From an uncultured Microthrixaceae bacterium (lineage in GTDB: Bacteria > Actinomycetota > Acidimicrobiia > Acidimicrobiales > DATDAH01): a DNA stretch of 64,000 nucleotides. Made by a program: the position numbers and the translations under genes. Below, piece by piece: positions 1 to 64,000 of the stretch; position 1 is the stretch's first letter, and each line of letters starts with the position of its first letter. The notes beneath the pieces were generated by a model. It was not told the DNA's origin. It saw only the letters and a list, made by a program, of their open reading frames with translations, and did no database searches. The stretch covers positions 492,506 to 556,505 of the forward strand of contig CAVRXU010000002.1 in the NCBI GenBank assembly GCA_963725155.1, read 5' to 3'.

Positions 1-648
1 GCCCGATTCGGTGAGGTCGGCCTCGGGGGTGAGCAGCACCAGCGCCTTCGGGAGGGGGAGGCCCTCGTCGCGGGCCCGCAGCATCAGGGCGGCGGCGAGG
101 TTGCCGCCGGCCGAGCCCCCGCCGACCACGATGCGCTCGGGCGGGTGGACGTCGAGGAGGTGGCGGTAGACGGCGAGGCAGTCGTCGAGGGCCGCGGGAT
201 ACGGATGGTCGGGCGGCATGCGGTAGTCCACCGACCACGTCGTCATCTGCACCATCGCCGCGGACTTCCCGGCCATCACCCGGCACGCCTCGCCGCCGCC
301 CATGATCAGCCCGCCACCGTGGATGTCGAAGTAGACGGGCTGGTCGGGATCGCCGGTCACCCCGTCCGGTGTCAGGACGAACACGGGAACCGCCCCGACC
401 GAGATCTCCTCGACGGTGGACTCCGGCACAGGCGGCTGCGACCCGAGCACGGCGATGAGCATCTCGTCGGCGGTCGTGATCATGGCCCGCCAAGCTTCGG
501 TGTCGGCCCGGTCGGGTTCCTGCCCGCCGGCTTCCCCGAAGAGGTCGCCCATGCCGAGGAAGGCCTGCGCCTCCGCGCTCACCGACGTGGGGACGGGGAC
601 GAACCGGGTCACCTCGAAGCCGGCGGAGCCCCTGTCGTCTTCGGTCAT
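1..648 (-). CDS. alpha/beta hydrolase fold-3 (HSL-family esterase/lipase), C-terminus cut by window edge
   Basis: Not in the ORF track because there is no stop in the window. Minus-strand ATG at 648-646. Translation MTEDDRGSAGFEV...VYFDIHGGGLIMGG (oxyanion HGGG) ...ERIVVGGGSAGGNLAAALMLRARDEGLP (GxSxG elbow). Paralogous to 57432-58412. Confidence 0.8.
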   Translation of the reverse strand, partial: MTEDDRGSAGFEVTRFVPVPTSVSAEAQAFLGMGDLFGEAGGQEPDRADTEAWRAMITTADEMLIAVLGSQPPVPESTVEEISVGAVPVFVLTPDGVTGDPDQPVYFDIHGGGLIMGGGEACRVMAGKSAAMVQMTTWSVDYRMPPDHPYPAALDDCLAVYRHLLDVHPPERIVVGGGSAGGNLAAALMLRARDEGLPLPKALVLLTPEADLTESG

Positions 649-831
649 GGTGCGTCTCCGTTGCTCAGTCAGTCAGTCGGTCCGAGCGAGTACTCGCCGG
701 TCTGGGGATGGTGGTACCAGCCGCTGGCGGCGTGGGTGCCGCCGTCGACTCTAAACCGATCGCCGCCTCACCTTTACAGAATGTCCGAAAAGTGTTGTCT
801 GCGGCCTGCTCTGGCGCCTTGCGGAGAGGGA

Positions 832-2451
832 CTAGGGGATGATCGTCGGCTGGACGACGAGGGCGTCGGTTCGCAGGCCGGCGGCGAACGACCGGTCGCC
901 TGCAGGGTCGCCACCGACCAGCACGGCGTCCTCGTTGACGAAGTAGCTGCGTCCCCGTCTGAGCACGATGTCCGCCGCTCCGTCCCCGGTCACGTCGCCG
1001 AGGTGGAGCTGGTCGGTGCTCCGGCCCCATGAGAAGCGGCGCTCGGTGTTGGGGTCACCGCCGGCGACGACGGAGTCCGTGCTGATCGAGATCGCCGTGC
1101 CGTGGCGCAGGACGAAGTCGTCTCGCTGGTCACCGTCGACGTCGCCGAGGTGAAGCCGGTCCGCGCTCCGGCCCCAGGTGAACTGCCGGTCGCTGCCCGG
1201 CTCGCCCCCCTCGAGGAGGACGTCGTGGTCGACGAAGTAGTCGGCGCCCCGTTTGAGCACGAAGTCGGCGTATCCGTCCCCCGTCACGTCGCCCAGGTGG
1301 AGCCGGTCGGCGCTCTGGCCGTACGAGAACCGGTACTCGGTGTTGGGGTCGCCGCCGGCGACCACGGAGTCGGTGCTGATCGAGATGGACGTGCCGTAGC
1401 GGAGGACGAAGTCGTCGCGGCCGTCGCCGTCGACGTCGTCGAGGTAGAGCCGGTCGGTGCGGCGTCCCCAGGTGAAGTGGCGATCGATGGTCGCATCCCC
1501 GCCGGCGCGAAAGAGGTCGTGGTTGACGAAGTAGTCCGCGCCCCGCCGGAAGACGAAGTCGGCCCGGCCGTCCCCCGTGACGTCGCCCAGGTGGAGTTGG
1601 TCGGTGTTGTGCCCCCAGGTGAACCGGCGCTCGGCGTCCGGGCCTCCGCCCGGAATGGTCGAGTCGGTGCTGATCGAGATGGTCGTGCCCCGGCGCAGGA
1701 CCCAGTCGTCCCGCCCGTCGCCGTTGACGTCGGCCAGTACCCCCTGGTCGGGGACGGCGAACGGCCGCGTCGTGGACCGCAGACAGCACCGTGCTTCGCC
1801 CGGGTTGGTCACCACAGTCGCTCCGTCACCATCTTGGGTCCAGTGCCCGTAGTAGTCGCGACCGGCGGAGTGGACGGTGTAGCCGCCCATCGACACGCCC
1901 TCGGCGGTGACCGCTCGGCCGTGGTGCTCGACGTAGAAGTGCACGTGCGGGAACGTCGAACGGCCCCCGCACGGGACGGCCTCACCGGCGTCTCCGAGCC
2001 GGGTCCCGGCCAACACCCGGTGCCCGACCAGGCTCCAGTTCACATTGATCACGTGGTAGTAGTGCGACACCCACCCGTTCCCGTGGTCCACCCGCGGGTA
2101 CGAACCGCCCGAGCACGTGACCCGCTGCACCGTCCCGGCCGCCGCGGCCACCACGTCGTCGTTGCCTCCGATGCGGCGAGGGCCGAAGTCCAGGGCCGAG
2201 TGTCCGTTCTCATGGGGTGAACCCGCCTGCCACAGCACGTCCCATCGGAATGGCAGCTGGAAGATCGGGCGGGCGCCGGCCTCCGTAGCCGACTCAGGAT
2301 CTGGGCGACCGCTCACCACGCCCGTCTCGGTGGGGCCGTCGTCGACGACGGTCGGCGGCACGGGCGCGATCAGCGACTCCTGGGCCGTCGCCGGCGGAGA
2401 CCAGAGCGCGCTCGCCAGGAGGCCGGCGAGCACCAGGATCCGCCTCCTCAT
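832..2451 (-). CDS. secreted M23 metallopeptidase fused to about 7 FG-GAP/VCBS-like repeats
   Basis: Signal peptide MRRRILVLAGLLASALWSPPATAQE. M23-type His motifs (HSALDF, GWVSHYYH, PHVHFYVEHHG). Then tandem repeats of GDV(T/D/N)GDGR(A/D)DFV(F/L)R(R/H/Y)G...FTWG. Confidence 0.85.
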   Translation of the reverse strand: MRRRILVLAGLLASALWSPPATAQESLIAPVPPTVVDDGPTETGVVSGRPDPESATEAGARPIFQLPFRWDVLWQAGSPHENGHSALDFGPRRIGGNDDVVAAAAGTVQRVTCSGGSYPRVDHGNGWVSHYYHVINVNWSLVGHRVLAGTRLGDAGEAVPCGGRSTFPHVHFYVEHHGRAVTAEGVSMGGYTVHSAGRDYYGHWTQDGDGATVVTNPGEARCCLRSTTRPFAVPDQGVLADVNGDGRDDWVLRRGTTISISTDSTIPGGGPDAERRFTWGHNTDQLHLGDVTGDGRADFVFRRGADYFVNHDLFRAGGDATIDRHFTWGRRTDRLYLDDVDGDGRDDFVLRYGTSISISTDSVVAGGDPNTEYRFSYGQSADRLHLGDVTGDGYADFVLKRGADYFVDHDVLLEGGEPGSDRQFTWGRSADRLHLGDVDGDQRDDFVLRHGTAISISTDSVVAGGDPNTERRFSWGRSTDQLHLGDVTGDGAADIVLRRGRSYFVNEDAVLVGGDPAGDRSFAAGLRTDALVVQPTIIP

Positions 2452-2546
2452 CCTTCCATGCGACCTTCTGTGTTGGGAGGTCCGCGACCGTCCGCGTCAC
2501 GTTAGACCCCGGGCGCGAGCGGCATGATGGGCCATGCGCGACCTTT

Positions 2547-5500
2547 GTGGAGGGGGGAAGGCGTGACGGGGGCAGATCGGTGACGCATCGGAGAACCGGC
2601 GGCGAGCGAACGGGCACGACGACCGGGCGCCCCCCACCCAGTGGCACGGTGACCTTCCTGTTCACCGACATCGAGGGGAGCAGCGACGTGGCCCAGCGCC
2701 ATCCCGACGCGTTTCCGGCCCTCCTCGAGCGCCACCACGCCATCCTCAGGCAGGCGGTCGAGGGCCACGACGGCTTCGTCTTCCAGATCGTTGGCGACGC
2801 CTTCTGCGTCGCCTTCCACACGGCGGGTGATGGACTCGGTGCCGCGCTCGATGCGCAGCGGCTGCTGCTCGCAGAACAGTGGGCTCCGGCCAGGATCAGG
2901 GTGCGGATGGGGCTCAACACGGGAACCGCTCGAGCTGAGACCGAGGGCGATCGTGCCGGGGGGTACACCGGCTACTCGACGTTGGCCCGTGTGCAACGGG
3001 TGATGTCCGCCGGCCACGGCGGTCAGGTCGTGATGTCGGACAGCACGGCGATCCAGGTGCGGGGCGACCTGCCCGACGGTGTGACCCTGCGAGACCTCGG
3101 TCGGCACCAGCTCAAGGGCCTGCTCGAACCGGAGCACCTCTGGCAGCTCGTCGTCCCCGATCTCCCCGACTCGTTCCCGCCGCTGATGACCCTGAGTACC
3201 GTGCCCAGCAACCTCCCCGTCGCCCTCAACACCTTCGTGGGAAGGAGTCGAGAGCTCCAGCAGATCGAGGACCTCCTCGGCGAGGCGCGCCTGGTCACCT
3301 TGTTGGGACCGGGAGGGACGGGCAAGACAAGGTTGGCGCTCGAGGTCGCCAGCCGCCTCCGCGACCGCTACGAGGACCGGGTCTACCTCGTCGACCTCTC
3401 GGCGAGTCGTGACCTCGACGCTGTCCTCTCCCTCACGGCCCAGGCGGTCGGTCTGCGTGAGGAGCGCCCGGATCGGACGCTGTTCGACGACCTGAAGGAA
3501 CAGATCGGTGATCAGCGCACGCTGCTCGTCCTCGACAACTTCGAGCAGGTGCTCGACGCCGCACCCGTGGTGAACCAGCTGCTCGAGGACTGCGCCCGCC
3601 TGACGCTGCTGGTCACCACTCGGGAAGCGCTGCGATTGAGGGGGGAACAGGTCTTCCCCGTGCCACCGTTGGCGCTGCCCCGGACCGACGACGAGACCGT
3701 GTTCGAGAGCATTGCGCGAACCGACGCGGTGCAGTTGTTCGTCGAGCGGGCCCGAGCCGTCCAGCCCGATTTCCGACTGACCGAGGAGAACGCACGGACG
3801 GTCGCGGAGCTCTGCCTTGGTCTGGACGGCCTGCCGCTCGCCATCGAGCTGGCCACCGCCCGGCTGGGGCTCCTCTCGCCGGAGGCGCTCGTCGAGCGGC
3901 TCGGGAGCCGCTTGGATCTGCTGAAGGGTGGACCCCGCGACGCGCCGGCGCGCCAGCGGACCCTGCGGGACACCATCGGTTGGAGCTACGCCATGCTCGA
4001 TCAGGGTGAGCAGTGGCTGTTCGGCCTCTTCTCGGTGTTCTCGGGGGCCAGCGTCGAAGCGGTCGAGGAGGTGGCCGGACGCGTCGACGGCGGTCCGGAG
4101 GTCGACGTGCTCGAGGCAATCAGCTCGCTCGTCGCCAAGAGCCTGATCCGGCGGGTGGACGGCGGTGCCGACCCGTCCCGGTTGCGCATGCTGGAGACGA
4201 TCAGGGAGTTCGCCGCGGCGCGACTCGAGGAGGACCCCACCGTGGCCCGGTCCGCTCGCCGCGCCCACGCCTCCTGGTTCGCCGAGTGGACCAACGCGAG
4301 ATGGGCCGAGCTCACCGGCTCGGTCAGGGACACCGCGGCGGACCGGATGATGGCCGACATCGACAACGTCCGTACGGCCTGGCGCCACTGGGTCGACGAG
4401 AAGGACGTCGAGCAGCTCGGGAGGCTCACGGACAGCCTGTGGCTCCTGTACGAGGAGAAGGGCTGGTACCACGCGACGGTTTCACTGACGACCGACCTCT
4501 TGGACGTGTTGGGCTCCACCCCGTCCACGCCCGACCGTCTCGTCGAGGAGATCACGCTCCAGACGAGCCTGGCCCGGGTTCTAATGGTGGTCAGAGGCGT
4601 CACCCAGGAGGTCGAGGACGCGTTCACCCGGGCCCTCGAGCTCTGCGAGGGGCGCGGTGAGGTGCCCGAGCTGCTCCCCGTCCTCCGGGGGCTCTCGACC
4701 TTCTACATCTACCGGGCCGAGTTCGCGAACTCCGCCAAGATGGCCGAGCGGATCCTCGGGCTGGCCGAGCGCCATGACGACGCCGACGCTCGGGTCGAGG
4801 GACATCTGGTGCTGGGGGTCAGCCTCGCCTTCCTCGGTCGGCTCCGGTCGGGGATGGAGAACCTGGAGAAGGGCATCGCCGCGTTCGACCGCGAGAAGCA
4901 CGCTTCACGGCCGTTCCAGCTCGGCAACAACTCCGGGGTGGTCTGCTTCACCACTTCGGCGATGGTGCTCTGGATGCTCGGTTACCCCGACCGGGCCCGC
5001 GACCGGGGCCACGAGGCGATCGCGCTCGCTGAGGAGCTCGATCATCCGTCGAGCATCGCGTACGCGAACTTCCACACCGGCCTGGTCCACCTGTGGCGGC
5101 GTGAGCCCGATGAGGTCGAGGCCTGCACCCGGGCCGTGATCGACGTGGCCGAGGAATACGACTTTCAGCTCTGGCGGGTGGTGAGCTCGTGCCTCCGCGG
5201 TGCCGCGCTCGTCGAGAACGGGGCGGCGGACGTGGGACTCGCCCTCGTGCAAGCCGCCGTCATCACCTACCAGAGACTCCAGACCCCTCCCGTCTTCTGG
5301 CCCCTCCTGCTGCACATCTACGCCGGAGCCTGCGGAGCGGCCGGCCGTCCCGAGGAGGGCATGGCGCTGGCGGACGAGGCCATCGCGGTCGCGGAGACGA
5401 GTGAGGGTCAGACGCTCGCGTCGGAGTTGCTCCACCGGAGAGGGGATCTGCTCCTCGCTGCTGCTCCCGAGCGCGAGGCGGAGGCCGAGGCCTGGTTGCA

Positions 5501-5705
5501 GCGGGCGGTGGACGAGGCGGCCGCCGTGGAGGCGCCGATGCTCCAACTGCGGGCTGCGCTCCGCCTGGGCCAGCTGTGGCGCAGGCAGGGAAGGGCGGCG
5601 GATGCCCGACGGCTGGTGGGGGAGGCGTACGACCGGATGAGCGAGGGCTTCGCCACCGCCGACCTGCGGGAGGCCAAGGCCCTCCTGGACGATCTCGCCG
5701 ACTAG
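2547..5705 (+). CDS. class III adenylate/guanylate cyclase - AAA/STAND ATPase - TPR multidomain protein (no C-terminal LuxR HTH seen)
   Basis: GTVTFLFTDIEGSS and FQIVGDAF cyclase motifs. Walker A GPGGTGKTRLA, then LLVLDNFEQV. Long helical repeat C-terminus. Start uncertain (GTG 2547 or in-frame GTG 2580 downstream of GGAGGGGGGAAGG). Confidence 0.85.
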   Translation: MEGGRRDGGRSVTHRRTGGERTGTTTGRPPPSGTVTFLFTDIEGSSDVAQRHPDAFPALLERHHAILRQAVEGHDGFVFQIVGDAFCVAFHTAGDGLGAALDAQRLLLAEQWAPARIRVRMGLNTGTARAETEGDRAGGYTGYSTLARVQRVMSAGHGGQVVMSDSTAIQVRGDLPDGVTLRDLGRHQLKGLLEPEHLWQLVVPDLPDSFPPLMTLSTVPSNLPVALNTFVGRSRELQQIEDLLGEARLVTLLGPGGTGKTRLALEVASRLRDRYEDRVYLVDLSASRDLDAVLSLTAQAVGLREERPDRTLFDDLKEQIGDQRTLLVLDNFEQVLDAAPVVNQLLEDCARLTLLVTTREALRLRGEQVFPVPPLALPRTDDETVFESIARTDAVQLFVERARAVQPDFRLTEENARTVAELCLGLDGLPLAIELATARLGLLSPEALVERLGSRLDLLKGGPRDAPARQRTLRDTIGWSYAMLDQGEQWLFGLFSVFSGASVEAVEEVAGRVDGGPEVDVLEAISSLVAKSLIRRVDGGADPSRLRMLETIREFAAARLEEDPTVARSARRAHASWFAEWTNARWAELTGSVRDTAADRMMADIDNVRTAWRHWVDEKDVEQLGRLTDSLWLLYEEKGWYHATVSLTTDLLDVLGSTPSTPDRLVEEITLQTSLARVLMVVRGVTQEVEDAFTRALELCEGRGEVPELLPVLRGLSTFYIYRAEFANSAKMAERILGLAERHDDADARVEGHLVLGVSLAFLGRLRSGMENLEKGIAAFDREKHASRPFQLGNNSGVVCFTTSAMVLWMLGYPDRARDRGHEAIALAEELDHPSSIAYANFHTGLVHLWRREPDEVEACTRAVIDVAEEYDFQLWRVVSSCLRGAALVENGAADVGLALVQAAVITYQRLQTPPVFWPLLLHIYAGACGAAGRPEEGMALADEAIAVAETSEGQTLASELLHRRGDLLLAAAPEREAEAEAWLQRAVDEAAAVEAPMLQLRAALRLGQLWRRQGRAADARRLVGEAYDRMSEGFATADLREAKALLDDLAD

Positions 5706-5766
5706 ACCTCGGGCTCCGACGTCATGCCGCACCCAGGGCTGCGGAGGGGATGTCGTACGCCGCCCG

Positions 5767-6528
5767 TCAGCGGCGCGGTTCCCAACGGAAGCGGCGAAGG
5801 GAGACGGCGACACCAACGACACCCCAGACGAGCATCACACCGAGGTGCGCGGGGCTGATGCCTGAACCGGTCACGAACGGGTCGAAGGCGTCCACGATGG
5901 ATCGGGTCAGGTGCCGAACAGGGAAGAAGCCCGCAATCCGGCCGGGCACCGAGTCGGCGGCAACCGGTCCGAAGGTGCCCGAGATGAACAGCAACGGGAA
6001 CAGCGCGAAGTTGATGATCGCCGGGGCCGCGTCCTCGTTGGGCACGAGGGTCGACATCGCCACCCCGAGCGAGCTGAAGCAGAACGCGCCTACGGCGATC
6101 GAGAGGACAAGGGCGGCGTAACGGCCCGGGAACGAGACCCCGTAGACGACGATGCCGAGCGCGATGACCAGGGCGGTGAGGATGGCCGCGACGACCATCA
6201 CGCCGCCGAGGATCCCGAGGAGGTACTCGAGCGGCGGCAGGGGTGTGCCTCGGACGCGCTTGAGGAGCCCGTTCTCACGCCGGATCGAGATGGTGAACGC
6301 CAGGTTGGTGTAGCAGGCTGAGATGACACCGAAAGCCACGATCGACGGCACGTAGTACTGGGCGAACCTCACCTCCCCGCCGCGAACACCGACAGTGTCG
6401 TTGCCATTGATGGCGATGAAGACCACCAGGAACATGAGCGGGAAGGCGAAGGTGAATGAGGCCGCCGCGGGATTGCGCCAGAACGACTTCTGTTCCCATC
6501 CGACCTGGCTCAGCACGCTCGAAGTCAT
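5767..6528 (-). CDS. ABC-2 type exporter permease
   Basis: 253 aa with about 6 hydrophobic segments. ATGA start/stop overlap with the upstream ATPase gene at 6525-6528. Confidence 0.8.
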   Translation of the reverse strand: MTSSVLSQVGWEQKSFWRNPAAASFTFAFPLMFLVVFIAINGNDTVGVRGGEVRFAQYYVPSIVAFGVISACYTNLAFTISIRRENGLLKRVRGTPLPPLEYLLGILGGVMVVAAILTALVIALGIVVYGVSFPGRYAALVLSIAVGAFCFSSLGVAMSTLVPNEDAAPAIINFALFPLLFISGTFGPVAADSVPGRIAGFFPVRHLTRSIVDAFDPFVTGSGISPAHLGVMLVWGVVGVAVSLRRFRWEPRR

Positions 6529-7478
6529 CGACGACCTCTCGTGCGGGTCGCCTGCGGGGCGGGGGCGGGTATCGGCTCTCCCTCGGCGCTCGCCGCGGTC
6601 AGCGCCAGGTAGACGTCCTCCAACGACGGTCGGGTCACGGTGAGTTGCTCGAGCTCACCGCAGTGGTCGACGGCCCAGGCGCTGAGGCGGGCCAGCACCG
6701 CGGTGGGCTCGGCGGTCGTGACCAGGGCCACGCCGTCGTCGACCGAAGCGACCGTCACCGGTAGGTCGGCGACGGCGACCGATGAGGGTACGAGGAAACG
6801 GATCTCGGTATCGGCGTTGTCGCGACCGCCCAATGACTCCGGAGTCCCGTCGGCCACGATCTCCCCGGCAGCGATCACGACCACTCGGTCGGCGAGGGCC
6901 TGGGCCTCGTCCATGTAGTGCGTCGTCAAGAGCACCGACTTGCCCAACCCACTGAGGTTGCGCACGACCTCCCATGCCTGACGGCGGGCGGTCGGGTCGA
7001 AGCCGGTCGTGGGCTCATCGAGGAACAGCAGCTCGGGATCGCCCACCAGGCCCAACGCGACATCGAGCCGCCGTTGCTGTCCACCCGACAGGGTCTTGAC
7101 CCGGGCATCGACCTTGTCCTCCAGCCCCACGAGGGCGGTCACCTCATCCAAGGGCCGTGGCGCCGCGTAGTACCCGGCGTGCATCCGCAGGACTTCGGCC
7201 ACCGTCAGATACGGCTCCACGCCCGCCTCCTGCAACACGATGCCGATGCGTTGCCTGAGCTCCGTACCGCCGTCCGCGGGGTCGGTCCCCAGGACCGAAA
7301 CCTCACCTCCGTCGCGGGGGAGGTAGCCCTCCAGGATCTCGATGGTCGTGGTCTTGCCGGCGCCGTTGGGCCCGAGCACGGCCAGCACCTCGCCCTCCTC
7401 GAGCGAGAGGCTGATGCCGCGCACGGCGTCGACCGAGCCGAACGCCTTCGTCAGCCCGTGGACTGTGATCACCGACAT
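6525..7478 (-). CDS. ABC transporter ATP-binding protein (DrrA-like)
   Basis: Start trimmed to MSVITVHGLTKAFG (ATG 7478, GGAGG upstream). Walker A GPNGAGKTT, signature LSGGQQRR, Walker B LLFLDEPT. Confidence 0.9.
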   Translation of the reverse strand: MSVITVHGLTKAFGSVDAVRGISLSLEEGEVLAVLGPNGAGKTTTIEILEGYLPRDGGEVSVLGTDPADGGTELRQRIGIVLQEAGVEPYLTVAEVLRMHAGYYAAPRPLDEVTALVGLEDKVDARVKTLSGGQQRRLDVALGLVGDPELLFLDEPTTGFDPTARRQAWEVVRNLSGLGKSVLLTTHYMDEAQALADRVVVIAAGEIVADGTPESLGGRDNADTEIRFLVPSSVAVADLPVTVASVDDGVALVTTAEPTAVLARLSAWAVDHCGELEQLTVTRPSLEDVYLALTAASAEGEPIPAPAPQATRTRGRR

Positions 7479-7780
7479 CGCGTTGACCTCCCCGGTTGCA
7501 GGATCGTGCGTAGAGCAGTCATCGACGGCCTCCGTCCACGTTCCCGAATCGGACAGTTCACGTTCCGAGCCCTGTCCGCAACCCCAGGCCCAGGTGGCTC
7601 TCAACGGCTCGACGAGGGCCGAAGGTCGATGCCTGAAGTCCGGCCTCCGCAACCGTACCGTTCGCCACTCCCGCCCCGGCAGCTGGCTCCGAGGTCAGTC
7701 GGGCGTGGATCGCGGGGTCTGAGATCGGGATCGACTGGTTGCCTCGGCACAGGACGGCTGGCCTGGCATCGCCCCGGGGC

Positions 7781-8443
7781 TCAGGTGACCCGAATGGCCC
7801 TCGCCGGTGACCAGTCGGAGGACGCATCGCCCGCCTGTTGGCGGACGCGAGCACGGATCATCCACGGCCCCCGCACCGCGGGCCAGAACCTCGCCGAGGC
7901 CGCCGTGACCCCGGTGCGCCAATCGACGAACCCCTCGGTGCCGGGGCGGCGGCGTTGGACGTCGAACACCAAGCCCGTCGGCGCCCGGGCCGCCGCCCAT
8001 CGCACGGTGACCGGCGAGCCCGCCGCGCTCTGGGTGCGGCTGGCCCTCACCGGCACGCGGATGCGCCCGGCCATCTCGGGGTGGAAGGTGCAGTAGTACC
8101 GGTAGCCACCGGCGCCCGGCAGGGGTCCGACGGTCACCGTGTCCGGTGACGAGATGAAGCCAGTGTTGAAGAGGTCGAGGCCCGACCCGTCCCAGGCGTC
8201 GTGCACCACCTGGCCGAAGTTCGTGAACTCCAGGCTCTGGCCCTGGGTCACGAGCGTGACCGCCGGGGCGTACCGGTTGTCGAACATGGTGATGTCACCG
8301 GCCGGGTTCCCCGCACCCGCCGGCGCCGAGCCCACGAGGGCGCCACCGGCGAGCACGGTGCCGGCAGCCAGCAACCATCGACGGACCACCGACCGGCCTG
8401 GCCGTGCGCCCGCGGCCCGCGGCCCTTGGTCCTGACGAGACAT
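7781..8443 (-). CDS. secreted cupredoxin (amicyanin/plastocyanin-like blue copper protein) with extra C-terminal beta domain
   Basis: Start MSRQDQ at 8443 behind GAAGGAG. Twin-Arg-like signal (RSVVRRWLLAAGTVLAGGALVG). Copper ligand loop YYCTFHPEMAG (C-x2-H-x2-M as in amicyanin). Confidence 0.75.
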   Translation of the reverse strand: MSRQDQGPRAAGARPGRSVVRRWLLAAGTVLAGGALVGSAPAGAGNPAGDITMFDNRYAPAVTLVTQGQSLEFTNFGQVVHDAWDGSGLDLFNTGFISSPDTVTVGPLPGAGGYRYYCTFHPEMAGRIRVPVRASRTQSAAGSPVTVRWAAARAPTGLVFDVQRRRPGTEGFVDWRTGVTAASARFWPAVRGPWMIRARVRQQAGDASSDWSPARAIRVT

Positions 8444-8540
8444 CCCGCACTCCTTCAGGATCGACAACGGGCCGCTCTACCCATCGGCGCGAACCGGTGC
8501 CCTTCTGAAGTCACTCGCGGGCGGCCTGTGCCCCAGACGG

Positions 8541-10334
8541 CTACCCCGCGAAGGTGGGAGTGGCCGAGATCGGCGCCACCGTGCCGGGTGGGGCGGCTGC
8601 TCGTCGGCGCTCGAAGTCGGTGGCGATCCGGTCCGAGCGGTCCAGATCGGCTCCCAGGTCCATCGCGACGAGCGCGCACGGGCTCACGGCGCAGTTGACG
8701 AGCCGTCCGTCGGACAGGTGGAGGAACTGACGTAGTCGCAGGCGGGTGCGCCACGCCACGCCGGCGGCGGGCCCACCCTCTGAGCCAGTCCCGTCGAAGT
8801 GCGAGTGGACGTAATGCCGCGTCCGCCGAGCGCAGCCGCCGACGTCGGTGGCGTTGGCCGCACACTGCATGAGGACGACGGTGCCTTCGGGGCGTCCTCC
8901 TGTACCCGATACCCGCACTTGGTCGCCGCCGTGCAGGCCGGCGAGGTCACCGGTCCGGAACCGGGGCTCCATCAGCGGTCGGCTGTCGTCGAACTCGAGG
9001 GGGGTCCTCACCGCCTCGCTGAGGTCCTCGAAGTCGTCCTCCGCGAACACGAACAGTGAGCACGACCGGACTCGGCAGTCGAAGCGGCCTCGTGACACCC
9101 GGAAGGTGGCGGCCACGCCCTGACGGAGGGTCAACCCACCGTCCTCGTCGGTCTCGGCGAACCCGAACGTGTTCGTGTCGCAGCCACCGAAGTCAATGGC
9201 CGCGGACCGGCACTGCACCACGGCGACGTAGTTGTTCGGCCGCCAGCCCGCGCCGTCGACCTCGACGATGTCGCCGTCGGCCAACCCGGTCGACGGCGTG
9301 ACGGTGACGGTCGGCGGCGGGGCCAACGGACCTGCGGGGTCGAAGTCGAGCGCGGCCTGCGCTCCCGCGGCGAAGCCCTCGTCGCTGTCCCGTACCGACA
9401 GCACGCACCCACCTGTGCGGCAGTCGTGGGTGGCCCCGCCCTCGAGATGCAGGATTGTCTCCACCCGGAACGGCGTGTCCAGATGGCCGTCGGTGTCGAC
9501 CTCTCCGAACCCGTACGTGCTGTTGTCACAGTCGTCGTAGCCGTCGGCCGGCAGCCGGCACTGGAGGAGCTCGGCGTAGCCACCCCAGCGGGGATCGAGC
9601 GTGAAGTCGTCGCCGGTCACCTGCACCTGCTGGTGATCGACCAGTCCGGAGTCGGGGTCGACCGTGACGGTGCGGCGCACCGGGTCGGGCCCCGCGGGGT
9701 CGAAGCTCAGCTCCACGAACCGGGCGCCGGTGGCCGACGGGTTGTTGTTGGAGCCGATGACGCAGACCTCGACACGGCAGTCGAAGGTCCCCTCGCTGGT
9801 CTCCAGCATCACGACGACCTCGTACTCGAGGCGAAAGTTGCCCGCCGCGTCGGTCTGGGCGAACTCGACCCGCCCACAGCCCGCGGTGCTGGAGATGCCC
9901 GAGATGCACTGCGCCGCCCCCTGGCCACCGTCGTGGGGCTGCCACCCGCGGCCCCGGATCACAACGACCTGGCCGTGGACGAGGTTGTTGTGGGGAGTGA
10001 CCGTCAGGGTGCGGGGCCCGCCCTCGGTGACGGGCGGATCGGCCTCGACCGTGGTCGCGGCGACGGGATCCTCGGGTACGTCCGGTTCGGTGGCCGGTTC
10101 GTCGGCCGGCGTGGTGGTCGGGGGCAACGTCGTGTCGGTCGGGACGGTGTCGGGCCCGCTCGTGATCGGCACCGCGGGGTCACTCGCCGCCGGGTCCTGC
10201 TGGGCGCCGCTGGCGGCCGGCCAGGCGGCCGCCAACAGCAGCGCGATCAGCAGGACCACCCCCCTTCCCCTCACCGTGCGGGACCTTAGGGCTCCTCGCT
10301 CGGTCGATGAAGGACGTGCGCCACGGTTGTCCAC
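8541..10334 (-). CDS. secreted protein with four Cys-containing Ig-like (neocarzinostatin-family-like) repeats
   Basis: Signal/TM VVLLIALLLAAAWPAASGAQQ and a Thr/Pro-rich linker. Four repeats of about 110-120 aa of form TVTV.P..GL..G..V.V.G.G(W/F)...QC....C......G.F.....DCR...C. Confidence 0.7.
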   Translation of the reverse strand: MDNRGARPSSTERGALRSRTVRGRGVVLLIALLLAAAWPAASGAQQDPAASDPAVPITSGPDTVPTDTTLPPTTTPADEPATEPDVPEDPVAATTVEADPPVTEGGPRTLTVTPHNNLVHGQVVVIRGRGWQPHDGGQGAAQCISGISSTAGCGRVEFAQTDAAGNFRLEYEVVVMLETSEGTFDCRVEVCVIGSNNNPSATGARFVELSFDPAGPDPVRRTVTVDPDSGLVDHQQVQVTGDDFTLDPRWGGYAELLQCRLPADGYDDCDNSTYGFGEVDTDGHLDTPFRVETILHLEGGATHDCRTGGCVLSVRDSDEGFAAGAQAALDFDPAGPLAPPPTVTVTPSTGLADGDIVEVDGAGWRPNNYVAVVQCRSAAIDFGGCDTNTFGFAETDEDGGLTLRQGVAATFRVSRGRFDCRVRSCSLFVFAEDDFEDLSEAVRTPLEFDDSRPLMEPRFRTGDLAGLHGGDQVRVSGTGGRPEGTVVLMQCAANATDVGGCARRTRHYVHSHFDGTGSEGGPAAGVAWRTRLRLRQFLHLSDGRLVNCAVSPCALVAMDLGADLDRSDRIATDFERRRAAAPPGTVAPISATPTFAG

Positions 10335-10479
10335 GTTGCTCTCCCCTCGGACGCCGGCGCCCGTGACCGGTTGTGACGATCCGACCTGCCCGATGGTTCC
10401 CCGGCAGCGCGAGGATTTCCCAGCCAGGGCAGAGCGACAGACGGTCAGGGCGGCCGCTGCCGGAAGAGGCTGCGTCCGA

Positions 10480-10684
10480 GTGTCAGCATTTTCCCTAGAC
10501 GGGACTCAGCTGTCTGCCTATGGCCCTCACCACCCTCCGCTGTCACGCTGTGTGGCGCACAGAGAATCCAAGGGTCTATCCTCCGGTCAACGCATCACGT
10601 AGAGTGATGGGTCTGGACCCCGAGAGTGGTCCTTCGAGGCGATCTAACGGAACCGACGGGGTTCCAAGGGAGAGGGGCGTTTTG
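10480..10684 (+). promoter_or_regulatory. conserved promoter/5' leader, copy A (candidate cis-regulatory RNA)
   Basis: Nucleotide-level match to the reverse complement of 34799-35004. Local hairpins at 10593-10609 (CATCAC-GTAGA-GTGATG), 10615-10632 (GGACC...GGTCC) and 10649-10665 (GGAACC-GACGG-GGTTCC). The last abuts the SD AAGGGAGAGGGG and ATG 10685. Confidence 0.6.
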
Positions 10685-13477
10685 ATGGCGGTTACCACGG
10701 AGTGGGCCGACGTGTCGGCCACCGTTCAGCCGGCCGCGGGTCCGGGCAAGGCGGGTAGGCCGGCTGCATTGCTGAGGGCGCTGGTTGCAGCGATTCTCGC
10801 AGTGTGCTCGATCGCGCTGGCTGTCGCGAGCCCGCAGGCGGCGCAGGCGTCGATCTCGCAGCCTGCGCTGGTGTCGGAGAACCCGTCCGACACCACCCCC
10901 CACATCATCATGGGGACCGCGGGGGAGGACATCCGCGCCTTCGCTCAGGTCGGCAACACGGTGTATGCCGGTGGCCTGTTCAACCAGGTCCAGGACTGGG
11001 CCAGGACGACCACCTACAACCGGCAGAACTTCGTCGCCTTCGACCGCGAGACCGGGGTCGTCTCCCCGCTCGACCTCGCCTTCAACGGGCGGGTCGGTGG
11101 CATCGAGGCCACCGCCGATGGAACGGCGCTGTTCATCGCCGGCGCCTTCTCGAAGGTCAACGGGATCACCCGCCGGGGTCTGGTCAAGTACGACCTGGTC
11201 AACAACCGGATCGACCCGACCTTCCTGGCCGGGAACATGCGAACGGTCTCTGACATCAAGCTGGCCAACGGTTCGCTCATCGCCGCGGGGAACTTCACCG
11301 GGCATGTGGCGGCGCTGAACCCGACCACGGGCGCCAACCTCGGCACCATCAACGTCACCGTGGCCGGGGTGGTCAATCCGGGCGACGAGACCCGGGTCCG
11401 ACACATCGCGGTGTCCCCCAACGGCACCCGGCTGGTGGCCACCGGCAACTTCGCCACGGTCAACGGCCAGAGCCGCAGGCGGGCCTTCATGCTCAACCTT
11501 GGCGCCACCGCCACCCTGAGCACCTGGCACGCCCCCCGTTTCGATGTGACCTGCGCGGCGGGCGGCAGCCGGCTGGAAAGCGCCCAGGGCGTGGACTTCT
11601 CCCCTGACGGCACCTACTTCGTGGTCGTGGCCACCGGCGGGCCGACCGGCACCAACGGGGTCTGTGACGCCGCGGCCCGGTTCGAGACCGCCAATGTCAG
11701 CGCCAACGCCGCGCCCACCTGGATCAACTGGACCGGCGGCGACACCCTCTACAGCGTGGCCATCACCGGCGTGGCGGTCTATGTCGGCGGCCACCAACGC
11801 TGGCTCGACAACCCCCAGGGCCGCGACTCCGCCGGTCCCGGCGCCGTGTCCCGCCCGGGCATCGGCGCCCTCAACCCGACGACCGGCACGGCGTTGCCCT
11901 GGAACCCGACCAAGTCCCGCAACCACGGCACCATGGTCCTCTACCCCACCCCACAAGGGCTCTGGGTGGGCAGCGACGGCACCGAGTTCGGGCACGAACC
12001 CCACGACGGGATCGGCTTCGCCCCCCTCGACGTCGCCTCCCCGCCGGACACGACCCGGCCCAACACGACCATCACCGCGGGCCCGTCCGGCTCGGTGACG
12101 GCCACCTCGGCCACGTTCAGCTTCTCCTCCACCGAAGCGGGGGCGTTCCAGTGCCGCCTCGACAGCGCCGCTTTCGCCCCCTGCACCTCACCGACGAGCT
12201 ACGCCGACCTGGCCCTCGGCGCCCACACCTTCCAAGTGGTCGCCAGCGACCCCTCGCTCAACGTGGACTTCACCGCAGCGGTGAGGACATGGACCGTGCA
12301 GTCCGGCGACGGCAACCTGGTCGGAAACCCGGGCTTCGAGGTGGACACGTCCGGTTGGACGGGCGACGTGGCGGCCAACACGCTGAGCCGAGTCGCGGGC
12401 GGGCACTCAGGCGGCTGGGCGGCCGAGGTCTCGAACACCGTGGCCGGTGGAAGCTGCGGGCTCAACGACCAGCCGGGCTGGGTGGGCCTCACCGAGGCCG
12501 GCAGCTACGCCGTGAGCATCTGGGCCCGCTCGGACACCCCCGGGCTCACGCTGAGACTGCGGGTCCGTGAGTTCGCGGGCGGCGTGCAGCAGGGCTCGGC
12601 CTCACCCACGATGGCGCTGACCTCGTCGTGGCAACAGCTGACGGCGAACTACACACCCGTCGCGCCGGGATCGTCGAACCTCGATGTCGAGGCCTTCACG
12701 GCCAGCTCGCCCGTCGGGGTGTGCTTCCGCGCTGACGACGCATCCATCACCCACGGCCCCCCGCCCGACACGACCCCGCCCGACACGGTCATCGACTCGG
12801 GTCCGTCGGGTTCGGTGACGGACACGTCGGCCACCTTCAGCTTCTCGTCCACCGAGCCGGGGACGTTCCAGTGCAGCCTCGACGGCGCTGGGTTCGCCCC
12901 GTGCACCTCACCGGCGAGCTACTCGGGTCTGGCCGCGACCTCGCACACCTTCCAGGTCGCCGCCGTCGACAACTCGCTCAACGTCGACGCCAGCCCGGCG
13001 GAGCGGACCTGGACCGTGCTGCCACCGGCGGTCAACCTGGTCGGAAACCCCGGGTTCGAGGTGGACACGTCCGGCTGGACGGGTGATGCGGCTTCCAACA
13101 CGCTGAGCCGGGTCGCGGGCGGGCACTCGGGTGGTTGGGCCGCGCAGATCTCCAACACCGTGGCCGGTGCCAACTGCGGGGTCAGCGACAAGCCGAACTG
13201 GGTGACCACCACACAGGCCGGTGCCTACACCGTGGGCTTCTGGGCCCGATCGGACACCCCCGGGCTCACCTTCAGGGTGCGCGTGCGCGAGTACGCGGGC
13301 GGCGTGCTGCAGGGATCGATCTCGACCTCGGTGGCACTCACCTCGTCGTGGCAACTGGTGACCACGGCCTACACGCCGGTCGCGCCGGGATCGTCGACCC
13401 TTGACGTCGAGGCCTACACGATCAGCTCGCCCGTCGGCGTGTGCCTCCAGCTCGACGACGCATCCATCACCCACTGA
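10685..13477 (+). CDS. large secreted protein: N-terminal beta-propeller (DUF5122-like GxF..VNG repeats) followed by two [Ig-like + CBM4/9-like] modules
   Basis: Start trimmed to MAVTTEWADVS (ATG 10685). TM/signal ALVAAILAVCSIALAVASPQAAQA. Repeats YAGGLFNQV / FIAGAFSKVNG / VATGNFATVNG. Two modules PSGSVT.TSATFSFSS...FQC.LD...CTSP.SY...HTF.V then NLVGNPGFEVDTSGWTG.... Confidence 0.85.
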   Translation: MAVTTEWADVSATVQPAAGPGKAGRPAALLRALVAAILAVCSIALAVASPQAAQASISQPALVSENPSDTTPHIIMGTAGEDIRAFAQVGNTVYAGGLFNQVQDWARTTTYNRQNFVAFDRETGVVSPLDLAFNGRVGGIEATADGTALFIAGAFSKVNGITRRGLVKYDLVNNRIDPTFLAGNMRTVSDIKLANGSLIAAGNFTGHVAALNPTTGANLGTINVTVAGVVNPGDETRVRHIAVSPNGTRLVATGNFATVNGQSRRRAFMLNLGATATLSTWHAPRFDVTCAAGGSRLESAQGVDFSPDGTYFVVVATGGPTGTNGVCDAAARFETANVSANAAPTWINWTGGDTLYSVAITGVAVYVGGHQRWLDNPQGRDSAGPGAVSRPGIGALNPTTGTALPWNPTKSRNHGTMVLYPTPQGLWVGSDGTEFGHEPHDGIGFAPLDVASPPDTTRPNTTITAGPSGSVTATSATFSFSSTEAGAFQCRLDSAAFAPCTSPTSYADLALGAHTFQVVASDPSLNVDFTAAVRTWTVQSGDGNLVGNPGFEVDTSGWTGDVAANTLSRVAGGHSGGWAAEVSNTVAGGSCGLNDQPGWVGLTEAGSYAVSIWARSDTPGLTLRLRVREFAGGVQQGSASPTMALTSSWQQLTANYTPVAPGSSNLDVEAFTASSPVGVCFRADDASITHGPPPDTTPPDTVIDSGPSGSVTDTSATFSFSSTEPGTFQCSLDGAGFAPCTSPASYSGLAATSHTFQVAAVDNSLNVDASPAERTWTVLPPAVNLVGNPGFEVDTSGWTGDAASNTLSRVAGGHSGGWAAQISNTVAGANCGVSDKPNWVTTTQAGAYTVGFWARSDTPGLTFRVRVREYAGGVLQGSISTSVALTSSWQLVTTAYTPVAPGSSTLDVEAYTISSPVGVCLQLDDASITH
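12041..13477 (+). repeat. intragenic tandem duplication, 2 units of about 720 bp (Ig-like + CBM module)
   Basis: Unit 1 starts ccgccggacacgacccggcccaac (12041). Unit 2 starts ccgcccgacacgaccccgcccgac (12761). Diverged copies aligned by eye along the whole unit. Confidence 0.85.
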
Positions 13478-13485
13478 GCCGCGAG

Positions 13486-13515
13486 CCGCTCCCACCCAAC
13501 GGGGGGTGGGAGCGG
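13486..13515 (+). terminator. GC-rich stem-loop just after the stop of 10685-13477
   Basis: CCGCTCCCACCC-aacggg-GGGTGGGAGCGG, a perfect 12-bp stem. No U-tract follows, which is common in high-GC actinobacteria. Confidence 0.5.
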
Positions 13516-13597
13516 ACTCGCGACATGGGGGGCCCGAACCGGTCCGAGGGCCGTGCGGCTGTACCCACACCGCACCAGGCTCTGGTACACCCACACG

Positions 13598-14161
13598 ATG
13601 AACCAGATGCACCGTGACTTCCTGGCCAGCCCGGCGTGGGCCCAGATGCTCGAGGACGAGCTGGCCCCCTGGCTCGACGGGATCGGTGACCTCGGTGACG
13701 ACGTGCTGGAGGTCGGTCCCGGACCGGGCCTCGTCACCGACCTGCTCCGGGCCCGAGTGTCCCAGGTGACGGCCGTCGAGCTCGACCCCGACCTCGCGTC
13801 GGCGCTGGCCACGCGCTTGGCGGGGACGGGCGTCCAGGTCATCCACGGCGACGCGGCACGGACCGACCTTCCCGGCGACCGCTTCTCGGCGGCAGTGTGC
13901 TGTTCGATGCTGCACCACGTCCCCACGTCGTCAGCCCAGGACGACGTCCTGCGTGAGCTCGGCCGAGTCGTTCGACCCGGCGGTCGGCTCGTGCTGGTCG
14001 ACTCACGAGACGAGCCGCCCATCCGGGCGTTCCATGAAGACGACACCTTCATGCCCCTCCCCGAGGAGACGATCATCGCCCGGACCGAGGTCGCCGGGTT
14101 CGTCGACGCCGACCTCGTGATCGACGAGTTCGAGCTGAGGCTCCACGCCGTGAAGAGATAG
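13598..14161 (+). CDS. class I SAM-dependent methyltransferase
   Basis: Motif I VLEVGPGPGLVT, then VTAVELDP and VIHGDA. Start taken at MNQMHRDF (ATG 13598). Confidence 0.8.
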   Translation: MNQMHRDFLASPAWAQMLEDELAPWLDGIGDLGDDVLEVGPGPGLVTDLLRARVSQVTAVELDPDLASALATRLAGTGVQVIHGDAARTDLPGDRFSAAVCCSMLHHVPTSSAQDDVLRELGRVVRPGGRLVLVDSRDEPPIRAFHEDDTFMPLPEETIIARTEVAGFVDADLVIDEFELRLHAVKR

Positions 14162-14213
14162 GTCCTCGGGACCTCGTCGGCCTTCCGATTCGGCGAACTG
14201 CGAGACTGCCGCC

Positions 14214-16403
14214 GTGCACCTGGAGGCGGCGAACGGGCTGGCCCTCGACGTGTCGGACGGCGGGACCGTCCGCATCGGTTGGGGCGAGCCCGACTGGTTC
14301 GGCCCCGGCACCGCCACCCCGCCGAGGTCGGGTCCCGTCGCCTCACCGGTCCTGTGGGTCGACGACCTGGGTGAGGCCGGCGTCGTCGTCGTCGTCGACG
14401 GCCCGATCCGATGCTCGGTCAGGGCCTACGACGACCGCCCGATGCTCGTGTTCCGGAGCGAATCCACCACCGCCCTGTCGGGTCTCGCCACCGGCGCCTT
14501 CGACCGGCCGTCGGTCGGGTGGCCGGTCTTCACCCCCGTCGAGCGGCTGGCCGGCGGCGTGCCCGACGGCACCCGGGCCCTCGTCTTCCAGCACTGCGAG
14601 TTCGGCCTGCCGAGCCAGGCCGGATCCGACCTCGACGGATTCTTCCTCCTGCCCCACCGGCCGCCGACAGGCTGGCCCCTGCTCCTCGCCGCCCCCGACA
14701 GCCGCACGCTCCTCGTGGCGCCTCTCGACGCCTTCCACGAGCAGACCATCGGGCTGAACGCCGGCACCGTCCGCTGTGGGTGGCACGGCGACCTGGAGGA
14801 GGTCGACGCCGGTTTCGCGACGGAGTTGCTGGTCCTCGCCGGCGACGGGCCGCGGGCGTGCCTCGACGAGTGGGGCCGGCTGCTGCTCGAGCGGGCCGGC
14901 ACCGTGCGTCCGGGCCGCTGGCCCGACGCCCTCGGATCCCGTCCGTCGTACTGGACCGACAACGGCGCCGCCTACTGGTACCGGACCGAACCGGGGCACG
15001 ACCCGGCCGGATCGGTCGTCGCCGCCGTCGACGACCTACGCGAGCGGGGCGTCCCACTGGGCAGCGTGCAGCTCGACTCGTGGTTCTACCCGCACGTCGA
15101 CCTGCGACCGTTCGACACCGACGAGTGGGTCGTCCCGCCGTCGGCCCTCATGGCCTGGGAGGCCCGTCCGAACATCCTGCCCGACGGCATCGGCGACCTC
15201 CGGGCCCGCCTCGGTCACCCGCTGGTCGCCCACATCCGTCACCTGTCGTCCGAGGCACCGATCGCCCGCGAGGTGCCGGTGGCGACCGACGGCCCGTACG
15301 CCGTGCCCACCACCCCCGAGGCCTACGAGCGGTGGCTCGACCAATGCCTCGCCTGGGGCGTCGAGACCTTCGAGCACGACTGGATGGTCGAGGTGTTCTT
15401 CGGCGTGCGGTGGCTCCGGGCCCGTCCCGGGCGGGCGCAGGCGTGGCAGGAGGGGATCGACCGGGCGGCCCGCGCCCGGGGCATCACCCTGCAGTGGTGC
15501 ATGGCCACCCCGGCCGACTTCGCCCAGACCGTCACCCTCACCCAGGTCACGTCGGTGCGCACCAGCGGCGACCACGGTTACATCGCCACGCCTGGCCAGC
15601 TCTGGGCCTGGTTCTGCACCACCAACGCCCTCGCCCGCAGCCTCGGGCTGATGCCGTTCAAGGACGTCTTCCGGGCCGACCCCGACGTGGCGGGCGACGA
15701 CGGTGAGCCGGAGGCGCTGCTGTCGGCGCTGTCCACCGGGCCGGTGGCGCTCGGCGACCGGGTCGGCCGGTCGGACCCCTCCCTGGCCCTCCGCACGTGT
15801 CGGGCCGACGGGCTCCTGATCAAGCCCGACGTGCCCGTCGCCGCCACCGACGAGTCGATGGTCGGCTCCGCCGCCTTCCAGAGCGAACTGCTGGTCGCCG
15901 AGTGCTTCTCCGACCACCCGGCCGGCCGCTGGGCGTACGTCGTCGGCCTCCACGCCAACCCCTCGGACGCGCCGGTCACCGGCGACATCGCCCTCGCGGA
16001 GCTCGGAGCGAGCGCGCCGGCCGGCGACGTCGTGGTGTGGGACTGGCGAGCGGGCACGGCGACGCGGTTACCTGGCGACGCGACGTGGCCGACAACGCTT
16101 CCGAGGGAGGGGTGGACCTATCTCGTGCTGGCTCCGGTGCTGCCCACCGGCCTGGCGGTGATCGGCGACACCAGCAAGTTCGTCACAGCAGGCGACGCTC
16201 GCCTGGAGGTCACCGCCACCGACAGCGGCGCCCGGCTCGTGGTAAAGGGTCCGGCCGAGTCGGTCACGATCACCGGGTGGGCCGAGCGGACACCCGACGC
16301 CGGCGAGCTACCGGTCGACCATGATCCCGCCACCGGGGTGTGGACCATCGTCGTCGAGGTGTCGGAGCGAGGTTGGGTCACGGTCGATCTCGAGGCGGGC
16401 TGA
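14214..16403 (+). CDS. hypothetical protein, possible TIM-barrel glycoside hydrolase with C-terminal beta-sandwich
   Basis: 729-aa ORF with coding-like composition. Motifs YWTDNGAAYWY, VQLDSWFYPH and FEHDWM are reminiscent of glycosidase barrels. No family assignment possible by eye. Confidence 0.45.
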   Translation: MHLEAANGLALDVSDGGTVRIGWGEPDWFGPGTATPPRSGPVASPVLWVDDLGEAGVVVVVDGPIRCSVRAYDDRPMLVFRSESTTALSGLATGAFDRPSVGWPVFTPVERLAGGVPDGTRALVFQHCEFGLPSQAGSDLDGFFLLPHRPPTGWPLLLAAPDSRTLLVAPLDAFHEQTIGLNAGTVRCGWHGDLEEVDAGFATELLVLAGDGPRACLDEWGRLLLERAGTVRPGRWPDALGSRPSYWTDNGAAYWYRTEPGHDPAGSVVAAVDDLRERGVPLGSVQLDSWFYPHVDLRPFDTDEWVVPPSALMAWEARPNILPDGIGDLRARLGHPLVAHIRHLSSEAPIAREVPVATDGPYAVPTTPEAYERWLDQCLAWGVETFEHDWMVEVFFGVRWLRARPGRAQAWQEGIDRAARARGITLQWCMATPADFAQTVTLTQVTSVRTSGDHGYIATPGQLWAWFCTTNALARSLGLMPFKDVFRADPDVAGDDGEPEALLSALSTGPVALGDRVGRSDPSLALRTCRADGLLIKPDVPVAATDESMVGSAAFQSELLVAECFSDHPAGRWAYVVGLHANPSDAPVTGDIALAELGASAPAGDVVVWDWRAGTATRLPGDATWPTTLPREGWTYLVLAPVLPTGLAVIGDTSKFVTAGDARLEVTATDSGARLVVKGPAESVTITGWAERTPDAGELPVDHDPATGVWTIVVEVSERGWVTVDLEAG

Positions 16404-16499
16404 CCGGCGACGTCGAGGTCCGGTGAACCGATGAGTTCCCGGACTGAGTGGGGTCCAAGCCGCTGAGACACGATGTGACCCCGAGCACGAGGAGGAGCA

Positions 16500-16925
16500 A
16501 TGGCCTTTGACCCGTACCTGTTCTTCGGCGGCACCTGCCGCCAGGCGTTCACCCGGTACCAGGAGATCTTCGGGGGTGAGCTGCAGCTGCTGACGATGGC
16601 CGACACGCCCGACAGCGAGGATGTGCCCGCGGAGCAGGCGGACTTGATCATCCACGCCGCCTTGACGCTCGATGACCGCCTCCTGATGGGATCCGACGAC
16701 CCGACCACCGATGACTTCGGCCCGGTGCAGGGGATGATGGTCAGCTATTCGGCGTCCGATGCCGACGACGCCCGGACGGTCTTCGAGGCGCTCGCCGAGG
16801 GCGGTTCGGTCAACCAGGCGCTGACCGAGACCTTCTTCGCGCCCGCCTTCGGGATGTGCGTGGACCGCTTCGGGACCCCCTGGATGGTCAGCGCCGCGCC
16901 CGAGGATGCCCCGGCCGGAAGCTGA
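16500..16925 (+). CDS. VOC/PhnB-like (glyoxalase fold) protein
   Basis: MAFDPYLFFGGTCRQAFTRYQEIFGG...IIHAALTLDDRLLMGSD...DRFGTPWMV, typical of the PhnB/YjdN family. GAGGAGGAG SD upstream. Confidence 0.75.
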   Translation: MAFDPYLFFGGTCRQAFTRYQEIFGGELQLLTMADTPDSEDVPAEQADLIIHAALTLDDRLLMGSDDPTTDDFGPVQGMMVSYSASDADDARTVFEALAEGGSVNQALTETFFAPAFGMCVDRFGTPWMVSAAPEDAPAGS

Positions 16926-17006
16926 GCGGATCCCTCCTCGAACCGCTCCCGCTGGTCGGCCTGGTGCCGAGAGATCTCGTTCAGCCGACCCGCTCGGAAC
17001 GGTGAC

Positions 17007-18047
17007 CTACGAGGAGTTGAGCACGTAACGCGTGCCGACGACGCTCGGTGCGCAGCCGGTGGGACTGAAGGCATTCGCCAGTTCCGCGGCGGCTCGCCAG
17101 CCTGTGCAGTGAGCCGGCGCGACGATCTGTGGGGCGACGAGGTCGGACAGGTCTCGCACGGTCGGTTCGATGCGGTCCTCGACGGCGGTACCCGCGAGGT
17201 GGTAGCCGCCGAGAAGGAGGTCCACCGGTTGATCCGGGAGCAGCCGCCGGGCCTCGAGGCCGACGTTGACGACTCCGGCGTGAGAACAGGCGGTGAGCAC
17301 GGTCGTGCCGCGGCCGTGGACGCTGGCGGCCAGGAATCGCTCGTCGTGGATCTCCGGATCGAGGGTCACCTGCTCTCCTTGCCAGGTGTGGTGTCCCGCG
17401 AGGCCGGTCTCATAGCTGGTCTGGCGCGGGATGTCGCCGCTGGCGAGAAAGAGATCGGCGACGGCGTGGAGCTCGGCGTGAGTGGTGACGCGGGCGCCGG
17501 CCGCCTCGATCGCGGCGATGGTGGGCTCCGGCGGCAGCATCGCGAAGATCTCGAAGGGGGTGAGGATCCCGCGCTGGTCCGGCCGGTCGGGGTGGACATC
17601 GACGACGAGCGGCGGGTGGCCGGCCTTCCCGCGCGCTTCGGCGATGGCGGTGACGACGTCGGTGATGCCGCCGGAGTGGTCCCAGTGCCAGTGCGACAGG
17701 AACAGCACGTCGATGCCGGACAGGTCGACCGCCAATCGCTCGGCGTTGGCGAGCCAGACGTCGCCGTAGGGGCCGACATCGAACAACACCGTGGCCTTGC
17801 GATCTCCCTGTCGCGCGGTGGCGAGGGCGGAGAACCCGTGACAGGCGACGCAGAGGTGGTCGAAGGCCACAACGCAGTCGTGGCCTTCGTGCCGGCCGCT
17901 GGGCGGGATGCTTCCGAGCAGGTGGGCCATCTCCGGCAGCTGCGGGATGCCCGGGCCGATGCTCGAGAGCGTGTCGGTTGCGTTGTCGACGACGACCGTG
18001 ATGGTGAGCTCGTCGAGCTCGGGCACAGCCGTCGGGTCGGGTGCCAT
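17007..18047 (-). CDS. MBL-fold metallo-hydrolase
   Basis: Start trimmed to MAPDPTAVPELDELTITVVVDN (ATG 18047). HxHxDH motif LSHWHWDHSGG. Confidence 0.85.
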   Translation of the reverse strand: MAPDPTAVPELDELTITVVVDNATDTLSSIGPGIPQLPEMAHLLGSIPPSGRHEGHDCVVAFDHLCVACHGFSALATARQGDRKATVLFDVGPYGDVWLANAERLAVDLSGIDVLFLSHWHWDHSGGITDVVTAIAEARGKAGHPPLVVDVHPDRPDQRGILTPFEIFAMLPPEPTIAAIEAAGARVTTHAELHAVADLFLASGDIPRQTSYETGLAGHHTWQGEQVTLDPEIHDERFLAASVHGRGTTVLTACSHAGVVNVGLEARRLLPDQPVDLLLGGYHLAGTAVEDRIEPTVRDLSDLVAPQIVAPAHCTGWRAAAELANAFSPTGCAPSVVGTRYVLNSS

Positions 18048-18151
18048 CGCCCCATGGTCCCAGAGCCGTCGGCCGCCGGCCACTGGTCGGCCGTGTCCGG
18101 AAAGACCACCGCGATACGGCGACCGCGGACAGTGGCGAGTATGGTTACTCC

Positions 18152-19753
18152 ATGGGACATTCCGGGGCGGCGGGGAGACGAGCACGATCGTGGCTCGGGA
18201 TGCTGGTCGGGATCGGCGTGTGGTCGATCCTCCTCACCCCGGCACTGATCGGGGGTGACATCGCGCAGGCGTTGACCAGCACGACAGAGCCTCGGCTCAG
18301 CCTCGATCATCTGATTCGGACCACGCCGTTCGTGGGATCGGCGACCTCGGTGCGGGACGACGAGGGCAGCGCGTACGTCGCGGGGGACGACGCGCTCTGG
18401 CTGGCCTCCGACAACGACGACGCCCTGTTCGAGGTCGACCGCACGACGGGGGCGCTGCGCAGGGAGGTCGCACAATCGGCGTTCGTCAACGCGCCTCGCT
18501 TCGGCGTCGGTGGCGCCGCCGGCCAGGCCCGCACCGAGGACCTCGAGGCGCTCGCGTACGACGCCAACGCCGACGTCCTCTACGCCTTCTCCGGGAGCGC
18601 GGGCGCCACGCCGACGGCCTTCCGCCTGACCCGGGACGCCAACCAACAGTTCCAGGTCGATTCCTGGCAGCCGCTGCCGTCCGAGTGGACCGGCGCGGGG
18701 TGGCGCCTGGCCGACGGTCTCACCTATGTGGCGAACGGACCGACCATCCGGACCTACGACTTCCCCGCGAACACGTTCGGCGCCGCGTTCTCGATCCCGG
18801 GACTGGGCGGGATCTTCGGCCTCGACTTCGACGACGTCACTGGTGACCTGCTGGCCGTCAACACCTCCGAACGCCTCTGGCGGGCGTCGATGACCACCAG
18901 GACCCTCCGGGAGGGGTGGGAGGGCATCAGCCTCACCGGTCTGGGACTCCGCGACAGCCGTGCGGTCGAGGTCATCGGTGAACAGGTGCTCGTCAGCGAC
19001 GGGGACGACTCACGGGCTTCGTCGGATCCGATGAACCATGCGGTCTTCGTGCTCGACGTCACGGCCGCCGCACCTGACACCACCGACCCCACCATCACGA
19101 TGGTGACGCCGCCCGCGGGGGCGGTCTACGCCCGGAACCGGGTCGTGAACGCTGACTTCTCCTGCACGGACGAGCCGGGGGGCTCCGGGATCGCCTCCTG
19201 TGTGGGCACGGTGGCCGACGGACACGCCATCGACACCACCACCCTGGGCCAGCACTCCTTCGGGGTGACCGCCACCGATGTCGCCGGCAACACCCGGGTC
19301 CTGAACCGCCCCTACACCGTCACCGCGGCCCGGCCCGACGGGAGGATCCGCCGCGGCAGCGGCACTCTGGTCGGCAACAACATCGAGAACACCACGGGCA
19401 GCGGCCAGACCCGCAGCGGCTCCGCCGGCCGAGGCCACAGCGTCACCTATTACGCCTCCATCCAGAACGACGCCGCCTTCGCCGAGAGGCTCCGGCTCCA
19501 CGGGCAGGGATCGACGGCCCAGTTCACCATCGGCTACCGCAACCCGGCGGGGACCAACATCACCGATCAGGTCACGGCCGGCACCTACACCACCCCCAAC
19601 CTGGTCACCGGGGGCACCTTCCAGGTCAGGATCACCGTCACCGTCCGGAACACCGCACCCCCCCACGCCGTGGTGGTCCGCACCCTCACGTCCATCTCCA
19701 CCAGCGACACCACCCGCCGCGACACCGTCGAGTTCGTCACCAGCCGGGCCTGA
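18152..19753 (+). CDS. secreted protein, paralog 1: conserved about 300-aa N-domain + Ig/HYR-like domain + C-terminal beta domain
   Basis: Start MGHSGAAGRRARSWLGMLVGIGVWSILL (ATG 18152). The N-domain is highly similar to that of 24853-27042 (GSAYVAGDDALW.ASDNDDALFE.DRTTG...TEDLEALAYDANADV.YAFSGS...). Confidence 0.8.
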   Translation: MGHSGAAGRRARSWLGMLVGIGVWSILLTPALIGGDIAQALTSTTEPRLSLDHLIRTTPFVGSATSVRDDEGSAYVAGDDALWLASDNDDALFEVDRTTGALRREVAQSAFVNAPRFGVGGAAGQARTEDLEALAYDANADVLYAFSGSAGATPTAFRLTRDANQQFQVDSWQPLPSEWTGAGWRLADGLTYVANGPTIRTYDFPANTFGAAFSIPGLGGIFGLDFDDVTGDLLAVNTSERLWRASMTTRTLREGWEGISLTGLGLRDSRAVEVIGEQVLVSDGDDSRASSDPMNHAVFVLDVTAAAPDTTDPTITMVTPPAGAVYARNRVVNADFSCTDEPGGSGIASCVGTVADGHAIDTTTLGQHSFGVTATDVAGNTRVLNRPYTVTAARPDGRIRRGSGTLVGNNIENTTGSGQTRSGSAGRGHSVTYYASIQNDAAFAERLRLHGQGSTAQFTIGYRNPAGTNITDQVTAGTYTTPNLVTGGTFQVRITVTVRNTAPPHAVVVRTLTSISTSDTTRRDTVEFVTSRA

Positions 19754-19817
19754 CGACCAGCGGCGGCCGCGTGGCCCGCGTTCCCGCTCTGGCCGACGAC
19801 CTGTGGGAAACGCTCGA

Positions 19818-20657
19818 TCAGGATGAGCCCGGGTCGGTAGCTGCGGTCTCGCCGTCCACGCCCACCGATTCCAGGATCACCGTGTCGTCGTTGTGGCTGT
19901 GGGTGAAACCGAGTTCTCGCTCGATCTTCACCGTCTCCTCGGAGCGATAGGCGACGACGTAGGCCCGCCGGAACCCGGCGGTCTGGTTCCCGCCCGAGCC
20001 GTGCATGACCTTCTCGTTGTGCACCGTGCAGTCGCCCCGTTGGATCGGCTCGACGACGACGTCGTCGCCATCGCGCAGGTCGGTGCCCAAGGCGTGGGAT
20101 TCGCCTCGGCCCCCGAACACCGGCGCATGCGGGCGCAACGACGCCTCGTGATTGGTCGCGGGAACGAATCGCATGCAGCCGTTCTCGACGGTCGACTCGT
20201 CCACGGCGAGCCAGAAGGTGGCGGTCCGCCGGTCGGGAGTGTCCGGCCAGTACGCCATGTCCTGGTGCCAGGCGAACACGGCATCGTCCTTGAACGGCTG
20301 CTTGGCCAGGAGCTGGTCGTAGTCGATCGTCATCCCGTCACCGCAGAGCTGGCGGGCGATGTCGGCCGTCCTGCGCTCGTACACGTTCCCCTGCCACGCC
20401 GGAAAGTACCGGCGGGGGAGCAGCACGTTGATGATCGAGTAGTCCGACGGATCACGGCCGTAGTCGCCGGCCATGTCGCAGAAGTCCTTGCCCGGCACCT
20501 CGATCTCGCGTCGCAGGAACCGGTCGTAGTCGACTTCCAGCTCGGCGACCTCGGTGTCGGTCAGCACCCCGGAGAGGTGGACATAGCCGTCCTCCCCGAA
20601 GCGCCGGCGATCCTCGTCATCGACGTGGTAGGTGCCATCCCGCTCGAGCCGACCCAT
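19818..20657 (-). CDS. phytanoyl-CoA dioxygenase (PhyH) family Fe(II)/2-oxoglutarate oxygenase
   Basis: DAVFAWHQDMAYWP (H-x-D), VMHGSGGN (distal His), RRAYVVAYR. Confidence 0.8.
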   Translation of the reverse strand: MGRLERDGTYHVDDEDRRRFGEDGYVHLSGVLTDTEVAELEVDYDRFLRREIEVPGKDFCDMAGDYGRDPSDYSIINVLLPRRYFPAWQGNVYERRTADIARQLCGDGMTIDYDQLLAKQPFKDDAVFAWHQDMAYWPDTPDRRTATFWLAVDESTVENGCMRFVPATNHEASLRPHAPVFGGRGESHALGTDLRDGDDVVVEPIQRGDCTVHNEKVMHGSGGNQTAGFRRAYVVAYRSEETVKIERELGFTHSHNDDTVILESVGVDGETAATDPGSS

Positions 20658-20695
20658 GCCGCCTCCAGTGTGCTGGATTTGGCCTGACCCCGCGG

Positions 20696-22912
20696 CTACT
20701 CGACGAAGAGCGGGTTGCCCCGCCGTACCTCGTCGAGCAGGCCCTCCTGGACGATGTCCCGCATGAACCAGTCCGGCAGGAACCGGTCGGAGCGGAGAGC
20801 ATCCCGGACCTGTGTGCCCGACATCGTCATGAGGTCGGCCCGTTGCGACATCTCGTAGGCGTCGGTGTCGCGGTTGTAGCCGACCGCATCGAAGAACACG
20901 GGCTCCACGCCGATGTCGCCGAGGGAGTCGAAGAGCTGCCGGTTGGCTTCGGGGGCATAGAAGTCACCGACGCCGGTGTGGTCGCGTCCGATGATGAAGT
21001 GGCTGCAGCCCATGTTCTTGCGACACAGAGCCGTGAAGACCGCCTCGCGGGGCCCGGCGTAGCGCGAGTAGGTGAAGAAGCTCCCGAGCACGACCTTGCC
21101 GCTCGGGTAGCAACCGAACTCCAGGAGCCGCTGATAGCTGGCGAGTATCGGCTCGGCCAGGAAGTCGCCGCGCTTCTTCGCCCCGACCACGGGGTTGATG
21201 TAGATGCCGTCGGCCCCGGTCTGCTCCAAGGCCTGCTTCTGGATCCATTCGTGGCCGCGATGCGCGACGTTCCGAGTGTGGAACCCGACCACGCGTGACC
21301 AACCCAGCCGCGTGAAGATGAACCGGGTCTGGGCCGGCGTCAACAGGTAGTGGCGGATGGGGGAGTCCAACGGTCGGACGAGGGTCACGTCGCCGGCGAC
21401 GAACCTGTCGCCCTGCGTCATCAGGTTGATGACGCCGGGATGGTGGCGGCTGGTCGTGCCGAACATCCGCTGGGCGAGGGTCTCGAGGTCGTAGTCGTAG
21501 ATCTCCGACACGTCCACGTAGGCGTGGACGGTCCCCCGATGGTCGGTCAGAACGACGCGATCACCCGGTCCGAACGGCGTCGGCGTCGCCGGGTCCACGG
21601 GGAGGAGGAGCGGCAGCGTCCAGACGTCGCCGCTCGGCAGGCGATGGGTGTCCAGGACCGCGTCGAGTGTCTCACGGTCCATGAACCCGGTGAGCGGCGA
21701 GTAGGTCCCATAGCCGATCTGCTCGCAATCCATGAGATCTCGCTCGGAGACGACCAAGCGAGGCAGATCCTCGAGCGTCGCCAGGTCGTCGGGGCCGGCC
21801 TCGCGGTGCACCAGCCAGCCACCGTGTGGCTCCACGAGCATCGAGACGGCGTCGAGTGCGTACACGCCGTCGCCCGAGAAATCCGTGTGCTTGAAGCCGC
21901 GGATGATCTTGTTGATCATCGAGACACATTCGACGGGATAGTCGCCGATCGCCGTCTCCGCCGCGAGCACCAAGCCGTCGGCGCCATCGACCAGCGTGTT
22001 GTAGACGTCGTTGACCTCAGCCCGGGTGGGCGTGGAGACCGACACCATCGACTCGAGCAGGTTGGTGGCGACATAGACGTGACAGTCCACGGCCTTGGCC
22101 CGGCGGATGATGGACTTCTGCGTCTGGGGGATGATCTCCATGGGCACCTGGCGGGAGAGATCCCCGCGGTCGATCAGCAGCGCGTTCGAGGCCGCCGCGA
22201 TCTCTTCGAGGTTCTTCAGGCCACTGCGAGACTCGATCTTGGAGATGACGAACGCGTCCTCACCGACGATCTCGCGCATCTCTCGCACGTCTGCCCCGCA
22301 ACTGGCGAAGGAGAGGGCAAAGTGCGACAAGCCCGCCTCGCGCCCCCACTTCATCGACGCCCGGTCCTTGTCGGTCAGCGGGGGCATCGGGATGTCCCGC
22401 TCGACGGTCACGGCCTTGTTCTGTCCGACGAGGCCACCTTGGAGCACCCGCATGGAGACGCTGTCGTCGTCGATGGCGACCACCTGGACGAGAACCGAGT
22501 TGAAGTCGATGCTGATGAAGTCCCCCAGCTCGAGCAGCCCGATGATGTCCAAGGGGTAGAAGTTGAAGTTCTTGTCATCGGCGGCGACGCGTCGGCGGTG
22601 GGCGCGCACAACGGTGCTGTCGCGCAACGTGATGCTTCCGTGAACGAAGGTGCCGGTGCGGATCTGCGCCCCCTCGCTGTCGAGGCAGATGGGAGCGTCG
22701 GTTGCCTCACGGATCCTGCGAACCAGTCCGGGCAGGTCCCCGAACTCCGTGTGCGACAGGTTGATGCGAAACACCGAGGCACCGCTCTCCTCGAGGCGCT
22801 GGATGGTGTGCCGCTCGAGGGACGCCGGCCCCAACGTGCACAGGATGGACGGCATCGTGCCGTCGAGGGCATCGGTGTCCGCGGCCTGATGGGCAGGCGT
22901 GTCGTCGTTCAT
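20696..22912 (-). CDS. fusion protein: pyruvate kinase-like A/B domains (no C-terminal regulatory domain) + ATP sulfurylase (sulfate adenylyltransferase)
   Basis: Start trimmed to MNDDTPAHQ (ATG 22912), 20 nt after the sulfotransferase stop. PK motifs ILCTLGPAS, FRINLSHT, LDSEGAQIRTG, PLTDKD, ISKIES, LIDRGDLS, ATNLLESM, PTRAEVNDV..LVDGADGLVLAAETAIGDYP. Sulfurylase motifs VEPHGGWL, GFHTRNVAHRGHEW, HFIIGRDHTGVG. Confidence 0.85.
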   Translation of the reverse strand: MNDDTPAHQAADTDALDGTMPSILCTLGPASLERHTIQRLEESGASVFRINLSHTEFGDLPGLVRRIREATDAPICLDSEGAQIRTGTFVHGSITLRDSTVVRAHRRRVAADDKNFNFYPLDIIGLLELGDFISIDFNSVLVQVVAIDDDSVSMRVLQGGLVGQNKAVTVERDIPMPPLTDKDRASMKWGREAGLSHFALSFASCGADVREMREIVGEDAFVISKIESRSGLKNLEEIAAASNALLIDRGDLSRQVPMEIIPQTQKSIIRRAKAVDCHVYVATNLLESMVSVSTPTRAEVNDVYNTLVDGADGLVLAAETAIGDYPVECVSMINKIIRGFKHTDFSGDGVYALDAVSMLVEPHGGWLVHREAGPDDLATLEDLPRLVVSERDLMDCEQIGYGTYSPLTGFMDRETLDAVLDTHRLPSGDVWTLPLLLPVDPATPTPFGPGDRVVLTDHRGTVHAYVDVSEIYDYDLETLAQRMFGTTSRHHPGVINLMTQGDRFVAGDVTLVRPLDSPIRHYLLTPAQTRFIFTRLGWSRVVGFHTRNVAHRGHEWIQKQALEQTGADGIYINPVVGAKKRGDFLAEPILASYQRLLEFGCYPSGKVVLGSFFTYSRYAGPREAVFTALCRKNMGCSHFIIGRDHTGVGDFYAPEANRQLFDSLGDIGVEPVFFDAVGYNRDTDAYEMSQRADLMTMSGTQVRDALRSDRFLPDWFMRDIVQEGLLDEVRRGNPLFVE

Positions 22913-22932
22913 GGGGGTCCTGTTCTCTGAAG

Positions 22933-23844
22933 TCAACGGTCGGCCACGGCCGCCGCGAGGTCGGTCGGGATCTCGTAACCGTGACGCTGCATCTCCTCGC
23001 GGAGCTCCGGAACGGCGCGAGCCAGATCTTGGGGATCGAGACGCCGCCATTTCTCTGTCCGGTCCGCTTTGACGGTCTCCTTCGCGGCGTTCACCATGTC
23101 GGTGGTCATCTGCAGGTCGCAGTGCGCACAGATGCGTTCCAAGTCGGCGACCGGGTCGTGGACGAAGTCCTCGTAGCGCAGTCGAAGGACTTCGCCTTCG
23201 CCGAACGAGGCGAGGTCCTGCTCGGCCTTCTTCGAGCCTTCCGCCCACTGTCGGGCGATCACGGTGAACATGTCCTCCACCGCGAGGTCGTCCTGTAGGG
23301 CTCGGTAGCGCGGTCCCCATGCCGGCAGATACGTGCTCCTCCGGACTCGCTTGGCGAACTGTTGGCGCCCGTACTTGGCGGCCTGGTGGTGCAACTGGCT
23401 GATCGGCGTCTCTCGCAGTCGCCTGATCGCACCGGTCGTGGTGACGGGACGCTGCCACTTCAACTCGACGGAGCTGATGAAGGAGAAGGGGTCCCGGACC
23501 ATGTACATGAACGTGGCTTCCGGGAAGATCGCCCTGACGTAGGGGATCCTCAGGATGTTGTGCGGTGACTTCTCCAGGACGATGGAGCTCCCGTGGTCCT
23601 CCTGGTACTCGAGGAACCGACCCCGGATGTACCGCTTCACCTTGTCGGTTGCGTCCCGTTCGTCGAACTCGTCGTGGTGTCGGCCCGGATCGGCGTACAG
23701 CCAGAGGGAGTTCGGCTCATACCAGCCGACGACATCGGGATGCACGGAGACGATGTTCTGGACGATCGTCGTTCCGGACCGGAAGTTGCCGAGGAGGATG
23801 ATGGGCGGCCGCAGCTCGGCGGCCCGTCCCTTGCCGCGGCTCAC
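22933..23844 (-). CDS. sulfotransferase family protein (PAPS-dependent type)
   Basis: 5'-PSB loop ILLGNFRSGTTIV. 3'-PB region YMVRDPFSF. ATGA overlap with the upstream epimerase gene (23841-23844). Confidence 0.8.
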   Translation of the reverse strand: MSRGKGRAAELRPPIILLGNFRSGTTIVQNIVSVHPDVVGWYEPNSLWLYADPGRHHDEFDERDATDKVKRYIRGRFLEYQEDHGSSIVLEKSPHNILRIPYVRAIFPEATFMYMVRDPFSFISSVELKWQRPVTTTGAIRRLRETPISQLHHQAAKYGRQQFAKRVRRSTYLPAWGPRYRALQDDLAVEDMFTVIARQWAEGSKKAEQDLASFGEGEVLRLRYEDFVHDPVADLERICAHCDLQMTTDMVNAAKETVKADRTEKWRRLDPQDLARAVPELREEMQRHGYEIPTDLAAAVADR

Positions 23845-24836
23845 CGCAGCACCTGTCGGCGGTCGCGGTGCCAGGCCAGCTGGGCCTCGATCCCCTCGCG
23901 GAGCCCCACCCGTGGCTGCCAGCCGAGGAGCGTGTGGGCCCGTTCGGTCGCCCCGCCGTTGCGCTTGGCGTCGCCCGCCTCAGGGGGATAGTCCTCGACG
24001 ATGACCTGGGTCCCGGCGAGGTCGCCCACCGTTGCGATGAGGTCGTTGAGCGTGATCTCCCCACCGCCGGCGATGTTGACGATCGTCCCGGGCGGGACGT
24101 CGGCCTCCGAGGCCAGGATGTTCGCGGCGACGATGTCGGCGACGTAGGTGAACTCCCGGACCTGGGTCCCGTCGCCGAACCGAGGGAAGCTCGCTCCGGT
24201 GAGCACGGCTTCGCAGAGCCGGTGGATCGACATGTCCGGTCGCTGCCGCGGACCGTAGACGGTGAAGTAGCGCAAGGCCACGGTCGGCACACCCCAGTTC
24301 TCGGCGTACAGCGCAGTCAGGTGCTCCCCGGCGAGCTTGGTCACGCCGTAGGGGCTGTACGGACGGGGCACGTCCGTCTCCACCGTCGGGTAGCGGTCCT
24401 GGTTGCCGTAGACCGACGAGGACGAGGCGTAGACGACACGGCGCACCTCGGCTTCCTTCGCGGCCTCGAGCAGCCGCTGAGTCGCGAGCACGTTGTGGCT
24501 GGCGTACTCGGGGAAGCCGTCGGACCAGGACAGACGAACGCCCGGTTGCCCGGCCTGGTGGAACACGGTGTCACACCCGTCGAACAACGTGGCGAGATCC
24601 ACCTCGCGGAGGTCGGCCTCGACGAGGGTGAAGCGCTCGTCCGCGAGCGCGCCCTCGAGGTTCGAGCGTTTCACCTCTTCCGTGTAGTACGAGGTGAAGC
24701 AGTCGATCCCGACGACGGTGTCGCCCCGAGCGAGCAGCGTGTCGACGAGGTGCGATCCCACGAACCCTGCGGCCCCCGTGACGACGTGGCGGGTCGCCGC
24801 GGGTTCCGGCCGGTTGGACCTGTGTGACTCGGTCAT
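23841..24836 (-). CDS. NAD-dependent nucleotide-sugar epimerase/dehydratase (UDP-glucuronate decarboxylase / 4-epimerase type)
   Basis: VTGAAGFVGSHLVDTLL Rossmann motif, SSSSVYG, YSPYGVTKLAGE (YxxxK). Confidence 0.85.
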   Translation of the reverse strand: MTESHRSNRPEPAATRHVVTGAAGFVGSHLVDTLLARGDTVVGIDCFTSYYTEEVKRSNLEGALADERFTLVEADLREVDLATLFDGCDTVFHQAGQPGVRLSWSDGFPEYASHNVLATQRLLEAAKEAEVRRVVYASSSSVYGNQDRYPTVETDVPRPYSPYGVTKLAGEHLTALYAENWGVPTVALRYFTVYGPRQRPDMSIHRLCEAVLTGASFPRFGDGTQVREFTYVADIVAANILASEADVPPGTIVNIAGGGEITLNDLIATVGDLAGTQVIVEDYPPEAGDAKRNGGATERAHTLLGWQPRVGLREGIEAQLAWHRDRRQVLR

Positions 24837-24852
24837 CTTCCCCTCCCTCGCC

Positions 24853-27042
24853 CTATGCGACCACGACGACTTGGGGCGGGTGCGTCCCCTGCGTGGTCTC
24901 GAACGCCCCGGTGTTCGTCGACGTCGTCGTGGCTTCGAACGAGTAGGTGCCGTTCCCGGTGATGGCGCTGGTCAGGTCGACTTCGACCCATGTGCCCACC
25001 GTGATGGCGCCGACAGAGGCGACCGGGCTGCCGGAGATGTCGGGCTTGTTGCCCCAGATCACCGTGTTCTCGGTCCAGTTGTTCGACACCAGGTACCAGT
25101 CGCCGCCCCTGGAGCTCGCGTCCTCGACGAAGAGCCGGAGCCTCACCGAGGTCGGTGGGCCGCTGAGCCCGTTCAGGGTGAACCTGACGAGCGACCGGTA
25201 CTCCGAGGGGTCGGGGAACTTGATCTTCATGGTCGGGGCCGTCGCGTAGTTCTTCGTCGGGCTGGAGGTGTTCACGTAGGTGTCAGCGTCGAGGGGCACG
25301 GTGAACTCGGTCGGTGCCTGGTTGACGGTGATGGTCTGCGAGCTGGACGTGGACCCTTGGGCGTTGGTGGCGGTCAGGGTTGCGGTGAAGGTCCGCGGCC
25401 AGGGCCCGGTGGTGGGGTTGTAGGTGTGGGAGGGCGATGTCGCCGTCGATGTGCCGCCGTCGCCGAAGTCCCAGGCGTAGCTGGTGGGCCCGCCGGTGCT
25501 CGTGTTGGTGAAGTTGACGGTGAGCGGCGCGGTGCCGGTGGTCGGCGTCGCGTTGAAACTCGCCGTCGGTGCCGATGGCTGGTTGACGGTGATGGTCTGC
25601 GAGCTGGACGTGGACCCTTGGGCGTTGGTGGCGGTCAGGGTTGCGGTGAAGGTCCGCGGCCAGGGCCCGGTGGTGGGGTTGTAGGTGTGGGAGGGCGATG
25701 TCGCCGTCGATGTGCCGCCGTCGCCGAAGTCCCAGGCGTAGCTGGTGGGCCCGCCGGTGCTCGTGTTGGTGAAGTTGACGGTGAGCGGCGCGGTGCCGGT
25801 GGTCGGCGTCGCGTTGAAACTCGCCGTCGGTGCCGATGGCTGGTTGACGGTGATGGTCTGCGAGCTGGACGTGGACCCTTGGGCGTTGGTGGCGGTCAGG
25901 GTTGCGGTGAAGGTCCGCGGCCAGGGCCCGGTGGTGGGGTTGTAGGTGTGGGAGGGCGACTGCGCGGTCGATGTGCCGCCGTCGCCGAAGTCCCAGGCGT
26001 AGCTGGTGGGCCCACCGGTGCTCGTGTCGGTGAAGTTGACGGTGAGCGGGGCTGTGCCGCTGGTCGGCGTGGCGGTGAAGCTCGCCGTCGGGGCTGTCCC
26101 ACCGGGTCCGGTGACGTCCATCACGAACACGGCGTGGGACATGGGATCCGAAGCCGGCCGCGCGCTGGTGTCGGCGCCGTCGGTGACGAGCACCTGTTCG
26201 CCGATGACCTCGACCCCACGGGTGTCGAGGAGGCCGAAGCCGGTGAGGCTGATGCCGTTCCATCCGGTCAGGAGAGTCCGGGTGGTCATCGACGCCCGGT
26301 AGAGCTTTTCACTGCTGTTGACGGCCAGGAGATCACCGGTGACGTCGTCGAAGTCGAGGCCGTAGATCTTGGAGAGCCCGGAGATGGAGAACGAGGGCCC
26401 GAACGTGTTCGTGACGAAGTCATAGGTGCGGATGGTCGAGCCGTTCGCGACGTAGGTGAGGCCGTCGGCCAGGCGCCACCCCGCGCCGGTCCACTCCGAC
26501 GGCAGCGGCTGCCAGGACTGGACCTGGAACTGGTGGTTGGCGTCCCGGGTCAGGCGGAAGGCGGTCGGGGTCGCGCTCGTGCTCCCGGAGAAGGCGTAGA
26601 TGACGTCGGCGTTCGCGTCGTAGGCGAGCGCCTCGAGGTCTTCGGTGCGCGACTGACCGGCGGCACCGCCCACGCCGAAGCGGGGCGCATTGGTGAAGGC
26701 CGCCTGCGCGACCTTTCGGCGCTGAAACCCCGTCGTGCGGTCGAACTCGAACAGGGCGTCGTCGTTGTCGGACGCCATCCAGAGCGCGTCATCCCCCGCG
26801 ACGTACGCACTGCCCTCGTTGTCCTGCAGCCGGGTCGTCGATCCCAGGGGGGGCGAGGTCCGAATCAGGTGGTTGAGGGCGAGGTGAGGCTGCGTCGTGG
26901 TGATCAGCGCGTGCGCGTTGCCGATCCCGACCACCGTGAAGGCGACCGCCGCAGTCAGCGCAAGCGCAATGAGTCGTCGGCCACTATCGGGCGAGCGTCG
27001 CGGTCGACCACTTCGGGGGATGTTGCGGGTCTCGTCAGCCAT
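24853..27042 (-). CDS. secreted protein, paralog 2: conserved N-domain + 3 PKD repeats + DNRLRE-like C-terminal domain
   Basis: Signal/TM RRLIALALTAAVAFTVVGIGNAHA. N-domain paralogous to 18152-19753. Three PKD units (FNATPTTGTAPLTVNFTNTSTGGPTSYAWDFGDGGTS). C-terminus DADTYVNTSSPTKNYA...SLVRFTL...VRLRLFV...WTENTVIWGNKP. Confidence 0.85.
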   Translation of the reverse strand: MADETRNIPRSGRPRRSPDSGRRLIALALTAAVAFTVVGIGNAHALITTTQPHLALNHLIRTSPPLGSTTRLQDNEGSAYVAGDDALWMASDNDDALFEFDRTTGFQRRKVAQAAFTNAPRFGVGGAAGQSRTEDLEALAYDANADVIYAFSGSTSATPTAFRLTRDANHQFQVQSWQPLPSEWTGAGWRLADGLTYVANGSTIRTYDFVTNTFGPSFSISGLSKIYGLDFDDVTGDLLAVNSSEKLYRASMTTRTLLTGWNGISLTGFGLLDTRGVEVIGEQVLVTDGADTSARPASDPMSHAVFVMDVTGPGGTAPTASFTATPTSGTAPLTVNFTDTSTGGPTSYAWDFGDGGTSTAQSPSHTYNPTTGPWPRTFTATLTATNAQGSTSSSQTITVNQPSAPTASFNATPTTGTAPLTVNFTNTSTGGPTSYAWDFGDGGTSTATSPSHTYNPTTGPWPRTFTATLTATNAQGSTSSSQTITVNQPSAPTASFNATPTTGTAPLTVNFTNTSTGGPTSYAWDFGDGGTSTATSPSHTYNPTTGPWPRTFTATLTATNAQGSTSSSQTITVNQAPTEFTVPLDADTYVNTSSPTKNYATAPTMKIKFPDPSEYRSLVRFTLNGLSGPPTSVRLRLFVEDASSRGGDWYLVSNNWTENTVIWGNKPDISGSPVASVGAITVGTWVEVDLTSAITGNGTYSFEATTTSTNTGAFETTQGTHPPQVVVVA
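25318..26100 (-). repeat. tandem repeat, 3 x 261 bp (one PKD domain per unit)
   Basis: Units 25318-25578 and 25579-25839 read identical base for base. Unit 25840-26100 differs at scattered positions toward its end. Confidence 0.95.
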
Positions 27043-27083
27043 TTTGGCGGTCCTTCCATTTCATGAGAGCTGTTGTGAGCGGC

Positions 27084-27102
27084 GACCGCCCTGAGGGCGG
27101 TC
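27084..27102 (-). other. GC-rich hairpin overlapping the Wzx stop codon (possible intra-operon attenuator/processing site)
   Basis: GACCGCCC-tga-GGGCGGTC, an 8-bp perfect stem, between 27101-28594 and 24853-27042. No U-tract. Confidence 0.3.
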
Positions 27103-28594
27103 ATGGCGTCGACCTGACCAGGCCGGCCATCACGGCGCGGGGTTGCTGTCGTGTGGTCGCAGGTGTCTGCATCACCGCCAGGGCGGCGATGACCAAGACG
27201 TACACCACCATCCCGACCGCGGCCGACACGAGGAGGCCGCTGCCGCGCATGGCGACGATAGCGGCGCCCATCGGCACCGTCGCCGCGGCGGGGAGGCTCA
27301 CGGCGGACAGGAGGGCGGAGCGCCCCGCGACCTGCCGGAGGAGCATGGCGTAGGCGACGAAGAGGCCGGACTCGCAGACGACCGTGGCGATGCCCGCACC
27401 GAGGTACGAGTACCTGGGGATGAGGGCGAGGTTCAGCACCACGTTGACCGCGGCGGCCGCCGCGACCGCGAACATCCGGTACCGCTGACGGTCGGCGGCC
27501 ACGAGAGACAGGCTCAGCGTGTTCCCGAGCATCCGCACGGGGATGACGAGGACGAGCAGCTGGTAGGTGACGACCGCGGGGGCGAACTTGGGCCCGTAGA
27601 GGAAGTCGATGGTCTCGGGGGCGAGCAGGAAGCTGCCCACTGCGGCCGGCACCGCGATGAGGGAGATCGTCCGGAACGAGGCATCGCGGAGTGTGCGGAA
27701 GGTCCGCACCTGGTTCGGCCACGCCCGACTCATCCGGGGGTACAGGGCGTGGTTGAGCGACCGGGCGAGGACGTTGAGGTTCAGCACGAGGTTCGTGCCG
27801 GCCTGGTAGAGCCCGACCGCCGTCGGTCCCTTGATGAAGCCGAGCAGGACCGAATCGACGCGCATGTAGGTGAGCGTGAGGGTGTCGTTCACCGCGAACG
27901 GTGTGCTCCGCCACAGCACGCTGCGGACGAACGCGGGCGTGCCCCGGGGGATCGGGAAGGCGCCGAGGTGGCCGGCGACGATCAGCCAGCCGATCCCCGC
28001 CCCCAGTGCCCGAGAGCCGCAGAAGGCGAGCAGCGCGCCGGTGACACCGCCCCCCGACCAGACGACGTACGCCACGCCGGCGAGGAAGGCGGTCTCCTGC
28101 ACCACCGTGACGACGGCCTCCAGACGCATCCGCTCCCAGGCCCAGAACGCCGCGAACTGGACCCGGGCCACGCCGTCGAAGGCCATGCCGATGCTGGCCA
28201 GTGACACCGCGACGGCGGTCTCGGGGGCGGCGCCGATGACTCGGGACCCCACGGCGAACAGCAGGGTGAAGCACGCGCCTGCGCCCAGGGCGATCAGCGT
28301 TCCGGCCTCGACCCATGTCCGGCCCTCCTCCGGCTTCCTCGCCACCTCGCGGGCGAGCAGGCTGGGGAGCCCGAAGTAGTAGGGCAGGAAGCTGGTGAGC
28401 ACCAGTGCGAACTGGAAGGTGCCGAGCCCCTCCGGACCGCCGGACCGGGCGAGGAGCACGACGCTCCCCAGGCCCGCGATCGCCCGGGCGGCAAAGGAGA
28501 CCATCTGCCAGACCGAATTGGCGGCCACCCGCCGCGCGCCGGACTCGCGGGCGGGCGGGGAGGCGACGGTGGGGTCAGGAGCCATGGGCGCCAT
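27101..28594 (-). CDS. polysaccharide flippase, Wzx/MOP superfamily
   Basis: 497 aa with about 12-14 hydrophobic segments. N-terminus RRVAANSVWQMVSFAARAIAGLGSVVLLAR is typical of Wzx-type polysaccharide biosynthesis proteins. 20-nt overlap with the upstream gene. Confidence 0.8.
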   Translation of the reverse strand: MAPMAPDPTVASPPARESGARRVAANSVWQMVSFAARAIAGLGSVVLLARSGGPEGLGTFQFALVLTSFLPYYFGLPSLLAREVARKPEEGRTWVEAGTLIALGAGACFTLLFAVGSRVIGAAPETAVAVSLASIGMAFDGVARVQFAAFWAWERMRLEAVVTVVQETAFLAGVAYVVWSGGGVTGALLAFCGSRALGAGIGWLIVAGHLGAFPIPRGTPAFVRSVLWRSTPFAVNDTLTLTYMRVDSVLLGFIKGPTAVGLYQAGTNLVLNLNVLARSLNHALYPRMSRAWPNQVRTFRTLRDASFRTISLIAVPAAVGSFLLAPETIDFLYGPKFAPAVVTYQLLVLVIPVRMLGNTLSLSLVAADRQRYRMFAVAAAAAVNVVLNLALIPRYSYLGAGIATVVCESGLFVAYAMLLRQVAGRSALLSAVSLPAAATVPMGAAIVAMRGSGLLVSAAVGMVVYVLVIAALAVMQTPATTRQQPRAVMAGLVRSTP

Positions 28595-29822
28595 GCGGTA
28601 CGAGATCCCGCGAGGTCTGGGCAGTGTCCGGGAGCCCCGGCTCGTGCTCCCGCGTGAGGTACAGGGCCGCGACCACGGCGAGGAGGGTCCAGAAGTGCCG
28701 GTAGTGCAGCGCCTCGTGGGTCAGCGCGGTGAGCGCGATCCCCGCCGCCGCCCCCGCCAGGGCAGCGGGGTTGGGTACGACCGCCGCCCAGTCGGGTGAC
28801 AATCGCTGGGCGCCCATGACCCGCACGCCCGCCGCCCCGGCGAGGACGATCAGCGCGAAGATCCCGAGCGGCCCACGCTCGACGAGCGTGCCGAGGTAGT
28901 CGTTGTGCGCCTCCTTCGCGGGGCGGGTCGACGTGTCGGCCAGGCTGAAACGAGTCGCCGACGGACCGACACCGACGACGTTGCTCCGTTGATACAGCTC
29001 GTAGGACGACGCGAACAGGGACTCGCGCCCCTCTGCGCTCCGGGAGCTGCGGGCGACCGAATAGCGGAAGATGGGGTTGTCGGTCTTCTGCAGTGAGGCC
29101 ACCGTCGCCTGGCCCACCGTTGACCAGAGCACACCGCCGGCCAGGACGAGGCAGAGGGTGACGGCGATGGCGGGGATCGAGCCACTTCGGCCGTAGACCC
29201 GCAGGAAGACGATGACCAGGGCGCCGACCGGCAGGCACAGCAACGCCGTGTTCGACCCGGTCAGGAGAATGGCGATGACGAGTGTGACGACCGCCAGGGT
29301 TCGGAGCACCGGTTGCCTGGGGTGCCGGGCCGCGAGGATGACGAAGATGGAGATCACGAAGTAGTTGCCGGCCAGGTTGGGGTGATCGAACCAGAGGCGG
29401 GCCCGGTCCCCGTACCCGCCGACGCCTCCGGGCACCCGGATCTGGCCGGTGGACACGGTCACGATGAGGACGACGCCCCAGGCGATCGCACTCAGGCACC
29501 AGACACGGAGGAGGAACCCCAGCCGCTCCGGCGTCTTGCAGAGGCTCGTGATCGCCGCGCACCAGGCCAGGAGGAAGGCCTCCTGTATGACCGCACCGCC
29601 GCCGCGGGCCGGCGCCGTCCCGAGCAGGGCGGCGACCAACCCGGCCACGCCGAGCACCCCGAGCGGAACGGCGTAGGGAACGTGGAGTTGGGCCCTGGTG
29701 GTGCCGGCCCAGAGCAAGGTCAAGAGGATCCCCGCGCCGAGGAAGAGGTCGACGGGTCCCGTGTTCATGGGCCCCTTGGGGTTCAGCAGAGGAAGCATGA
29801 CGATGCCCATGCCGATCGCCAC
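28575..29822 (-). CDS. O-antigen ligase/polymerase family membrane protein (Wzy-like)
   Basis: Polytopic, with a large loop carrying PAKEAHNDYLGTLVERGPLG (Wzy_C-type H-N-x-Y/L...E-x-G motif). Confidence 0.75.
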   Translation of the reverse strand: MAIGMGIVMLPLLNPKGPMNTGPVDLFLGAGILLTLLWAGTTRAQLHVPYAVPLGVLGVAGLVAALLGTAPARGGGAVIQEAFLLAWCAAITSLCKTPERLGFLLRVWCLSAIAWGVVLIVTVSTGQIRVPGGVGGYGDRARLWFDHPNLAGNYFVISIFVILAARHPRQPVLRTLAVVTLVIAILLTGSNTALLCLPVGALVIVFLRVYGRSGSIPAIAVTLCLVLAGGVLWSTVGQATVASLQKTDNPIFRYSVARSSRSAEGRESLFASSYELYQRSNVVGVGPSATRFSLADTSTRPAKEAHNDYLGTLVERGPLGIFALIVLAGAAGVRVMGAQRLSPDWAAVVPNPAALAGAAAGIALTALTHEALHYRHFWTLLAVVAALYLTREHEPGLPDTAQTSRDLVPHGAHGS

Positions 29823-29887
29823 GAGGGGAAGTCGATCCGGCCGAGGTTGGTGGAGGACAACCCCGCCGGGCGTCGGTACCGCGGCTC

Positions 29888-31213
29888 TCAGGACTCCACC
29901 TCAGGGCCCGAGGGCGCCCACGTCCCTGGCGTTGCCGCCGATTGGGCGGTGTGTCGGCGTCCGACCTTCGAGCCCAGGCCCGTCCGGAAGCGGGTCCAGA
30001 GCGCTCGGAGGTCGTCGCGGACGTGGTAGTGGGTCCACAGCGGGCCGGGATAGGCGATGATGCCCACGAGCGGCCACTGGGTGATGGCGAGCAGGTGCTC
30101 CAACCCACTGAGCGCGTCGCGTTGCAGCACCTCGGGAGCGACGACGACGAGGCCGTGACGAGCACGGTTCGAGCGCGGCCCGGGACGGGGTGCGTCCGGT
30201 CGTTCGGACCCGACCAGCTCGACGGCCACGTGAGGGACCGCGGTGCGAAGCCGTCCGGCCAGACCGTCGAGATCGACATCGGGGCCGACACGGGTGAGGT
30301 GGACGACGTCGAGGCGGGCGCTGCTGGCGGCCAGCCCGAGCTGAAGGCTCACGAGGTCGTCGTCGGAGTCGGCGAGTTCGGCGGAGCGACTCGACGGGTT
30401 CGGGATGCGGCCCAGGAGCGGCGCGCCGAGGACGTGGGCGAGGGCATCGCCGCTCACGATCGAGGGCCGAAGCGCTTCGATGACCGCGGCCAGGGCCACA
30501 CCCAGGATCAGCCCGAGCAGGCCGGCGACCGCCAGGTCAGCCGCCAGCCCGGATGACTCCGGGTGGCTCGGCGGCGTCGCCTGGTCGAGGAGTCGGGGAC
30601 TCGGTGTGGCATCGAGGGTCTGGCTCAGGGTGTCGCGCTGGCTCTGGATGTCGCTCTGACGACTGAGCGCCACGTCGAGCTGAAAGCGGAGCTGGTCGAT
30701 GTCTGCCCCTGGTTCCCCCGTGGCCTCGGTGATCCTGTCGATCTCCGCGTTGACGAGCTCCAGCCCGCTTTCGAGTTCAGCCAGGCGATCCTCCATCGGA
30801 CCGATGAGCAGGTCGTGACGGGAGGACACCAGCTGCTGGGCCATGCCGTTGGCCAGCGCACTGGCGACATCGGGGTCGCCGTCGGTCACCGACACGACGA
30901 GCACGCCGGAGCCCCCGACCGACTCGACATCGATCTCATCGACGACGCGGGTGGGGTCACGGTCGATTCGCTCCCTCTGGAGAGCGGCCTCGATCTCGGT
31001 CTGGCTGGTGACGATGGCCTTCGCCGTGTCGACCATCGCCTCTGACTCCTCCGCGGTGGTCGCGTCGGTGCCGAAGTAGGCACGAGCGGACGCCACGTAG
31101 GAGGCGTCGCCTTGCGCGCCCAGGAGGAACGGGAGCGACAGGAAGACGACGACCATGGCGAGGATCAGTCGACCGTGACGCAGGATGCGTTGTACCGCTT
31201 CGGTCAGCTCCAC
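29888..31213 (-). CDS. Wzz-like chain-length determinant with degenerate (Walker-A-less) C-terminal domain
   Basis: GTG start at 31213. N-terminal TM LILAMVVVFLSLPFLL, a coiled-coil periplasmic region, second TM LAVAGLLGLILGVALAAVIEAL. No GxxxxGK(S/T) in the C-terminal cytoplasmic domain. Confidence 0.7.
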   Translation of the reverse strand: MELTEAVQRILRHGRLILAMVVVFLSLPFLLGAQGDASYVASARAYFGTDATTAEESEAMVDTAKAIVTSQTEIEAALQRERIDRDPTRVVDEIDVESVGGSGVLVVSVTDGDPDVASALANGMAQQLVSSRHDLLIGPMEDRLAELESGLELVNAEIDRITEATGEPGADIDQLRFQLDVALSRQSDIQSQRDTLSQTLDATPSPRLLDQATPPSHPESSGLAADLAVAGLLGLILGVALAAVIEALRPSIVSGDALAHVLGAPLLGRIPNPSSRSAELADSDDDLVSLQLGLAASSARLDVVHLTRVGPDVDLDGLAGRLRTAVPHVAVELVGSERPDAPRPGPRSNRARHGLVVVAPEVLQRDALSGLEHLLAITQWPLVGIIAYPGPLWTHYHVRDDLRALWTRFRTGLGSKVGRRHTAQSAATPGTWAPSGPEVES

Positions 31214-32055
31214 TGCGTTCTCCTCGTCATCTGGGGGTGGTGCGGCGCTCCGCCGCGATCAGGCTCGGGTCGCCGGTCGAGCCCGAGATCCGATCGTGGC
31301 GTTGCCAACTCCGACAACACGCCCTTCAGATCGGTTGCGTCACCCGTGTAGTCGTCCGTGCGGCCGTGGAGCAGGTGCAATGATGCCACCAACGCCGCGG
31401 GATCGATGGGGCGGTCGCCGTTGACGATGCGTCGCACGGTCGTCGCCACGCGGTCACCGAACTGCGCCGTCCACGAGGCGAGCATCGCCTCGACCAACTT
31501 GGCCTGTCGCTCGAGCTCGCGACGGCGACCCGCACCGGCGGCCTCCACCCGGCTCTCCCGCCCGGGTCGGGCGGCGAGACGCAGGTCGGCGAGCCCGAGG
31601 TCGGATTCGACCACGACGATCAGGTCCGGCGCCAGCAGCGCGACCCCGGGATCGGCGATGTCGATGACCGACGCCGCGTCGCCGGCGAACCCGAGCGAGC
31701 AGAGCTCCTGCACCAGGCCCTGGTCGAAGACGTGGAAGCCGGGTGTGGTGCTCGCCCGTCGCATCGCGGCCCGGAGCACGAGCCAGTTGAGCGACCGGAT
31801 GGCGACATCACGCCGCGTCGGCTGGTGGGAGCGCCTGACGGCCTGAACCGTCCGCGCCGAAGCCTGGGGGTGGCCGGCGATCTCCGCCGCGGCCCGCCGG
31901 AGCTTGCGGCGCAGTCGATCCCCGCGCGATCGGCGCGGGGAGACCTCCTCGAGCGGCAGCGAGGCCGCATGGCCCCGGCGGCGCAGCTCGGCGACGAGCG
32001 CATGAGCGACGGTCGACTTGCCCGAGCCGGGCACGCCGCAGAGTTCGATGATCAC
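31204..32055 (-). CDS. stand-alone P-loop NTPase / nucleotide-kinase-like protein
   Basis: GTG start overlaps the upstream stop (GTGA at 32052-32055). Walker A CGVPGSGKSTVAHAL, then HVFDQG and PDLIVVVESD (kinase-fold-like order). The upstream part of the 436-aa track ORF is read-through. Confidence 0.65.
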   Translation of the reverse strand: MIIELCGVPGSGKSTVAHALVAELRRRGHAASLPLEEVSPRRSRGDRLRRKLRRAAAEIAGHPQASARTVQAVRRSHQPTRRDVAIRSLNWLVLRAAMRRASTTPGFHVFDQGLVQELCSLGFAGDAASVIDIADPGVALLAPDLIVVVESDLGLADLRLAARPGRESRVEAAGAGRRRELERQAKLVEAMLASWTAQFGDRVATTVRRIVNGDRPIDPAALVASLHLLHGRTDDYTGDATDLKGVLSELATPRSDLGLDRRPEPDRGGAPHHPQMTRRTQWS

Positions 32056-34010
32056 GTCGGGCCGTGGGTGGGTTCGAGGAGTCGTTCGGCCATGGCGGCC
32101 CGAGCCTCGACGAAGACGGTGTCGAAGGGCTGGTTGGCGTCCATCTCCACCACACCGAGCTCGGCCCGCTCGAACAGCAGGCCCTCGACCACCTGCTTGC
32201 GGGTGACGAGTGACTGGGGGTCGTGCCCGGGGCGGCGACGAGCCGCAGTCTCCTCGTCGACGTTCAGGCGGATGACGAGGTCGGGCTGGAACGCGTGGGC
32301 CTGCTCGTACGGCTTCCGCTCCCACCTCGCCAGCCCCTGCCGCCACCGACTGTCCGACGACAACCACGCATCGAGCAGCGGCCCGTCGATGATGCCCGGC
32401 ACCTGGGCCTGTGGGTAGCGGTCGCACAGCACGAGAGCGCCATTGCGCGCCGCTCGACGAGCCTGACGGAGCTTCGACCGCTTCTCCTGGGCGAGGGCCA
32501 GCGCCCACACCCACCGTGAGGTCTCCAGGGCGCGCGGAGCCCGCTCCTGGACGGCTTTCCGACGGGCTTCCGTGCCCTTGGCGCCGAACACCGCTCGCTT
32601 GACGTACGCCAGCGGCCGCCGTAGCAGGGACGACGGACCGTCGCCGCTGCCGAGGTAGAGGTGAACCACCTCCTGGTCTTCAGCGAAGCTCTCGGCGAGG
32701 GCACGGCTCAGCGTCGACTTCCCGGAGCCGTCGGACCCGACCACCGCCACGACGCGGCCCGTGACCCGGCGCTCGCTCTGCTTCACCGCGAGGACCGAGT
32801 TCACGAGATCCCGGTAGCCCTCCCGCACCCGAGTCGGACTCCACGACGACAAGTCGATCGTGGGCCCGCTTCGTTCGACGGGCCACCGAAGGTACGGCAG
32901 CGCCGCACGGGCGGCCCCGACGACGTCGCCCACGTCGACGACCTTTCCCGGGGCGCCGAGCTCGAGCAGCTCGTCGGCACCGTCGACATCGGTGGCGATG
33001 AACGGGGTTCCCGCGGCCGCGGCCTGGACCAGCACCTGCGGCAGGCCCTCTGCCCGACTCATGAGCACGACGACATCAGACGCGACGAACAGGTCGCGGG
33101 GATCGTCGACGTGGCCCAGCAACTGGCAGTCACCGTCGAGGCCGATCTGGCGGACCAGGGAACGGAGCCGGGCCTCCTCTGGCCCGGCACCGGCCACCAC
33201 CAAGAAGGGCGAAGGGCCGGCGCTGAGCTGGATCATCTGCTGCAGCAGGATCGGGAGGTCGAGGACGCGCTTGCGCTCCTCCAGGCTCCCGACATACAGG
33301 ATCCACGGTCGATCTTCGGGCAGCGCGTGGGTGTGGGCCATGGCCCGTCGTATCTCGGGCCGGTCCGCCTCGGCGGCCGGCAGCCGGGCGGCGGAACGGA
33401 TGACGGTCAACTTCTCCGCCGGGACCCCGATGTGGGCGAATCGGCTGGCGAGGTCGGTGCCCACGACCGCGTAGGCAGCCGTCCATCGCGAAAGGGCCCA
33501 TTCGAGGGTGCGAAAGAGTCGGCTCTCGTAGGTGCTGTACCCGGGGCCGAAGTCCGCCATCGACAACGAGTGGACGACGGGAGGGGCCCCCGCGATGCTC
33601 GCCGCCAGCCGACCGAGGACACCGGACTTGGACTGGTGGGTGACCACGAGCGCATAGTCAGAGTCTTTGATGGTCTGGCGCAGGCGCGAGAGGGCGATGG
33701 CGTCTTGCCACGGACTCACGGGCCGCCGCAGGCTCGGTTCCAGGGTCACCCGGGCGCCGGCGAGCTGATGGCTGGCGAGGTCGATGTCCGAGTCACGACC
33801 GATGATCACGTGGTGCTGGTGCTCCGGGAGGGCGGCCACCATGTCGCGCAGGCGCCGCTCGGAGCCGCCCTGGTCGAACCGGGTGCACACGTGGAGGATC
33901 CGCCTGGGCAGGCGAGCGACCCCGTTGGGGCCCGCCGTCACGGAAGCGGTGAAGTTGTGTTCTGCTGTCACGGGAGCGGCGCCGTTGCGTTCGGGTCTGA
34001 CCCCGTTCAC
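32052..34010 (-). CDS. fusion: GT4-family glycosyltransferase + C-terminal thymidylate-kinase-like P-loop domain
   Basis: GTG start in a GTGA overlap with the sugar transferase stop (34007-34010). GT4 features RILHVCTRFDQGGSER, ILYVGSLEERKRV, MSRAEGLPQVLVQAAAAGTPFIATDVDG. Then VVAVVGSDGSGKSTLSRAL (about 32717-32750), LVLCDRYP, PDLVIRLNVDEE. Confidence 0.8.
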   Translation of the reverse strand: MNGVRPERNGAAPVTAEHNFTASVTAGPNGVARLPRRILHVCTRFDQGGSERRLRDMVAALPEHQHHVIIGRDSDIDLASHQLAGARVTLEPSLRRPVSPWQDAIALSRLRQTIKDSDYALVVTHQSKSGVLGRLAASIAGAPPVVHSLSMADFGPGYSTYESRLFRTLEWALSRWTAAYAVVGTDLASRFAHIGVPAEKLTVIRSAARLPAAEADRPEIRRAMAHTHALPEDRPWILYVGSLEERKRVLDLPILLQQMIQLSAGPSPFLVVAGAGPEEARLRSLVRQIGLDGDCQLLGHVDDPRDLFVASDVVVLMSRAEGLPQVLVQAAAAGTPFIATDVDGADELLELGAPGKVVDVGDVVGAARAALPYLRWPVERSGPTIDLSSWSPTRVREGYRDLVNSVLAVKQSERRVTGRVVAVVGSDGSGKSTLSRALAESFAEDQEVVHLYLGSGDGPSSLLRRPLAYVKRAVFGAKGTEARRKAVQERAPRALETSRWVWALALAQEKRSKLRQARRAARNGALVLCDRYPQAQVPGIIDGPLLDAWLSSDSRWRQGLARWERKPYEQAHAFQPDLVIRLNVDEETAARRRPGHDPQSLVTRKQVVEGLLFERAELGVVEMDANQPFDTVFVEARAAMAERLLEPTHGPT

Positions 34011-34798
34011 CGTGATTCGCCGGGCTCGGGCCGCAGGACGCACCGGACGGTTCGGCGCAGGATGTCGACGTCCCCGACGAGCGAGCGGTTGAGCGCATAC
34101 TCGACGTCGAGGCGGACGCGTTCCTCGTAGGGGATCGCGTTGCGGCCGTTCACCTGCCAGGCGCCGGTCATGCCCGGTCGCACCTGGAGCACGACTTGGG
34201 CACAACTGCCGTATCGCCCGAGTTCCTCGGGGACGACGGGCCGCGGGCCCACCAGGCTCATGTCACCCCGCAGGACGTTGATCAGCTGGGGCAGCTCGTC
34301 CAGGCTCGTCCGGCGAAGAACGCGGCCGACGCGGGTGATCCGCGGGTCGGACTGGAGCTTGAAGTCCTTCTCGAACGCGGCGCGCGCCTCCGGGTCCTCG
34401 AGGAGGATGACCGCGAGCCGCTCCTCGGCGTCGGTCCGCATCGTCCTGAACTTCATGCACTCGAATGGCTCGCCGTGCCTGCCGATGCGGGTCTGGCGGA
34501 AGATCGCCGGCCCTCGGGACGTGAGGGCCACCGCGGCCGCCACCACCAACATCAAGGGTGCGGTCAGGATGGTGATCAGACTCGCGACGACGAGGTCGAA
34601 CGTGCGCTGGGCCGCGTCGGCTCGAAGGCACCGTCCCCGGGCCCGCTCGACCATCCGGGCCTCGAAGGCCAACCTCCCGGACTCGACCTGCGGGCGGGCC
34701 AGCGCGCGCAACAGCGCAGCCGGTGTGACCGCCGAACCCGGACCCGCGGCCGGCTGGACGGTGGCCGACGTGTCGGCCAACTCAGTGGTAACCGCCAT
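34007..34798 (-). CDS. polyprenyl-phosphate sugar phosphotransferase (bacterial sugar transferase, WbaP/EpsL-type initiating enzyme)
   Basis: Start trimmed to MAVTTELADTS (ATG 34798, SD GAGGGAGAGGGG). TM FDLVVASLITILTAPLMLVVAAAVAL. Motifs KFRTM and SLDELPQLINVLRGDMSLVGPRP. Confidence 0.9.
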   Translation of the reverse strand: MAVTTELADTSATVQPAAGPGSAVTPAALLRALARPQVESGRLAFEARMVERARGRCLRADAAQRTFDLVVASLITILTAPLMLVVAAAVALTSRGPAIFRQTRIGRHGEPFECMKFRTMRTDAEERLAVILLEDPEARAAFEKDFKLQSDPRITRVGRVLRRTSLDELPQLINVLRGDMSLVGPRPVVPEELGRYGSCAQVVLQVRPGMTGAWQVNGRNAIPYEERVRLDVEYALNRSLVGDVDILRRTVRCVLRPEPGESR

Positions 34799-35004
34799 CG
34801 GAAGTGCCCCTCTCCCTCGGAACCCCGTCGGTTCCAGTTGTTCGCCGCCTCGACAAGGACCACGCTTCGGGTCCAGCAGCACCACTCTGCGTGGTGCACT
34901 CTGGAGCATAGAACCTTGTTTCCCTGTGCGCAAAGAGTGGCAGTCGGGGGTGACCAGGCGCCATAGGGAGACGTCTGAGTAGCTGGTAGGGAAAATGCTG
35001 AGAC
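34799..35004 (-). promoter_or_regulatory. conserved promoter/5' leader, copy B (candidate cis-regulatory RNA of the glycan operon)
   Basis: Reverse complement aligns with 10480-10684. Shared blocks: TCAGCATTTTCCCTA, ACTCAG..GTCT.CCTATGGC, GCGCACAG.GAA..CAAGG.TCTAT.CTCC, hairpin CACCAC-GCAGA-GTGGTG, CTGGACCC...TGGTCCTT, GGAACCGACGGGGTTCC, then the SD. Confidence 0.6.
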
Positions 35005-35039
35005 ACGTCTCAGCATAATGCCGACATGTAGTCAGCATT
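34995..35039. promoter_or_regulatory. array of two adjacent palindromes built from ATGCTGA(G/C)AC-type half sites (candidate transcription factor operator)
   Basis: 34995-35016 ATGCTGAGAC-ac-GTCTCAGCAT (perfect 10+10). 35017-35039 AATGCCGAC-atgta-GTCAGCATT (one mismatch). Related half sites at 10483-10491 (GTCAGCATT), 35852-35858 and 35890-35896 (AATGCT.). Confidence 0.5.
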
Positions 35040-35093
35040 TGTCGATGGCGGCGAGCGGTGCGCAATGCGACCCTCGGTCCGGGTTCGGGCGAG

Positions 35094-35771
35094 TCAGTCG
35101 ATACCGATGACGGACACGATGCCGTGTCGGATCGCGTACTTGCAGAGGGCGACGTCGTTGTGGAGGTTCAGCTTCTTCATGATGTGCTCGCGATGCGTAC
35201 TCACCGTCTTGGGACTGATCGACAGCCGGGCTGCGATCTCTCCCGTGCCGAGGCTGTCCGCGATGAGCTCCAACACCTCGTACTCGCGGCCGGTGAGATG
35301 GGGCTCATCGGTGTGGTCCCCCCCTCGGTGGGCCACGTAGTCGCGGACCAGGTCGCCGGCTATGGCCGGGCTCAGGTACGTCTGGTTGGCGGCCACCGCG
35401 CGGATGGCCGTCAGCACCTCTTTGGTTTCGGCGCTCCAGAGCACATAGCCCGAGGCCCCCGCCTCGAGCAGATCCGACAGGACGCGCCGATCGCCGTGGT
35501 GGGAGAAGCAGAGCACGCTGGCATCCGGGTGCTCGGCGAGGATCCGGCGCGTCGCTTCGACACCGTTCGACTTGGACGTCGAGACGTCCATGAGCACGAC
35601 CCCCGGAGGGTTCTCCCGGGCGGCATCGACGGCGGCGTCGCCGTCCGGGGCCATACCGACGACCGTGATGTCCGGTTCCCGCTCTACCACGGTCTGTAGG
35701 CCCTCTCGCAACAGAGGGTGGTCATCGACCACGAGGACCCGGGTGGGCATCGCCGTCATCCGGTCACCCAC
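35094..35771 (-). CDS. NarL/LuxR-family response regulator (no adjacent histidine kinase)
   Basis: Receiver RVLVVDDHPLLREGL...VVLMDV. C-terminal HTH LTGREYEVLELIADSLGTGEIAARLSISPKTVSTHREHIMKKL. Start may be M1, M5 or M8 of the ORF. Confidence 0.9.
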   Translation of the reverse strand: MGDRMTAMPTRVLVVDDHPLLREGLQTVVEREPDITVVGMAPDGDAAVDAARENPPGVVLMDVSTSKSNGVEATRRILAEHPDASVLCFSHHGDRRVLSDLLEAGASGYVLWSAETKEVLTAIRAVAANQTYLSPAIAGDLVRDYVAHRGGDHTDEPHLTGREYEVLELIADSLGTGEIAARLSISPKTVSTHREHIMKKLNLHNDVALCKYAIRHGIVSVIGID

Positions 35772-35964
35772 CGCGGTAGGTTCGCATCGATACCCGTTCG
35801 CCGACGGGGCCCGACGGCGCGCAGGACCGTTGATCGACCTGCATTCCCGCCAATGCTGCGTCGAGCGCCCATTTCACCGTCCTTGACGCAATGCTAGGAC
35901 CACAGGCGCGGGATCGGCAACGGATCAGTTCAACCGGATCGACGAGGCAAGGAGCAAGGCGACC

Positions 35965-37077
35965 ATGGGCGGAGAGGAGACCGGGTCGGGCGCACTCGAC
36001 CTGGTGGTCGCGCTGTGCCGGGCGCTGGAGGACGAGGGGATCCGGTATTGCCACTGGAAGAGCAATGAGGCGATCGAGCGGTCCGCCTCCGGCGAGAACG
36101 ACCTCGACCTGCTCATCGACCGGAGTGACACCGACCGGTTCGGGGCTGTGCTCCACGAACTCGGCTTCAAGCAGGCCCGTCCGGCGCCGTCGCGGGAAGT
36201 CCCGGGTCTGATCGACCACTACGGCCTCGATGCCGGATCCGGTCGCCTCGTCCACCTCCAGGCCCACTACCAGCTGGTGCTCGGCGACGACATGACGAAG
36301 AACTTCCATCTGCCCGTGGAGCGGGCGTACCTCGACTCGAAGGGTGCCAGTGAGCTCATACGCGTACCCGCACCCGAGTTCGAGTTGGCCGTGTTCGTCG
36401 TCCGCATGATCCTCAAGCACTCGACATGGGATGCCCAGCTCTGTCTGATGGGGGGGCTGTCGGCGTCCGAACAGCGGGAGCTCACCCACCTGTTGGCGCA
36501 GGTGCCGGAGCCCGGGAGGGCCACAGCGCTCGCCGAGCGACTGCCGTTCCTGTCCCCGCAGCTCGTGGACCGCTGCCTCCGGTCCCTCGAATCACCCCCG
36601 TCGAGGTGGCAGCGGGCGTCGATCGCGCGATCGCTCGAGCGCGACCTGGCGGCGTACGCCCGACAGGCCAGGAGCGTCGACATCGCCCAGCGCACGGTCC
36701 GCCGAGGCCTGAGGGGGGCGCGCCACGTCGCCGGACCCCCAGCCCGGAAGCGTTTCGTCGACGGGGGCGCGCTCATCGCGGTCGTCGGCCCTGAAGAAGC
36801 CGTGGCGGCCGTCGTCGCTGGGCTGGTGGGCTGGTTGGAGAAGGCCCTGGCGGTCAAGCAATTCAGCTTCCGGGGGCCGGAGGAGGGACAGTCGTCAGCG
36901 CGAACGTACGGTCGAGCCCTTCGATTCGCCGCCAACGGGGGGATCTCGATCTGCGATCAGTTCCCGCCGGACCGCCCCGCTCCTGACATCCTCGTCCAGC
37001 TCGAGCCGGATGAGGACGGCCGGCCGATCGACGACAGGCTGCGCGACGCCCGTGAGCACATCTGGGCGAGGCTGTAG
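35965..37077 (+). CDS. hypothetical protein: N-terminal uncharacterised nucleotidyltransferase-like region + C-terminal degenerate P-loop-kinase-like region
   Basis: N-terminus IRYCHWKSNEAIERSASGENDLDLLIDRSD (D-x-D as in minimal nucleotidyltransferases). C-terminus ALIAVVGPEEAVAAV ... ICDQFP ... PDILVQLEPDED parallels the Walker A / CDRY / PDLVIRLNVDEE order of 32052-32770 but lacks GK(S/T). Confidence 0.55.
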   Translation: MGGEETGSGALDLVVALCRALEDEGIRYCHWKSNEAIERSASGENDLDLLIDRSDTDRFGAVLHELGFKQARPAPSREVPGLIDHYGLDAGSGRLVHLQAHYQLVLGDDMTKNFHLPVERAYLDSKGASELIRVPAPEFELAVFVVRMILKHSTWDAQLCLMGGLSASEQRELTHLLAQVPEPGRATALAERLPFLSPQLVDRCLRSLESPPSRWQRASIARSLERDLAAYARQARSVDIAQRTVRRGLRGARHVAGPPARKRFVDGGALIAVVGPEEAVAAVVAGLVGWLEKALAVKQFSFRGPEEGQSSARTYGRALRFAANGGISICDQFPPDRPAPDILVQLEPDEDGRPIDDRLRDAREHIWARL

Positions 37078-37141
37078 CTCGCGGCGAGGCGGAACGACCG
37101 AGCCTACGATCTCGGTGGCGAGGGCGAGTCGGGAGGTGGTG

Positions 37142-37708
37142 ATGCCGGACTACACCACGAGGCCGCTGGACGCTGAGACGTGGCCGGATTTCGCCGAGCT
37201 GGTCGAGGCGAACAACGGCGTCTGGGGTGGCTGCTGGTGCATGGGCTTCCATCCGAAGGGGCCGGGGTGGGGCAAGAGCGCCGCGCTGAACCGGGCCGAG
37301 AAAGAGGAGCGGGTCCGGAACGGAGAGGCGCACGCCGCGCTCGTCTACGACGGTGACCAGTGTGTCGGCTGGTGCCAGTTCGGGGTGCCCGAAGAATTGC
37401 CACGGATCAAGAACCGGAAGGCGTACGAGGAGGGTCTGGGCGAGCTGCCGGACTGGCGGATCACCTGCTTCTTCGTCGGCAAGGGCCATCGCGGCCAGGG
37501 GGTGGCGGCCGCCGGGCTCGCCGGGGCGCTCGAGGAGATGACCCGACTCGGCGGCGGGACGGTCGAGAGCTATCCCGACGAGGTCGAGGGCCGGGGATCG
37601 GCCTCCTTCCTGCACAACGGCACGCTCGCCATGTTCGAACAGCAGGGTTTCGAGCGGACTCGTCGCATCGGCAAGAACCGCTGGGTGGTCCACAAGTCCG
37701 TCGGTTGA
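37142..37708 (+). CDS. GNAT family N-acetyltransferase
   Basis: Start MPDYTTRPLD (ATG 37142 after GGGAGGTGG). Acetyl-CoA loop FFVGKGHRGQGVAAAGLAGAL. C-terminal FEQQGFE. Confidence 0.8.
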   Translation: MPDYTTRPLDAETWPDFAELVEANNGVWGGCWCMGFHPKGPGWGKSAALNRAEKEERVRNGEAHAALVYDGDQCVGWCQFGVPEELPRIKNRKAYEEGLGELPDWRITCFFVGKGHRGQGVAAAGLAGALEEMTRLGGGTVESYPDEVEGRGSASFLHNGTLAMFEQQGFERTRRIGKNRWVVHKSVG

Positions 37709-37763
37709 CCCGCTGGCGACGCGCCATTGGCGGATTCGGCCGACGTCGAGCGTTGTGTAATGG

Positions 37764-37787
37764 ACTATCGCGATATATCGTGATAGT
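37764..37787. promoter_or_regulatory. 24-bp near-perfect palindrome directly upstream of the PadR start (probable autoregulatory operator)
   Basis: ACTATCGCGATA|TATCGTGATAGT, one mismatch. It ends 2 nt before ATG 37789, in an AT-richer island. Confidence 0.6.
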
Positions 37788-37788
37788 C

Positions 37789-38376
37789 ATGAACGAACAC
37801 AAGCACAACCGCGGCGGCCGGCGATCCCGGCCGCCCTATGACGACAACGAGCGCTCTGGTCGCGGCCGAGGCCGCCCCGGGCGACCCGGCGACGGACGTC
37901 CTGGCCGAGGTCGGGGAGGCCGACCGGGCACCGGACGGATGCGCCGAGGCGATGTCCGTACCGCCCTGCTGATCGGACTGCTCGACGGCCCCGGGCACGG
38001 CTACGAGCTCATCCAGCTGCTCGAGACGAAGACCGATGGTCGATGGCGCCCGAGCCCCGGCTCGGTGTACCCGTCGCTGCAGCAACTGGCCGACGAAGGC
38101 CTCGTCACCTCCACCGAGGTCGAGGGCAAGCGCACCTACGAGATCACCGACGAGGGTCGAGCGCTCGCCGAGGAACGCATCGCCGCTGAGGGCTACCCGT
38201 GGGACGCGATGGACGAGGGGCGCGGCGATCAGGGTGGCCTCCGCACTGCCGTGAAGGACCTGGCCGTGGCCGCGAAGCTGGTCGGCATGAACGGCTCGCC
38301 CGAGTCGATCGAGCAGGCCTCGGCGATCCTGATCAAGGCCCGCAAGGACCTCTACGGGATCCTCGCCGAAGGCTGA
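37789..38376 (+). CDS. PadR-family transcriptional regulator with about 50-aa Arg/Gly-rich N-terminal extension
   Basis: Winged-helix core LLIGLLDGPGHGYELIQLLE...GSVYPSLQQLADEGLV...KRTYEITDEG. N-terminus MNEHKHNRGGRRSRPPYDDNERSGRGRGRPGRPGDGRPGRGRGGRPGTGRMRRG. Confidence 0.8.
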   Translation: MNEHKHNRGGRRSRPPYDDNERSGRGRGRPGRPGDGRPGRGRGGRPGTGRMRRGDVRTALLIGLLDGPGHGYELIQLLETKTDGRWRPSPGSVYPSLQQLADEGLVTSTEVEGKRTYEITDEGRALAEERIAAEGYPWDAMDEGRGDQGGLRTAVKDLAVAAKLVGMNGSPESIEQASAILIKARKDLYGILAEG

Positions 38377-38395
38377 CGATTAGCTTCGTCACCTC

Positions 38396-39511
38396 ATGAC
38401 GTCGACCGCCGGCACCGCCTTCAAGCAGATGCTCGCCGAGCTCGGCGAGCTCGGGGAGTGGCTCGACGCCCACGAGATGGGCGACCAGGACCGGGCCGAG
38501 GGGTTCCGCCACCTGGCGCACCTGCTGGCCGTCGGGCTCGACCACCACCTCGAGTCCGACCCCGAGCGCCCGCTGTTCACCCGCATCGTCTCGCCCCACC
38601 GCAAGATGCAGGGCGACAACCCCGACGCCGTCTACTTCTGGACGGCCATCCGCGGCGACCGCGCCTACCGGGTGTGGGGGCGGCACGCGGGGGAGGGCTA
38701 CCTGTCCTTCACGGTCCACGGCGCCGACCTGAACGACCCCAACCGGGAGCGGGTCATCGCCGATGTGAACTACGAGTCGCTCCTCCACGGCGACGACGGT
38801 GTTTACGAGCTGATGGTGAGCCCGGAGCCGGCGCCCGAGGGCCATGTCGGCAACTGGCTGAAGGTGGATCGAGACGCCCACTCCATCGTCACCCGCCATT
38901 ACTTCGAGCGGGTCGAGCCGGCGGCCGCCGACCCCGACGTGCACGTGGCGCTGCACATCGACCCGGTCGACGACCCCGGCCCCGCGCCGCCGTGGACCGA
39001 GGCGATGATCGCCGAGCGCCTCGCGGCCGTCGCCACCTTCGTGGCGTCGAAGACGACGGGGACGGCTCCGCCGGATGAGCAGCCCGAGATCCCTTTTGTC
39101 TCCCGGACGCCGAACGACCTGCCCCAGCCCTTCAGCTTTCGCGACGCGGGCATCGAGGTGCTCGGGGCGGTGGACGCCCACTACTCGATGGGGCCCTACG
39201 AGCTCGGCCCCGACGAGGCGCTCGTCCTGGAGGGGACCATCCCGCCGGCCGCCTTCGTCAACGTCATGCTCTGGAACCGGCACATGCAGACCTACGAGTA
39301 CCGGACCCACCAGACCTCGCTGAACCGCGAGCAGCTCCAACTCGGCCCCGACGGCAGCTATCGGATCGTCATCGCCAACCGGGACCCGGGCGTGCCCAAC
39401 TGGCTGGACACCGAGGGCCACGCCCGCGGCTCGATCTTCTGGCGCTTCTTCCTGGCCGAGGAGCGACCCAGCCCCATCACCTGCACGGTGGTCCCGCTCC
39501 CGGACCTCTGA
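38396..39511 (+). CDS. hypothetical protein (DUF1214-like)
   Basis: 371-aa ORF with good coding composition. Motifs GDNPDAVYFW, NWLKVD, PNWLDTEGHARGSIFWRF resemble DUF1214-type proteins. Function unknown. Confidence 0.6.
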   Translation: MTSTAGTAFKQMLAELGELGEWLDAHEMGDQDRAEGFRHLAHLLAVGLDHHLESDPERPLFTRIVSPHRKMQGDNPDAVYFWTAIRGDRAYRVWGRHAGEGYLSFTVHGADLNDPNRERVIADVNYESLLHGDDGVYELMVSPEPAPEGHVGNWLKVDRDAHSIVTRHYFERVEPAAADPDVHVALHIDPVDDPGPAPPWTEAMIAERLAAVATFVASKTTGTAPPDEQPEIPFVSRTPNDLPQPFSFRDAGIEVLGAVDAHYSMGPYELGPDEALVLEGTIPPAAFVNVMLWNRHMQTYEYRTHQTSLNREQLQLGPDGSYRIVIANRDPGVPNWLDTEGHARGSIFWRFFLAEERPSPITCTVVPLPDL

Positions 39512-39628
39512 GGACGGGCCCGCGCCCGCCCTAGAGCACGATGACAACCCTGGCTTGGGCCGCGGTGTTGTCGAAAGCAGCGCGCGCCGCGACCATGGCG
39601 ACCAACGGCCAGAGAAGAGGAGCTCCCT

Positions 39629-40204
39629 GTGACCAGCCTGAGCGATCGTCCCAACACCGCCCTGCTGGTGGTGGACGTGCAGAACGACGTGGTGGCCAAC
39701 ACCCACCAGCGCGACGAGGTGATCGCCAACATCAGCACCCTGGTCGACACCGCCCGCGCCCAGGAGGTGCCGGTGATCTGGGTCCAGCATGCTGACGACG
39801 AGATCGTCGAGGACAGCGACGGCTGGCAGTACGTGCCCGAGCTGGTGCGCCAGGAGGCAGAGCCGCTGGTGCACAAGCACCACGGCGATTCCTTCGAGGA
39901 CACCACCCTCGAGTCCGAGCTGGCCGAGCAGGGCGTCGGTCGGCTCGTCGTCGTCGGCGCCCAGACCGACGCCTGCGTTCGCGCCACCCTCCATGGCGCC
40001 TTCGTCCGCGGCTACGACACCCTCCTGGTCGGCGACGCCCACACGACCGAGGACTTCTCCGAGTACGGCCTGCCCCCGGCCGACAAGGTCATTGCCCACA
40101 CCAACATGTACTGGGGCTGGCAGACAGGCCCCGGGCGCGTGGCCGGCGTGGTCGAGACCGCCGACGTGAACTTCGGGGTCACCGACGAGGGCGCTCCGGC
40201 ATAG
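39629..40204 (+). CDS. isochorismatase-family cysteine hydrolase
   Basis: ALLVVDVQNDV, catalytic Cys context LVVVGAQTDACVRATL. GTG start after AGAGGAG. Confidence 0.85.
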   Translation: MTSLSDRPNTALLVVDVQNDVVANTHQRDEVIANISTLVDTARAQEVPVIWVQHADDEIVEDSDGWQYVPELVRQEAEPLVHKHHGDSFEDTTLESELAEQGVGRLVVVGAQTDACVRATLHGAFVRGYDTLLVGDAHTTEDFSEYGLPPADKVIAHTNMYWGWQTGPGRVAGVVETADVNFGVTDEGAPA

Positions 40205-40209
40205 CCGAA

Positions 40210-41376
40210 CTACGCGTCGGCTGGGACGAGGTCGTCGAGCTCGAAGCCGAACTCGTCGAAGGTCGGCTGGAGTGCCGCCAGGTCGAAGGCGTAGACCTCT
40301 GCGGCGTTCCCGTAGAGGATCTTCCGGGCGTCGGTCTCGGTGACGTGGGGGTTGCCGACGAGGGTGGCCACGTGCTCCATCGTGTCCGGGAAGATCGACT
40401 CGAAGTGCGGGTAGTCGACGCCGAACATGGCGTTGCCGCTGTCGATGTGGAACCCGGCGGTGTCGTCGGCGTCCTTCGTGCCCAGGCCGTCGACAGAGAT
40501 CTGCGACGGGTGGAACGGGGAGATCCCGGCGTAGCAGTTGTCGTGCCAGTACTCACTGGCCAGCCGACTGAACGCGCGCTCCCTCTTGATGAACTGGGCG
40601 AACTCGGTCCAGTCGTCACCCATGCTCATGCGCCGGTCGAGGTGCTCGATCATCGGGCCGATCCACCAGGCCTCGGTCTCGACGAAGGCCAGCTTGAGCT
40701 CCGGGAACCGGTCGAACACCCCGCCGAGCATCATCTGCCACATCGAGCGACCGGAGAAGAAGGAGTGTTCGGTGGCCAGCACCATGATGGCGGCGAACCC
40801 CGCGGGCTGGTAGTCCGGGGCACCGGTGCCGCCGTGCTGGCTGAGCGGCAGACCGACCTCCTGGCAGGCGGCCCAGATCGGGTCCAGCACCGGGTCGAAG
40901 AAGAACTTCGACCCCGGGTACAGGGGCGGCATGACGATGCCGCCGAGGCCCTGCTCCTTCGCCCAGTGAACGTCGGCCACCGCTTGCTCGACGTCGTCGA
41001 AGGCGACCAACGCCTGCCCGACCAGGCGGCCTTGCCCTTCGAAGCAGAAATCGACGAGCCACCGGTTGTACGCCATGTTCGCCTGCCGGGTCAGGGCGGG
41101 GTCCGGCGCGTAGTCGACCCGGCCCTCGGCGAAGGCGGTCCCGTTGGGGAAGAGGACCTCGGCGACGACGCCCTGGGTGGCGAGGTCGACCAGCCGCCGG
41201 TTCGGATCCCACTGGCCGTCTTCCATCTGCGGGCGCACGAACCCGTCGGGGGTCCCGTCGACTCGGGCCAGCCACTTGTCGAACTGGTCGCGGAACCCGG
41301 GATCGATGTAGTCCCGGTACTTCGCTCGGGGGGCCTTGACGTGCCCGTCCACCGAGATGATCCCTGCTCGTGCCAT
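40210..41376 (-). CDS. amidohydrolase-2 (ACMSD-like metal-dependent hydrolase/decarboxylase) family protein
   Basis: IISVDGHV at the N-terminus, LPLSQHGG, FGVDYPHFES near the C-terminus. Confidence 0.75.
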   Translation of the reverse strand: MARAGIISVDGHVKAPRAKYRDYIDPGFRDQFDKWLARVDGTPDGFVRPQMEDGQWDPNRRLVDLATQGVVAEVLFPNGTAFAEGRVDYAPDPALTRQANMAYNRWLVDFCFEGQGRLVGQALVAFDDVEQAVADVHWAKEQGLGGIVMPPLYPGSKFFFDPVLDPIWAACQEVGLPLSQHGGTGAPDYQPAGFAAIMVLATEHSFFSGRSMWQMMLGGVFDRFPELKLAFVETEAWWIGPMIEHLDRRMSMGDDWTEFAQFIKRERAFSRLASEYWHDNCYAGISPFHPSQISVDGLGTKDADDTAGFHIDSGNAMFGVDYPHFESIFPDTMEHVATLVGNPHVTETDARKILYGNAAEVYAFDLAALQPTFDEFGFELDDLVPADA

Positions 41377-41470
41377 CGATGCCCCCGAATCGAGCGGAGG
41401 ACCCGGTCGAACCCCTCGCTGCTCCGGCCCAGCGTGACACGGGCGGGCGCTTCGTGCAAGGTACTCCTTG

Positions 41471-42052
41471 CTAGGTTGACGGCCCCGTCCGGTCCTCCGG
41501 CACGATCAGGGACGCCAAGGTGCGGACGAACTCGTCTTCGCCGACACCGGCGAACGGGCCGCCGTCCACGAGGCCGAACTGGTGGTAGCCGGCCAGCGCG
41601 GCCACGGTGACGAGCACGACCGGGTCGTCCATCCACGGGCCGAGGGCCTGCGACCCCCGGAGCGCAGCCACGATCGTGTCCCGCAGCTCCGGTACCCGGT
41701 CGCGTTCGGCGAGCAACAGGCGGAGCAACCGGTCGAAGCGGCGCATGTCGCGGAGCGTCTGCGTGGCCCGAGCGTCGAAGTCCTCCTGGGGGTCGTCCAG
41801 CACGGGCATCGATGCCCGGGCCTCGTGGACTTCGGCCATGCACCGCGCCGCCTCCCGCTCCACCGCGGCGGTCAGCAGCGCCTCCTTGGAGGGGAAGTGA
41901 CGGTAGAAGCTGCCGGTCCCCGCGGCGAGGCCGACCTGGCGTTCGATGTCGCTGATCGTGGTCCCCCGCACGCCCTGTTCGACGAACAGGTCGAGCGCGG
42001 CGTCGAGGATCCGCTCCCGGGTGGGCGGCGTCGGCTCTCGACGGGCGGGCAT
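41471..42052 (-). CDS. TetR/AcrR family transcriptional regulator
   Basis: RERILDAALDLFVEQGVRGTTISDIERQVGLAAGTGSFYRHFPSKEALL. Confidence 0.9.
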   Translation of the reverse strand: MPARREPTPPTRERILDAALDLFVEQGVRGTTISDIERQVGLAAGTGSFYRHFPSKEALLTAAVEREAARCMAEVHEARASMPVLDDPQEDFDARATQTLRDMRRFDRLLRLLLAERDRVPELRDTIVAALRGSQALGPWMDDPVVLVTVAALAGYHQFGLVDGGPFAGVGEDEFVRTLASLIVPEDRTGPST

Positions 42053-42082
42053 CCGGGCAGCATACGAACGCCTCCCGCCGGC

Positions 42083-44335
42083 CTACCCGTCGAGAGCGGT
42101 GAGGGTGCGCGCCCCCTCGCGCCCCTCGACCCGGTAGAAGGCGAGGTCGTTGGCGCCGGCCCGGAGGAAGTCGGGAACGAGCATCGCCTCCAACTGGTGG
42201 GGCACCCCGTTCTCCGGCCACGTGGTCACGACAGCCGCGACCCGGCCGTTCAGGGCGATGGCGACGGTGAGCTGGTCGCCGTCCGGCAGGCCCTCGACCC
42301 GACCGACGAGGTGGGTGCGGAGCACGCCGCTGGACGGATCGACGTCGGCCAAGACGTCGGGATCGTCGAGGACGACGGACAGGGGAGACGAGGATCTCGC
42401 GGTCAGGTCCTCGACGCGAGCGCCGACCAGCTCGCCCGCGTCGTCGATGTCGTAGACCCGATAGTCGGGGTTGTCCGTCCGGAACAGGGAGTCGACGGTC
42501 CGGTCGAGGGCTTCGGCGAACACCTCGGCCCCGTCGTAGGGCGTTGCCGGGCCCACCGTGGTCGGTCCGACCATCCCGCCGTCGAACGAGACGAGGTGGA
42601 AGCGCTTCTGGTCGTCCGGTCGACGCTCGGTGGACACGGCGATCCCGTCGACCGGCCATGGGATGTCGATGCCCAGCAGGTTGGCGAGGGTGGGCATCAC
42701 GTCGATGGTCTCGACGTTGTCGTCGTTGACCGCGCCCGGCTCGATGCCCGGGCCACGGAGGAGCATCGGCACGGGGAGCATGTCGGCGAACGCATCCTCG
42801 GTCATGTTCTCGGGTGTTGTCGGTCGGGGGGTGGCTCCGGGCTGGAGCCCCACCCCGTGGTCGGCGACGACCACGACGAGGGTGTCCTCGACGAGCCCGG
42901 TCTCCTGTAGTCGATCGAGGACGTCGCCGACCACTCGGTCGACGTACATGGCCTGGAGGACCAGGCGTTGGCGATCGACGTCGGCACCGGCCTGCTCGCT
43001 GCTCCTCGTGCCTGAGATCTCACTGATGCCCCCTGCCAGCGTGGCATCCGGGTCGTAGGTCTGGCCCGAGGGGAGGAAGTGGTACGGGGCATGGGGCAGG
43101 AGCAGGTGCAGGTAGTGGAGGGTCGGGTCCTCGCCCGGCTCGATCGAGTCGACGAGCTGGCCGACGGCATCGAGCTCGAGCACGGGGATCCCGGCCAGGC
43201 CGGCGGGGGCGAAGACCGGTGCCTCGCCCGCGGCCGCGTCGTCGACGGCGTCGTCGGCGCTCGGGCCCACCGTCGGCCGGGTCGTGGGCGGCGGCGTGGT
43301 CGTGGTCACGACACGGGCCTCCTGCTGCAGGGCGTCGACGGAGCTCACGGCCTCGGGGTCGGGGGAGACGAGGGTCCGGTAGGTGCCGGCCGCGTCATCG
43401 AGGAGGGCCCAGAGCCCATCGGGGGGCGACGGTGGCGGGGGTGGAGCGGGCTCGGCCGCGTCCTGCGGCGCGGGGTGGTCGACCAGCTGTCCGTCGCAGA
43501 GGTTGGGCGGGCACAGCCGGGCGGCCGTCTCGATCACGTCGAGGTCGAACTGGTTGGCCAGGAGGGTGAACAGGTTCTCCGGGTAGTCGCTGGCGACCGC
43601 CGTCCGGCTGCCGTCGGGGTAGCGGCCGGTGAGGATCGCCGGCACGGCGTAGGACGTGAACGTGGCGACGGTGGTGGCGTTCCGGTACCAGGTCCCCTCG
43701 TCGGCCAGGGCGGCCAGGTTGGGGTAGAGCTCCCGATCGATGGCCCCCTCCCGGTCCATCGCCATCTCGAGAGGCCATTCGTCGAGCTGCAGGAACACGA
43801 CCGAACGGGGCTGACGAGCCGGCGCGACGTCGGCGGCGGCGACCGCCTGGCCGTCCAGGAGGTCCGAGGTGGGGCTGGCCGTGAGGAAGACCCCGACGAA
43901 CAAGACCGGGGCCAGACCGAGGTAGAGCAGGAGGAGCCGGGCCGTCGGCAGCCCGCGGTAGGCGATGACCGCGAGGGCCGCCAGCCCGAGCGCGAGGAGG
44001 ACGGCGACCGCCCCGGCCGTCAGGTCGAGGTGCTTCACCAGCTGGAGGGCGAGGAGGGCCGACAGCCCGCCGAGGAAGGCGAGGTGCACGAGGGCCCGGG
44101 CCGACGGCACCACGATGCCGACCAGCACCTCGATCGTGAGCAGGACCAGCGTGGGCCCGAGGGCGACCACAAAGGCGAAGGCGATGATGGCGAAGCGGTC
44201 GCTGTCCCGGAAGAGGAAGACGTCGGGCGCGTTCCCGAACAGGTCGAGCAGCGGTTGGGTGATGGCCAGGCCGGTGAGGGCCAGGAGCTCCGCGGCCGAG
44301 CGCAACGTCGGCCGTGCCTCGGGACGTCGGCTCAC
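42083..44335 (-). CDS. membrane-anchored sulfatase/LtaS-like (alkaline-phosphatase superfamily) hydrolase or transferase
   Basis: GTG start in a GTGA overlap with the upstream stop (44332-44335). Five or so N-terminal TM segments. Extracytoplasmic domain with FLQLDEWP, HLLLPHAPY, VVVADHGVG. Confidence 0.75.
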   Translation of the reverse strand: MSRRPEARPTLRSAAELLALTGLAITQPLLDLFGNAPDVFLFRDSDRFAIIAFAFVVALGPTLVLLTIEVLVGIVVPSARALVHLAFLGGLSALLALQLVKHLDLTAGAVAVLLALGLAALAVIAYRGLPTARLLLLYLGLAPVLFVGVFLTASPTSDLLDGQAVAAADVAPARQPRSVVFLQLDEWPLEMAMDREGAIDRELYPNLAALADEGTWYRNATTVATFTSYAVPAILTGRYPDGSRTAVASDYPENLFTLLANQFDLDVIETAARLCPPNLCDGQLVDHPAPQDAAEPAPPPPPSPPDGLWALLDDAAGTYRTLVSPDPEAVSSVDALQQEARVVTTTTPPPTTRPTVGPSADDAVDDAAAGEAPVFAPAGLAGIPVLELDAVGQLVDSIEPGEDPTLHYLHLLLPHAPYHFLPSGQTYDPDATLAGGISEISGTRSSEQAGADVDRQRLVLQAMYVDRVVGDVLDRLQETGLVEDTLVVVVADHGVGLQPGATPRPTTPENMTEDAFADMLPVPMLLRGPGIEPGAVNDDNVETIDVMPTLANLLGIDIPWPVDGIAVSTERRPDDQKRFHLVSFDGGMVGPTTVGPATPYDGAEVFAEALDRTVDSLFRTDNPDYRVYDIDDAGELVGARVEDLTARSSSPLSVVLDDPDVLADVDPSSGVLRTHLVGRVEGLPDGDQLTVAIALNGRVAAVVTTWPENGVPHQLEAMLVPDFLRAGANDLAFYRVEGREGARTLTALDG

Positions 44336-45363
44336 GGCCAGATGATCCTGTCCCGCATCGACGAGCGCTCGAGCATCCCGTGGGTCTCCTCGCCGTCCCA
44401 GCGGTAGCGGACGGTGCACTGGGACAGCACCGGGAACTGCGGGTAGCCCTCCAGGCCGAGCTGATAGGTCGCGACGACGGTCTCGGCCTCGATGCGGGTG
44501 ATGCCGCCGGACGTCTCCAGCTCGAGGGACACATCCTCGCCGTTGCCGACCAGGTGCTGCAGCCACGGCGCCTTCCGGACCTTGGCCGGGATCAGCTCGC
44601 CGTCGCCTGCGAAGAGGTAACCCTCGTTGTAGGACTCGCTGCCGTCGGGCCGGGGCGGGTAGGCGATGTAGCCGAAGGCCCGCCCGCTCGGGAAGAGGGC
44701 CGACTGCCAGGCGTGGCCCCAGAACTCGGTGATGTCGCGGACGCCCTGGCGGCGGATGCGCAGTCCGCTGCCGGTGAACGGGTGCTCCTCGCCCCGGACC
44801 CGCACCGCGCCCGTTGCCCGGAACAGCTGCTCGAACCGCGGACCGCCCATGAGCTTGCCCTCGACGGAGGTGGCCAGCATCTCGGCCGCCTCGGGGAAGA
44901 GGGTGCCCTGGATCCAGGGTGGCACCGCCATCGTGGCCTCGACGTCGAACTCGAGGTCGACCATCGGGCCCTCGGTGTCCCCCGCGATCAGCGCCTCGGT
45001 CGAGGTCTCGACGGCCTGACCGCGGAACGTGGCCGTCCAGGTCGTGAACGGCTCGACCAGCCGGAACGCCAGCGGCCCGGTGCCGAGCACCGTGGGCCGC
45101 CCGTCCGGGCCCTGCGCCGGGTGGCTGGGGTAGGGGCCACGCAGCCGGTACACGCGGCCGTCGGCGAACCCGACGTTGACCTGGAGCTGGTGCTGGTCCC
45201 ACTCCTCAGCCAGGGCCTCCACGGCGAAGCGGGGCAGCTCGACCTCACCGCGGTCGTCGGCCACCCACATGTTGACGCCGTCCCGCATTCCCGGCTCGGC
45301 CGGGCGATCGGCGAAGACGAACTCCCGGTCGTCGTCGAGGCCACCGGTGAGGTCTGTGCTCAT
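44332..45363 (-). CDS. hypothetical protein (no recognisable motif)
   Basis: 343 aa. ATGA overlap with the sulfotransferase stop (45360-45363) and GTGA overlap with the downstream gene. Coding-like composition. Confidence 0.65.
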   Translation of the reverse strand: MSTDLTGGLDDDREFVFADRPAEPGMRDGVNMWVADDRGEVELPRFAVEALAEEWDQHQLQVNVGFADGRVYRLRGPYPSHPAQGPDGRPTVLGTGPLAFRLVEPFTTWTATFRGQAVETSTEALIAGDTEGPMVDLEFDVEATMAVPPWIQGTLFPEAAEMLATSVEGKLMGGPRFEQLFRATGAVRVRGEEHPFTGSGLRIRRQGVRDITEFWGHAWQSALFPSGRAFGYIAYPPRPDGSESYNEGYLFAGDGELIPAKVRKAPWLQHLVGNGEDVSLELETSGGITRIEAETVVATYQLGLEGYPQFPVLSQCTVRYRWDGEETHGMLERSSMRDRIIWP

Positions 45364-46520
45364 GGCTCGTGCTCCTGGTGTGCGGTCCATTGGGCCCGGC
45401 GGGCGTTGTAGGTCGAGAAGGCCGAGCGGACCTCGTCGAGGTCGAGGCCGAAGGCCGCCGGGTCGGGGTGGACGTTGGGCTCACGGTCCGCGGCGTGGCC
45501 CTGCCACCAGCGGGCCATGCCCGTCTCGAACGCCTGGCTCACCGGCTCGTCGAGCCAGGCGTAGAGGGCGCGCACCTCGGCGATCGGGTCCGCCTGCACG
45601 GCGCGGAAGTCGAGGTCGTAGAAGCGGTTGTCGGCGCCTGAGTCGCGGAAGGCGATGACCCGCTCCATCGCCGTGGACCAGTGCTCGAGGTTGAGGGCCC
45701 CGAGGTAAGCGGGGTCGAGGACATCGTTGAACTGGCTGCCGACTTCGGCGTACAGGTCGGCGACCGACACCAGGACCTCGGTCGGATCCCGGTGGGTCAT
45801 GACGAAGCGGGCGTCGGGGAAGGCGCGGTCGAGGTGGTCGAGGAAGAGGAGATGCGTCGGGCACTTCAGCCGCCACGGCTTCGCCGGATTTCCCCACTGG
45901 AGCAGCTTCAGCACCCGGCGCTCGTACTGGTAGGTCGACGTGAGGTCGGCATCCAGCAGCCAGCGGGAGTACGAGGGGATGTAGGCGAAGGCCTGGAAGT
46001 AGTGGGCCTTGAAGTCCAGGGCCATGAGGTCCTGGCACTCCTCGGGTCCGGTCGCCGTCGACGGCAGGAGGTCGGCCAGACGCGGCGCCAGCTTGTCCCG
46101 GTGGGCGTTCTCCGCCTCGGCCTGGGCGATCCGGGGATCCGGGCTCTCTACCGTCGAGGGCGGCGGGCAGGGCCGCTTCGCCTCCCAGGCGCGCAGCGAC
46201 CGGGCGTCGGGATCCTCGGCCAGCAGGAATGAGAGCGCGGTCGAGCCGGTGCGGGGCAACCCGAGCCCGATCAGCGGGGCCTCGATCGGCTCTTCGTCGA
46301 TCTCGGGGTGCCGGCGGTACCACTCCTCGATCTGCAGGCGGTGGGTCAGCAGGTTCACGATCAGATAGGGCACGGCCGCCTGACCCACGGCGTTCATCGA
46401 GGCCTCGTCCCGCAACGAGCGGACCAGCCGTTCGAGCCCTTCGAGGAACGAGTCGTCGCCGAAGTCATCGAGCCCGGTCGCACCCCGCGCCGCGGCCAGG
46501 AGCTCCTCGTGTGCGGTCAT
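45360..46520 (-). CDS. sulfotransferase family protein (second one in the window)
   Basis: 5'-PSB loop LGLPRTGSTALSFLL. 3'-PB region FVMTHRDPTEVLVS. Confidence 0.8.
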   Translation of the reverse strand: MTAHEELLAAARGATGLDDFGDDSFLEGLERLVRSLRDEASMNAVGQAAVPYLIVNLLTHRLQIEEWYRRHPEIDEEPIEAPLIGLGLPRTGSTALSFLLAEDPDARSLRAWEAKRPCPPPSTVESPDPRIAQAEAENAHRDKLAPRLADLLPSTATGPEECQDLMALDFKAHYFQAFAYIPSYSRWLLDADLTSTYQYERRVLKLLQWGNPAKPWRLKCPTHLLFLDHLDRAFPDARFVMTHRDPTEVLVSVADLYAEVGSQFNDVLDPAYLGALNLEHWSTAMERVIAFRDSGADNRFYDLDFRAVQADPIAEVRALYAWLDEPVSQAFETGMARWWQGHAADREPNVHPDPAAFGLDLDEVRSAFSTYNARRAQWTAHQEHEP

Positions 46521-46612
46521 CCGCCGCCCCCTGTCGTCCGTCCCACTGTGGAGATTGGTGGCCGCACCATGACACGAACGGCCTGGGGCGGACCGTTGAC
46601 CCGCTCATTTTG

Positions 46613-46629
46613 GTGTCATAGCCTGACAC
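46613..46629. promoter_or_regulatory. palindrome in the divergent sulfotransferase/P450 intergenic region (candidate TetR-type operator)
   Basis: GTGTCA-tagcc-TGACAC. A further TGACACGAA copy lies at about 46570-46578. Confidence 0.4.
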
Positions 46630-46651
46630 GAAATATCACCGAGGGGGTCTT

Positions 46652-47857
46652 GTGGCCGTCACCAGCCCGAGCGACGTGTACTACGACCCCTACGACGTCG
46701 TCATCGACGCCGATCCGTACCCGACGTTCCGTCGGCTGCGGGACGAGGCGCCGCTGTACTTCAACGAGCCGCTCGACTTCTACGCCGTCAGCCGCTTCGA
46801 GGACGTCGAGCGCGGCCTCAAGGATCCCGCGACCTACATCTCCGGCCGCGGCGGGATCCTCGAGTTGATCAAGGCGGGCATCGAGATGCCACCCGGGATC
46901 CTCATCTTCGAGGACCCCCCGACCCACACGATCCACCGGCGGCTGCTGTCCCGGATGTTCACGCCCAAGCGCGTCGCCGATCTCGAGCCGAAGATCCGCG
47001 AGTTCTGCGCCGACAGCCTCGACCCGCTCGTCGGGACCGGTCGGTTCGACTTCATCGCCGACCTCGGCGCCCAGATGCCGATGCGCACGATCGGGATGCT
47101 GCTCGGCATCCCCGAGGCCGACCAGGTGGCCATCCGCGACCACGTCGACCGGAGCCTGGCCACCGAGGCAGGAGAGCCGATGAAGGTCGCCGACGGCTTC
47201 GTCACCGGCGAGATGTTCGAGGAGTACATCGACTGGCGGGCCGAGAACCCCTCCGACGACATCATGACCGAGCTCCTCCATGCCGAGTTCGAGGACGAGA
47301 CCGGGACGGTCCGGCGCCTCGCCAAGGCCGAGGTCATGACCTACGTCACGGTGGTCGCCGGCGCCGGCAACGAGACCACCGCCCGGCTGATCGGCTGGGC
47401 CGGCAAGGTCCTGGCCGACCACCCGGATCAGCGGCGGGAGCTCGTCGAGGACCGGTCCCTGATCCCCAATGCCATCGAGGAGCTCCTCCGCTTCGAGCCG
47501 CCCGCCCCGCACGTCGGGCGTTACGTGGCCCGGGACGTCGAGCTCCACGGACAGACGGTGCCGGCGGGCAGCGCCATGCTGTTCCTGGTCGGTTCGGCCA
47601 ATCGGGACGACCGGCGGTTCCCCGACGGCGACCGGTTCGACATCCACCGCCAGGACGGTCCCCACATCACCTTCGGCTACGGCATCCACTTCTGCCTCGG
47701 GGCCGCATTGGCCCGGCTGGAGGGTCGGGTGGCCCTCGACGAGGTCCTCTCGCGGTTCCCCGAGTGGGAGGTCGAAACCGACCGCGCCGTGCTCGCTCCC
47801 ACGTCCACGGTCCGTGGGTGGGAATCACTTCCGGTCATCACACCGACCGGGGTCTGA
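46652..47857 (+). CDS. cytochrome P450
   Basis: Heme loop FGYGIHFCLGAALAR, I-helix VVAGAGNETTA, ExxR ELLRF. Confidence 0.95.
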   Translation: MAVTSPSDVYYDPYDVVIDADPYPTFRRLRDEAPLYFNEPLDFYAVSRFEDVERGLKDPATYISGRGGILELIKAGIEMPPGILIFEDPPTHTIHRRLLSRMFTPKRVADLEPKIREFCADSLDPLVGTGRFDFIADLGAQMPMRTIGMLLGIPEADQVAIRDHVDRSLATEAGEPMKVADGFVTGEMFEEYIDWRAENPSDDIMTELLHAEFEDETGTVRRLAKAEVMTYVTVVAGAGNETTARLIGWAGKVLADHPDQRRELVEDRSLIPNAIEELLRFEPPAPHVGRYVARDVELHGQTVPAGSAMLFLVGSANRDDRRFPDGDRFDIHRQDGPHITFGYGIHFCLGAALARLEGRVALDEVLSRFPEWEVETDRAVLAPTSTVRGWESLPVITPTGV

Positions 47858-47875
47858 CAGGACGGAGGTCCGAAC

Positions 47876-48610
47876 ATGGGTGAACTGGAGGGCAAGGTCG
47901 CGGTCATCACCGGGGCCGGTTCGGGAATGGGCAGGGCATCGGTCGAGGTCTTCGTCCGCGAGGGCGCCACGGTGGTGGCCGCGGACGTCACCGGGGCCGA
48001 GCAGGACACGGCTGCCGCGGTCGGCGGCGACGTCCTGGCGGTGCACTGCGACGTCACCCAGGAGGCCGATGTCGAGGCGATGATCGCCACGACCGTCGAG
48101 GCCCACGGTCGGGTGGACGCGCTGCTCAACGTGGCCGGCATCGCCGACGCCTGCATGATCGCCGACATCACCATGGAGCACTACGACCGGTTGATGGACG
48201 TCGACCTGCGGGGCGTGGTGCTCGGGATGAAGCACGGCATCCGGGCCATGCTCGAGACCGGCGGGGGTTCGATCGTGAACTGGTCCTCGCTGGGCGGACT
48301 GGGCGGGTCGCCGTACACCGGCGTGTACACGATGGCCAAGCACGGTGTCGTCGGGGCCACGAAGGTGGGCGCGATCGAGTACGGCCCCAAGGGGATCCGG
48401 ATCAACGCCGTCTGCCCCGGCTTCATCGTCACCGCGATGTCGGCCGGCGCCGAGAACCTCCCGGAGTACCAGGGCAAGGCCGCGCTCGGCCGGGTCGGCC
48501 AGCCCGAGGAGGTGGCCGAAGTCGGCGCCTTCCTGGCGTCGGACCGGGCGTCGTTCGTCAGCGGGGCCTGCATCCCCGTCGACGGGGGCTGGGGCGCGAA
48601 GCTGGCCTGA
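47876..48610 (+). CDS. short-chain dehydrogenase/reductase (SDR)
   Basis: TGAGSGMG cofactor motif, NVAG, YTMAKHG (YxxxK). Confidence 0.9.
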   Translation: MGELEGKVAVITGAGSGMGRASVEVFVREGATVVAADVTGAEQDTAAAVGGDVLAVHCDVTQEADVEAMIATTVEAHGRVDALLNVAGIADACMIADITMEHYDRLMDVDLRGVVLGMKHGIRAMLETGGGSIVNWSSLGGLGGSPYTGVYTMAKHGVVGATKVGAIEYGPKGIRINAVCPGFIVTAMSAGAENLPEYQGKAALGRVGQPEEVAEVGAFLASDRASFVSGACIPVDGGWGAKLA

Positions 48611-48614
48611 CCCG

Positions 48615-49226
48615 ATGGCCGACCTGACCGAGGCTCGCGTCCCCCGCAAGTACGACGGCGCCCAGCGCCGTCAGCAGGTGGCGGCGTCGCGGGATCGGAT
48701 CGTCGCGGCCGGGGTGGATCTGCTCCTCGCCTCCTCGATCCGGGACTGGCGGGCGTTGACGATCCGGGCCGTGGCCGAGGGGGCCGGGGTGAGCGAGCGG
48801 ACCGTCTACCGGCAGTTCGGTGACCAGCGGGGGCTGCGGGACGCGGTGATGCACCGGTTGGAGGAGGACGCGGGGGTCGATCTGGGCGGCCTGACGCTCG
48901 AGGACGTCGCCGGCCACACCACCCGGGTCCTCGAACATGTCGCCTCGTACCCCCTCGAGCCCCGTCCGCCGCTGGATCCGACCCTCACCGACGCCCATCA
49001 GCGCCAACGTCAGGCGTTGCTGGCCGCGGTCGCCGAGCACACCGCTGACTGGGCTGAGCCGGAGCGGGCCGCGGCCGCGGCCATGTTCGACGTGCTCTGG
49101 AGCGTCGGGTCCTACGAGCGACTGGTGGTCGACTGGCAGATCGAGAGCGACGAGGCGATCCGGGTCATCGCCTGGGTCATCGGCCTCGTCGAGCGCGCCA
49201 TCCGCGAAGGTGACCGCCCGAGCTGA
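48615..49226 (+). CDS. TetR family transcriptional regulator
   Basis: Start trimmed to MADLTEARV (ATG 48615). HTH LTIRAVAEGAGVSERTVYRQFGDQRGL. Confidence 0.8.
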   Translation: MADLTEARVPRKYDGAQRRQQVAASRDRIVAAGVDLLLASSIRDWRALTIRAVAEGAGVSERTVYRQFGDQRGLRDAVMHRLEEDAGVDLGGLTLEDVAGHTTRVLEHVASYPLEPRPPLDPTLTDAHQRQRQALLAAVAEHTADWAEPERAAAAAMFDVLWSVGSYERLVVDWQIESDEAIRVIAWVIGLVERAIREGDRPS

Positions 49227-49262
49227 GTCGGCCGCACCGTGGGCGCCTGAGAGACTGGCGCC

Positions 49263-50231
49263 GTGTTCCTCATGCGCTTCGACTTGCGGGCCCCCGGCCC
49301 GACGCCGGCAGCCGACCTCTACGCCGCCGCCCTCGACATGGCCGAGTGGGCCGAGGACAAGGGTTGTCTCGGCGTTGTCATCTCTGAGCACCATGGGTCC
49401 GAGGACGGCTACCTGCCTTCCCCGCTGGTGATGGCCGCCGCAGTGGCGGCGCGGACGTCGAACGTCGGCATCAGCATCGCCGCCCTGCTCCTGTTGATGT
49501 ACGACCCGATCAAGCTGGCCGAGGACCTCAACGTCCTCGACCACCTGAGCCGGGGCCGGGTCCTGCCGATCATCGGGCTCGGGTACCGGCCCGAGGAGTT
49601 CGCCATGTTCGGCATCGACCCGCGGCAGCGCGGCGCGGAGATGGAGGAGCGGCTCGAGGTGCTGCAGGCCGCCTTGGCGGGCGAGACCGTGACCTGGCGG
49701 GGCCGCACCGGGGCCGTTCGGCCCCTGCCTTACACCGATGGGGGCATGAAGCTGGCGTACGGCGGCGGCTCTCCTGCCGCGGCCCGCCGTGCCGCGCGCT
49801 TCGGCCTCGACTTCATCGGCGAGGCCGACCGACCGGACTTGGCCGAGGTCTATGGGGACGAGGCCGAGCGGGTCGGCCGCCCGCCGGGAGGCTGCATGAT
49901 CCCGTCGGGGGGATCACCGAGCTCGGTCTTCATCGCCGAGGACGTGGACGCGGCGTGGGCCGAGATCGGGCCCCATCTTCTCCACGACGCCGTGGAGTAC
50001 GCGGCGTGGCTGGGCGACGACCACGACGCGGTCACCCGCTCGCGGGCCACGACGGTCGAGGAGCTCCGTGCCGAAGGCGGGAGCTATCGCATCCTGACCC
50101 CGGACGAGGCGGTCGAGCTGATCGGCACCAGCGGCTACCTCGGCCTGCAGCCCCTCTGTGGCGGTCTCGCCCCCGATGCCGCCTGGCGGTCCTTGCGGCT
50201 GCTCGAGACCGATGTCCTCCCTCGGATCTGA
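49263..50231 (+). CDS. LLM-class (luciferase-like) flavin-dependent oxidoreductase
   Basis: VVISEHHGSEDGYLPSP, LAEDLNVLDHLSRGRV, GLGYRPEEF. Start GTG 49263 or ATG 49272. Confidence 0.75.
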   Translation: MFLMRFDLRAPGPTPAADLYAAALDMAEWAEDKGCLGVVISEHHGSEDGYLPSPLVMAAAVAARTSNVGISIAALLLLMYDPIKLAEDLNVLDHLSRGRVLPIIGLGYRPEEFAMFGIDPRQRGAEMEERLEVLQAALAGETVTWRGRTGAVRPLPYTDGGMKLAYGGGSPAAARRAARFGLDFIGEADRPDLAEVYGDEAERVGRPPGGCMIPSGGSPSSVFIAEDVDAAWAEIGPHLLHDAVEYAAWLGDDHDAVTRSRATTVEELRAEGGSYRILTPDEAVELIGTSGYLGLQPLCGGLAPDAAWRSLRLLETDVLPRI

Positions 50232-50355
50232 CGCCGCCCCTCCTGGTGGAATCGTGGTTCTCGTTTGAGAAGGGGCGCTTTGCCGCGAGGAAGGACGCAC
50301 CTACAGTCAGCGCAGAGCGCTTGCGCCGGGAGCGCACCCGACGAGGGGGACAGAC

Positions 50356-52373
50356 GTGAGCAGTGCGCCGATCGGGTCCAAGGACCCGCAGTTCACCAGC
50401 CCGTTCGTGGACATCGACGAGTGGCGGGACGACCCGGTTCGTCACCGGTACGTGCACGGGGGGTTCGAGGGGACCGAGACGAAGTTCTCGATGTACTTCC
50501 CGCCCGAGGAGCTCTACGAGGGGCGGTTCTTCCAGCCCCTGATGCCGATCTCGGGGTTCGAGAACGCGGCGCCGATGCTCCTCGGCGGGATGATGGGCGG
50601 GTCCATCGACTTCGCCGTCGACAGCGGCGGCTACCTCGTCGAGTCGAACCTCGGCCGCACGGTCATGTTCCCCGGGGACGACACCACCCTGGTCGGCTAC
50701 CGGGCGAGCGCCGCGGTCGCCCGCTACTCCCGGGTGCTCGCCGCGGAGATGTACGGCGAGCACCGCGCCTACGGCTACGTGTACGGAGGCAGCGGCGGCG
50801 CTTACAAGACCATTGGCTGCATCGAGAACACCGTCGACGTCTGGGACGGGGCAGTTCCCTTCGTCCACGGCTCGCCGCTGAGCCTGCCGAACCTGTTCAC
50901 GGTCCAGGCCCACGCCATCCGGATCCTGCGCGACGTGTTCCCCCAGATCGTTGACGCCGTCGAGGTGGGCGGCAGCGGCGACCCCTGGGCCGGCTTGACC
51001 GTCGAGCAGCGGGAGGCCCTGGCCGAAGTCACCCGCATGGGCTTCCCCCTCCCCGTCTGGTTCGACGTCGACCGCGTCGCCGCCGGCTACACCGGGGTGT
51101 TCTGCAGCCTGATCGACAAGGTCATCGGCTACGACCCGGACTACTTCGAGGAGTTCTGGACCGAGCCCGGGTACCTGGGGGCGGACCTCCCCGCCTCGCT
51201 GGCGGCCGCTCGCGTGCAGCACGACACCACGATCAGCCAGGTCGTGCTCCAGTCGGAGGCGGCCGACCTGGGCCTGCCGATGTCGATGTCGGCGATGTTC
51301 GGCGACAGCGAGCACGACATGCCGGCGGCGCTGCGCCTGGCCAGCCTCCCCGAGGGCAACCTCCAGGGCGCCACCCTCATCCTCATCAGCGGGGACGGGA
51401 AGGGCCACCTGCTGCACATCGCCCAGGTGATCGACGACCTGATCATGACCGGCTTCGGCGAGAACCACTTCGAGGCGCTGCGCTCGATCCAGGCGGGCGA
51501 CGAAGTGAGCGTGGACAACTCCATCTACCTCGCCTCGCAGACCTACCACCGCCACCAGGTGCCGGACATCGAGGAGTACCCGACGTTCGCCCAGTTCTGC
51601 ACCGGCGGCGAGCCCATCTACCCCCAGCGCCCCGAGATCATCGGCATGAAGTTCGCCCAGGGCGGTGGGGGATCGATCCAGTCGGGGCGCTTCGCCGGGA
51701 AGATGATCGTGGTCGAGGCCCTGATGGACGAGACCTGCTCACCCTGGCAGGCGGACTGGTACCGGTCGCGGGTGCAGGAGGCCCTCGGTGACCGCCTCGA
51801 CGACCACTACCGGCTGTGGTTCGTCGAGCACGCCATGCACACCACGCCCACCGTCTTGCCCGACGACCCCCGTCCGGTGCGGACCACGCGGGCCGTCTCC
51901 TACGCCGGGGTGCTCCAGCAGGCCCTCCGGGACCTGAGTGCGTGGGTCGAGCACGACCGCGTCCCCCGGCTTCGACCCGGTACGAGATGGTGGACGGCGA
52001 GGTCGTGGTGCCCGAGACCGCGGCCGAGCGCAAGAGCATCCAGGCGGTGGTCACCGTGGCCGCCAACGGCCGGTCCCGAGCGGAGGTCGCGGTCGGCGAG
52101 GATGTCGAGTTCACCGCCGAGGTCGAGGTGCCGGCGGGCACGGGCACCATCGTCACCGCCGAGTGGGACTTCGAGGGGGCCGGCGACTTCCCCCACCCGA
52201 CCGAGGGCCTCGACGGTTCGGCTACGCGCCTGCGGCTGGCGACCAGCTACGCCTTCAGCGAGCCGGGCACGTACTTCCCGGCGTTGCGGGTCGCCAGCCA
52301 GCGCCAGGGGGCCGTCGACTCGCCCTTCGCCCGTGTCCTGAACCTTGGCCGGGTCCGGGTGGTCGTCAGCTAG
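50356..52373 (+). pseudogene. frameshifted gene: alpha/beta-hydrolase-like protein (GGSGG) with C-terminal Ig/PKD-like beta domain
   Basis: Frame A (50356) is protein-like up to ...SAWVEHDRVP, then becomes Arg/Pro/Ser-rich junk. Frame B (stop at 52373) is protein-like from PPASTRYEMVDGEVVVPE... to the end. The switch maps to the C5 run at 51963-51967. One extra C would restore a single ORF. Confidence 0.7.
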
Positions 52374-52376
52374 ACG

Positions 52377-53312
52377 ATGGGGGACCGCGCCGCCGCCATG
52401 GCGGCCGTCGGCCTGCTGTGCCTGGCCGGCTGTAGCGGGGACAACGGGGACGACGCCGCACCCGCGGAGACCGTGGAGGCCGTGACGACGATGACCACGA
52501 CACCCCCTCCGGCGAGCAGCCGGTCCCTGGCCACCACGGTGGAGCCCGCCCCGGACCTCCCGGGCTACAACGTCTACCGGCCGAGTGACCTCGAGGCGAC
52601 CGGTGCGCCGCTCCCGGTCGTGGTCTGGGCGAACGGTGGGTGCTTCCGCCACGATGCGACCTGGCAGACCCTCCTCGAGCGGTGGGCGGCGGCGGGGTTC
52701 TTCGTGGTGGCGATCACCGAGCCACCCCCTGACGCACCGCTGACCGCGACCGATCTCACCACCGCTGACGACCAGGCGATGGCGATCGACTGGGCGGTCG
52801 CGCAGGACGCTGCGGCCAGCTCCTACGCGGGCCACCTCGACCTCGATCGGGTGGTGGCCGCGGGCAACTCCTGTGGCGGGATCACGTCGCTGGCGCTGGC
52901 CGGGCAGGACGATCGCGTGCGGGCGGTGTTCGTGCTCTCCGGCTCCAGCGTCGGGCCCGGCGCGACGAGGGAGCAGGCCGCGGCGGTCATGACCGACGTG
53001 ACGGTCCCGGTCGGCTTCGCGGTCGGGGCCTCAGAGGACCTCGCCCACCCGCAGGCGCTTCAGGACTACGAGGTGCTGCCCGCCGGCGTGCCGGGCTTCG
53101 TGGCCAGCCGGGCCTCGGGCGACCATGTCCTGATGTCGACCGACACTGGGATCCTGGCCGAGGCGGCCGAGATCGGCATCAACTGGATGGATCTGGTGCT
53201 CTACGGCAACGAGACCGCACGTCGGGCCGTGGCCGAGCGCCCCTGTGGTGCGTGTGCCGCCGACCTCTGGACCGTGGCCGCCAAGCACCTCGATGCCCTT
53301 CCGGTGGCGTAG
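52377..53312 (+). CDS. lipoprotein alpha/beta hydrolase
   Basis: Lipobox LLCLAGCSG. VVVWANGGC and nucleophile elbow AAGNSCGG (GxSxG). Confidence 0.7.
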   Translation: MGDRAAAMAAVGLLCLAGCSGDNGDDAAPAETVEAVTTMTTTPPPASSRSLATTVEPAPDLPGYNVYRPSDLEATGAPLPVVVWANGGCFRHDATWQTLLERWAAAGFFVVAITEPPPDAPLTATDLTTADDQAMAIDWAVAQDAAASSYAGHLDLDRVVAAGNSCGGITSLALAGQDDRVRAVFVLSGSSVGPGATREQAAAVMTDVTVPVGFAVGASEDLAHPQALQDYEVLPAGVPGFVASRASGDHVLMSTDTGILAEAAEIGINWMDLVLYGNETARRAVAERPCGACAADLWTVAAKHLDALPVA

Positions 53313-53315
53313 GCC

Positions 53316-54281
53316 TCAGGTCGGTCGGGCGGTGGCGAAGGCCCGGAGCTCGCGGGCGACGTCGGGCCCCGTGGGTGTGTAGATGATCTCCGCGAAGCCC
53401 ACATCGGCCAGGCGCGAGAGCTGCCGGGAGACGCGCCCGACGTCGCCGACCGTGGCCTTCAGGTCGATGTGATCGAGGAGCGGTCGGTCGCGGTCGGTCA
53501 GGTGCGTCACATGGCCCTCGAAGGTCAACAGGTGGCGTTCGCCCTCCGGGGCGAGGGCCTCGAGGGCTTCCCGCCAACCGGTGCCCCCGGGGAGGGCGTC
53601 GACCGCCTCGGCGCCGCCCGTGGCGTAAGCGTTGTGCCAGTCGGTGACCCGCCACGGTCCGATCGCCTCCCGGACTCGGTCGGACCCCGCCTCCTCCCCG
53701 TCTTCGAGCACCGTGCCGGACACGATCATGGCGGCCGGGAGCGTGGGGTGGGGCGGTCCGATGATCCCGTCCGCGATGCCATCAGCCAGGGCGATGCCGC
53801 GGGGGCCGAAGACGCTCAGCCACAACGGGACCTCGATGGGTCGTGGCTCGGCCAAGCCGTCAGCGTGGAGCATCCGGGCCGGCGCCCCGTCGACGATCGC
53901 GGTCTCACCGGCGAGGAGCCGGCGGAGCGCCGTGACGTACTCCCCGAGGACCGGCAGCCTCATGGGTCGTTGCCCCACTGCCAGGCGGGCGGTGAAGCCC
54001 GTGCCGAAGCAGGCGCGGAGGCGCCCATCGGAGAGGCGGGCGATGGTGGCGATCCCCGACGCCATGGTCATCACCGACCGTTGATCGGGGATCAGGACCG
54101 AGGTGCCGAGGCCGATGCGGCTGGTCCGTTCCGCGGCCAGAGCGAGGTGGACGAACGGGTCCTCCCACAGCGGCGACGAGTCATAGATCCACGCCCGGGC
54201 GTACCCGAGCTCCTCGGCCAGCACGACGAGGTCGGCGAAGCCAGGCCCCGGGGGCAGCCCGCAGGAGAGCTCGAAACCCAC
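53316..54281 (-). CDS. LLM-class F420/flavin-dependent oxidoreductase
   Basis: Start trimmed to GTG 54281 (VGFELSCGLPPG...). LAEELGYARAWIYDS, GLGTSVLIP, FGTGFTARL. Confidence 0.7.
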   Translation of the reverse strand: MGFELSCGLPPGPGFADLVVLAEELGYARAWIYDSSPLWEDPFVHLALAAERTSRIGLGTSVLIPDQRSVMTMASGIATIARLSDGRLRACFGTGFTARLAVGQRPMRLPVLGEYVTALRRLLAGETAIVDGAPARMLHADGLAEPRPIEVPLWLSVFGPRGIALADGIADGIIGPPHPTLPAAMIVSGTVLEDGEEAGSDRVREAIGPWRVTDWHNAYATGGAEAVDALPGGTGWREALEALAPEGERHLLTFEGHVTHLTDRDRPLLDHIDLKATVGDVGRVSRQLSRLADVGFAEIIYTPTGPDVARELRAFATARPT

Positions 54282-54444
54282 CTCGGTCAGGGGAGGGGCT
54301 CGGCGACGCGGTGGAGCTGGGCGTCGGCGCCGTCGATGACCCGGGGCTGGTGCCAGATCTCGACGCACATGGCCACCATGACGATCGAGTGCACGAGCTG
54401 GAGCAGGTGACTGGCGTCGTCCGGGAGGTCGTCGAGAGGGGATC

Positions 54445-55359
54445 TCAAGCGACCTGGCGGGCCAACCACTCCTCGACGTCCCGGCGACCCTGTCGCGCCA
54501 CGGGGGCGTCGGCGGCGATCTGGTAGCCGTGGCAGGCCCCCGGGTAGACGTGCAGCTCCGTGGGCACGCCGGCCTGGTTCAGGCGGATGGCGTAGTCGAC
54601 GTCCTCGTCGCGGAACCCGTCGACGGCGCCGACGGACACGAACGCGGGGGGCAGGCCCGACAGGTCGGTTGCCCGGGCCGGCGCCGCCGTGTACGGGATG
54701 TCGTCAGTGCCGTAGAGGTCCCCGAGGTATGACCGCCAACCGAATTCGTTCGAGCGCCGGCTCCACACCGGCAGGTCGTCCTGCCGGCTCGATGCGGTGA
54801 CCTGACGGTCGTCGAGCATCGGCGAGTCGAGGAGCTGGAAGGCGACGGGCACCTCGCCGCGGTCACGGGCCAGCAGGGCGAGCGCAGCGGCGAGCCCGGC
54901 TCCGGCGCTGAGGCCCATCACCCCGATGCGGCCCGGGTCGATGCCCAGCTCTTCGGCGTGCTCGTGGATCCAGGTCAGGCCCTGGTAACAGTCCTCCAGC
55001 GGGCCCGGGTAGGGCGTCTCCGGGGCCAGTCGGTACTCGACGGACACGCCGACGACACCGAGCTTCGGGCACAGGAGGTCGAACAGCGGGTCATCCATGG
55101 TGTTGTTGCCGATGACGTAGCCGCCGCCGTGCATCGAGTACAGCCCCGGCTGAGCGCCGTCGGCCCCTTTGGCCCGGGAGATCCGCAGCGCGACCTCGGG
55201 GTCGCCCGGCACCAGGTGCTCGGTGCGCTCGACGGCGTCGGACGCCGGCATCTCGAAGCGTTCTCGCAGGGAAGGAAGGATCGTGGCGTCGATGTGATCG
55301 AACGGGATGAGCTCGATGGCCTCGGCCACCTCGGGATGGAGCAGCTCGTGGGGGTGCAC
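54445..55359 (-). CDS. alpha/beta hydrolase fold-3 (HSL-family esterase)
   Basis: YSMHGGGYVIGN (HGGG), GVMGLSAGAGLAAALALLARD (GxSxG). Confidence 0.9.
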   Translation of the reverse strand: MHPHELLHPEVAEAIELIPFDHIDATILPSLRERFEMPASDAVERTEHLVPGDPEVALRISRAKGADGAQPGLYSMHGGGYVIGNNTMDDPLFDLLCPKLGVVGVSVEYRLAPETPYPGPLEDCYQGLTWIHEHAEELGIDPGRIGVMGLSAGAGLAAALALLARDRGEVPVAFQLLDSPMLDDRQVTASSRQDDLPVWSRRSNEFGWRSYLGDLYGTDDIPYTAAPARATDLSGLPPAFVSVGAVDGFRDEDVDYAIRLNQAGVPTELHVYPGACHGYQIAADAPVARQGRRDVEEWLARQVA

Positions 55360-55400
55360 CGCAGGAGAGTAGGACAGCGGACGAGCCCGTCCTTCCGCAG

Positions 55401-55952
55401 ATGTGTGAATGTGAAGGCCGTGCGCGTCGGGTTCATCGCATCCGTCTCGCCGGCGAGGTCGGGAAGCGGGGGATCGACCTGGTCGACGCCCCTGTCAGCG
55501 GCGGAGGACCGGCCGCGGCCGAGCGTCGGCTGCTCGTCATGGTCGGTGGCCCGGACGACGCGGTGGCCAGGTGTCGCCCCGTCTTCGAGGCCTTCGGCGA
55601 CCCGATCCTCCACCTCGGTGGGGTCGGTCGTGGGCAGCTGGCGAAGGTCCTGAACAACCTCGTCTTCACCGCCCAGGTGGCGGTGGCTCTCGACACGTTC
55701 GCCGTCGCCGACGGCTTGGGCCTCGACCGGGGTGCGCTGGCGGAGGTGCTGGCCAGCGGCAGCGGGGGCAGTCGGGCGGCCGCGCTGATGGCCCAAATGG
55801 ACTTCGACACCAGCGGGATGGCCCAGGCCGTCCCTCTCCTGCGCAAGGACGTCGACATCGTGCGCGAGTTGGCCGCCGCCGCGGGGGTTCCGGCGCCGGT
55901 ACTGCTCGATGACCTGGCCGAGGACGCCCTCCGCCGGTTGGCGCAGTCGTGA
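55401..55952 (+). pseudogene. truncated 3-hydroxyisobutyrate/6-phosphogluconate dehydrogenase-like remnant (Rossmann domain missing)
   Basis: The ORF covers only the part equivalent to residues after about aa 100 of the intact paralog 62015-62875 (IDLVDAPVSGG...GRGQLAKVLNNLV...). A fragment VRVGFIA resembling the N-terminus lies in another frame at about 55420-55440. Only 40 nt separate it from the neighbouring gene. Confidence 0.6.
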
Positions 55953-55961
55953 CCGGCGGAC

Positions 55962-55988
55962 GAGGGGTCGGGCGCCGCCCGACCCCTC
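55962..55988. terminator. bidirectional GC-rich stem-loop between convergent genes
   Basis: GAGGGGTCGGG-cgccg-CCCGACCCCTC, an 11-bp perfect stem, between stops at 55952 (+) and 56003 (-). Confidence 0.6.
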
Positions 55989-56002
55989 GCCGCGACGGCC
56001 TG

Positions 56003-57319
56003 CTAGCCCTCGATCAGCGCGTAGTTCTGCGCGTCGGGGTCCCACTCGAAGAGGTAGGCCTGCGGGTTGCCGTCGGCCGCCGGCGGGGGGCCGAAGGTGA
56101 GGGTGGCGGGATCGCCGGAGACGTGCACTTCGAGCCCGTCAGCGGCCGCCTCCAGGGTCCCGTAGTTCAGGTCCTCGCCGGCGGCCTCCAGCCAGGCCCG
56201 GGTCAGGTCGACGTCGGGACAGGCCTGGAACGCGGCCTGGTAGGGCTGGTTCGAGGGGTCGTCGGTGCCGATGTCCTCGGGTGACGGCGTCTCCAGACCG
56301 GCGTCGGTGAGGGTCTGGATGCACTCCTGCATGGCCTCCTCGTCGAACCGGGCTTGGTCCGGCCCGTAGCTGCCGCCGGCGATCGAACCGTCGAGGACCG
56401 ACGTGTCGGTCGTCGCCTCGTTGGTGTAGAAGGCGCGGGGGGCGACGAAGTCGAGGAACAGGAGCTTCGGCCGGTAGTCGGTGTTGTCACCCATGTAGGT
56501 CGGCCAGTCCTGGCCGCTGGCGCCCACGATCACGATCGTGTCGGCGTCGGCCGCTTGGAACCGCTCGCCGATCGTCTGGACGTTGCTGAGCATCGCCGCC
56601 TGGTCGTCGGGGGGCGCGTCCACGATCCCGGTCTCCACCGGCTCGACGCCCGCCTCCTCGAGCGCGGGGAGGACGGTGCCTTCGAGGAGATCCTGATCCC
56701 TGGAGTTGGAGAACACGGCGACGCTCCCGTCGAGCTCACCCTGCTCCGAGAGGGCTTCGATGATCGCCGCCGGCTGCTCGGTGTCCGGGGCCCAGGTGAG
56801 CCAGGGGGCCGTTGCCTGCTCGAGCCGCTCCGGCGTCATGCTGCCGCCGACCACCGCGGTCGAGTGCGTGCCCACCACGCAGGTGACGGAGTCGGTGAGG
56901 AAGAACCCGGTGACGAGGAAGACGTCGTCGTCCTCGGTCAGCTGGACACACTTCTCCTCGGCCGGCGCCGGGCTGGTGGGGTCGATCGGGGCGAAGACGG
57001 GCTCGATCTGGCGGCCGTTGATGCCGCCGTCCTCGTTGATGGCGTCGAACAGGGCCGTGTAGACGGCCTCATGGTCACCGAGGTCGTAGTTGAGGCCGGA
57101 GGCCACGAGCGCTTCGGTGTCGACATAGGTGACGCCGACCTTGATGGTGTCGTCGGTGACCCCGGGCGCCGGACCGGTCGCCGACGGCGTGGTCCCGGCC
57201 GTGCTCGTGTCGGACCCACTCGACTCGGTGGACGTGTCGTCGCCGGACGTGCAGGCGGCGGCCAGCAACACCGCAGCGAGGAAGAGCAGGCCGCGCCTCC
57301 GAAGTCGATTCAACCCCAT
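56003..57319 (-). CDS. ABC-type substrate-binding lipoprotein (Leu/Ile/Val-binding-protein-like family), copy 1
   Basis: Start trimmed to MGLNRLRRRGLLFLAAVLLAAACTSG (lipobox, ATG 57319). VGVTYVDTEAL...LGDHEAVYTALFDAINEDGGINGRQIEPVF. No permease or ATPase gene nearby. Confidence 0.8.
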   Translation of the reverse strand: MGLNRLRRRGLLFLAAVLLAAACTSGDDTSTESSGSDTSTAGTTPSATGPAPGVTDDTIKVGVTYVDTEALVASGLNYDLGDHEAVYTALFDAINEDGGINGRQIEPVFAPIDPTSPAPAEEKCVQLTEDDDVFLVTGFFLTDSVTCVVGTHSTAVVGGSMTPERLEQATAPWLTWAPDTEQPAAIIEALSEQGELDGSVAVFSNSRDQDLLEGTVLPALEEAGVEPVETGIVDAPPDDQAAMLSNVQTIGERFQAADADTIVIVGASGQDWPTYMGDNTDYRPKLLFLDFVAPRAFYTNEATTDTSVLDGSIAGGSYGPDQARFDEEAMQECIQTLTDAGLETPSPEDIGTDDPSNQPYQAAFQACPDVDLTRAWLEAAGEDLNYGTLEAAADGLEVHVSGDPATLTFGPPPAADGNPQAYLFEWDPDAQNYALIEG

Positions 57320-57431
57320 CAGGTTCCCCCTCGGTGTGGTCACGCCCTCGCGGGTGGCGGGCGTAACGACCATTGTCAATGAATGAGAACAGTATTCTGC
57401 ATCGGCCGCGACGTAAAGGCGCCCCTCGCCG

Positions 57432-58412
57432 TCATGGGGCCAGGCGCCACTGCGCGTCCACGAACCGGCGGATCTCCTGCTCGAGCTGGCGATCCTCCGG
57501 CGCCATGCCGAAGAAGCCACCGTGGCCCCCCGCCTCGGTCACGTGGAGGTCGGCGGGGATGCCCGCGACGCGCAGGGCCCGGTGCATGCGCACGGTGTCG
57601 GAGAGGAGCATGTCCCGCGTACCCGTCGTGAGGATGGTGGGTGGGAAGCCCTTGGTGAAGTCGCCGAACAGCGGGGAGACGTACGGATCTCTGAGGTCGT
57701 GGCCGGCCGCGTACATCCCGAACGCCGGGCTGCCGCTCGTGGTGATGAGGGGGTCGAGCCCGAGATTGGTCTGCAACGAATCGCCCGACGCGGTCAGGTC
57801 GACCCCCGGGGTCATGAGCACCGCGGCGGCGGGCATCGGGAGACCTTCGTCCCGGGCCCGGAGGACGAGGGCGGCGGCGAGGTTCCCGCCCGCCGAAGCC
57901 CCGCCGACGATGATCTGCTCCGGCTGGTGGTCCGCCAACAGTGCCTGGTACACGGTCAGGCAGTCGTCGAGGCCGGCGGGGAAGGGGTGATCGGGCGGCA
58001 TGCGGTAGTCGACCGCCCACACCCGGGCACCGACGCGGGTGGCCGTGCCGATCGCCATCGCCCGGCAGCAGTCGCCGGCGCCGAAGATGAACTCACCGCC
58101 GTGGATGTCCAAGTAGACGCGCCGGTCGCCCTGGTCGAGGTCGGCGGGTGCGATGTCATAGACGCGGACGCCGCCGACGTCCCGCTCCTCGGTCGTCACC
58201 GGAGCGTCCGCGGTCCGCTCGGCCATCAGCGCGGCGATCGACTCGTCGTGATCGGCGATCATCGTCCGCCACCCGTCGAGGTCGTCGAGCGGGGGACGCT
58301 CGGGCACCGGCAGCGCCGGCATCGCCAGCACCGCCTGGGCCTCGGCGCTCACCGAGGTGGGGACAGGGATGTCGCGAGCCGCCAGGTGCAGGGTCGGTGC
58401 CGGCTCGCTCAC
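57432..58412 (-). CDS. alpha/beta hydrolase fold-3 (HSL-family esterase)
   Basis: LDIHGGEFIFG (HGG), IIVGGASAGGNLAAALVLRARDEGLP (GxSxG). Confidence 0.9.
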   Translation of the reverse strand: MSEPAPTLHLAARDIPVPTSVSAEAQAVLAMPALPVPERPPLDDLDGWRTMIADHDESIAALMAERTADAPVTTEERDVGGVRVYDIAPADLDQGDRRVYLDIHGGEFIFGAGDCCRAMAIGTATRVGARVWAVDYRMPPDHPFPAGLDDCLTVYQALLADHQPEQIIVGGASAGGNLAAALVLRARDEGLPMPAAAVLMTPGVDLTASGDSLQTNLGLDPLITTSGSPAFGMYAAGHDLRDPYVSPLFGDFTKGFPPTILTTGTRDMLLSDTVRMHRALRVAGIPADLHVTEAGGHGGFFGMAPEDRQLEQEIRRFVDAQWRLAP

Positions 58413-58419
58413 CGTCGGC

Positions 58420-59739
58420 TCAGCCCTCCTGGATGACGACGTCCTGGGCGTCCTCGTCCCAGGTGTAGAGGTAGGCCGTCGGGTTGCCGTCGGCGTCCGG
58501 CGGCGAGCCGTAGGTCCGGGCCTCCGGGTCGCCGGGGATGCTCACCTCGAGCCCGTTGATGGCGTTGGTCAGCGTGCCGTAGTTGAGGTCCTCGCCCGCG
58601 GCCTCCAGCCAGGCGCGCAGGAGGGCCACGTCGGGGCAGGCCTGGAAGGCGGCCTGGTAGGGCTGGTTCGACGGGTCGTCGCCGGACTCCTCCGGCGTCG
58701 GCGTCTCCACGCCCTGGTCGGCCAGCGTCTGGATGCACTCCTGCATGGCGGGCTCGTCGAACCGAGCCTGGTCGGGGCCGTAGCCACCGCCCATCACCGC
58801 GCCCTCCAGGACCGTGGTGTCGGTGGTGGCGGCGTTCGTGTAGAACGCGCGGGCACCGAGGATGTCGAGGAACAGCAGCTTCGGCCGGTACGAGGTGTCC
58901 TCGGCCATGATCGTCGGCCAGCCCTGGGCGCTGGTGCCGATGAGCACGACGGTGTCGACCCCGGCGGCTTCGAAGTTCTGGGCGATCGTCGTCTGCTCGG
59001 CCTGTTGGGCAGCCTGGTCGTCCGCCGGGGCCACGGCGGTGGCGGTGGCGGCCACTTCGACCCCGAGCTCATCGAGGAGCGGCTGGACCTGATCGTCAAG
59101 GACGGCTTGGTCCCGCTCGGCCACCCAGACGCCGACCGTCCCGTCGAGCTCGCCCTGCTCGTCCATGGCGCGGAGGACGGCCTCCGGCTGGTCGGTGTCC
59201 GGCGTCCAGGTGATCCAGGGGGCCTCGGCCCCCTCGATGCGTTCGGGGGTCATCTCCCCGCCAGCCACGGCCGTGGCGTGCGTGCTGACGACGCAGTTCA
59301 CGGCGTCGGCCAGGAAGAACCCGGTCACGACGAAGACGTCCTCGTCCTCGGTCAACTCCACGCACTTGGCTTCGGCCGGTGCGGCGCTGGTCGGGTCGAT
59401 GGGGGCGAAGACCGGCTCGATCTGGCGACCGTTGATTCCTCCGTCCTCGTTGATGGCGTCGAACAGCGCCGTGTACACGGCCTCGTGGTCGCCGAGGTCG
59501 TAGTTCAGCCCCGACGCCACCAGCGCCTCGGTGTCCACGAACGTCACGCCGACCTTGATCGAGTCGTCGGTGACGCCGGGCGCGGGACCGGTGGCGGCAA
59601 CGGTCGTCTCGGTCGAGGACCCACCCCCGCCGGTCGTGGTGTCACTGCTCGAGCTGTCGTCGCCCGAGGTGCACGCGGCCGCCAACGTCATCGCCAGGAG
59701 CGCGGCGAGCGCCCCTTTCACGAATCGCTTCCACCCCAT
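58420..59739 (-). CDS. ABC-type substrate-binding lipoprotein, copy 2 (paralog of 56003-57319)
   Basis: MGWKRFVKGALAALLAMTLAAACTSG lipobox. Long identical stretches with copy 1 (LNYDLGDHEAVYTALFDAINEDGGINGRQIEPVFAPIDPTS). Confidence 0.85.
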   Translation of the reverse strand: MGWKRFVKGALAALLAMTLAAACTSGDDSSSSDTTTGGGGSSTETTVAATGPAPGVTDDSIKVGVTFVDTEALVASGLNYDLGDHEAVYTALFDAINEDGGINGRQIEPVFAPIDPTSAAPAEAKCVELTEDEDVFVVTGFFLADAVNCVVSTHATAVAGGEMTPERIEGAEAPWITWTPDTDQPEAVLRAMDEQGELDGTVGVWVAERDQAVLDDQVQPLLDELGVEVAATATAVAPADDQAAQQAEQTTIAQNFEAAGVDTVVLIGTSAQGWPTIMAEDTSYRPKLLFLDILGARAFYTNAATTDTTVLEGAVMGGGYGPDQARFDEPAMQECIQTLADQGVETPTPEESGDDPSNQPYQAAFQACPDVALLRAWLEAAGEDLNYGTLTNAINGLEVSIPGDPEARTYGSPPDADGNPTAYLYTWDEDAQDVVIQEG

Positions 59740-59807
59740 CGCTGTCTCCCTGGTGTCGATTTGTACCGACCGGTCGGATGAACCCTAGACGCTCCGACGG
59801 AGCCGGG

Positions 59808-60728
59808 CTACGCGGCCCCGTCGAGGATCAGTCGCAGCCAGCGGCCGACGAGGTCGTAGGCCTTCTCGGCCGCAGGGAAGCCGAGGTTCAGGAACCCGTG
59901 GGGCTGACCGTCGAGGCACACCTCCTCGACCGTGACGCCGTCCGCGGCGAGGCGTTTGGCGTAGTCCCGCCCCTCGTCCCGGAGCACGTCGCAACCCCCG
60001 AGCACGACCAGGGCGGGCGGCAGACCCTCCAGCGACTCGGCCTCGAGCGGCGCGGCGTAGGGGTCGTGGTCGATGTCCCGGTCCCCGGAATACGCCGACC
60101 AGTAGACTTCGCGGGACTTGCGGGTGAGCATGATCCCGTCGAACTCGTCCTGCGAGGCGTAGGGCGCCGAACCCCCGAGCCCCGGGTAGAGCAGCACCTG
60201 CGCCGCGAGGCGGTCCTCGCCTGCGTCGCGCAGCCGTAGCGCTACGGCCGCCGAGAGGTTGCCGCCCGCGCTCTCACCGGCGACCGCGACCTGGCCGGGG
60301 CCCACGCCGAAGCGGTCCGTGTTGGCCAGCGCCCACCGGGTGACCGTCTCGCAGTCGTCGAGGCCGGCCGGGAACGGGTCCTCCGGGGCCAGCCGATAGC
60401 CGACGGAGACCACGGCCGAACCGGTGGCGTGGGTCAGCTCCCGGGCGACGTTGTCCATGAGGCCGATGCTGCCGATGCAGAAGCCGCCGCCGTGGAGGTA
60501 GACGAGCAGGCCGGTCGCCGGGCCGTCGCCCTGGTAGATCCGCACCGGTACACCCGCCGCCTCTTCGTCGCTGACCTGGGCGACCTCGCGCGTCACGGGG
60601 AAGCCCTGCGGGCCGCGGGCCAAGGGCAGTAGGTCGGGGTCGAGCTCCTCGATGATCGGCATCCCGTTCTCCTCGAACCACGCCGCCACCCAGGGGTCGA
60701 GCACGCCCTCGTCCATCGCCTCGCTCAT
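59808..60728 (-). CDS. alpha/beta hydrolase fold-3 (HSL-family esterase)
   Basis: VYLHGGGFCIGS (HGGG), VAVAGESAGGNLSAAVALRLRD (GxSxG). Confidence 0.9.
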   Translation of the reverse strand: MSEAMDEGVLDPWVAAWFEENGMPIIEELDPDLLPLARGPQGFPVTREVAQVSDEEAAGVPVRIYQGDGPATGLLVYLHGGGFCIGSIGLMDNVARELTHATGSAVVSVGYRLAPEDPFPAGLDDCETVTRWALANTDRFGVGPGQVAVAGESAGGNLSAAVALRLRDAGEDRLAAQVLLYPGLGGSAPYASQDEFDGIMLTRKSREVYWSAYSGDRDIDHDPYAAPLEAESLEGLPPALVVLGGCDVLRDEGRDYAKRLAADGVTVEEVCLDGQPHGFLNLGFPAAEKAYDLVGRWLRLILDGAA

Positions 60729-60848
60729 CGGTCCCCCTCACTCGAACACCGTTGCCGCAGTGTCGCATGCCGGATCGACGGGCCCGGATGGAAGCAACGT
60801 TCTCAATTGCGTAGTGTCGGGTTCTCAACCAGGCAGGGGGAGCGAGGG

Positions 60849-61613
60849 ATGGCCGAGCCGCCGATCGAAAGGATCGCCGTGGTGACGGGAGGGGCGTCGG
60901 GCATCGGCCTCGGGATCAGCCAGCGCCTCGCCCGCGACGGCGCCCAGCTGGCGATCCTCGACCTCAAGGGGGAGGAAGCCGTGAGCGCGGCGGCCGAGAT
61001 CGGGGCCGAGGGAGGCACCGCCGTCGGCCTTCCGGTGGATGTCTCGGACCGAGCCGCCGTCGACGGCGCGCTGGCCGAGGTGCGCGAGCAGTTCGGCCCG
61101 ATCACGATCCTGGTGAACAACGCCGGCATGGAGGGGTTCCAGCCCTTCCTCGACATCACCGTCGAAACGTGGAACCGCATCCTCGACGTGAACCTCACCG
61201 GCACCTTCCACTGCTGCCAGGCCGTGCTGCCCGACATGATCGAGGCCGGCTGGGGGCGGATCGTGAACATCTCGTCCTCGAGCACCCACAGCGGCCAGCC
61301 CCTGATGACGCACTACGTCGCGTCGAAGTCCGGCATGGTCGGCCTCACGAAGTCGCTCGCCCTCGAGTTCGGCCGGAAGGGCATCACCGTCAACACGATC
61401 CCGCCGGGGTTCATCGACACGCCGATGACGCGACGCAACGAGGCGAAGGGGCGCCTCGGCCAGGGCGGTGTCGACGCCGCCGTCAAGCGGACCCCGGTCG
61501 GCCGCGCCGGGCTCCCCGAGGACATCGCCGCGGCGTGCGCGTTCCTCGTATCGGACGAGGCGAGTTACGTCACCGGTCAGATCATCGGGGTCAACGGCGG
61601 CCGGAACACCTGA
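60849..61613 (+). CDS. SDR, 3-oxoacyl-ACP reductase (FabG)-like
   Basis: Start MAEPPIERIAVVTGGASGIGLG (ATG 60849). NNAG, YVASKSG (YxxxK), ASYVTGQIIGVNGG. Confidence 0.9.
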   Translation: MAEPPIERIAVVTGGASGIGLGISQRLARDGAQLAILDLKGEEAVSAAAEIGAEGGTAVGLPVDVSDRAAVDGALAEVREQFGPITILVNNAGMEGFQPFLDITVETWNRILDVNLTGTFHCCQAVLPDMIEAGWGRIVNISSSSTHSGQPLMTHYVASKSGMVGLTKSLALEFGRKGITVNTIPPGFIDTPMTRRNEAKGRLGQGGVDAAVKRTPVGRAGLPEDIAAACAFLVSDEASYVTGQIIGVNGGRNT

Positions 61614-61629
61614 ACAGAGCGGAGCGACC

Positions 61630-62013
61630 ATGGAGGAGACCGAGGAGCTGAGTGCGGCACGGGCGATGCGCCGGGCCATGCTCGGCGACGCGTACGTCGA
61701 CGCCCAGGCAGCCGACGCGAACGCCGTGATGGGGGAGTTCCAGGACTACCTCACGTCGATGGCGTGGGGCGTCTGGGCCCGCGAGGGCGCGTTGAGCCCC
61801 CGGGACCGGAGCCTCCTGGTGCTGGCCATGACCGCGGCGCTCGGTCGCATGGAGGAGTTCCGCCTCCACGTCGGCGCACAGGCCCAGACGGGGGTCACCG
61901 ACGAGGAGCTCGACGAGCTCCTGTTCCAGATCGCCGCGTACTGCGGGGCGCCCGCCGGCCTGTCGGCCAAGCGCGCGCTGCTGGCCGTCCGGGCCGAGCG
62001 GGAGGAGGGCTGA
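61630..62013 (+). CDS. carboxymuconolactone decarboxylase (CMD) family protein
   Basis: Start MEETEELSAARAM (ATG 61630). SPRDRSLLVLAMTAALGRMEEFRLHV...ELLFQIAAYCGAP. Confidence 0.8.
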   Translation: MEETEELSAARAMRRAMLGDAYVDAQAADANAVMGEFQDYLTSMAWGVWAREGALSPRDRSLLVLAMTAALGRMEEFRLHVGAQAQTGVTDEELDELLFQIAAYCGAPAGLSAKRALLAVRAEREEG

Positions 62014-62014
62014 C

Positions 62015-62875
62015 GTGGCGTTGGGCTTCGTCGGCCTCGGCAACATGGGCAGCGCCTTGGCCACGAACCTCGTGGAGTCGGGTCGGGAGCTGACCACCTA
62101 CGACGTGGCCGGGCCCGACCGCAGCCCCGAAGGGGCAGCCTTCGTCGCCGACCTGGCCGAGCTCGCCCGTCGCGCCGACGTCGTCGTCCTGAGTCTCCCG
62201 GACGGGGTGGCGTCCGAGCAGGTCGCCCGCGGGATCCTGGCCGTCCCCGACCGTCGGACCACGCACGTCCTCGACACCTCGACGATCGGGGTGTCGGCCT
62301 CCCAGACCATCGCCGGCCTCCTCGCCGAGGCGGGCGTGGCCTACGTCGACGCCCCGGTCTCCGGCGGGGTCGCCGGCGCCCGGGCCCGCACCCTGTCGGT
62401 GATGTACGCCGGGTCCGACGAGGCCTGCGAGGGGGTCGACGAGGCGCTCGCCGGTCTCAGTGACCGGACCCGCCGGGTCGGCGACCGCCCGGGCATGGCG
62501 CAGGCCCTGAAGCTGGCCAACAACTTCCTGTCGGCGACGGCGCTGGCGGCGACGAGCGAGGCCGTCGCCTTCGGGCGATCCGTCGGCCTCGACCTGGCCA
62601 CCATGCTCGAGGTCCTCAACGCCTCCAGCGGGCAGAGCGCGGCCACGAGCGACAAGTTCCCGAACCACGTCCTCACCGGCACCTATGCCGCGGGCTTCGC
62701 CAACTCGTTGATGGCCAAGGACCTCCGGCTCTACCTGGCGGCAGTGCAGAGCCAGGACAGCCCGTCGGTCATCGGCCCCGTCACTGCCGCGGTGTGGGAG
62801 CGCTTCGCCGAGGCCGAGCCGGGCGTGGACTTCACCCGCATCTATCCCTTCGTCGAGACCAGCCCGCCGCCGTGA
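62015..62875 (+). CDS. NAD(P)-dependent 3-hydroxyisobutyrate dehydrogenase-like oxidoreductase
   Basis: GFVGLGNMGSALATNL Rossmann motif, VDAPVSGG, LKLANNFL. GTG start 1 nt after the preceding stop. Confidence 0.9.
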   Translation: MALGFVGLGNMGSALATNLVESGRELTTYDVAGPDRSPEGAAFVADLAELARRADVVVLSLPDGVASEQVARGILAVPDRRTTHVLDTSTIGVSASQTIAGLLAEAGVAYVDAPVSGGVAGARARTLSVMYAGSDEACEGVDEALAGLSDRTRRVGDRPGMAQALKLANNFLSATALAATSEAVAFGRSVGLDLATMLEVLNASSGQSAATSDKFPNHVLTGTYAAGFANSLMAKDLRLYLAAVQSQDSPSVIGPVTAAVWERFAEAEPGVDFTRIYPFVETSPPP

Positions 62876-62948
62876 GAATGGACTTCTCATCCTGAGAGAT
62901 GCATGATATCGTCCCGTTGTCACGCTGTACCGGAGGGAACTGACGCAC

Positions 62949-64000
62949 ATGCCGCACTTCACCAAGCCCACCGAGGGCAGTTGGACGGAGCATTTCGGTC
63001 TCGACACCGGGCCGGTGTCCTATGCCGACTCCACCTCCCCCCAGCACTACGAGCTGGAGCAGGAGGCCATCTTCCGCAAGACGTGGCTGAACGTCGGCCG
63101 AGTCGAGCAGCTGCCCAAGAACGGCAGCTACTTCACCAAGGAGCTCGACGCCGCGAACACGTCGGTCGTGCTCGTGCGGGACATGGAGGGCGAGGTCCGG
63201 GCGTTCCACAACATGTGCCGCCACCGCGGCAACAAGTTGGTGTGGAACGACTACCCCGGTGAGGAGGTCAGCGGCACCTGTCGGCAGTTCACCTGCAAGT
63301 ACCACGGGTGGCGCTACGGGCTCGAGGGCCAGCTGACCTTCGTGCAGCAGGAGGACGAGTTCTTCGACCTCGACAAGGACGACTTCGGGCTGGCGGGCGT
63401 CAACGTCGACGTCTGGGAGGGGTTCATCTTCGTGAACTTCGATCCGGAGGCCCCGCCGCTCAAGGAGTACATGGGGCGGCTGGGGGCCGGGATCGAGGGC
63501 TATCCGTTCCACCTCATGACCCAGAAGCACACGTACAAGGCGGAGATCGGCGCCAACTGGAAGCTCTTCATCGACGCCTTCATGGAGTTCTACCACGCAC
63601 CCGTTCTGCACGCGAAGCAGGCCACCGACGAGGAGTCCCGCAAGCTCCAGGGCTATGGCTTCGAGGCCCTGGCCTACGACGTGGACGGCCCCCACTCCCT
63701 CGTTTCGTCGTGGGGCGGCATGGCCCCACCCAAGGACCTCGGCATGGTGAAGCCCATCGAGCGGGTGCTGCGCAGCGGCCTGTTCGGTGTGTGGGACGCC
63801 CCCGACATCGGTGAGCTGCCCGAGGGCCTCAACCCGGCTCGGCACCCGGCCTGGGGCGAGGACTCGTTCCTCTTCTTCCCCAACTTCACGCTGCTGGTCT
63901 GGAAGCCCAACTGGTATCTGACGTACCACTACTGGCCGACGTCGTACAACACGCACATCTTCGAGTGTTCCCTCTACTTCGTGCCCCCGACGAACGCCTA
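62949..64000 (+). CDS. Rieske-type aromatic ring-hydroxylating oxygenase alpha subunit, C-terminus beyond window
   Basis: Not in the ORF track (open to the window end). ATG 62949 after GGAGGGA. Own translation MPHFTKPTEGSW...FHNMCRHRGNKL...FTCKYHGWRY (Rieske CxH...CxxH) and NWKLFIDAFMEFYHAPVLH (mononuclear Fe site region). Confidence 0.85.
   Translation, partial: MPHFTKPTEGSWTEHFGLDTGPVSYADSTSPQHYELEQEAIFRKTWLNVGRVEQLPKNGSYFTKELDAANTSVVLVRDMEGEVRAFHNMCRHRGNKLVWNDYPGEEVSGTCRQFTCKYHGWRYGLEGQLTFVQQEDEFFDLDKDDFGLAGVNVDVWEGFIFVNFDPEAPPLKEYMGRLGAGIEGYPFHLMTQKHTYKAEIGANWKLFIDAFMEFYHAPVLHAKQATDEESRKLQGYGFEALAYDVDGPHSLVSSWGGMAPPKDLGMVKPIERVLRSGLFGVWDAPDIGELPEGLNPARHPAWGEDSFLFFPNFTLLVWKPNWYLTYHYWPTSYNTHIFECSLYFVPPTNA

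Follow-up and report, generated by a model that had tools for sequence, protein, structure and literature searches.

Exopolysaccharide operons are common targets of c-di-GMP, and polysaccharide operons typically carry long conserved leaders with antitermination signals, as seen in the untranslated leaders of the JUMPStart/ops-RfaH, EAR, LoaP and UpxY systems. In regulons with operators such as NarL/GerE-family sites, one transcription factor binds paralogous upstream regions; ompA-type 5' stem-loops beside the ribosome-binding site stabilise mRNA or tune translation; and ANTAR targets consist of paired hairpins with hexanucleotide loops carrying A at position 1 and G at position 4, with an ANTAR regulator encoded nearby. 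The GEMM RNA (RF01051), represented by Vc2 of Vibrio cholerae, is widespread and highly conserved. Its hairpins P1 and P2 are joined by a nearly invariant AAA, and P1 carries a GNRA tetraloop (PMC1950547).

We analysed a window of 64,000 nucleotides from an uncultured Acidimicrobiales/Microthrixaceae-like bacterium, in which two copies of one leader, A and B, each precede a gene at one end of a polysaccharide gene cluster. An earlier note had described the leader as a structured, riboswitch-like RNA with a possible resemblance to c-di-GMP-I. All 4227 Rfam families were run against the window, each leader copy and four loci with homologous leaders. The results showed no match at the gathering threshold in the whole window (cmscan), establishing that the leader lacks a known RNA family. 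With E up to 10, regions 34700-35100 and 10380-10780 gave only sR49, DnaX, Atu_Ti1 and sR23 at 11-15 bits, and with E up to 5 the four homologous loci gave only PyrR210; such low-threshold snoRNA, sRNA and DnaX matches are chance-level junk. RF01051 and RF01786, which the earlier note had proposed for checking along with the full library, were absent from both 400-nt copies at E<=10 and from the four homologs at E<=5.

The leader shares with GEMM a 5'-leader position at exopolysaccharide genes and, in copy B, short blocks in the same order as in Vc2, but differs in architecture and in being limited to one small clade. Its hairpin loops are GCAGA, CGAAGCGT and GACGG, with no GNRA tetraloop and no receptor by comparison with the published description (PMC1950547), and its sole AAA (within GGGAAAC) does not join two hairpins and is missing in copy A as well as in the U91 copies. 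In common with regulon operators, it has short invariant boxes a set distance apart near its 5' end, a box repeated at 23-nt steps in the B loci, an adjoining response-regulator gene whose presence tracks the boxes, and two functionally linked transcription units; unlike them, it is shared by duplication rather than convergence, and the likeness extends for another ~170 nt, taking in the 5'UTR, the Shine-Dalgarno sequence and about 33 codons. Stem 3 recalls the ompA-type hairpins: it is rich in G+C, has 5-8 bp, ends 2-7 nt before the Shine-Dalgarno sequence and is kept via a compensatory change and a stem-extending insertion, but its loop GACGG is unusually conserved. The leader reads best as a shared transcriptional control region followed by a long, mostly unconstrained 5'UTR. 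The coordinates are collected in Table 1.

Table 1. Features of the two leader copies and adjoining genes (positions in the window)
Feature	Position	Strand	Remarks
Leader, copy B	34799..35001	-	From alignments; box 1 to the last base before the sugar transferase ATG
Leader, copy A	10483..10684	+	From alignments; ahead of the secreted beta-propeller/CBM_4_9 gene
Gene B, 263-aa Bac_transf priming sugar transferase	34007..34798	-	First gene of the minus-strand arm
Gene A, 930-aa secreted beta-propeller/CBM_4_9 protein	10685..13477	+	Heads the plus-strand arm
NarL/LuxR-type response regulator (Response_reg + GerE)	35094..35771	-	Immediately upstream of copy B, same strand
Degenerate second box 1, TCGGCATTATGCTGA	35010..35024	-	23 nt upstream of box 1
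Palindrome GCTGAGAC-GT-GTCTCAGC	35014-34997	-	Followed by ATTTT; overlaps the degenerate second box 1
Box 1, TCAGCATTTTCCCTA	34987..35001	-	Identical in copy A (10483-10497) and U91_A
Box 2, GTCTCCCTATGGC	34960..34972	-	Copy A: GTCTGCCTATGGC at 10512-10524 (+)
GTCTCCCT, within box 2 of copy B	34972-34960	-	
GTCTGCCT, copy A	10512	+	
GCGCACAGGGAAAC, copy B	~34931-34918	-	
Stem 1, CACCAC-GCAGA-GTGGTG	34896-34880	-	Copy A: CATCAC-GTAGA-GTGATG, 10593-10609 (+)
Stem 2, GGACC-n8-GGTCC	34874-34857	-	Copy A: 10615-10632 (+)
Stem 3, GGAACC-GACGG-GGTTCC	34835-34819	-	Copy A: 10649-10665 (+)
Shine-Dalgarno GGGAGAGGGG, copy B	34816-34807	-	Sugar transferase gene
ATG, copy B	34798-34796	-	Sugar transferase gene
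Shine-Dalgarno, copy A	10668-10677	+	
ATG, copy A	10685-10687	+	
Shared first ~33 codons, MAVTTELADTSATVQPAAGPG..PAALLRAL	34699..34798	-	Copy A: 10685-10784 (+)

To define the extent of the likeness, we aligned the two copies. They are inverted repeats (10477-10784 against 34699-35007) with 79-88% identity, and the leaders themselves are 78% identical over about 200 bases, a likeness far above chance. Covariance model R1 scored 131.5 bits in copy B (34795-34919) and 120.3 bits in copy A (10568-10688), and no third copy was found in the window, either with this model or with box 1, box 2 and stem 3 at up to three mismatches. The repeat reaches about 33 codons into both genes, which the earlier note had missed. 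Since it runs from the TCAGCATTTTCCCTA box through the Shine-Dalgarno sequence and these codons, it reads as a duplicated promoter/5'UTR/translation-start module, and the alignments established its extent. Within the shared codons, 7 of the 12 that differ between the copies do so synonymously. The reading frame 5' of both ATGs is open; a coding sequence or uORF in the leader was nevertheless rejected, as indels between copies shift the frame and no conservation was seen in the peptide that would start at the box 2 ATG.

Copies A and B head two convergent arms at opposite ends of a polysaccharide cluster. The minus-strand arm forms an operon of about 12 kb, with gene B followed by GT4-kinase, AAA, Wzy, Wzx, PKD-CBM96, epimerase and sulfotransferase genes; the polysaccharide product may be sulfated. 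Gene A carries a captured N-terminal extension. Nearly all complete N-termini among the best 120 A-type homologs listed begin with a plain signal peptide (e.g. MRIFKK), and the MAVTTE extension occurs among them only in the window and in P0122 (U91_A). An MA.TT N-terminus is common to the closer B-type orthologs, whose identity is at least about 67% (P0001-P0012; P0005 and P0007 are among the exceptions). In U91_A the old start persists inside the protein as ARIFRK and lacks a start codon of its own, indicating that the captured ATG is in use. Among other relatives, the A-type gene is preceded by no long leader in L094 and by just a box-2-like stretch in L093. The module lies in frame in two species, with differing junctions. 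The comparison of N-termini showed that, as judged from sequence, the capture ran from the priming sugar transferase gene onto the beta-propeller/CBM gene.

To locate the conserved parts of the leader, we compared nine homologs from five lineages, including copies A and B, U91_A, U91_B, L092 and L095; P0003 and L096 were left out as their contigs are too short upstream. The conservation pattern established by this comparison is strongly uneven. Box 2 (GTCTSCCTATGGC) is the most conserved block, with 12 of 13 columns invariant across the nine sequences and five lineages; the window has only two exact sites for it. Across eight sequences, invariant columns made up 92% of box 2, 69% of stem 3 with the Shine-Dalgarno sequence, 53% of box 1 and 24-29% of the middle region, where stems 1 and 2 are unconserved and in L095 deleted. 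Sequence 5' of box 1 is unalignable (25-53% identity). Whole-leader identity between the two species is 65-68%, and four-fold synonymous sites in six neighbouring genes are 72-81% identical between the same two. The orthologous B-type leaders of L003, L006, L009 and L010 are alignable only loosely and gave no match to model R1. A pattern scan of JGI metagenomes returned three true loci and three chance matches.

As expected of an operator or promoter module, short invariant boxes at fixed spacing lie upstream of both genes, L095 excepted. Exactly 29 nt separate the two boxes in 8/8 sequences from four lineages; L095 keeps box 2 but has no box 1 at -29 and is thus an exception to the fixed spacing. 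At B-type loci only, box 1 has its degenerate second copy, with TCAGACATTTCCTGA at the same offset in U91_B; the palindrome overlapping this copy may act as a terminator for the response-regulator gene. A box-2-like stretch is also common to the A and B upstream regions of the distant L006/L093 genome. No sigma-70-like promoter was found by scanning either leader copy, so boxes 1 and 2 could instead sit in the transcript and act as RNA. ECF-type (AAC..CGTC) and sigma-54 (TGGCAC-N5-TTGC) promoter patterns were compared by eye and did not fit.

The response-regulator gene lies upstream of the B-type gene wherever box 2 is recognisable (L001, L092, L095 and, with a degenerate box 2, L006). In L003, L009 and L010 the gene is missing, and so are box 1 and the 5' half of box 2 in their leaders; L008 has the gene and showed no box 2. 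The link between regulator and boxes rests on synteny and a single loss event, and this protein is a candidate regulator of the boxes. To our knowledge, boxes 1 and 2 match no described NarL-family consensus, and binding is putative.

The three hairpins of the leader were then compared across the homologs. All sequence statements of the earlier note on 34799-35004 were confirmed on reading the window: the same three hairpins are present in both copies, stem 1 does carry a real compensatory double change from T:A to C:G, and CAGAGAA in copy A replaces CAGGGAA of copy B. Across the homologs, stem 1 shows wobble changes in U91_A, a shifted register in U91_B and weaker pairing in L092, and L095 has lost it by deletion. 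An outer CRAGG/CCUYG helix encloses stem 1, with a compensatory A-U (copy B) versus G-C (U91_B) pair. Stem 2 has one-sided changes and mismatches in the U91 lineages, is not maintained in U91_A and is absent in L095; as a conserved helix it is not supported by these sequences. Stem 3 lies 2 nt 5' of the Shine-Dalgarno sequence, and all five close lineages form it in their minimum-energy folds. It reads GAUCC-GACGGG-GGAUC in L095, an A-U to U-A swap, and GGAACCCC-GGC-GGGGUUCC in U91_B, where a CC insertion extends the stem, and its loop varies between 3, 5 and 6 nt. The insertion and the variable loop fit RNA pairing better than an operator of fixed spacing. Judged from these alignments, stem 3 is the sole part with credible RNA-type support, and the overall structure statistics are weak.

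The alignments covered five lineages only. Against dinucleotide shuffles, copy B had an MFE z-score of -0.51 and copy A one of +0.43, showing no excess stability. The RNAalifold covariation term was positive (+1.61), and double changes were found in 2/24 tested pairs. The 7-sequence alignment A5 folded better than its column shuffles (z = -2.29, p ~0.013), so some broader RNA structure is possible, but the z-score was -1.23 for the core alignment and +0.11 with L095 added. The fraction of paired cells was 92% compared to 40-59% in slid controls, a figure inflated because the structure came from the same sequences. The only unpaired conservation was in box 2, at the far 5' end, and in the stem 3 loop, and neither a riboswitch-type junction core nor mutually exclusive pairings were found in the leader. 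Pairing of the upstream block GTCTCCCT with the Shine-Dalgarno sequence, as suggested in the earlier note, did not hold: the centre pair is broken (G-G) in 5/8 sequences. A scan of both copies found no terminator 3' of the element that could serve as an expression platform. Within the leader, the scan found no intrinsic terminator in copy B and, in copy A, just a weak 5-bp stem that is the Shine-Dalgarno region itself. An intrinsic-terminator attenuator, in which a U run follows a G+C-rich hairpin ahead of the start codon, was likewise rejected, stem 3 being followed by GAGGGAGAGG. The leader described in the earlier note is a real element and partly conserved across species, with a compensatory change in stem 1 and a retained hairpin beside the Shine-Dalgarno sequence, but its reading as a riboswitch is unsupported. 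The earlier note had named the absence of an Rfam match together with the absence of covariation support as the outcome that would count against its proposal; the first was found in full and the second nearly so.

The leader is probably a shared control region, with no known riboswitch match and weak signs of a folded RNA. More specifically, we lean towards a paralogous module of promoter/operator, 5'UTR and translation start rather than an aptamer. The ancestral owner of this module was the priming sugar transferase gene of the polysaccharide cluster, from which a copy including the Shine-Dalgarno sequence, ATG and 20-35 codons was fused in frame ahead of the beta-propeller/CBM gene. With an in-frame copy on the second arm, both convergent arms begin with the same control region and would presumably be switched together. 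Boxes 1 and 2, strongly constrained at the 5' end, may act as DNA-level signals, either a promoter or a putative binding site, for which the NarL-type response regulator would be the obvious candidate binder. Stem 3 and the ribosome-binding site, likewise constrained, could form an RNA-level feature for translation initiation or mRNA stability, and the ~130 nt between the boxes and stem 3 (stems 1 and 2 and the Vc2-like block) drift nearly neutrally and can be lost. If this is true, the locus is a clear natural case of capture of a regulatory module (promoter, leader, ribosome-binding site and N-terminal codons), by which a secreted protein that binds carbohydrate came to share the control of the polysaccharide pathway that it presumably serves. 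Concrete testable sites are boxes 1 and 2, the response regulator next to them and stem 3.

We also considered a new, narrowly distributed cis-regulatory RNA that works as a riboswitch or binds a protein or sRNA, in which box 2, an extended stem-loop and stem 3 would gate the Shine-Dalgarno sequence; the earlier note had allowed for a new motif as its alternative. Conservation such as that of the invariant box 2 and the nearly invariant GACGG loop is seen in RNA that contacts a ligand or protein, and at least one compensatory change was found in each of three helices (stem 1, the outer helix and, in L095, stem 3). The G-U wobble replacements of U91_A are tolerated at the RNA level only, and the capture retained the entire leader with its translation start, in frame, in two species. 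The paired-cell fraction and the A5 z-score point the same way. Against these stand the positive covariation term, the double changes in just 2 of the 24 pairs, the loss of the alifold signal in the other alignments, the single-sequence folding energies (z -0.5 and +0.4), the inflation of the paired-cell figure, the variable and in L095 largely deleted middle, and the failure of the covariance model to match the leaders of L003, L006, L009 and L010. Such an RNA appears unlikely, and its fuller form, a clade-specific (Acidimicrobiales/Microthrixaceae-like) RNA that senses a metabolite, protein or sRNA and was duplicated for a joint translational response of both arms, is rather improbable.

It is similarly doubtful that the leader has no function of its own beyond the Shine-Dalgarno sequence and start codon, with recent duplication and gene conversion accounting for the likeness and the hairpins being incidental to 60-70% G+C. 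The paralogs in the window (78%) are closer to each other than the orthologs are (65-68%), as conversion predicts, and the same cluster holds a second inverted repeat (785 nt, 83%) of about the same identity as the leader repeat. The whole leader diverges at least at the rate of four-fold sites, and its folding energies equal those of shuffles. Against this reading stand box 2, invariant, and stem 3 with the Shine-Dalgarno sequence, nearly so, in five lineages and both paralogs next to upstream flanks of 25-53% identity, the box-2-like stretch shared by both upstream regions in the distant L006/L093 genome, and the in-frame module with differing junctions in two species.

The position of the leader at the head of the ~12-kb polysaccharide operon, together with a conserved GGCGGCGAA stretch between stems 2 and 3 in most copies, would suit a loading signal for a processive antitermination factor that allows read-through of the operon; in the A arm, such a need would presuppose that the genes downstream of A form a single operon. 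Yet no sequence or Rfam model match was obtained, though the EAR family is understood to be in Rfam, the window ORFs that were scanned include no NusG paralog, and the GGCGG stretch is altered in copy A (GAGGCGATC) and L095, which leaves this role very unlikely. An ANTAR-target dual hairpin was considered because a GAF-ANTAR gene, present only in the relative L004/L093, adjoins the locus there; it was rejected, the loops being 5, 8 and 5 nt and the scanned window ORFs containing no ANTAR gene.

For the c-di-GMP reading, the Vc2-like blocks named in the earlier note do occur in copy B, but identity with c-di-GMP-I did not follow from them. Block CGCACAGGGAAAC is replaced by CGCACAGAGAAT in copy A, GGATTCACGA in U91_B, GACGACAAGTGAA in U91_A and AGGGTCGGCGCT in L095, and the Vc2-like region, where an aptamer core would be conserved, has 24-29% invariant columns (8 sequences) and is partly deleted in L095. 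Despite the order of these blocks and the frequency of c-di-GMP control in exopolysaccharide operons, a divergent c-di-GMP-I (GEMM-I) or c-di-GMP-II riboswitch is scarcely credible, being refuted as a family member by the covariance models, lacking the GNRA hairpin, inter-hairpin AAA and receptor, varying in its look-alike block, and having no GGDEF, EAL or PilZ gene among the ~40 window ORFs scanned. The analysis adds no new riboswitch class and removes a tempting but wrong c-di-GMP annotation.

Two minor observations were made on the same sequences. RNAalifold predicted that box 1 (UUUCCC) could pair with the Shine-Dalgarno sequence, which is generic pyrimidine-purine pairing. The shared ~33-codon stretch contains a palindrome, GGCCGAC-NN-GTCGGCC.

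The leader element, present in two copies, is best regarded as a lineage-specific module of promoter, leader and translation start with a putative control role. Direct reading of the window confirmed every sequence statement of the earlier note on both copies (Table). A repeat search of the window recovered them as inverted repeats (10477-10784 and 34699-35007), with leaders 78% identical in the alignment and several indels. The copies point inward from either end of the whole ~24-kb polysaccharide cluster, each heading one arm; recombination between them would flip the cluster and exchange the upstream halves. On the minus strand, the sugar transferase gene is followed by genes for a GT4-kinase fusion, a P-loop protein, an unknown membrane protein, Wzy, Wzx, a PKD/CBM96 protein, an epimerase and a sulfotransferase.

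Table. Features of the leader copies (SD, Shine-Dalgarno) and associated genes and repeats
Feature	Position	Strand	Sequence or description
Copy B leader	35001-34799	minus	5' to 3': box 1, box 2, GCGCACAGGGAAAC stretch, stems 1-3, GA, SD, ATG
Box 1, copy B		minus	TCAGCATTTTCCCTA, sequence read
Box 2, copy B		minus	GTCTCCCTATGGC, sequence read
Stretch, copy B	between box 2 and stem 1	minus	GCGCACAGGGAAAC
Stem 1, copy B		minus	CACCAC-GCAGA-GTGGTG
Stem 2, copy B		minus	GGACC-n8-GGTCC
Stem 3, copy B		minus	GGAACC-GACGG-GGTTCC
SD, copy B		minus	GGGAGAGGGG; GA between stem 3 and SD
Start codon, copy B	34798	minus	ATG
Gene B	directly after copy B	minus	Bac_transf priming sugar transferase, 263 aa
Response regulator	35094-35771	minus, as copy B	NarL/LuxR; directly upstream of copy B
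Copy A leader	10483-10684	plus	feature order as in copy B; stem 1 CATCAC-GTAGA-GTGATG
Gene A	10685-13477, after copy A	plus	secreted beta-propeller/CBM_4_9 protein, 930 aa
Palindrome, copy A	10707-10722		GGCCGACGTGTCGGCC
Palindrome, copy B	34763-34778		GGCCGACACGTCGGCC
Second inverted repeat	18246-19030 and 26149-26933		785 nt, 83%
581-aa ORF	18008-19753	plus	
PKD/CBM96 ORF	24853-27060	minus	735 aa
Tandem PKD repeats	25312-26094		three of 261 nt
GT4 fusion	32052-34205	minus	C-terminal P-loop, kinase-like domain; 717 aa

The similarity between the copies ran past the start codon for ~33 codons (MAVTTE.AD.SATVQPAAGPG...PAALLRAL), and 7 of the 12 codons that differed did so synonymously. The duplicated unit thus comprises the upstream region, the 5'UTR and the translation start. 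Within the shared coding part lies a 16-nt palindrome whose copy A form is the exact reverse complement of the copy B form; hairpin-loop inversion there changes Val to Thr.

Protein searches placed the window among uncultured Acidimicrobiales/Microthrixaceae, and we collected nine distinct leader sequences of five lineages, A-type or B-type according to their suffix: winA and L088_A; winB and L086_B (protein 94% identical); U91_A (L085) and L089_A; U91_B (L005, identical to L001 and L002) and L092_B; and L095_B (protein 82% identical). Both U91 leaders come from one MAG (GCA_036525535.1), so two genomes carry both copies. Of the best 120 A-protein homologs listed, those with an intact N-terminus nearly all start with an ordinary signal peptide (e.g. 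MRIFKKAA), and the MAVTTE extension occurred only in the window and U91_A; an MA.TT N-terminus is common to the closer sugar transferase orthologs. U91_A reads MAVTTESAESAARSGSARPRARIFRKAA, in which the former start persists as an internal ARIFRK that lacks a start codon; translation must therefore begin at the captured ATG. The window's capture junction is deeper (PAALLRAL|VAAILAVCS). Copying of the module went from the priming gene of the polysaccharide cluster to the gene for a secreted carbohydrate-binding protein, which would place both cluster arms under one control region. The A-type gene of L094 has no long leader, and the A-type upstream region of L093 has only a box-2-like stretch in common with the B leader of the same genome (L006).

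The window's copies resemble each other more than either resembles its own ortholog (78% versus 65-68%), a pattern suggesting either gene conversion between the two inverted repeats or a second capture. Gene A and its U91 ortholog (L085:2543-5320) are 95% identical in protein and 91% at four-fold sites, in contrast to 72-81% for six neighbouring genes and only 68% for the gene A leader; either very strong synonymous constraint or recent exchange of the gene could account for this. The neocarzinostatin-like neighbour of gene A sits on the other side in U91, being divergent in the window and convergent in L085.

Window and U91 leaders were 65-68% identical, with indels, against 72-81% at four-fold synonymous sites of the six neighbours, so the whole leader drifts at about the neutral rate with few blocks held. 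In the 8-sequence alignment, invariant columns made up 92% of box 2, 74% of the first codons, 69% of stem 3 plus the SD, 53% of box 1 and 24-29% of the region of stems 1 and 2 with the Vc2-like block; sequence just upstream of box 1 could not be aligned among homologs. L095 kept box 2, the SD-side hairpin and the SD and lost the stretch with stems 1 and 2.

Boxes 1 and 2 are candidate DNA-level control sites. Their spacing was exactly 29 nt in eight sequences, L095 departing from it. In B-type loci, box 1 recurs in degenerate form 23 nt upstream, and a third TCAG follows 23 nt downstream. Where box 2 can be recognised, in L001, L092 and L095 and as a degenerate version in L006, the response-regulator gene lies upstream of B; L008 also has the gene there, yet no box 2 was seen. 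L003, L009 and L010 lack the gene, and their leaders have neither box 1 nor the 5' half of box 2. No sigma-70-like promoter was detected in the leader. Upstream of their match (at 3001 or 4001), L003, L009 and L010 have in common a different ~360-nt leader that bears only a loose relation to that of the window. In L007 and L008, more distant Acidimicrobiia, the leader is filled with short tandem repeats (e.g. GGCACGGTTGGGCC and GACACGTGTGAGACGAG) at ~100-300 nt before the sugar transferase. The Microthrixaceae relative contig_8468 has a GAF-ANTAR regulator gene flanked by the A-type gene on one side and by the response regulator plus sugar transferase on the other (L004:1170-1877; L093:5956-6663); none was found among the window ORFs scanned.

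Stem 3 is the best-supported RNA feature of the leader, and the module takes in this predicted conserved hairpin beside the ribosome-binding site. It lies 2-7 nt upstream of the SD and is almost invariant in the pair count, and all five close lineages have it in their minimum-energy fold. L095 reads GAUCC-GACGGG-GGAUC, in which U-A replaces an A-U pair of GGAACC/GGUUCC, and in U91_B an inserted CC pairs with two loop Gs, giving an 8-bp stem and 3-nt loop. The arms are 3, 5 or 6 nt apart, a variation more in keeping with RNA pairing than with a protein operator of fixed spacing. The compensatory pair of stem 1 between copies A and B proved real; elsewhere this stem shows wobble changes (U91_A), re-registration (U91_B), weakening (L092) or absence (L095).

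That the leader is an undescribed regulatory RNA seems unlikely. The three proposed hairpins plus the anti-SD helix paired in 92% of cells versus 40-59% with partners slid, the structure being derived from the same sequences; changes on both sides affected two pairs only, both in stem 1, and stem 2 showed only one-sided changes and mismatches. The proposed upstream pairing with the SD failed, its centre pair being broken in 5 of 8 sequences. RNAalifold on eight sequences gave a positive covariation term (+1.61), with double changes in 5 of 49 pairs. The column-shuffle z of consensus folding energy was -2.29 from box 1 to ATG, -1.23 for the hairpin region and +0.11 with L095 included, and single leaders folded no better than shuffles. 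A covariance model of the hairpin region scored known copies at 88-137 bits; it matched nothing upstream of the more distant orthologs and detected no third copy within the window. No support emerged for the riboswitch-like character suggested in the earlier note.

Membership of the c-di-GMP-I or c-di-GMP-II riboswitch family is ruled out: Rfam gave zero matches at gathering thresholds across the window, only unrelated 11-15-bit snoRNA, sRNA and DnaX matches at E up to 10 in 400 nt around each copy, and no relevant match at four homologous loci, and neither copy has the two adjacent hairpins with an almost invariant AAA joint, the GNRA tetraloop on P1 or the frequent P2 receptor that define GEMM (PMC1950547). 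The suggested GEMM-I likeness thus does not amount to family membership; the Vc2-like block of copy B differs in copy A, both U91 copies and L095.

Elsewhere in the cluster, the second inverted repeat falls within the 581-aa and PKD/CBM96 ORFs; it represents paralogous domains of the two arms, with about the identity of the leader repeat. The tandem PKD repeats, which encode the PKD domains of the 735-aa protein, are 94-99% identical, which suggests recent expansion or homogenisation. As listed, the GT4 fusion ORF shares ~200 nt with the end of the sugar transferase gene, and its true start is therefore probably internal. The window also encodes an adenylate/guanylate cyclase fused to a STAND NTPase, two sulfotransferases and one sulfatase (2289-5705; 22933-23979; 42083-45205; 45360-46604), and its sulfur enzymes suggest a sulfated polysaccharide product.
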